A stretch of 24,944 nucleotides of DNA from Longivirga aurantiaca. GTDB lineage: Bacteria; Actinomycetota; Actinomycetes; S36-B12; CAIYMF01. Positions 1 to 24,944 of the stretch are shown here, piece after piece. The DNA is taken from assembly GCF_042660085.1 (NCBI RefSeq), contig NZ_JBHSTI010000034.1, positions 1 through 24,944 on the forward strand. Direction: 5' to 3'. The notes beneath the pieces are model-generated. The model did no database searches. It saw only the letters and a list, made by a program, of their open reading frames with translations, and was not told the DNA's origin. Position 1 is the stretch's first letter, and each line of letters begins with the position of its first letter. The position numbers and the translations under genes are program-made.

Positions 1-997
1 AGAGGAACGCCGCGAACGCACCGGCGGCGACGAGCGCGGACAGCGCCTGACCGGGCCATCCCTCGAAGACGAGAGCCGGCAGCCGCAGCACGATCGTGTC
101 GGCCTGGTCGGTGCCCGCGAGCTCGGGGGCGTACACGCGGCCGAGCGCCCCGAGCACCGGCGGGAACACGTAGAACATGCTCAGCAGACCGAGCACCGCG
201 AGCGTCGTGCGACGAGCGGCCCGGCCGTCGGGGTTCGTGTAGAAGCGCACGAGCACGTGCGGCAGGCCCATCGTGCCGAGGAAGGTCGCGAGCAGGATCG
301 AGTACGTCGAGTAGAGCGGGTACTCCCGGCCGCCGTACCCGGACAGCGGCTCGCCCCAGCCGCCGTCGGTGAAGACGGGCGCGCCGTCGCCGTACCAGGC
401 GGCGACGATGAGGACGGCCGGGAGCGCGATCGCGACGAGCTTGAGCCAGTACTGGAACGCCTGCACGACCGTGATCGAGCGCATCCCGCCGGTGGCGACC
501 GTGATGCCGACGACCACGGCGACCACGAGCGAGCCTGCCCACTGCGGCGCGCCGGTGAGCGCCTGCAGCGTGATCCCCGCCCCCTGCAGCTGGGGCAGCA
601 GGTAGAGCCAGCCGATGAGGACGACGAGGGCGGACGACGTGAGCCGCACCTTCTGCGAGCGCGTGCGCATCTCGGCGAAGTCCGGCAGCGTGTACGCGCC
701 CGAGCGGCGCAGGGGTGCTGCGACGAGGATCAGCAGCACGAGATAGCCGACGGTGTAGCCGACGGGGAACCACAGCATGTCGACGCCGTACGTCAGCACG
801 AGCCCGGCGATGCCGAGGAAGGACGCCGCTGAGAGGTACTCGCCGCCGATCGCCGATGCGTTGAGCAGCGGGCTCACCGAGCGCGACGCGACGAGGAAGT
901 CCGAGGTCGTCCGCGACACGCGGACGCCGAAGAGGCCGATTCCCACCGTCGCGACGACGACGACGACGATCGCGACGACCGGCCACCACGACGTCAC
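1..997 (-). CDS. actP: Sodium:solute symporter family cation/acetate (monocarboxylate) permease. The N-terminal 332 codons are in the window and the gene continues past the left edge.
   Basis: Absent from the ORF track because it is open at the window edge. My reverse-strand translation from GTG at 997 reads VTSWWPVVAIVVVVVATVGIGLFGVRVSRTTSDFLVASRSVSPLLNASAIGGEYLSAASFLGIAGL...GGMRSITVVQAFQYWLKL...GLPHVLVRFYTNPDG, which is typical of SSS/ActP permeases. It starts 4 nt after a DUF485 gene, as in yjcH-actP pairs. Confidence 0.85.
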   Translation of the reverse strand, partial: MTSWWPVVAIVVVVVATVGIGLFGVRVSRTTSDFLVASRSVSPLLNASAIGGEYLSAASFLGIAGLVLTYGVDMLWFPVGYTVGYLVLLILVAAPLRRSGAYTLPDFAEMRTRSQKVRLTSSALVVLIGWLYLLPQLQGAGITLQALTGAPQWAGSLVVAVVVGITVATGGMRSITVVQAFQYWLKLVAIALPAVLIVAAWYGDGAPVFTDGGWGEPLSGYGGREYPLYSTYSILLATFLGTMGLPHVLVRFYTNPDGRAARRTTLAVLGLLSMFYVFPPVLGALGRVYAPELAGTDQADTIVLRLPALVFEGWPGQALSALVAAGAFAAFL

Positions 998-1001
998 GGC
1001 G

Positions 1002-1379
1002 TCAGGACCTCTCGACGAGGTCGACGAACTCGGACTCGGTGCGCTCCGCCGCCCGCACGTACCACCACGCTGCACCGCAGATCCCCGGGAACACCAGCAG
1101 CCCCAGCACGATCCAGCCCAGCGACAGGCCGCCGAGGCGGAGGTCGCGCAGAGCCGGGAAGGCCAGGAACAGCACGGGGATCCCGCCGAGGACCACGACG
1201 AGCCCGGCACCCACCAGGACCGCGAGCCGGAGCTGCGCGCGTCGCAGCGACGTGATCATCGTGACGCCCAGCGGCGTCTGCTCGCGCACGTCGCCGCGCA
1301 CGCCGCGTCGTGCGCTGCCCCGCGCCGCGGCCGTCCGTGGATGCGTGACCGTCACGCGCTTGGCAGGTCGGTCCTCCAC
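1002..1379 (-). CDS. DUF485 (YjcH-like) small two-TM membrane protein that accompanies acetate permeases
   Basis: The track ORF has two hydrophobic helices and the C-terminal tail WWYVRAAERTESEFVDLVERS, which resembles the YjcH tail (IWRANGEFDRL). It sits immediately upstream of the symporter. The start is uncertain: GTG at 1379, or a later in-frame GTG/ATG such as MITSLRR. Confidence 0.65.
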   Translation of the reverse strand: MEDRPAKRVTVTHPRTAAARGSARRGVRGDVREQTPLGVTMITSLRRAQLRLAVLVGAGLVVVLGGIPVLFLAFPALRDLRLGGLSLGWIVLGLLVFPGICGAAWWYVRAAERTESEFVDLVERS

Positions 1380-1380
1380 G

Positions 1381-2151
1381 TCAGCGTCCCGGGCGTGCGC
1401 TGCGGACGAGCCGGTCGCGCAGCTCGCGCGTGTGCCGGCGGGACACCTGCAGCACCGCGTCGCCCACGCGCACGCTCACGCGGCCGCCGTCGGTGCGCAC
1501 CTCGTCGATCGCGTCCAGCGGCACCAGCCAGCGGCGGTGGATGCGCACGAAGCCGGCCGACGCCCACTGCTCCTCGAGCAGCGCGAGCGACACCCGCACG
1601 AGGTGCCGGCCGTCCTCGGTCACGAGCCGCGCGTAGTCGCCGTGCGCCTCGACGTACCGCACGTCGGACCGCTTCACGAAGCGGGTGACGCCGCCGAGCT
1701 CGACCGCGATGGTCTCGTCGTCGTCGGCCTCCGCGCCTGCCGCCGCGGGAGGGGCGACGCGTCCCCGTGCCTCGAGCACTCGGCCTACCGCCTCGGCCAG
1801 GCGCTCGTCGCGCACCGGCTTCATGAGGTAGTCGACCGCGCGCAGGTCGAACGCCTCGAGCGCGTGCTGGTCGTACGCCGACACGAACACGACCGCGGGC
1901 GGCGAGGCGAAGCGCCGCAGCACGCGCGCGAGGTCGAGCCCGTCGAGCCCGGGCATGCGGATGTCGACGAAGAGCGCGTCGTACGGCGTGTCCTCGAGCA
2001 TGCGCAGCGCCTCGGCGCCATCGCCCGCCGTCTGCACCTCGCTCACGCGCTCGTCGCGTCCGAGGAGGTACGCGAGCTCGGCGCGGGCCGGCGCCTCGTC
2101 GTCGACGGCGAGCACGCGCAGACCGGCCGGCGGTGCGGCGTCGTCGCTCAT
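1381..2151 (-). CDS. LytR/AlgR-family response regulator (receiver plus LytTR DNA-binding domain)
   Basis: Receiver motifs LRVLAVDDE, DALFVDIRMPGLDG and YLMKP. The C-terminal LytTR-like segment is RYVEAHGDYARLVT...FVRIHRRWLV. Its ATG overlaps the kinase stop codon (ATGA at 2148-2151). Confidence 0.9.
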   Translation of the reverse strand: MSDDAAPPAGLRVLAVDDEAPARAELAYLLGRDERVSEVQTAGDGAEALRMLEDTPYDALFVDIRMPGLDGLDLARVLRRFASPPAVVFVSAYDQHALEAFDLRAVDYLMKPVRDERLAEAVGRVLEARGRVAPPAAAGAEADDDETIAVELGGVTRFVKRSDVRYVEAHGDYARLVTEDGRHLVRVSLALLEEQWASAGFVRIHRRWLVPLDAIDEVRTDGGRVSVRVGDAVLQVSRRHTRELRDRLVRSARPGR

Positions 2152-3296
2152 GCGTGGACTCCTGGGGTGAACTTCGGGACCCGCATCGAGACCTTCGTCC
2201 CGAGACCGGGCCCAGTCTCGACCACGAGGCCGTACTCGTCACCGAAGACGGTCCGCATCCGCTCGTCGACGTTGCCGACGCCGATGGAGTCGCTGTCGCC
2301 CTCGCCCGTCATCGCGAGCCGGATCTGCTCGGGGTCGGCGCCGATGCCGTCGTCCTCCACCGTGATGAGGCACTCGCTGCCGGCGTCCTCGGCGAGGATC
2401 GTGATGTGCCCGGGCCCCGCCTTGCCCTCGAGCCCGTGCCGGACGGCGTTCTCCACGATCGGCTGCAGGCAGAGGTACGGCACAGCCACCGGGAGCACCT
2501 CGGGCGCGACCCGCACAGTGACCTGCAGCCGGTCGCCGAAGCGGGCGCGCTCGAGCGTGAGGTAGCGGTCGATCGAGCGCAGCTCCTCCGCCAGCGTGGT
2601 GAAGTCGCCGTGCCGGCGGAACGAGTACCGCGTGAAGTCGGCGAACTCGAGCAGGAGCTCGCGCGCGTGCTCTGGGTCAGTCCGCACGTACGACGCGATC
2701 GCGGTGAGCGCGTTGTAGATGAAGTGTGGCGAGATCTGCGCCCGCAGCGCGCGCACCTCCGCCTCCGCGAGCCGGGCGCGCGACGCGTCGAGCTCCGCCA
2801 GCTCGAGCTGCGACGACACCCAGCGCGCCACCTCCGTCGTCGCGCGCACGAGGTTGGCCGTGGCGTCGTCGGTCACAGCCACCAAGGCTCCGACGACGCG
2901 ATCCTCGACCACCAGAGGTGCCACCACCGCGACGTGCCCGAGAGCCCCGACGTCGCGAGTGACCGCAGCCCTGCCGCTCGCGAGCACCGTGGCCACGGCG
3001 TCCATCCCGAGGCCCTCGGCCACCGCGCCGTCGGTCGCGAGCACGCGGTCGGTGTCGGTGATCGCGAAGCCCTCGGACCCGAGCAGTGCGTGCAGGTGCC
3101 GGGCCGCGCTCTCGGCGGCGTCCTCGGTGAGGCCCTCCCGCAGCGCCGGGGCGGCCTGCGACGCGCGGTTGAGCGTGGCGTACGTCGCCTTGTCGGCCTC
3201 GCTGCCGAGGTCGCCGCGGCGCAGCACGCGCAGCGCAGCCACGGCGACGGCGACCAGCACCACCGCCACGACGACCGCGACCACGACCGGGGGCAC
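2148..3296 (-). CDS. LytS-type sensor histidine kinase (one N-terminal TM helix, sensor domain, His_kinase H-box, HATPase)
   Basis: H-box QISPHFIYNALTAIA. ATPase motifs QPIVENAVRHG, DDGIGADP and GVGNVDERM. I place the start at GTG 3296 (VPPVVVAVVVAVVLVAV, a TM helix) because a TANNNT box (TACGGT) lies exactly 6 nt upstream. The only other in-frame start is ATG 3401, inside the palindrome. The 642-aa track ORF (to 4076) is an artefactual extension. Confidence 0.85.
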   Translation of the reverse strand: MPPVVVAVVVAVVLVAVAVAALRVLRRGDLGSEADKATYATLNRASQAAPALREGLTEDAAESAARHLHALLGSEGFAITDTDRVLATDGAVAEGLGMDAVATVLASGRAAVTRDVGALGHVAVVAPLVVEDRVVGALVAVTDDATANLVRATTEVARWVSSQLELAELDASRARLAEAEVRALRAQISPHFIYNALTAIASYVRTDPEHARELLLEFADFTRYSFRRHGDFTTLAEELRSIDRYLTLERARFGDRLQVTVRVAPEVLPVAVPYLCLQPIVENAVRHGLEGKAGPGHITILAEDAGSECLITVEDDGIGADPEQIRLAMTGEGDSDSIGVGNVDERMRTVFGDEYGLVVETGPGLGTKVSMRVPKFTPGVHA

Positions 3297-3302
3297 GCGC
3301 CG

Positions 3303-3308
3303 ACCGTA
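3303..3308 (-). promoter_or_regulatory. Candidate -10 box TACGGT for a leaderless kinase transcript
   Basis: On the minus strand: TACGGT, then 6 nt (cggcgc), then GTG at 3296. This is the TANNNT-N6-start geometry typical of actinobacterial leaderless mRNAs. Confidence 0.35.
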
Positions 3309-3354
3309 GCGCCGCCCGCCCTCCCAGCCGCCCCTTCCAGCCCCCCGAACCCCG

Positions 3355-3416
3355 CGAGTTACTGCCCGAATGGTCGTTGAGCACCAGGCTTCAACGACCA
3401 TTCGGGCAGTAACTCG
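3355..3416. repeat. Perfect inverted repeat with 26-bp arms (CGAGTTACTGCCCGAATGGTCGTTGA) and a 10-nt spacer
   Basis: The left arm (3355-3380) is the exact reverse complement of the right arm (3391-3416). The arms are clearly more AT-rich than the flanks. It lies between the divergent kinase and Fic-like genes. Confidence 0.95.
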
Positions 3417-3450
3417 AAGCCCTCGCGGGTGGGGGAGGGCGGGTGGCACG

Positions 3451-3456
3451 TAGCGT
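3451..3456 (+). promoter_or_regulatory. Candidate -10 box TAGCGT for a leaderless transcript of the Fic-like gene
   Basis: TAGCGT, then 6 nt (ggcggg), then GTG at 3463. No convincing Shine-Dalgarno sequence. Confidence 0.35.
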
Positions 3457-3462
3457 GGCGGG

Positions 3463-4263
3463 GTGCCGACCGACGTCCTCGCCCCGCTGCTCGACCTCCC
3501 CGGGGTCGCCGACGCCGTGGCCTCCGCCCGGTCCGCGGTCGACGAGGTGCTGTGGGACCGCGGCGTACGTGCGCGGGCCGGCGAGGTGGTGGCCGCCTCC
3601 CGGATGCGCGGCGGCTGGGCATCGGCGGCCATCGACGGCGCGGAGGTGCGCCCCGACGCCCTCGTGTCCGGCGACGCGCTCGACGGCTCGCCCATGGGCC
3701 GCGTCGTCGGCGCGGCTCTCGCTGTCCAGGTCGAGACGCCGCTGCTCGTCGACACGTTCGGCCGCGCGCCCCTGCAGGCGCTGTCGCGGCTGCACGCCGT
3801 CGCCTCCGCGGGCTTCGTCGACGACGACCTCCGTGGCCGGCTCCGCACGAGCGACGACGCGGACGACCCGATGCGCCTCGGCGGGCTCCCGTCGTACGCC
3901 GAGGCCTCGCGCCGCACCACCCAGCTCGCCACGGTGCTCACCTCGCCGACCGAGGCCCCCGCGCTCGTCGTGGCTGCGATCGCGCACGGCGAGATCGCCG
4001 TGCTGCGGCCGTTCCCCTGGGGTTCAGGGCTTGTCGCCCGCGCGACCACCCGCCTGGTGCTCGCCGCCCGCGGCATCGACCCGGACGGCCTGACCGTCCC
4101 CGAGGCGGGCCTCTTCGCCGCCGGCCGTCCGGCGTACGCCGAGGCGCTGCGCGCCTACGCGTCCGGCACGCCCGAGGGAGTGGCACGGTGGATCGTGCTC
4201 CACGCCGAGACGGTGCGCGTCGGCGCCGCCGAGACCCGGCGGATCCTGGCCGACCTGGTCTGA
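3463..4263 (+). CDS. Conserved actinobacterial protein with a degenerate Fic-like core motif (often auto-annotated as oxidoreductase; as I recall, Rv3662c/SCO3559-like)
   Basis: 266-aa ORF with high GC3. The segment HGEIAVLRPFPWGSGLVARATTRL aligns to the Fic motif HPFxxGNGRxxR, with Arg in place of the catalytic His. Confidence 0.8.
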   Translation: MPTDVLAPLLDLPGVADAVASARSAVDEVLWDRGVRARAGEVVAASRMRGGWASAAIDGAEVRPDALVSGDALDGSPMGRVVGAALAVQVETPLLVDTFGRAPLQALSRLHAVASAGFVDDDLRGRLRTSDDADDPMRLGGLPSYAEASRRTTQLATVLTSPTEAPALVVAAIAHGEIAVLRPFPWGSGLVARATTRLVLAARGIDPDGLTVPEAGLFAAGRPAYAEALRAYASGTPEGVARWIVLHAETVRVGAAETRRILADLV

Positions 4264-4275
4264 CCCGGACAGCGA

Positions 4276-4304
4276 ACGACGCCCCTGCTAGCGAGAGGCG
4301 TCGT
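4276..4304. terminator. Stem-loop just after the Fic-like gene stop; possible factor-independent or bidirectional terminator
   Basis: ACGACGCC (4276-4283) pairs with GGCGTCGT (4297-4304) around a 13-nt loop. There is no U-tract, which is common in high-GC actinobacteria. Confidence 0.35.
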
Positions 4305-4642
4305 CGCCGCACGGCGCTCGGGCGATCAGTGCGCTGAAGTGTCCGTCGGGTCGGGTGCGGTGAGCCGCTCTCCCGGCCGTGACGCCCGTTACGTGGGTTG
4401 TCCGCAGCGTGGGTATCCCGGGTGGTGCCGTGCTCTGGTCGTGTCTCGGTCGCCTTTCGATCCGCTGGTCGGCCCCGTCGGCCGGCTCCCGTGGCTCTGG
4501 TGTACTCCCGTGTCAGGCCCGGTGGAAGACCCTGTGCCTCTTGACTTTCCGCCGATCCCGGAGTTCGTCCGATGATCGGGCGACCCGTCACTCTCCGGGT
4601 TCGGATGCCAGACTCAGCAGTGCCCACGCGATCTCGGCCCCC
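4305..4642. ncRNA. Candidate structured non-coding RNA locus (Ms1/6S-like by position); strand and ends not determined
   Basis: About 340 nt with no credible ORF: the track ORFs here have poor composition and no recognisable motifs. GC is visibly lower than in the flanks. Local hairpins occur at 4550-4582 and 4467-4487. An internal direct repeat is CCGTG(G)CTCTGGT at about 4428 and about 4489. The position beside the Rv3662c-like gene matches where Ms1-type RNAs are reported. Confidence 0.35.
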
Positions 4643-4670
4643 GCTCGAGCACGTCAGCTCGAGCACGTCA
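4643..4670. repeat. Perfect tandem duplication of the 14-mer GCTCGAGCACGTCA, which folds as an 8-bp stem with a 6-nt loop
   Basis: 4643-4656 equals 4657-4670. GCTCGAGC is self-complementary, so the two copies pair. The methyltransferase stop codon (4668-4670) lies inside the second copy, so this could be its terminator. Confidence 0.9.
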
Positions 4671-5351
4671 GAGAGTGCCGTCGGTGGGCTGGTTCACCCG
4701 CGGACCTGTGGCGGCGAAGATGGCCATCGAACCGACCGCCTCCAGTTCCACGTCCTCGAACGATGCCTCGAGGATCTCGCGGAGGCCCTCCAGCGTGTCA
4801 CCAAGGTTGTCGAAGGTGCCTCGCCGGTTGTTCGTCCTGAGGACGGTGCGCGAAAGGCGCGTGCTGTGCCCGGAGTCCCCGAGGATCGTTGCACCGAAGA
4901 GGACGCCGGTGGGGGCGAGGACCGCTGCCACGTTGGCGATGGCGACAGCCTTGCGCGGGAGAGGCCCCGGCAGGCAATGGAGCACGCCGCTGAGCGCAGC
5001 AGAGTCGAACGGCCCGTGGACGGGAAGCGGCTTGCAGACATCCGCCTCTATCAGGGTGACGTCGTGTCCCTGGAGCCTCCGGGACGCAAACTCGAGGACG
5101 TTCCGGTTCGGGTCGAGGAGGGTGACGGCTTGGTGGTCGTGGATCCCGGCTCGGTCCAGGAAGTAGCCGGTGCCAGGGCCTACGTCGAGATGCCTGTCGC
5201 CGAGGTGTCGCCGGTACTCCTCCACCAGACGCGCGGGCGGGATGCGCCACACCACTGGCGCGAAGAAGCCGAGGACCAGCGAGTCGTAGATCGTGAGGAA
5301 GGGCCGGGTGTACTCACGCTGGCCCTTGTACGCGGCGTCGTCTCGGTCCAT
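4668..5351 (-). CDS. Class I SAM-dependent methyltransferase
   Basis: 227-aa ORF with motif I HLDVGPGTGYF and a Rossmann-like beta/alpha pattern. GAGG lies upstream of the ATG (gaggtgacATG). GC looks slightly lower than in neighbouring genes. Confidence 0.85.
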   Translation of the reverse strand: MDRDDAAYKGQREYTRPFLTIYDSLVLGFFAPVVWRIPPARLVEEYRRHLGDRHLDVGPGTGYFLDRAGIHDHQAVTLLDPNRNVLEFASRRLQGHDVTLIEADVCKPLPVHGPFDSAALSGVLHCLPGPLPRKAVAIANVAAVLAPTGVLFGATILGDSGHSTRLSRTVLRTNNRRGTFDNLGDTLEGLREILEASFEDVELEAVGSMAIFAATGPRVNQPTDGTL

Positions 5352-5478
5352 GTCACCTCATTGCGGCCACGGCGGAGGGATGGTTCCAACGTGCACTCGC
5401 GCAGATCGTTGGTCAAGGGGTGACGAAGCGTCGTTCGTTCCGGCTCGTCCGTGAGCGGACCGGCGTTCGCCACCGCTC

Positions 5479-5745
5479 GTGCCAGCATCGGCCACGTGCT
5501 GTGCTTCCCGGCGCTCCACCGACATAGTCGGCCACCTGGACTGCCCGTACTGCGACACCGAGATGACGTCCGGCGTGATCGTGGGTCGGTCCCCGGGCGT
5601 GACGTCCAAGAGCGAGCGGAGCGTCGCCGGCGACCTCGGCAGCACGCTTCTCATCGTCGGATCCTTCAACCACTCCGCTCCGGCGTACCGCAGCACCGGA
5701 TGCGGCACCGTCGTCGTTCCCGGACCGCAGAAGAGGGAGCGCTGA
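5479..5745 (+). CDS. Small zinc-ribbon-like hypothetical protein
   Basis: 88-aa ORF with high GC3 (about 86% by my count). It has an N-terminal knuckle CPYCDTEM followed by SGVIVG, and a C-terminal AYRSTGCGTVVV in which the first Cys of the second knuckle is replaced. The start codon is uncertain (GTG 5479 has no clear RBS). Confidence 0.35.
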   Translation: MPASATCCASRRSTDIVGHLDCPYCDTEMTSGVIVGRSPGVTSKSERSVAGDLGSTLLIVGSFNHSAPAYRSTGCGTVVVPGPQKRER

Positions 5746-5855
5746 CGCGACGCCTTGCCGATCGATCGCGCTGCGGGCTGAGCGACCCGGCGAGGACGTC
5801 ACGAGTCGGGCGCCATTGGGGGTCGGATCGCTTCGTATGCAGCGCATTTCGACCT

Positions 5856-5903
5856 CCAGGGCACGAGGCGGAGCGGCGGCAGATCGGTGCAGACGTGCCC
5901 TGG
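5856..5903. terminator. Inverted repeat CCAGGGCACG / CGTGCCCTGG with a 28-nt loop, 8 nt after the stop of the last paralog
   Basis: 10-bp perfect arms at 5856-5865 and 5894-5903. It lies between the convergent small ORF and paralog 4. The large loop and absent U-tract make it weak. Confidence 0.25.
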
Positions 5904-5911
5904 TGCGAAGG

Positions 5912-7369
5912 TCAGGGGAGGGACCAGCCGAGCTCGACGAGGGTGTCGGGGGTGAGCAGCGGGCAGGCGTCGCTGACCCAGGGCGCGACCGTCTCCTGGT
6001 CGAGCGGCACGGTGAGCGGCGTGGGCCGGAGGCCGTCGACGAAGCGGATCACAACGGACGGCGGGGCAGGGTTGACGGTGCACTCGAAGGTCCACGTGAC
6101 CGTCGCCGTGCCACCGCCCGGGGGGAGGGTGGCCCAGGGGATCTGCCCCGGGGCGGGCGTGCCGAAGGACGGGTCCTGGCTGACGCCGACCTTCATGGTC
6201 CGGTCGTCGGTGACCGTCACGCCGGCCGTCATGGTGAGCGAGGTCGTCCCGAAGGCCGGGTCGGCGACTCTGCGGACGACCCGCAGGTCGGACAGCGTCA
6301 CCGCAGGGGTGTCGGCGCAGATCGCGGCGAGGGCGCGTCGGATGACCGCCGACTGGGCCTGGGTGAAACGCAGCGGCACCTGAGCGCCGGCCAGCTGGTC
6401 TGCGGTCGCGACCACCACGGCGATCCCGTCGGTCTCGGAGTACGCCGTGCCGGCACCCAGGCTGTCGGGCACCCAGGTGCGCGGCACGTCCGGCGTGCCC
6501 GGCGCGCAGTCGGTGACCTCGAGGCGGGCGTCGACCGCCTTGGTGCCGCCGGCGACGAGGCCGCTCAGGTCTCCGGTCCAGGGGATGCGGAGCCGGTCGA
6601 GCTCCGCGCCGTCGATCCGGAGGAGGGCGTCGAAGGGCATGGTGCTGACGACGTCCATCTGCAGCGCGACGGCCGCAGCGCCGACGTCGATCCTCGTGCG
6701 TACGTCGCCCAGGCGGACGCTGCCGGCCACGGCCTGCTGCCAGCAGGTCTGGCGGACGTACTCGGCCCAGCCGAAGTCGGTGGACGGGAGGTCGGCCATT
6801 CCGGAACGCTCGCGCCCCCAGGCGTCGGTGGTGGTGACCCGCAGGTGGAAGTCGCGGGTGGTCGCCCGGATCGCGTCGTCGGTGCAGCCGATCACCGCGC
6901 GCACCACGGCGGCGTCCGGGTTCCCGCCGCCCTGAGGGGCTCCCACGGAGCTCGCGCGGATCCCCGGGCCCTCCAGCGCGTCCACCCGCACGGACACCGT
7001 CGGGTCGTCGGTGGTCGCGAGGTACGCCGCCACCGCGAGGTCGGGCTCCAGCACGCTGAGGTACGGCCCGTTGGCCTCGTCGACGGTCGCGGCCGCGAGG
7101 TCGACGGTCGCGTCGCGCCTCGGAGGCGGCTGCGCGCCGAGCCAGGCCGTCGTCCCGACGCCGAGGGCGACGACCGCGACGGTCGCGATGCCCACGACGA
7201 CCCGATGGCGTCGCAGCCACGGGGTGATGCCGGCGTCGTCGAGCCGTTCCTTCCACGCGCTGCCGGCGTCGTCGCCGACGACGTCGGACGGGCGGTCGAC
7301 GCTGCTCGCGCCCTCGATGACCGAGCCGAGGTCGTCGAGGTCGAGACGCCCGTCTCCGGGGCCGGTCAT
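5912..7369 (-). CDS. Paralog 4 of an uncharacterised single-pass membrane protein family (485 aa)
   Basis: Internal ATG at 7369 of track ORF 5912..8371, overlapping the paralog 3 stop (ATGA). N-terminus MTGPGDGRLDLDDLGSVIEG...GITPWLRRHR, then a TM helix (VVVGIATVAVVALGVGTTAWL). The ectodomain has six Cys (IGCTDD, RQTCWQ, VTDCAPG, AAICAD, FECTVN, SDACPL). Confidence 0.88.
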   Translation of the reverse strand: MTGPGDGRLDLDDLGSVIEGASSVDRPSDVVGDDAGSAWKERLDDAGITPWLRRHRVVVGIATVAVVALGVGTTAWLGAQPPPRRDATVDLAAATVDEANGPYLSVLEPDLAVAAYLATTDDPTVSVRVDALEGPGIRASSVGAPQGGGNPDAAVVRAVIGCTDDAIRATTRDFHLRVTTTDAWGRERSGMADLPSTDFGWAEYVRQTCWQQAVAGSVRLGDVRTRIDVGAAAVALQMDVVSTMPFDALLRIDGAELDRLRIPWTGDLSGLVAGGTKAVDARLEVTDCAPGTPDVPRTWVPDSLGAGTAYSETDGIAVVVATADQLAGAQVPLRFTQAQSAVIRRALAAICADTPAVTLSDLRVVRRVADPAFGTTSLTMTAGVTVTDDRTMKVGVSQDPSFGTPAPGQIPWATLPPGGGTATVTWTFECTVNPAPPSVVIRFVDGLRPTPLTVPLDQETVAPWVSDACPLLTPDTLVELGWSLP

Positions 7370-8862
7370 CCGCGCACCAGCAGCTGTCGCGGCCAGCCCG
7401 CCCCGGCAAGCGCCTCGGAGGTCTGCGCCGAGCAGCCGCGCAGGACCGCACGCGCGACCGCGTCGTCGTCGAGCACGCCGCGCCACGGCCAGGTGCGCGT
7501 GCCGTCGGTCGCCGTCACCGACACGGCCGGGGGAGCCGGCGTGCTCGCGCACGCGTAGCGCCACACGACCTCGACCGGCCCGGGGCCGGACGGCACCGTG
7601 CGCCCGGAGAAGACCGTCGGCAGACCGGCATCGCCGCGCACCTCGACCGCGGTGACCGAGCCGGACGACAGCCGTACGTCGAGCGCGATCCGCATCTGCC
7701 GCTCGTCGGACGGGCCGCCGAGCGCCTGCACGACGGGCGCGCCGACCGGTCGTAGGTCGACGTCCGGTGCCCCTGCGCACACGGCGTCGAGCGCCCCCTG
7801 CACGGTGGCCGTCTGCTCGGCGTCCAGTACCAGCGGCACCCGGGTCGTGAACTGCCGGTCGGGTGAGGCGACGTACAGCGGGATCCCGGGCGCCCGAACG
7901 GCATACGAGCTGGGCTCGAGGGTGACGGGCACTCCGACCACGGGCGGCGCGACCTGGGCGCAGCTCGTGACCGACATCAGCACCTCGGTCTGCGCGCCGA
8001 GCCCGGCGGCGAGCCCGACACGGAACGACTGGCCGACGCGCACGCCGCGGTCGTCCTGCTCCACCGGCTCGGATCCGGCCACCAGGTCGAGGGGTGCGTC
8101 GTTGGACAGGACCAGCCCGATCGTGACCGTCCCGCGTGCGAGGTCGGGCCGCGCGGCCAGGTCGTCGATGGCAATCCCGCGCCGGACGGATGACTCCCAG
8201 CAGGTGCGCCGCACCTGGGCGGCCCAGCCTGCGGCTGCGTCGGGGAGGGGGACGGTCGAGCGTGCGGTGCGACCCCAGCGGTCGGTGCGCGTCAGCGCGA
8301 GCTCGAAGTCCTCCGGCTCGGCGGACAGCGAGCGGGGGCTCGCGCAGTCGATCGTCGCCGCGGCCGACCACAGGACGTCAGCCGGTTCCGCATCGTCCGA
8401 GGTGGCGCGGATCGCCGTACCGCGAGACGCGCCCAGCCCGGGCCCGACGATGCCGCTCACCGCGACCGTGTCACCGGTGGGCACTCCGCTGACCACGGCG
8501 CGGGCCAGGACGAGGTCGGAGTCGGCGATCCACGACCCGCCCGGCGTCTCGGTGATCCGCTCGGGGACGGGCACCGACTCCACCGCAGCTACCACGCGGG
8601 GGTCGAAGGGTGGGGGCTCGTTCGCCTGGCGAACCGCGACGACGACGAGGCCGCCCACGGCCAGCACCGAGGCCGCGACGACGACGCCGCGGTGGCGGCG
8701 CATCCACGGCAGCACGCCCGCGTCCTCGAGCCGCTCGGACAGGGACGGCCGGCCGACGCCGTCCTCGAGGGTCTCGGCGGAGTCGGCGCTGCTCGCCGCC
8801 CCGATCACCGAGCCCAGCTCGTCGAGATCGAGGCGTCCGTCACCGCCGGTGCCGACCCCCAT
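7366..8862 (-). CDS. Paralog 3 of the same family (498 aa)
   Basis: N-terminus MGVGTGGDGRLDLDELGSVIG...GVLPWMRRHR, then a TM helix. Six Cys (IDCASP, RRTCWE, VTSCAQ, DAVCAG, RYACAS, LRGCSA). It is the closest relative of paralog 4. Confidence 0.9.
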   Translation of the reverse strand: MGVGTGGDGRLDLDELGSVIGAASSADSAETLEDGVGRPSLSERLEDAGVLPWMRRHRGVVVAASVLAVGGLVVVAVRQANEPPPFDPRVVAAVESVPVPERITETPGGSWIADSDLVLARAVVSGVPTGDTVAVSGIVGPGLGASRGTAIRATSDDAEPADVLWSAAATIDCASPRSLSAEPEDFELALTRTDRWGRTARSTVPLPDAAAGWAAQVRRTCWESSVRRGIAIDDLAARPDLARGTVTIGLVLSNDAPLDLVAGSEPVEQDDRGVRVGQSFRVGLAAGLGAQTEVLMSVTSCAQVAPPVVGVPVTLEPSSYAVRAPGIPLYVASPDRQFTTRVPLVLDAEQTATVQGALDAVCAGAPDVDLRPVGAPVVQALGGPSDERQMRIALDVRLSSGSVTAVEVRGDAGLPTVFSGRTVPSGPGPVEVVWRYACASTPAPPAVSVTATDGTRTWPWRGVLDDDAVARAVLRGCSAQTSEALAGAGWPRQLLVRG

Positions 8863-8894
8863 GGCCAGACCCTACGGTCGCGCCCGGCGCGGGC

Positions 8895-10433
8895 TCACGA
8901 CGCGCGCCATCCACGGGCCTCGGCCGCGACCACGTCGAGGTCGAGGCCGCAGGCGCGCGCGACGGACTGCAGCAGCGCGAGGTCGTCGACGGGAACCTCG
9001 TAGGGGTGCACGGAGCGGTCGGGCATGAGCACCCGGACCGCCATCCACTGCGGCGACGCCGTCTGCACGCCGGCGCACGACCCGCCGCGGACCGGCACGA
9101 GCATGCGTCCGGCGCCGCCGTCGATGCGGGCCGGCCCGAACGCCCACCGGTCGCCCGTCGCGGGGCCGGGCCCGCCGACCGTCGACGACTCGCTCGTGAG
9201 CACCGAGTCGACGCCCGACTCGCCGCCCGTGAAGTGCTCGCGCCCGAACGTGATCCCGATGCCGTCGGAGCGGGCCGACACGAGTGCCGGCATCTCCCAG
9301 GAGCCGCCGGCGCCGAAGGTCGGCGGGCCGACGTCGTCGATCCCCGCCGTCACGCCGGTGGCTCCGGTGCAGGCGGTCGCCAGAGTCCGAGCCAGAGACT
9401 CCGCGCCGGCCACGGGGTACGACGCGACCCGCGCCCGGCCGCCGAGGCCGACCTCGAGCGTGAGCCCGCCGGCGCCGTCCGGCCCCGACGCGTTCGGCAG
9501 TGCGCCGAGGGGCGTGAGGGCGGGCTGCTCGGTGCAGTCGTGCACGAGCACGCGGGTGGCGAGCAGGCCGAACTCCCCGGGCCGCACCACGACGGCGGGC
9601 GAGAGGTCGACCTCCACACCGGCGCCGGGGTGGCGCGCGGTGCGCAGGGTGAGCGTCTGCGGCGAGGTGTTGGCGACCTCGACGCTGAGGTCGGCCAGGG
9701 GCGTGCCGGGCACCGCGGTCGCGCGCACCGAGCCGATCGTGACGGCGGCCGGGGCGAGAGAGGCGAGGCACCAGTCGGTGATCGCCTTGTCGAGCGAGGT
9801 GACCGGCCGCGTTCCCTCCGTGGCGAGCGGCACCGTCCCGGCCTCGGGATCGCCTCCGACCTGGGACCCGGCGGCCTCGAGCGCGTACGACGATGCGCCG
9901 GCGGTGAGCAGCGACGGGTCGGTGCAGTCGACCCGCGCCGTGATGCCCACGCGCTCCTCGACCTCGCTGGTGACGGGCGCACCGGTGGCTGCGACGTCGC
10001 GCAGCGCGGGCCCGCGCAGGCCGGTGATGCTCACGGTCTCCCCGGGGGTGCGGCCGCGGGCCACGAACGCCACCGACAGCTGCCCGTCCGGGGAGATCTC
10101 CGGGCCGCCGATCGAGTTGCCCTCGAGCACGGCGTTGGCCAGGGCCAGGTCGAACGTCGGCGGCACGTACGGCGGGCGCGAGGTCCACCACGCCGTCGCC
10201 GCGAGCGCGACGACGGCCACCACCGACGTCACGCGCACACCGGCGCGGTGGCGGGCGACGAACGGCGCTGCCCGGGTGTCGACCCAGCGCTGGACCGGGT
10301 TGGGGCGCAGCTCCTCCGCGGCCTCGGGGTCGGCGAGGTCGAGCACTGTGCCCGCGACGGGTCCGCCGGCCGCGTCGACGACGCGGCCGTGCTCGTCGAT
10401 CTCGAGCCGACCGTCGTCGGTCATCGCAGGCAC
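8895..10433 (-). CDS. Paralog 2 of the same family (512 aa; the most divergent member)
   Basis: N-terminus (MPA)MTDDGRLEIDEHG...APFVARHR, then a TM helix. Six Cys (VDCTDP, TDWCLA, VHDCTE, ATACTG, GGSCAG, ARACGL). The start is GTG 10433 or ATG 10424. Confidence 0.88.
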   Translation of the reverse strand: MPAMTDDGRLEIDEHGRVVDAAGGPVAGTVLDLADPEAAEELRPNPVQRWVDTRAAPFVARHRAGVRVTSVVAVVALAATAWWTSRPPYVPPTFDLALANAVLEGNSIGGPEISPDGQLSVAFVARGRTPGETVSITGLRGPALRDVAATGAPVTSEVEERVGITARVDCTDPSLLTAGASSYALEAAGSQVGGDPEAGTVPLATEGTRPVTSLDKAITDWCLASLAPAAVTIGSVRATAVPGTPLADLSVEVANTSPQTLTLRTARHPGAGVEVDLSPAVVVRPGEFGLLATRVLVHDCTEQPALTPLGALPNASGPDGAGGLTLEVGLGGRARVASYPVAGAESLARTLATACTGATGVTAGIDDVGPPTFGAGGSWEMPALVSARSDGIGITFGREHFTGGESGVDSVLTSESSTVGGPGPATGDRWAFGPARIDGGAGRMLVPVRGGSCAGVQTASPQWMAVRVLMPDRSVHPYEVPVDDLALLQSVARACGLDLDVVAAEARGWRAS

Positions 10434-10484
10434 ACCACGGGGCGACGGTAGGCGCGGATCCGCACGTGCGCACCTGAGACGCCG

Positions 10485-11960
10485 CTACCGGACGACGCTC
10501 GCGACCGTCTGACCGCACAGCCGGTCGACGTTCACCCGCAGGGAATCGCCCCGCAGGCGCAGGACGTAGGGACGACGTACGTCGTCGCTCACGAGGCGTA
10601 CGGGGAGCTTCGGTGGGCCGGCAGCGAGCAGGTCGAAGCACTGCGGAAGGTCCCAGCGCAGGTGCAGGCGGGCGACGCCATTGCTCACGATCACCGGGCT
10701 CTCGAAGGCCGTGACGAGTCCGCCCGGCCCGGCGGGCAGCGCCTGCACCTCGACGAGGAACGACTGGGGTGCCGCGACGTCGACGTACATCGTGAGGGTG
10801 CCGGCTGACTCCTCCGTGGTGCCGCCCGCCACTCGTGCCCGCACCAGCGTCGCGGTCGGCGGGGTCGCGGTGCAGGTGGAGCGGAGCGCGGCGGCCACGG
10901 CGTCGAGGGCGGCGGTGTCGAGCGGGAGGGTGAAGGTGGGGGCGAGGCGATCGCCCTCTGGCCCGTCGCCGATCGTGGCCCGGAGCGGAACGCCGGCCGA
11001 CAGCGGTGCGACCGGGTCGGTGCAGTCCTCGGGCCACAGCCGGACGGGCACCCAGGCGTCGGTGCCCGCGGGGATGTCGACGTCGGGACCGTTGGAGACG
11101 ATCGTGGGGCCGGCGGTGGTCGAGACGTGCAGGGCCCGCCAGTCCTGGCCCGAGGTGTTGCGGACGTGCAGCCGGACGTCGGTGGCGATGGCGCCCGGCA
11201 CCGCCGCGACGTCGACGGCCTCGACCGTGAGGTCGCGCTCCGCGGCGATCTGCACGCACGCGGCGCGGACGTCGTTGAGCCACTCCTCGCCGCCCGCGAG
11301 CGGCACGGAGTCCTCCCGCACCTCGCCGAGCGCGGACGTGCGCCGGATCTGCACGCGGTAGTCGCGGGCGCGGGCCGACGCCACCGCTGCCGTCGCCTCC
11401 GGTGTCGAGCACTCCACCTGCGAGGTCATCGCGCCCGTCACGGTGTCGCCCGGCAGCGCGCTGATCACGCGCGACTGCGGACGGCTGAGACCCGGGCCCA
11501 CGACGCCGATGGTCTCGACGGTGGTGCCGGCCGGCTCGTCGGAGCTCAGCAGCACGAGCTGGGTGATGGCGGTGACCTGGCCGGTGGCGGCGTCGACGAT
11601 GAGACGGGCGGGCTCGTTGCCGCCGGTCGTGACCGCTACCCGGGGATCGGCCATCGGCGTCGGGCGCCCGCTCCACCAGATGCCGCTCGCGATGAGCGCC
11701 ACCGCGAGCGCGACCACGGCCGTGCCGGTGAGCGCGCGGTGGCCGCGGACCCAGGGCAGCGCGCCGGTCGACTCGAGGTGCTCGCGGATCCGCTCCGACA
11801 GCAGCGGCCGTTCGTCGTCGCCGACGATGTCGAGGGTCGTCGTCTCGTCGAGGTGGTCGAGATCGAGCCGGCCGTCGAGGCTGTCGCCGTACCGCGTGCC
11901 GTCCTCGGACCTGCCGCCGCGCGCGCGTCCCCACCCGCCGGGGGGAGGGGACGTGGTCAT
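10485..11960 (-). CDS. Paralog 1 of the same family (491 aa)
   Basis: The ATG lies 12 nt after the HAD gene stop. N-terminus ...SLDGRLDLDHLDE...GALPWVRGHR, then a TM helix. Six Cys (VECSTP, RAACVQ, PEDCTD, RSTCTA, PQCFDL, DRLCGQ). Confidence 0.9.
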   Translation of the reverse strand: MTTSPPPGGWGRARGGRSEDGTRYGDSLDGRLDLDHLDETTTLDIVGDDERPLLSERIREHLESTGALPWVRGHRALTGTAVVALAVALIASGIWWSGRPTPMADPRVAVTTGGNEPARLIVDAATGQVTAITQLVLLSSDEPAGTTVETIGVVGPGLSRPQSRVISALPGDTVTGAMTSQVECSTPEATAAVASARARDYRVQIRRTSALGEVREDSVPLAGGEEWLNDVRAACVQIAAERDLTVEAVDVAAVPGAIATDVRLHVRNTSGQDWRALHVSTTAGPTIVSNGPDVDIPAGTDAWVPVRLWPEDCTDPVAPLSAGVPLRATIGDGPEGDRLAPTFTLPLDTAALDAVAAALRSTCTATPPTATLVRARVAGGTTEESAGTLTMYVDVAAPQSFLVEVQALPAGPGGLVTAFESPVIVSNGVARLHLRWDLPQCFDLLAAGPPKLPVRLVSDDVRRPYVLRLRGDSLRVNVDRLCGQTVASVVR

Positions 11961-11972
11961 GGCCGCTGCTCG

Positions 11973-12779
11973 CTACGCCGCCGAGCCGCGACGGCGGCTG
12001 GCGTACCAGGCGATGCCGAGCGCCACGGTGGCGGCGCCCACCCGCAGCGCGGTGCGGCGGTTCTTCTCGGTGTTGAGCTGGGAGAGCCGCTCGCGCATGG
12101 TCTTCATCGCGACGGGCCGGGCGAAGTCGACGATCGGCCACTCGCGGTCGACCGCGATCTTGCGCAGCGGGGCGTCGGGGTTCACGCACACCGGGTGCCC
12201 GACGATCTCGAGCATCGGCAGGTCGGTCATCGAGTCGGTGTAGGCGTAGCAGTCGGCCAGGTCGTAGCCGTTCTCCTCGGCGAGCGCGCGCATGGCCTCG
12301 GCCTTGCCCTCGCCGTACGCGTAGAACACGATCTCGCCGGTGTACTTGCCGTCCTCGATCGCGACCTGCGTGCCGATCGCGCGGTCGACGCCGAGGCGCT
12401 CGCCGATCGGCTCGACCACCTCGGTGCCGGACGAGCTGATGATGATGACGTCGCGCCCTGCCTCCTTGTGCTGCGCGATGAGGTCGACCGCCTCCTCGTA
12501 GACCATCGGGTCGACGATCTCGTCGAGGGTCTCGGACACGATCTGCTTGACCGTCTCGACGTCCCAGCCGCTCACGAGGTCGGACATGTACTTGCGCATG
12601 TACTCGAGCTGGTCGTGGTCGGCGCCGGACGCGACGTAGGAGAACTGCGCGTACGCGCTCTTGAGGACGTCGGCCCGCCCGAGCAGGCCACCCTTGTAGA
12701 ACGGGCGCGCGAACGCCAGCGAGCTCGACTTGGCGAGGATCGTCTTGTCGAGGTCGAAGAACGCAGCGCTGCGGGACAT
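11973..12779 (-). CDS. HAD-superfamily (SerB-like, subfamily IB) hydrolase with a C-terminal membrane anchor
   Basis: Internal ATG at 12779 of track ORF 11973..13601. HAD motif I is FFDLDKTIL. Further motifs are IISSSG and the YTDSMTDLP region. The C-terminal helix is LRVGAATVALGIAWYASRRR. A TACCAT box lies 6 nt upstream of the ATG. Confidence 0.9.
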   Translation of the reverse strand: MSRSAAFFDLDKTILAKSSSLAFARPFYKGGLLGRADVLKSAYAQFSYVASGADHDQLEYMRKYMSDLVSGWDVETVKQIVSETLDEIVDPMVYEEAVDLIAQHKEAGRDVIIISSSGTEVVEPIGERLGVDRAIGTQVAIEDGKYTGEIVFYAYGEGKAEAMRALAEENGYDLADCYAYTDSMTDLPMLEIVGHPVCVNPDAPLRKIAVDREWPIVDFARPVAMKTMRERLSQLNTEKNRRTALRVGAATVALGIAWYASRRRGSAA

Positions 12780-12785
12780 GGGTCG

Positions 12786-12791
12786 ATGGTA
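12786..12791 (-). promoter_or_regulatory. Candidate -10 box TACCAT for a leaderless HAD (and possibly paralog array) transcript
   Basis: On the minus strand: TACCAT, then 6 nt (cgaccc), then ATG at 12779. Confidence 0.35.
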
Positions 12792-12833
12792 GGCGCGCTG
12801 GCCGACCGCGGTGCGCCTCTGGACGCCGCTTCG

Positions 12834-12871
12834 TCGTCCACAGCCCGTCACGCGCGGCGCGTCGTCCACAG
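12834..12871 (+). promoter_or_regulatory. Direct-repeat pair of TCGTCCACAG (extended to CGTCGTCCACAG), 28 bp start to start, upstream of ssd
   Basis: Exact copies at 12834-12843 and 12862-12871, in the 144-bp divergent HAD/ssd intergenic region. The same motif pair recurs upstream of flp. Confidence 0.5.
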
Positions 12872-12923
12872 GCGACGCCAGGCGGAACCGGTCTCCGGGG
12901 GTGGTCGTCGGGACGGTCGGGCC

Positions 12924-13967
12924 ATGGCTGCGACGACCCTGCTGGTGACCGACGACCCCGTGCTGACCGACCTCGTCCGCCGCGTGGTGGCCGTGACCGG
13001 ACGCGACCTCGAGGTGGTCGCCGACCCGCGGGGCGCGCGGGCGTCCTGGGCGCGCGCCGACGACGTGATCGTGGGCGGCGACGCCATCCGCGCATGCCTC
13101 GCCGCCGGGGTGCGGCGACGGCCCCGGGTGACTGTCGTGACCTCCGGCGACGCCGAGCTGCCGTGGCCCGAGGTGCTGGCGCTCGGCGCCGAGGCCGTGG
13201 TGCCGCTGCCGGCGGGCGAGGGGCAGCTGCTCGAACGCCTGGCGACGAGCGCGCACGCCGAGGGTGGCGGCCTCGTCGTGGGCGTCGTCGGCGGGAGCGG
13301 CGGCGCGGGCGCGAGCGTGCTGGCGGCGGCCCTGTGCCTCGCCGCGGTCCGGGCACGGCTCGCGCCGCTGCTGCTCGACGCCGACCCCGACGGCCCGGGC
13401 GCCGACCTCCTGCTCGGGGCCGAGGACGCGACCGGCGCCCGGTGGCGCGACCTGGCCGACGTGACCTCGGCCCTGGACCCCGCGAGCCTGCGGGCCGCCC
13501 TTCCGCAGGCGCACGGCGTGCACGTGCTCGCGGTGGACCGCGGCGACGGGCAGGCGCTGCCGCTCGCCGCGCTCGACCCCGTGGTGACGAGCGCCCGGCA
13601 CGCCTTCGACCTGGTCGTGCTCGACCTCGCCCGGGCCTCTGCTTCCGAGCGGGCCGCGGCGGCCTGCGACGTCGTCCTCCTCGTCGCGACCGGTGACGTG
13701 CGCGGTGCGACGTCGGCGGCGCGCACGGTGTCCCGGCTACGCGGCGAGGCGCCGCTGCGGCTGGTGGCCCGGCAGGTCCCGGGCGGGGGCCTGGATGGTC
13801 CGGCCCTCGCCGACTGGCTCGACCTCCCGTCGGCCGCCGACCTCGGGCACGACCCGCGCCTGCTCGCGTCGCTCGACCGCGGCGATCCGCCTGGCGCGGG
13901 CGGGCGGCTGGCGAAGGTGTGCGACCAGCTGCTGGCAGCGGTCCTCGGCGAGCGGGCCGCGGCATGA
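12924..13967 (+). CDS. ssd: Ssd / CpaE(TadZ)-like ParA-MinD-family protein of the helicase/secretion neighbourhood
   Basis: Internal ATG at 12924 of track ORF 11127..13967. It has an N-terminal receiver-like region, then a deviant P-loop VVGGSGGAGASVLAAAL, then DADPDGPG and VLDLAR. It is followed by tadA with an ATGA overlap. Confidence 0.85.
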   Translation: MAATTLLVTDDPVLTDLVRRVVAVTGRDLEVVADPRGARASWARADDVIVGGDAIRACLAAGVRRRPRVTVVTSGDAELPWPEVLALGAEAVVPLPAGEGQLLERLATSAHAEGGGLVVGVVGGSGGAGASVLAAALCLAAVRARLAPLLLDADPDGPGADLLLGAEDATGARWRDLADVTSALDPASLRAALPQAHGVHVLAVDRGDGQALPLAALDPVVTSARHAFDLVVLDLARASASERAAAACDVVLLVATGDVRGATSAARTVSRLRGEAPLRLVARQVPGGGLDGPALADWLDLPSAADLGHDPRLLASLDRGDPPGAGGRLAKVCDQLLAAVLGERAAA

Positions 13968-15130
13968 GCCCGGACTCCGACGTCCTCGACCGCGTGCGGA
14001 CCCGGCTGCTGGCCGCCGGTGTCGCCCCCACCGGCGCCGAGGTGGCGCGGGCACTGCGGGAGGACGGCGTGCTCCTCGGCGGCGACAGCCTGCTCGCCGA
14101 GGCCGAGCGCGTGCAGGCCGAGCTCTCCGGCGCCGGACCGCTCGAGCCGCTGCTGCGCACGCCCGACGTGACCGACGTCCTCGTCACCGCGCCGGACGAG
14201 GTGTGGGTCGACCGGGGCTCGGGCGTCGAGCGGGTGCCGGTGCGGTTCCGCGACGAGGCCGCCGTACGCCGGCTGGCGCAGCGCCTCGCCGCGAGCTGCG
14301 GCCGCCGGCTCGACGACGCCGTGCCCTACGTCGACGGACGGCTCCCGGACGGCACCCGGCTGCACGCGGTGCTGGCACCGGTGTCGGTCGGTGGCACCTG
14401 CCTGTCGCTGCGCGTGCCGCGCCGCCGCAGCTTCAGCCTCGACGAGCTCGTGGCCGCCGGGTCGATGCCGGCAGAGCTGGGCCCGTGGCTGCGCGCCGTG
14501 GTGCGCGCGCGGCTGGCGATCGTCGTGAGCGGCGGCACCGGCACGGGCAAGACCACGTGGGTCTCCATGCTCCTGGCCTCGTGCGACGCCCGGGACCGCA
14601 TCGTCGTGGTCGAGGATTCCGCCGAGCTCGTGCCCGACCATCCGCACGTCGTGCGGCTCGAGTCGCGGCCGCCCAACATCGAGGGCGCGGGTGCGATCAC
14701 CCTAAGGGACCTCGTGCGCCAGAGCCTGCGCATGCGGCCCGACCGCGTCGTGGTCGGCGAGGTGCGCGGTGCCGAGGTGGTCGACATGCTCGCCGCGTTC
14801 AACACCGGGCACGAGGGCGGGCTGACCACCGTGCACGCCAACAGCGCCGCCGACGTGCCCGCGAGGCTCGAGGCGCTGGCGCTGACCGGTGGGCTCGACC
14901 GCGTCGCAGCGCACGCGCAGATGGCGGCGGGCCTCGACGTCGTCGTCCATCTGCAGCGCGGCCGTGACGGAGTACGCCGCTGGGCCTCGGTCTCGGTCGC
15001 GCGCCGCGTCGGCGAGGTCACGGTGCTCGACGACGCGCTCCGGCGCTCCGGCACGGGCGGTCTCGAACCGGGCCCGGGGTACGCGCGGCTCGTCGACCGC
15101 CTCGGCAGCCACGCGCCGGTGCTCCCGTGA
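13964..15130 (+). CDS. tadA: TadA/CpaF-family secretion ATPase
   Basis: Walker A SGGTGTGKTT, Walker B IVVVEDSAEL, and the VGEVRGAEV and TGHEGGLTTVHAN boxes. I chose the ATG at 13964 because it overlaps the ssd stop. The track ORF starts 15 codons earlier. Confidence 0.9.
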   Translation: MSPDSDVLDRVRTRLLAAGVAPTGAEVARALREDGVLLGGDSLLAEAERVQAELSGAGPLEPLLRTPDVTDVLVTAPDEVWVDRGSGVERVPVRFRDEAAVRRLAQRLAASCGRRLDDAVPYVDGRLPDGTRLHAVLAPVSVGGTCLSLRVPRRRSFSLDELVAAGSMPAELGPWLRAVVRARLAIVVSGGTGTGKTTWVSMLLASCDARDRIVVVEDSAELVPDHPHVVRLESRPPNIEGAGAITLRDLVRQSLRMRPDRVVVGEVRGAEVVDMLAAFNTGHEGGLTTVHANSAADVPARLEALALTGGLDRVAAHAQMAAGLDVVVHLQRGRDGVRRWASVSVARRVGEVTVLDDALRRSGTGGLEPGPGYARLVDRLGSHAPVLP

Positions 15131-15786
15131 CCGCCATGGTGACGGCCGCCCTCGTCGCGGCTGCACTGGTGCTCGTGCTGCTGCCGGGCCGACCCCCTGC
15201 TCGGCACCGGCGTCGGTCGTGGGCCCCGTCGGTGCCTCGCCCGGCCCGGGCGGCCGAGCGTCGGCGGGCCGAGCTCGAGTGGGTGGAGGCGCTCGCGGCG
15301 GAGACCCGCGCGGGCCGCGACCCGGCGTCGGCCGTCGTCGCCGCGGGATCGGAGTCGATGCCCTCGCCCGCGATCGCCCGGGCCGTGGCGGCGGCCGGCG
15401 GCGGTGGCGACGTGGCAGCCGCGCTGCGGTCGCCCGACGGGGCGTCCGACCTCATGCGCGCCGTCGCCGCCTGCTGGGAGGTGGCGCACGGCTCGGGTGC
15501 GGGGCTCTCGGCGTCGCTCGCGGCGCTCGCCGACGCGGGGCGCGAGTCCGAGCGCGTGCGCCGCGACCTGCGCGCGGGGCTCGCCGAGCCCCGCGCCACA
15601 GCGGTCGTGCTGGCTGCGCTGCCCGTGGTCGGCCTCGGTCTCGGTGCCGGCCTCGGCGCGGATCCGTTCGCGTGGCTGCTGCGCACCGGGCCCGGCCTCG
15701 CGGTGCTCGCCGCCGGCGTCGCGCTGGAGCTCGTCGGCGTGCTGTGGTCGTGGCGGATCGTCACCGCTCTCGAGGCCGACCTGTGA
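15127..15786 (+). CDS. tadB: TadB-like type II secretion system F-family membrane protein
   Basis: 219 aa with an N-terminal TM helix, a central soluble region and C-terminal TM helices. GTGA overlap with tadA. Position within the tad operon. Confidence 0.8.
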   Translation: MTAMVTAALVAAALVLVLLPGRPPARHRRRSWAPSVPRPARAAERRRAELEWVEALAAETRAGRDPASAVVAAGSESMPSPAIARAVAAAGGGGDVAAALRSPDGASDLMRAVAACWEVAHGSGAGLSASLAALADAGRESERVRRDLRAGLAEPRATAVVLAALPVVGLGLGAGLGADPFAWLLRTGPGLAVLAAGVALELVGVLWSWRIVTALEADL

Positions 15787-16496
15787 CGCCGCTGATCCCG
15801 GTGCTGCTCGCCGTCGCTCTCGCGCTGGTCGCCGCCGCGACGCCGGCGATCGTTCCGTCCGGGCGGTCGACCACGCGCACAGCGAGGGCCCGGCCGTCGC
15901 TTCCCCGACCCGGCGCCCGGAGCGCTGCGGTCGTGGTCGCGCTCGGGGCCGCGATGCTCATCGGCGGTGCGGGCGGGGCCGCGCTCGGGATCGCGCTCGG
16001 TGTCGCGACGTGGGTGGTGGTACCCCGGCTGCAGACCTCGGCGGACCGGTCGCGGCGGCTCGAGCTCGCGCGGCAGGCGCCGCTCGTGGTCGACCTCCTG
16101 GCCGCCTGCCTCGCCTCGGGAGCCTCCGTGGAGGCCGCCGTCGCCGCCGCGTCTCGCGCCGTCCCCGGGGCCGCCGGCGACGTCCTGTCCACAGCGACCG
16201 CTGCCCTGCGGCTCGGGGCCGACCCCGTCGATGTGTGGCACACCGTCGGCGAGCTGCCCGAGCTCGCCGGCCTCGCCCGCGCAGCCGCGCGGTCGGCGGC
16301 CACCGGCGCCCCGCTCGCAACCCTGCTGCCGCGGGTGGCCGACGACCTGCGCGCGACCCACCGCTCCGAGGTGGAGGCGCGCACCCGCACCGCAGCCGTC
16401 CGCCTGACCGCTCCGCTCGGCGTCGCGTTCCTGCCGGCGTTCGTGCTGCTCGGCGTCGTGCCCGTCGTCGCGTCCTGGGTGGGCACCCTGCTCTGA
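15783..16496 (+). CDS. tadC: TadC-like type II secretion system F-family membrane protein
   Basis: Internal GTG at 15783 of track ORF 14889..16496, overlapping the tadB stop (GTGA). Same topology as tadB: N-terminal and C-terminal TM helices flanking a soluble helical domain. Confidence 0.8.
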   Translation: MTPLIPVLLAVALALVAAATPAIVPSGRSTTRTARARPSLPRPGARSAAVVVALGAAMLIGGAGGAALGIALGVATWVVVPRLQTSADRSRRLELARQAPLVVDLLAACLASGASVEAAVAAASRAVPGAAGDVLSTATAALRLGADPVDVWHTVGELPELAGLARAAARSAATGAPLATLLPRVADDLRATHRSEVEARTRTAAVRLTAPLGVAFLPAFVLLGVVPVVASWVGTLL

Positions 16497-16513
16497 CCGA
16501 CCGCCTCCGCCGT

Positions 16514-16548
16514 GCAGGGCCGTCGACCGCTCCGGTCGGCGGCCCTGC
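16514..16548 (+). terminator. Strong GC hairpin (16-bp stem with one U-G pair, 3-nt loop) 18 nt after the tadC stop
   Basis: GCAGGGCCGTCGACCG-CTC-CGGTCGGCGGCCCTGC. No U-tract. It separates the tadABC genes from the pilin genes. Confidence 0.45.
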
Positions 16549-16576
16549 GGCGTGCCCGGTGCCGGATGCCCGGGTC

Positions 16577-16613
16577 TCGTCCACAGCCGGGTGCAGCACC
16601 TGCTTCTCCACAG
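16577..16613 (+). promoter_or_regulatory. Second direct-repeat pair (TCGTCCACAG and TTCTCCACAG, 27 bp start to start), upstream of flp
   Basis: Copies at 16577-16586 and 16604-16613. The first copy shares the 12-mer TCGTCCACAGCC with the site at 12834-12845. Confidence 0.45.
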
Positions 16614-16704
16614 CGGCGGCCCTCGGCGCCAGCGGCAGCGTCGCGCCCCCGGACAGCGTGCGGTCGCCGGCGACGGTCGCCGGCCACCACCGCGAGGAGA
16701 TCCC

Positions 16705-16944
16705 ATGACCCATCGACACGCCGCTGTCGTCCGTCCGTCCCTGTCGGCCCGCGCGGCCCGCCTGCGTCGCCTCCGGGGCGACGAGGGAGCCGCCACCGCC
16801 GAGTACGCCGTCGTCTCGGTGGCTGCCGCCGGCCTCGGCGGCATCCTCATCAAGCTGCTCACCAGCGACTGGTTCCTCGAGATCCTCAAGAAGATCCTCG
16901 CCTGGATCATCACGCTCGTGCTCCAGCTGTTCGGCATCGGCTGA
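16705..16944 (+). CDS. flp: Flp-type prepilin (DUF4244 family)
   Basis: ATG at 16705, preceded by GAGGAGA. The Flp processing motif is G/AATAEYAVV, followed by a hydrophobic helix (SVAAAGLGGILIKLL). The longer track ORF from 16552 has no RBS and an implausible N-terminus. Confidence 0.85.
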   Translation: MTHRHAAVVRPSLSARAARLRRLRGDEGAATAEYAVVSVAAAGLGGILIKLLTSDWFLEILKKILAWIITLVLQLFGIG

Positions 16945-16945
16945 G

Positions 16946-17356
16946 ATGAGCCGGTCGCTCCGCGCCCCGGGGGCCGCACGGCTCCCGGGGCGCGCCCCGG
17001 CCGACACCGGTGCGGTGACGGTCGAGGCCGCGGTCTCGCTGCTCGCCCTCGCCGGCGTCGTCGGGATGCTGCTGTTCGGGCTCGGTCTGCTCGGTGCTCA
17101 GCTGGCCGTCGGCGAGGCGTCCCGGTCGGCAGCCAGGGCCGCCGCCCGTGGCGAATCCCCGGTGGCCGTGGCCGTCGAGGCGCGTCGCCTCGCACCCGGT
17201 GCCGAGGTGGTCCTCCGTAGATCGGGCGACCGTGTCGAGGTCGAGGTGGTCCGGCTCGTCACGCCACCCGGCCTGCTCGCCCGGCTCGGCCCGTTCCGGC
17301 TCGCCGCGGTCAGCACGGCGGCGGTCGAGCCGGTCGTGTCCGAGGCGGCGCCGTGA
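16946..17356 (+). CDS. tadE: TadE-family minor pilin / pilus assembly protein
   Basis: N-terminal TadE motif GAVTVEAAVSLLALAGVVGMLLF. It starts 2 nt after flp. Confidence 0.8.
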   Translation: MSRSLRAPGAARLPGRAPADTGAVTVEAAVSLLALAGVVGMLLFGLGLLGAQLAVGEASRSAARAAARGESPVAVAVEARRLAPGAEVVLRRSGDRVEVEVVRLVTPPGLLARLGPFRLAAVSTAAVEPVVSEAAP

Positions 17357-17733
17357 TGCGCGGCGGCCGATGTCGCGGCGACTCCGGCGCGGCGTCGGTG
17401 TGGGCGGTCTCGCTCGTCGCCCTCCTCGCCGTAGCACTGCTCGTGATCGCCCTCGTCGTCGACGTGCTCGCGGCGCGATCCCGCGCCTCGGCCGCCGCGG
17501 ATCTCGCGGCCCTCGCGGCCGCGCCCGCCGCCGCGGCGGGGTCGCCCTCGGCCTGCCCGATCGCGGCCTCCGTGGCCGCCGCGAACGGCGCGCGCCTGAC
17601 GTCGTGCGAGGTGTCGTCCGGCGAGGTGCGCGTGGTCGCGCAGGTGGTGTGGAGCGGTCCGTGGCGACGCGCGATGGCATTGCTCGCGGACGTGCCGGGG
17701 GCGCAGGCCGGTGCGCGCGCAGGTCTCCGCTAG
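17353..17733 (+). CDS. Second TadE-like protein (Rv3654c-type; helicase/secretion neighbourhood TadE-like)
   Basis: N-terminus GDSGAASVWAVSLVALLAVALLV. GTGA overlap with tadE. Two Cys (SACPIA, TSCEV). Confidence 0.7.
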   Translation: MMRGGRCRGDSGAASVWAVSLVALLAVALLVIALVVDVLAARSRASAAADLAALAAAPAAAAGSPSACPIAASVAAANGARLTSCEVSSGEVRVVAQVVWSGPWRRAMALLADVPGAQAGARAGLR

Positions 17734-19067
17734 AGCGTCAGGCCGCGGGGGATGAGGCGGTTCTCGTAGGCCTGGCGCTCGAGGTCCGCACGGAAGTCGG
17801 GGTGCGCGATGGAGATGAGCGCACGCGCCCGCTCGGGCACCGACTTCCCCTTGAGGTTCACGAGGCCGAACTCCGTCACCACGCACATCACGTCGGTGCG
17901 CGGCGTCGTGATCACGGTGCCGGGCTTGTGGTCGAGCACGATGCGGCTCTTGCGCTCGCCCTTGCGTTCGTACGTCGAGGTCAGGCACATGAACGACGTG
18001 CCCTCGTGCGAGGCGTACGCGCCGCGGACGAACTGCAGCTGGCCGCCGGTGCCGCTGATCTGGCGGTGGCCGTCGGACTCCGAGGCCGCCTGGCCCGTGA
18101 GGTCGACGGCGGTCGTGCTGTTGATCGAGACCACGCGGTCGTTCTGCGCGACGACGTGCGGCAGGTTGGTGCGCTCGACCGGGAGGCACACGAGGTCGCG
18201 GTTGCGGTCGATCGCGTCGTACAGCGCCTGACCGCCGAGCGCGAAGCTGTAGCCGATCCGCCCCGGCTGCAGGGTCTTGCGCGTACCCGTGATCTTGCCG
18301 GCGCGGTAGAGGTCGATGATCCCGTCGGTGAGCATCTCGCTGTGCACACCGAGGTCGGTCACGCCGCTGTCGAGCAGCAGCGAGCAGACCGCGTTGGGCA
18401 TCGCGCCGATGCCGATCTGCAGGCACGAGCCGTCGAGCACCTCGGCCGCGATGAGCCGTGCGACTGCTGCGTCGGCCTCGGTCGCCGGGGGGTTGGCGAG
18501 CAGCGGCGGCGGGCCGTCGTCGCCCGCGATGATGAGGTCGACCTCGCTGAGGTGGAGCGCGTTGTCCTCGCCGTAGGCGTAGGGCAGGCCGGGCGTCTCC
18601 TCCACGATCACGAGCCGCGCGCGCTCGGCGACCGCGCGGTGCCAGAGGTTGGCCGGCCCCAGGTTGAAGTAGCCGTCGGCGTCGATCGGGCAGGTCTTGA
18701 TGACGAGCACGTCGACGGGGTCGATGAAGCGGCGGTAGTAGTCGGGGATCTCGCCGAGGTTCACAGGCAGGTACGACGCGCGGCCGGCGTCGGCCTTCGC
18801 GCGGTCGTAGCCGCTCATGTGCAGGCTGAACCAGTAGAAGTGCTCGCCCTCGGGGTCGGCCTCGAGCACCGCGCGCGGACGCGTGGTGATGCACGACCGG
18901 ATCTTCACCTGGGTGAGCTCGTCCTTGCGGGCGGCCAGCGCCCGGTCGAAGGCGTCGGGCTGGGCGAGCACCGCGCCGTAGTCGACCCAGTCGCCGGAGC
19001 GGACGACGGCCGCCGCCTCCTCCGCCGAGACTCGTCGGGCCGGAGCCGCGGACGTGCGTACCGACAT
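17730..19067 (-). CDS. Acetyl-CoA hydrolase/transferase family enzyme (butyryl-CoA:acetate / 4-hydroxybutyrate CoA-transferase-like)
   Basis: 445 aa with family motifs LQIGIGAMPNAV, HSEMLTDG and SGTGGQLQFVRGA. A strong GGAGGGAG RBS lies 7 nt upstream of the ATG. Confidence 0.9.
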   Translation of the reverse strand: MSVRTSAAPARRVSAEEAAAVVRSGDWVDYGAVLAQPDAFDRALAARKDELTQVKIRSCITTRPRAVLEADPEGEHFYWFSLHMSGYDRAKADAGRASYLPVNLGEIPDYYRRFIDPVDVLVIKTCPIDADGYFNLGPANLWHRAVAERARLVIVEETPGLPYAYGEDNALHLSEVDLIIAGDDGPPPLLANPPATEADAAVARLIAAEVLDGSCLQIGIGAMPNAVCSLLLDSGVTDLGVHSEMLTDGIIDLYRAGKITGTRKTLQPGRIGYSFALGGQALYDAIDRNRDLVCLPVERTNLPHVVAQNDRVVSINSTTAVDLTGQAASESDGHRQISGTGGQLQFVRGAYASHEGTSFMCLTSTYERKGERKSRIVLDHKPGTVITTPRTDVMCVVTEFGLVNLKGKSVPERARALISIAHPDFRADLERQAYENRLIPRGLTL

Positions 19068-19184
19068 GCAGTGCTCCCTCCGACCACCGCCCGTGCGGCA
19101 GTGCCGAGAGTAGAGACCGCCGGAGCTGCGCGCCGCCGGACACGGACTTCGCTCGTCGGCTGGGGCCTCTCGCTCGCCGCGCGG

Positions 19185-19958
19185 TCAGGCGGCTGGTGCC
19201 GCACCGCTCACGGTGGTGAGCGGCGACCGGATCGCGTCGACGAGCACCTCGTCCGCCTCCACCCGCGCGCCGGGCCAGACGACGCAGCGCGTGATCGTGC
19301 CCTCGACCACCGCGGTGGGGTCGACGACGTTCGCGCCGCCCGACACGTGCAGGTTGGCGCGCAGGTAGTCGGCGGCGGTGCCGCAGTCGATCGACGTGCC
19401 CCGCGCCTCGACCAGCTCGAGCAGGCCAGCGTCGTACGCCGGCTTCCAGGCCAGGGAGTAGAGGCCGCACGGCTCGTCGGGAAGCGTGGCGGCGATACGG
19501 GCCGGCAGCAGCGAGACGCCGAGGAACTTCAGGTCGCCGAAGTCGCTCGCATGGTCCTCGCGCCGCACGAGCAGGCGCGGCTGCGCGCCCGTCCAGCCCT
19601 CGACCAGCAGCGCGAGGTCGTCGTCGACGAACGAGTCGGCGTTGTGCACCAGCACGTGCCGGCCGTCGATCCATGGGCGCAGCCGTCCGAGCGCACCCGC
19701 CGTACCGAGGCGCTCGCCGCTCTCGACCGACACGTGCACGCGGCCGCGCAGGTGCTCGACGAGCGCCGGCGCCGACTCGTGCGCGTTGACCGCCACCGAC
19801 GACACGTGCGGCGTCACGCGGTCGATCGCCCAGTCGACGAGCGGGCGGTTGCCGACCGGGCACATCGCCTTGGGCAGCTCGTACGTCAGCGGCCGCAGCC
19901 GCGTGCCCGCACCCGCGGCCAGCACGACACCGGCGAGGTCGTCCCGAGGCACGGTCAT
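19185..19958 (-). CDS. Sugar-phosphate nucleotidyltransferase (NTP_transferase family)
   Basis: Start at ATG 19958 (MTVPRDDLAGVVLAAGAGTRLRPLTYELPKAM, containing the GxGTRL signature). The 24-codon upstream extension in the track (TTG 20030) uses AT-ending codons and crosses the inverted repeat. Confidence 0.85.
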   Translation of the reverse strand: MTVPRDDLAGVVLAAGAGTRLRPLTYELPKAMCPVGNRPLVDWAIDRVTPHVSSVAVNAHESAPALVEHLRGRVHVSVESGERLGTAGALGRLRPWIDGRHVLVHNADSFVDDDLALLVEGWTGAQPRLLVRREDHASDFGDLKFLGVSLLPARIAATLPDEPCGLYSLAWKPAYDAGLLELVEARGTSIDCGTAADYLRANLHVSGGANVVDPTAVVEGTITRCVVWPGARVEADEVLVDAIRSPLTTVSGAAPAA

Positions 19959-19980
19959 GCCGTCGATCCAACTCGATCCG

Positions 19981-20036
19981 CCCGATTTGGTAGTGGAAAG
20001 TCGGCGTATAGCGCGAGATTCCCCTACCAAATCGGG
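19981..20036. repeat. AT-rich inverted repeat: 17-bp arms matching at 16/17 positions (core CCCGATTTGGTAG), 22-nt spacer
   Basis: The left arm (19981-19997, CCCGATTTGGTAGTGGA) matches the reverse complement of the right arm (20020-20036, CCCGATTTGGTAGGGGA). It abuts the helicase stop codon and lies 22 nt upstream of the nucleotidyltransferase ATG. Confidence 0.9.
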
Positions 20037-22352
20037 TCAGGGGGCGCCGGCGAGGAGGACGTCGAGCAGGCGGACGGCGCCGGCCTTGTCGAGCGGGTCG
20101 TTGCCGTTGCCGCACTTGGGCGACTGCACGCACGACGGGCATCCATCGGGGCACTCGCACGACGCGATCGCCTCGCGGGTCGCGGTGAGCCAGGTGCGCG
20201 CGGCGGTGAAGCCGCGCTCGGCGAAGCCGGCCCCGCCCGGGTGGCCGTCGTACACGAACACCGTCATCCGACCGGTGTCGGCGTGCATCGCGGTGGAGAC
20301 GCCGCCGATGTCCCAGCGGTCGCACGTGGCCACCAGGGGCAGCAGCCCGATCGACGCGTGCTCGGCCGCATGGGCAGCACCGGGTACGTCGACGTCGGCC
20401 AACGAGGCCGCGGCGAGCTGCTCGGCGGTGACGGTCCACCACACGGCCTGGGTGCGCAGGTGCCGCGGCGGCAGGCTGAGCGGCTCCTCGCCGAGCACCG
20501 TGCCGGTGAGGTAGCGGCGCTTCAGGTAGGCCACCACCTGGTTGGTCACCTCGACCTGGCCGTGCACGAGCTCGGCGTCGCCCCAGGCCTCGCGCGAGAT
20601 CTCGCCGACGATGCGGATGTCGGTCGTGTCGCGGGCCGACGTCGTGTAGTCGACCTCCTCGCGGTGCGCGACGGCGACGGCGTCCTCGAGGTCGAGATGG
20701 TCGACGAGGTACGTCGCGCCCTGGTGCACGTAGACCGCGCCGGTGTGCACGGTGGTGTGCGAGGCACCGGGATCGACCGTGCCGAGCATGCGGCCGGTGC
20801 CGTCCTCGACCACGCGCACCATGCCCCCGCCGATGCCGCGCAGGTCGGCGAGGTCGCTGGCCCGCTCGGGCCTGGTCCAGAACCAGCCGCCGGGACGCCG
20901 CCGCAGCAGCCCGCGCTCGACCAGCGCCGCCAGCACCTCGGCCGTGGTCGGGCCGAATCGGTCGAGCTCGTCCTCGGTCAGCGGCAGCTCGGCCGCGGCA
21001 GCGCAGAGGTGGGGGCCGAGCACGTACGGGTTCGTGGGGTCGCACACTGTCGCCTCGACGGGCGTCCCGAAGATCGACCCCGGGTGGTGCACGAGATAGG
21101 TGTCGAGCGGGTCGTCGCGCGCGACCAGGATCGCGAGCGCGTCGTCGCCCGAGCGCCCGGCCCGCCCGGCCTGCTGCCAGAGCGATGCGCGCGTGCCCGG
21201 CCATCCGCAGAGCAGCACGGCGTCGAGACCGGTGACGTCGACGCCGAGCTCGAGCGCGTTGGTCGCCGCGACGCCGAGCAGACGGCCGTCGCGCAGCTGG
21301 GCCTCGAGCTCGCGGCGCTCCTCCGGCAGGTAGCCCGCGCGGTACGCCGCCACACGCGTCGCGAGGTCGGGCCCGACCTCGGCCAGCGAGTCGCGCGCCG
21401 TCATCGCGACGGCCTCGGCCCCGCGCCTCGACCGGACGAAGGCCAGCGTGCGCACACCCTCGACCACGAGGTCGGTGAGCAGCATCGCCGTCTCGGCCGT
21501 CGCGGAACGCCGGGTGGGGGCGTCGTTCTCGCCGCCGTGGTCGGTGAGCGGCGGCTCCCACAGCGCGAACTGCGTCGACCCGCGGGGTGAGGCGTCGTCG
21601 TCCACCGCCACCACCGGCAGCCCGGTGAGGCGCGACGTCGAGCCCGCGGGGTCGCCGGCCGTGGCCGACGCGAGGACGAACGTGGGCGAGGCGCCGTACC
21701 TCTCGCACACGCGCTGGAGCCGGCGCAGCACGTTGGCCACGTGCGACCCGAAGACGCCGCGGTAGACGTGGCACTCGTCGACCACGACGTACTGCAGCTG
21801 CCGCAGGAACGACGCCCAGCGCTCGTGCCCCGGCAGCATCGATCGGTGGAGCAGGTCGGGGTTGGTCAGCACGTAGCCGGCGTGCTGCCGGATCCATGCG
21901 CGCTCCTCGTCGGGTGTGTCGCCGTCGTACGCCGAGACCCGCAGCCGGTCGAGGCCCAGCTCGGCGATCGAGCGCCACTGGTCGTGCGCGAGGGCCTTGG
22001 TGGGGGAGAGATAGAGCGCGGTCGCGCCACGGCCGTTGGGCGCGTGCGTGCCCTCGAGCACGGAGGTGAGCGCTGGCAGCAGGTAGGCCAGCGACTTGCC
22101 GGACGCCGTGCCCGTCGCGACGACGACGTGCCGGCCCGCCCGGGCGTGCTCGGCGGCGTCGGCCTGGTGGGCCCAGGGGTTGCTCACGCCGCGATGAGCA
22201 AGGGCGTCACGCAGCTCGGGCGCCACCCAGTCAGGCCAGCCGACGGCCGTACCGGTGCGCGCCGGCACGTGCTCGACGTGCAGGAGCCGGTCGGGGCGGC
22301 CCGCCGCGAGCCGCGCGAGCAGCTGCTCGGGGGCGGCGGGCGGGAGGGGCAC
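20037..22352 (-). CDS. DECH-box superfamily-2 helicase with a C-terminal DUF1998 zinc module (helicase/secretion neighbourhood helicase; Rv3649/MrfA-like)
   Basis: Walker A ATGTASGKS. DECH box VVVDECHVY. Further helicase motifs SAT and QQAGRAGR. The C-terminal module is CECPDGCPSCVQSPKCGNGN. I prefer GTG 22352, which has GGAGGA 7 nt upstream, over the track start at 22379. Confidence 0.9.
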   Translation of the reverse strand: MPLPPAAPEQLLARLAAGRPDRLLHVEHVPARTGTAVGWPDWVAPELRDALAHRGVSNPWAHQADAAEHARAGRHVVVATGTASGKSLAYLLPALTSVLEGTHAPNGRGATALYLSPTKALAHDQWRSIAELGLDRLRVSAYDGDTPDEERAWIRQHAGYVLTNPDLLHRSMLPGHERWASFLRQLQYVVVDECHVYRGVFGSHVANVLRRLQRVCERYGASPTFVLASATAGDPAGSTSRLTGLPVVAVDDDASPRGSTQFALWEPPLTDHGGENDAPTRRSATAETAMLLTDLVVEGVRTLAFVRSRRGAEAVAMTARDSLAEVGPDLATRVAAYRAGYLPEERRELEAQLRDGRLLGVAATNALELGVDVTGLDAVLLCGWPGTRASLWQQAGRAGRSGDDALAILVARDDPLDTYLVHHPGSIFGTPVEATVCDPTNPYVLGPHLCAAAAELPLTEDELDRFGPTTAEVLAALVERGLLRRRPGGWFWTRPERASDLADLRGIGGGMVRVVEDGTGRMLGTVDPGASHTTVHTGAVYVHQGATYLVDHLDLEDAVAVAHREEVDYTTSARDTTDIRIVGEISREAWGDAELVHGQVEVTNQVVAYLKRRYLTGTVLGEEPLSLPPRHLRTQAVWWTVTAEQLAAASLADVDVPGAAHAAEHASIGLLPLVATCDRWDIGGVSTAMHADTGRMTVFVYDGHPGGAGFAERGFTAARTWLTATREAIASCECPDGCPSCVQSPKCGNGNDPLDKAGAVRLLDVLLAGAP

Positions 22353-22500
22353 GGGCCGATCCTCCCCGACGCCGCCCACAGGGGCGACGAGAGGCCGTGC
22401 AGGTCATGACAGCGGTTGCAGGTGCGAGGAGCCGCCGGGTGCCCGCCGGGTGTGACGCAGCCCGCACCGGGGGGCCCGTGGCCCAGGTCACAGCCGTGCG

Positions 22501-22506
22501 TAGACT
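22501..22506 (+). promoter_or_regulatory. Candidate -10 box TAGACT for hppA
   Basis: This is the only TANNNT I found in the helicase/hppA divergent region. It would give a leader of about 73 nt. No clear -35 element. Confidence 0.25.
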
Positions 22507-22585
22507 CCGGCGCACCGAGGGTCCGGCGCGCCCCTCCCGGCTCTGTGGCGGGCGGCGGACCCCCTCCCCTGTTCAAGGAGACTGC

Positions 22586-24944
22586 ATGTCCGGGTCGACG
22601 ATCGCCGCCGTCAGCGGCGTGGACGTCGCGGGCGGGAACTACACCCTGGTAGTCGTCGTGGCGCTCGTCGCGCTCGTGGCTCTCGGTGTCGCTCTCGTCC
22701 TCGTCCGTCAGGTGCTCGCAGCGAGCGAGGGCACCGCGAAGATGCAGGAGATCGCCGGCGCGGTCCAGGAAGGCGCGGCGGCCTACCTAAGCCGTCAGTT
22801 CCGCACCCTGGCCGTCTTCGCCGTGATCGCCGTCATCGCCCTCCTCTTCCTGCCGGTGCCCGGCATCGACGAGTTCTGGTCGGGCCCGAAGATCGGTCGC
22901 TCGATCTTCTTCGTCGTCGGCGCGGTGTTCTCCGGCATCACGGGCTACGTCGGCATGTGGCTCGCGGTCCGCGGCAACGTCCGCGTCGCTGCGGCGGCCA
23001 ACGACTCCGGCGAGCAGGCCGCGATGAAGATCGCGTTCCGCACCGGTGGCGTCGCGGGCATGTTCACCGTGGGCCTCGGCCTCTTCGGTGCCGCGCTCGT
23101 CGTACTGCTCTACAAGGGCGACGCCCCGACGGTGCTCGAGGGCTTCGGCTTCGGTGCCGCGCTGCTCGCGATGTTCATGCGTGTCGGCGGCGGCATCTTC
23201 ACCAAGGCTGCGGACGTCGGCGCCGACCTCGTCGGCAAGGTCGAGCAGGGCATCCCCGAGGACGACCCGCGCAACGCCGCGACGATCGCCGACAACGTCG
23301 GCGACAACGTCGGCGACTGCGCCGGCATGGCGGCCGACCTCTTCGAGTCGTACGCCGTCACCCTCGTCGCCGCGCTGATCCTCGGCAAGGTGGCCTTCGG
23401 CGACGTCGGCCTCGTCTACCCGCTGGTCGTGCCGGCGATCGGCGTCCTCACCGCGATCATCGGCATCTTCGCCGTGGCCCCGCGCCCCGGCGACCGCTCG
23501 GGCATGTCGGCGATCAACCGAGGCTTCTTCATCTCGGCCGGTGTGTCGATCGTGCTGGTGTCGATCGCGACGTTCCTGATCCTTCCGGACAAGGTCGTCA
23601 CGCTCAGGGGCGTCGTGGTCGAGAACCTCGGCCTCGTGAACGTCGACTCGTTCAACCCGCGCGTGCTCGCCATCGGCGCCGTGATCATCGGCATCGTGCT
23701 CGCAGCCCTCATCCAGCTGCTCACCGGCTACTTCACCGAGACCAACCGCAAGCCGGTCGACGACGTCTCGGCGTCCTCGCTCACCGGCCCGGCCACGGTG
23801 ATCCTCGCCGGCATCTCGGTCGGCCTCGAGTCGGCCGTCTACTCCGCCCTGCTCATCGGCGCAGCGGTGTACGGCGCGTTCCTGCTCGGCGGCGGCTCGA
23901 TCGTGCTGTCGCTGTTCGCGATCGCGCTCGCCGGCTGCGGGCTGCTCACCACCGTCGGCGTCATCGTCTCGATGGACACCTTCGGCCCGGTGTCGGACAA
24001 CGCCCAGGGCATCGCGGAGATGTCCGGCGACGTCACCGAGGAGGGCGCCAAGGTGCTCACCTCGCTCGACGCCGTCGGCAACACCACCAAGGCGATCACC
24101 AAGGGCATCGCGATCGCGACCGCCGTGCTCGCGGCGACCGCGCTGTTCGGCGCGTTCCGCGACACGGTCGTCAACGCGACGCTGGCGGCGATCAACAAGG
24201 TCGGCGTCGTCGTCCCGGACCCGGTCGACCAGAACCAGTACCGCGCGATCCTCGACATCAGCAACCCGAGCAACCTCGTGGGCCTGATCATCGGTGCGGC
24301 GGTCGTGTTCCTGTTCTCCGGCCTCGCCATCAACGCGGTGTCCCGCGCTGCCGGCGCGGTGATCTTCGAGGTGCGCCGCCAGTTCCGCGAGCACCCCGGG
24401 ATCATGGAGGGCACCGAGAAGCCGGAGTACGGCAAGGTCGTCGACATCGTCACGCGCGACTCGCTCCGTGAGCTCATCACGCCGGGTCTGCTGGCGGTCC
24501 TCACCCCGATCGCCGTCGGCTTCGGTCTCGGCATCGGCGCGCTGGGCTCGTACCTCGCCGGCACCATCGCCACCGGTGTCCTCATGGCGGTGTTCCTGTC
24601 CAACTCCGGTGGGGCCTGGGACAACGCGAAGAAGTTCGTCGAGGACGGTCACTACGGCGGCAAGGGCTCCGAGGCCCACGCGGCCACGGTCATCGGCGAC
24701 ACGGTCGGCGACCCGTTCAAGGACACCGCCGGCCCGTCGATCAACCCGCTGATCAAGGTCATGAACCTCGTGGCCCTGCTCGTGGCTCCCGCCGTCGTGG
24801 GTCTCTGGCTCGCCGGCGGCGCCTGGACCGGTCGGGCCATCGCGCTCGTCGCGGTGCTCGCGATCGTGGCGTCGATCATCGTCACCAAGCGCCGCCCGAT
24901 CGCGGTCGGCGAGGTCGAGCACGACGAGCCGGCGCCGGTCGCGA
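22586..24944 (+). CDS. hppA: Membrane-bound H+-translocating inorganic pyrophosphatase, K+-independent subtype; the stop lies beyond the right edge
   Basis: Absent from the track because it is open-ended. The ATG at 22586 follows AAGGAG. My translation reads MSGSTIAAVSG...MQEIAGAVQEGAAAYLSRQFRT...GGIFTKAADVGADLVGKVEQGIPEDDPRNAATIADNVGDNVGDCAGMAADLFESY...DAVGNTTKAITKGIAI. The Lys in GNTTKA (codon at 24089-24091) is the K+-independence signature. The 711-aa minus-strand ORF here is its antisense artefact. Confidence 0.95.
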   Translation, partial: MSGSTIAAVSGVDVAGGNYTLVVVVALVALVALGVALVLVRQVLAASEGTAKMQEIAGAVQEGAAAYLSRQFRTLAVFAVIAVIALLFLPVPGIDEFWSGPKIGRSIFFVVGAVFSGITGYVGMWLAVRGNVRVAAAANDSGEQAAMKIAFRTGGVAGMFTVGLGLFGAALVVLLYKGDAPTVLEGFGFGAALLAMFMRVGGGIFTKAADVGADLVGKVEQGIPEDDPRNAATIADNVGDNVGDCAGMAADLFESYAVTLVAALILGKVAFGDVGLVYPLVVPAIGVLTAIIGIFAVAPRPGDRSGMSAINRGFFISAGVSIVLVSIATFLILPDKVVTLRGVVVENLGLVNVDSFNPRVLAIGAVIIGIVLAALIQLLTGYFTETNRKPVDDVSASSLTGPATVILAGISVGLESAVYSALLIGAAVYGAFLLGGGSIVLSLFAIALAGCGLLTTVGVIVSMDTFGPVSDNAQGIAEMSGDVTEEGAKVLTSLDAVGNTTKAITKGIAIATAVLAATALFGAFRDTVVNATLAAINKVGVVVPDPVDQNQYRAILDISNPSNLVGLIIGAAVVFLFSGLAINAVSRAAGAVIFEVRRQFREHPGIMEGTEKPEYGKVVDIVTRDSLRELITPGLLAVLTPIAVGFGLGIGALGSYLAGTIATGVLMAVFLSNSGGAWDNAKKFVEDGHYGGKGSEAHAATVIGDTVGDPFKDTAGPSINPLIKVMNLVALLVAPAVVGLWLAGGAWTGRAIALVAVLAIVASIIVTKRRPIAVGEVEHDEPAPVA

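Follow-up and report, generated by a model that had tools for sequence, protein, structure and literature searches.

PilN and PilO are bitopic membrane proteins with an N-in orientation and a short conserved N-terminal peptide, encoded as tandem paralogs beside a pilus ATPase operon, and the N-terminal peptide of PilN docks onto PilM. Actinobacterial Mce proteins (MceA-F) are believed to form a hetero-oligomeric assembly that spans the envelope. Here we analyse four tandem genes of Longivirga aurantiaca, P1 to P4, located within a 24,944-nucleotide stretch of DNA (hereafter the window). A first-pass annotation had described them as an unassigned, lineage-specific family of single-pass envelope proteins, joined to a neighbourhood of HAD hydrolase, Ssd and Flp/Tad genes.

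Four paralogous genes follow a HAD hydrolase gene

The array occupies the minus strand in the order P1 (10485..11960, 491 aa), P2 (8895..10433, 512 aa from a GTG start), P3 (7366..8862, 498 aa) and P4 (5912..7369, 485 aa), as given by ORF calls and their translations. It begins 12 nt after the stop codon of a HAD-IB hydrolase gene, also on the minus strand (11973..12779; PF12710, E = 1.5e-36; TIGR01490, E = 1e-61), whose product ends in a C-terminal TM tail. P1 and P2 are separated by 51 nt and P2 and P3 by 32 nt, while P3 and P4 share a 4-nt ATGA overlap. The ORF calls thus reproduce the annotated lengths and spacings, with one refinement: for P2 the ATG at 10424 is the more probable start codon, giving 509 aa and a gap of 60 nt, since its ortholog in the close relative L028 is called at 509 aa.

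GC3 reaches 0.9-1.0 in the coding frame of all four ORFs and dN/dS relative to L028 lies between 0.14 and 0.52; the four genes are therefore real and under purifying selection. In all-pairs BLASTP comparisons, P1-P4 matched one another at 25-32% identity with E values from 9e-6 to 7e-49, the latter for the P3-P4 pair, and their paralogy is therefore not a matter of chance. In the five relatives for which genes were called, 9-41 nt separate the HAD gene from the first family gene on the same strand, and a search for minus-strand terminators found none. Given these short gaps and the lack of a terminator, co-transcription of the array with the HAD gene appears plausible, as had been suggested, with HAD as the probable operon partner upstream of the array.

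An acidic tail, one membrane helix and six cysteines are common to all four proteins

Each of the four proteins contains a net-acidic N-terminal tail, a single hydrophobic segment of ~20 residues and exactly six Cys. Across their alignment the residues D-G-R-L-x-x-D, P..HR and all six Cys are invariant, and the architecture proposed in the first-pass annotation (acidic tail, DGRL[DE][LI]D, P[WF]xxxHR, one TM helix, six Cys) was recovered in every copy. The tail spans ~55-75 aa and carries a [DE]G[RH]L[DE]LD peptide near the N-terminus, which the four-way alignment places, on the minus strand throughout, at 11859..11879 in P1 (DGRLDLD, residues 28-34), 10395..10415 in P2 (DGRLEID), 8821..8841 in P3 (DGRLDLD) and 7334..7354 in P4 (DGRLDLD). 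In the AF2 model of P1 the tail is disordered, with low pLDDT over its whole length and values below 50 at residues 1-31 and 38-47. An amphipathic helix ending in PWxRRHR sits ahead of the TM helix, which in P1 extends over residues 75-96 by hydropathy (11673..11738, minus strand) and is modelled by AF2 as a helix at 74-96. Basic residues immediately precede the TM segment in P1-P4 and RPxP or PPP immediately follows it; in P1 the flanking sequences are LPWVRGHR and RPTP. Proline is thus present where a Pro-rich linker had been proposed, but as a short stretch of 3-4 residues and not as a long linker. From these features we infer an N-in/C-out topology of the signal-anchor type.

The tail is the best-conserved region of the family, with conservation of 0.49-0.57 within and 0.29-0.41 between ortholog classes compared with 0.19-0.24 for the ectodomains, and the tail of P1 is 100% identical to its counterpart in L028. 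All 49 array proteins carry the DGRL motif, a statistic biased by the fact that the 17 loci from the genome scan were ascertained via the peptide DGRLDLDxL[DG].

Regex searches for LPXTG, lipobox and HExxH motifs found none in P1-P4. A loose LAGAG occurs in P3 with no anchor after it, and the first Cys falls at residue 161 or later in all four proteins, which as judged from their sequences are neither sortase substrates nor lipoproteins. Together with Pfam and NCBIfam searches, these results agree with the annotated absence of LPXTG/sortase, lipobox, Mce and anti-sigma signatures, and P1-P4 contain no catalytic motif or known domain. A Tat signal, which RRHR might suggest, was rejected on three grounds: H-R alone is invariant, the P1 sequence is GHR, and the hydrophobic segment is of TM length.

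The family matches no named domain and is seen only in uncultured actinobacteria

Searches of P1-P4 against Pfam gave no match at E<=1 that counted as a hit, with nothing better than E=0.11, and NCBIfam gave no match at all. PADLOC, PHROGs and PDB sequences likewise contained no match to the family. When 56 diverse members were compared with named families, no family was matched by more than two of them (best E 0.0013), and the N-tails scanned alone against named domains returned nothing significant. Two faint matches, OapA_N in 2 of the 56 members (E=0.023) and TilS_C on the segment preceding the TM helix (E=0.02-0.25), were judged to be noise. Among solved structures, neither a PDB sequence-profile match nor a close structural match was found. 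These searches leave the family unassigned, in keeping with the earlier failure to recognise a named domain.

Searches for a place among anti-phage or phage proteins produced no PADLOC or PHROG match and no homologue in phage or plasmid records; an origin from a mobile element or phage was rejected on the latter ground and because the GC content resembles that of the flanks and the orthologues are syntenic. Word-indexed homologue searches, even with a 56-sequence profile, retrieved class-A orthologues only (classes are defined below), and exhaustive HMMER searching reached the rest. Of 1.84 billion entries, this exhaustive search recovered ~282 cluster representatives (50% clustering), and every one of them comes from a metagenome or MAG with the label Ca. 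Nanopelagicales or Actinomycetes. The family, for which there is no name, has accordingly been seen only in uncultured actinobacteria, and its description as lineage-specific holds.

The ectodomain is predicted to comprise three Ig-like modules

The full-length AF2 model of P1 (pLDDT 82) contains three tandem Ig-like beta-sandwiches, and every sandwich has its own closing alpha-helix and one Cys pair. DSSP assignments on the model place module 1 at residues 105-242 (11235..11648; Cys183, Cys234), module 2 at residues 243-365 (10866..11234; Cys312, Cys362) and module 3 at residues 366-490 (10491..10865; Cys440, Cys481), all on the minus strand. Module 2 modelled alone reached a pLDDT of 90.7, and DSSP on the AF2 models gives the seven- to eight-stranded, two-sheet sandwich of the Ig-like fold class. 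All six Cys are invariant in the 56 diverse members, and the count is exactly six in 89 of the 116 full-length representatives. In hhalign comparisons between the P1 modules Cys aligns with Cys; because the internal repeat is weakly significant by this method (P = 0.005-0.07), the case for triplication draws chiefly on the order of secondary-structure elements, which recurs three times, and on the Cys positions.

Foldseek with the full P1 model returned 105 PDB matches at E<=1e-3, all of them tandem beta-sandwich proteins, at TM-scores of 0.1-0.22. With module 2 as query the best matches were MSP, PCuAC and adaptin-ear sandwiches (TM<=0.44), and no single-domain match reached E<=1e-3. Overall, Ig, MSP/ASH, PCuAC and adaptin-ear were the leading fold types. 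Foldseek thus yielded generic Ig-like folds and no characterised family, a match to which would have spoken against the novelty claimed in the first-pass annotation.

Ectodomains diverge faster than neighbouring genes, increasingly along the array

The proposed expansion by duplication is evident from the orthology of the copies. Three ancient ortholog classes make up the array, in the fixed order A, B, C, and class C has duplicated again in some lineages. P1 belongs to class A, which always comes first in the arrays of relatives, P2 to class B and P3 to class C; P4 is a lineage-specific class C duplicate and the sister of P3.

Relative to L028, HAD, TadA and other neighbours retain 96-98% identity. 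Identity falls along the array from 92% in P1 (dN/dS 0.14), the slowest-evolving copy, through 79% in P2 (dN/dS 0.30) and 72% in P3 (dN/dS 0.35) to 61% in P4 (dN/dS 0.52), the fastest; dS climbs as well, from 0.29 to 0.58. Other genome pairs repeat this graded divergence. The ectodomains thus outpace every neighbouring gene in divergence by a wide margin, one that grows along the array.

The link to the Tad/Ssd locus is positional, not obligate

HMM matches identified the neighbours as HAD-IB (TIGR01490), Ssd (TIGR03815), TadA (TIGR03819), a TadE-like protein (TIGR03816) and a DEAH helicase (TIGR03817), in line with the gene names assigned previously. Compared across related loci, the array takes the form of an insertion of 0-5 copies between the HAD gene, a housekeeping gene directly upstream of it, and a Fic-like gene, with 1 to 5 copies wherever the family is present. 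Three related genomes, L025-L027, keep the helicase-Tad-Ssd<>HAD-Fic-like order intact with no family member, and L012 retains HAD and three family copies with no Tad or Ssd within its 21 kb. L021, L024, L029 and L030 also carry the family with no local tad locus. In L022 tadA is broken by a recombinase element and the family gene is intact; in L023 family genes lie on both sides of HAD. The TM tail of HAD is conserved in lineages both with and without the family.

These comparisons do not support a functional joining of the array to the Ssd/Tad neighbourhood, and they weaken, rather than strengthen, the suggestion that the array is tied to the Flp pilus or, through Ssd, to cell division. No member matches a Tad component HMM, and co-occurrence with tad is not obligate. 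The array is an accessory block beside a Tad/Ssd/HAD backbone, linked to Tad/Ssd by position. Distant members that lack the DGRL motif occupy unrelated contexts without HAD, so that the scattering named beforehand as evidence against a conserved association is found in part, for the outer branches of the family.

On the far side of the array, a LytS/LytR pair lies nearby with a convergent Fic-like gene in between. The pair accompanies a DUF485/SSF permease block, with an Acs gene also adjacent in L022, and is absent from L023, where the family is present. The genes of the window include no sigma factor. In M. tuberculosis, 6C/B11 or Ms1-like sRNAs flank the HAD homologue (PMC3384566); a search for them in the window gave no Rfam match of any kind at the gathering threshold, and only a sub-threshold one to Actino-pnp in the ssd-HAD spacer.

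Candidate roles of the array

We tentatively favour, at a probability of roughly 40%, a non-enzymatic, disulfide-stabilised array of surface stalks or adhesin-like proteins that carries an internal docking handle and is co-expressed with the HAD/Ssd/Tad backbone without being integral to it. The three Cys pairs would form one intradomain disulfide per module, and the modules so braced would build a rod of ~10-12 nm that extends outward from the membrane and enters or crosses the wall. Classes A, B and C would probably assemble side by side, which would account for their fixed order and for a stoichiometric operon, and one common cytoplasmic partner probably holds or positions all classes via the N-terminal peptide they share. 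The outer face would be exposed to external pressure from phage, grazers, other cells or variable ligands, and such pressure would account for the rapid, graded divergence. Of the earlier proposal of an extracytoplasmic scaffold, adhesin or sensor module, the extracytoplasmic location is supported, and the fast evolution of the ectodomains favours a surface-exposed role.

The same features could be read in other ways. The proteins might be transmembrane sensors in which the ectodomains bind a ligand from outside or from the wall and the tails pass the signal on by sequestering and releasing a regulator, in the manner of anti-sigma or one-component-associated bitopic sensors. A tail that is both the most conserved part and disordered resembles a short linear binding motif, diverged ectodomains with one common tail would fit several inputs to one output, and LytS/LytR is close by; yet Pfam and NCBIfam searches, N-tails included, revealed no anti-sigma (zf-HC2, RskA) or other signalling domain, sigma factor genes are missing from the window, and LytS/LytR is parted from the array by the Fic-like gene, travels with the permease block and is missing from L023, so we regard a sensory role as unlikely. 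A place in the Tad machinery, with A, B and C forming an extracytoplasmic alignment or wall-spanning subcomplex of a monoderm Tad/Flp pilus and the N-terminal peptide docking on an Ssd/TadZ-type ATPase or the TadA/B/C platform, would follow PilN/PilO-like logic. In most related loci, as in the window, the array divergently adjoins ssd-tadA-tadB-tadC-flp-tadE, and the DGRL motif occurs in all HAD/Ssd-linked members, the four motif-less lineages examined all falling outside that context. This link between motif and context may, however, merely reflect common descent of one subfamily, and the intact backbones of L025-L027, the Tad-free array of L012, the interrupted tadA of L022, an evolutionary rate far above that of TadA, TadB and Ssd, and the lack of any Tad, PilN or RcpC HMM match make a pilus subcomplex quite unlikely.

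It is improbable, too, that the proteins serve a HAD-coupled envelope pathway in which they would partner the tail-anchored HAD-IB phosphatase, for instance to organise or receive a dephosphorylated envelope precursor. The short same-strand gap after HAD, the family genes on both HAD flanks in L023, the persistence of HAD and family without Tad in L012 and the C-terminal TM helix of HAD all speak for such a pathway, but HAD is far more conserved (70-98% identity), it bears the same TM tail in related genomes without the family, distant family members exist without it, and the tail motif offers no Ser, Thr or Tyr to dephosphorylate. Alternatively, the N-terminal 75-100 residues might serve as a long, motif-bearing signal for export or targeting, of the kind seen in YSIRK-type or extended signal peptides; its cleavage after the hydrophobic segment would release a soluble three-module wall or S-layer-like protein. 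A conserved motif at the extreme N-terminus and small residues after the hydrophobic segment (IAS-G in P1, ATA-W in P2, RQA-N in P3, LGA-Q in P4) would suit a cleaved signal. We nevertheless give secretion little credence: the hydrophobic stretch of ~19-22 residues, modelled as a continuous 23-residue helix, has the TM length typical of a signal-anchor as opposed to a 7-15-residue h-region, and the proteins lack both wall-sorting and S-layer homology motifs.

The surface-stalk reading can be extended, as speculation to which we assign a low probability, to a specific partner: the DGRLDLD peptide would be the docking handle for a product of the helicase/secretion neighbourhood, either the Ssd/TadZ-type ParA-like ATPase or a different protein, and the A/B/C stalks a previously unrecognised, lineage-specific, wall-spanning adaptor that positions or shields the monoderm Tad pilus. 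The inner machine would then be conserved and the outer face coupled to it variable. Should the surface-stalk reading be right, these proteins would represent an undescribed domain family, with Ig-like sandwich modules that each have a closing helix and a conserved Cys pair, and an undescribed N-terminal cytoplasmic peptide motif, both of which occur in poorly known, uncultured, high-GC actinobacteria. Variable copy number, fast graded divergence and an invariant inner handle form a pattern usual for surface antigens and phage receptors. The family, which has at present no bearing on a long-standing question, could mark surface diversification in these actinobacteria and be a handle for finding the cytoplasmic partner.

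Comparison with known systems

The array resembles PilN/PilO and GspL/GspM in its bitopic N-in layout, in a tail peptide that is the most conserved part and in tandem paralogs near a pilus ATPase operon. The ectodomains of PilN/PilO, however, combine a coiled coil with a ferredoxin-like domain, whereas here three Ig-like sandwiches make up ~400 aa; the PilN/PilO motif is INLLP, whereas here it is DGRLDLD, ~40 residues from the membrane. The family has no HMM match to PilN/PilO or T2SS proteins and does not qualify as PilN/PilO, and L025-L027 show that the array is dispensable for a Tad backbone. It resembles MceA-F in that paralogs with the same N-in single-pass layout stand in tandem and in fixed order within a single operon, but the MCE (MlaD) domain finds no match here in Pfam or NCBIfam, the fold is Ig-like with predicted disulfides, and the YrbE permease and ATPase partner genes are absent among the genes of this window. 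Bitopic anti-sigma factors (RskA/zf-HC2) are likewise N-in single-pass proteins, conserved in their cytoplasmic N-terminal portion and variable outside the membrane; the proteins described here differ in having no anti-sigma domain or Zn motif, a disordered, acidic tail and no adjacent sigma gene. To bacterial Ig-like, MSP-PapD-like and PCuAC-type sandwiches the likeness is one of fold class, with no Pfam match of the Big, CARDB or DUF11 type; what sets the present family apart is an extra closing alpha-helix and a Cys pair in each module, and an N-terminal anchor in place of LPXTG.

The HAD-linked array encodes a new family of membrane-anchored proteins

Within the window, which has a G+C content of ~75%, positions 5912-11960 hold four consecutive minus-strand open reading frames whose third-codon-position G+C reaches 0.9-1.0 in the frame of the predicted proteins. 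These genes, P1 (next to the HAD gene) through P4 (most distal), have translations of 491, 512, 498 and 485 aa. The HAD gene (11973-12779, minus strand) stops 12 nt ahead of the P1 start, and spacing further along the array is 51 nt, 32 nt and then an ATGA overlap. P2 more likely begins at the ATG at 10424 (509 aa) than at the GTG listed for 8895-10433, 9 nt upstream, because its DGRL motif would then have the N-terminal spacing seen in P3 and P4, and because the corresponding gene in a close relative (locus L028) was called with that start. P1-P4 show significant mutual similarity (BLASTP E = 9e-6 to 7e-49, identity 25-32%) and share a net-acidic N-terminal tail with an invariant D-G-R-L-x-x-D, a sole ~20-residue hydrophobic segment directly preceded by P[WF]xxxHR (the pre-TM motif), a short proline cluster right after it, and exactly six Cys at aligned positions; none has an LPXTG, lipobox or metalloprotease motif. 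The neighbours match HAD-IB (TIGR01490), Ssd (TIGR03815), TadA (TIGR03819), TadB, TadE-like (NF041390 and TIGR03816) and DEAH helicase (TIGR03817) models. Open reading frames, third-position G+C, BLASTP and HMM matches thus bear out the four-gene array of the first-pass annotation, including its lengths, gaps, shared architecture and neighbours.

The same annotation recognised no named domain, and this held: searches of P1-P4 in Pfam, NCBIfam, PADLOC, PHROGs and PDB sequences found no recognised family, domain-library scans of 56 diverse members and of N-tails on their own recognised nothing, and the proteins fell outside each named family for which membership could be tested. When 1.84 billion cluster representatives were searched exhaustively with HMMER, 282 proteins matched at E<=1e-3 and 91 at E<=1e-30; truncated fragments aside, most of the best 150 of the 282 had 450-530 aa and aligned over their full length. 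One Gly and the six Cys are the only invariant columns in an alignment of the 56 diverse members, and 89 of 116 full-length representatives have exactly six Cys. All members derive from metagenomes or MAGs labelled Ca. Nanopelagicales, Actinomycetes or Actinomycetota, and their sole name is 'hypothetical protein'. Both the protein family and its N-terminal motif are new, although the general type is familiar: an array of membrane-anchored surface proteins with multiple Ig-like modules.

An AlphaFold2 model of P1 (mean pLDDT 82, pTM 0.66) has an unstructured, low-confidence N-tail (pLDDT below 50 at residues 1-31 and 38-47), helices at 53-72 that continue into the TM helix (74-96), and three modules at about 105-242, 243-365 and 366-490. 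Each module follows one order of elements: five or six strands, a Cys, two strands, and a long helix bearing a second Cys; module 2 modelled alone reached pLDDT 90.7. Foldseek against the PDB matched the full model to generic tandem beta-sandwich proteins only (TM<=0.22), and a single module gave nothing at E<=1e-3, its best matches being sandwiches of the MSP, PCuAC and adaptin-ear type (TM<=0.44), so no structural match to a characterised family emerged. Profile-profile comparison of the three modules was weakly significant, yet aligned Cys with Cys. Given the repeated element order, the Foldseek matches and this alignment, the predicted ectodomain is an Ig-like module in triplicate, of a type without a close solved relative. 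Each module may hold one disulfide, which would fit an extracytoplasmic location.

The array is an accessory insertion in a conserved backbone

Among related loci (numbered with an L), 17 from genomes, together with several metagenome contigs, share the order helicase, NTP-transferase, (acetyl-CoA hydrolase), tadC-B-A and ssd, followed, divergent from ssd, by HAD, a variable number of family genes, a Fic-like gene on the opposite strand, LytS and LytR. Where an array is present it has one to five copies: L022 has one, L023 one on either side of HAD, and L006 five. Some MAG copies contain frameshifts, which assembly error or decay could explain. In L018 (8381-11488), two copies with full HMM matches occupy a single 1036-codon open frame, either a natural fusion or a missed stop or frameshift in a MAG.

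The first-pass annotation had joined the family to the HAD/Ssd/Tad neighbourhood, and only the adjacency to HAD persists. HAD itself is highly conserved (best 120 matches 68-98% identical), and L025, L026 and L027 (HAD 71-78% identical) carry the complete helicase-Tad-Ssd<>HAD-Fic-like backbone, flanked in L026 and L027 by an H+-PPase gene as well, with no family member (best HMM E 0.034, on the HAD ORF itself); in L026 the Fic-like gene directly follows HAD. Conversely, the 21-kb locus L012 has HAD and three family copies without Tad/Ssd, the entire tad/ssd operon being absent (1-10000) between the helicase/NTP-transferase genes and HAD. Taken together, these loci mark the array as an accessory block inserted at the HAD|Fic-like junction. 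In L022, tadA is broken by a serine-recombinase element and the single family gene is intact; the block beside the truncated tadA (about 3229-7936: large serine recombinase, EcoRI-type methylase, GmrSD/HNH protein) looks like a mobile element, carrying restriction/defence cargo, that has disrupted the Tad ATPase. Nor are homologues confined to this context: four distant lineages ascertained by HMM lie in unrelated surroundings, among them a singleton (L021) and a tandem pair adjoining PAP2 and S11 peptidase genes (L024), the others being L029 and L030. In M. tuberculosis, the corresponding place, downstream of the HAD homologue Rv3661, is taken by the sRNA MTS2823 (PMC3384566), so this position varies among actinobacteria. 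What holds is a tight, same-strand juxtaposition to HAD, with gaps of 9-41 nt; no terminator-like site was found on the minus strand, and the proposed read-through transcription from HAD into the array is plausible from sequence. Whether or not the family is present, HAD ends in the same C-terminal TM tail.

Ortholog classes differ in rate and share an N-terminal motif

A neighbour-joining tree of 49 array proteins (midpoint root, no support values) resolved three clades tracking array position: class A for the first gene (P1), B for the second (P2) and C for the third and later, with P3 and P4 as sisters from a later duplication; the joined frame in L018 pairs a B with a C copy. Because clades follow position, the array is an old A-B-C set held in order and not a recent burst.

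Gene-by-gene comparison with L028 (Nei-Gojobori estimates) gave amino acid identities of 92, 79, 72 and 61% and dN/dS of 0.14, 0.30, 0.35 and 0.52 for P1 to P4, compared with 98% and 0.08 for HAD, 96% and 0.07 for TadA, and 90% and 0.16 for Ssd. Along the array (5912-11960 against L028 10820-16862), dS climbs from 0.29 through 0.46 and 0.55 to 0.58; it is 0.11 in the adjacent HAD and 0.23-0.40 in other flanking genes. This gradient is a hint that the distal end has undergone recombination or allelic replacement instead of diverging in a simple clock-like way. Other genome pairs show the same ordering, class A slowest and C fastest, all less conserved than their neighbours.

Conservation is highest in the N-tail: that of P1 is 100% identical to its L028 counterpart, and mean identity in the tail is 0.49-0.57 within and 0.29-0.41 between classes, the between-class mean for the ectodomains being 0.19-0.24. 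A [DE]G[RH]L[DE]LD-type motif occurs in 49 of 49 proteins from HAD-linked arrays and is absent from the four lineages outside that context, which retain the pre-TM motif and Cys pattern. The correlation points tentatively to a partner whose gene lies in the neighbourhood or is inherited along with it, and is confounded by shared descent and by the ascertainment of L004-L020 through the motif itself.

Other features of the region

Between P4 and the Fic-like gene, the minus strand encodes a SAM methyltransferase (4671-5351), alongside one or two small ORFs without matches (5361-5708 and 5416-5847). G+C across 4671-5847 is lower (0.68-0.71) and the codon-position signal weak. In relatives, including L028 (HAD 98%), the Fic-like gene follows the array with no methyltransferase called between, so this segment looks like a strain-specific insertion. 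The Fic-like gene (3463-4263, plus strand; 266 aa) has weak Fic similarity (Pfam E=0.0026; PADLOC SoFic E=1e-5) and a dN/dS against L028 of 0.31, above other neighbours. It is kept in every related locus, convergent to HAD or the array, with or without the family, and belongs to the backbone; it is itself uncharacterised.

At 2-3383 (minus strand), genes for a LytS-type kinase, a LytTR regulator, DUF485 and an SSF permease form one unit. In L022 (unit and following genes at 12936-19653), Gpr1/Fun34/YaaH and acetyl-CoA synthetase genes come after it, suggesting a module for carboxylate/acetate uptake. This unit is missing from the family-less L025-L027, where Acs lies shortly past the Fic-like gene (directly in L026). 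Its absence from L023 despite the family there makes it appear independent of the family.

In M. tuberculosis, the 6C sRNA B11 lies in the spacer homologous to that between ssd and HAD (PMC3384566). Rfam returned nothing at gathering threshold in this spacer (12780-12923) or downstream of HAD; a sub-threshold Actino-pnp match falls at 12887-12953 (18.8 bits, E=0.27). Between tadC and the TadE-like genes, a 145-aa ORF (16512-16949, plus strand) has no match. At this point relatives have a gene for a DUF4244 (Flp-type pilin) protein of 60-120 aa; the real gene here is therefore probably a shorter one for an Flp pilin, contained in the ORF.

A tentative model for array function

Our leading interpretation, to which we assign a probability of about 0.4, is that family proteins are non-enzymatic, N-in/C-out stalks whose three disulfide-braced Ig-like modules would reach into or through the wall. 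Classes A, B and C would probably act jointly, one cytoplasmic partner probably holding all of them by the N-terminal peptide, with the outer face open to external pressure. The data show the architecture, the paralog classes, the inserted nature of the array and the rates; topology, disulfides, assembly of the classes with one another, docking and exposure are inferences.

A bitopic sensor relaying through the N-tail is an unlikely alternative; neither a signalling domain nor a cognate regulator was found. Alignment of the Tad pilus, or a wall adaptor for it, is slightly less credible, being weakened by family-less backbones and by family members without Tad; comparative data likewise weaken the link that would be most exciting, that with Ssd and the Flp pilus. 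We give still less weight to a partnership with the HAD phosphatase, which sits immediately upstream and is housekeeping-like and present without the family, and equally little to secretion after cleavage of a long targeting signal, against which the TM length of the hydrophobic segment speaks.

The stalk interpretation concerns uncultured hosts and a family that lacks a functional handle. The family is unannotated, its architecture is tidy and testable, and its rate gradient is intriguing. Its fold places it in the broad Ig-like class; in logic it is comparable to bitopic adaptors of the PilN/PilO type and to the tandem Mce paralogs.
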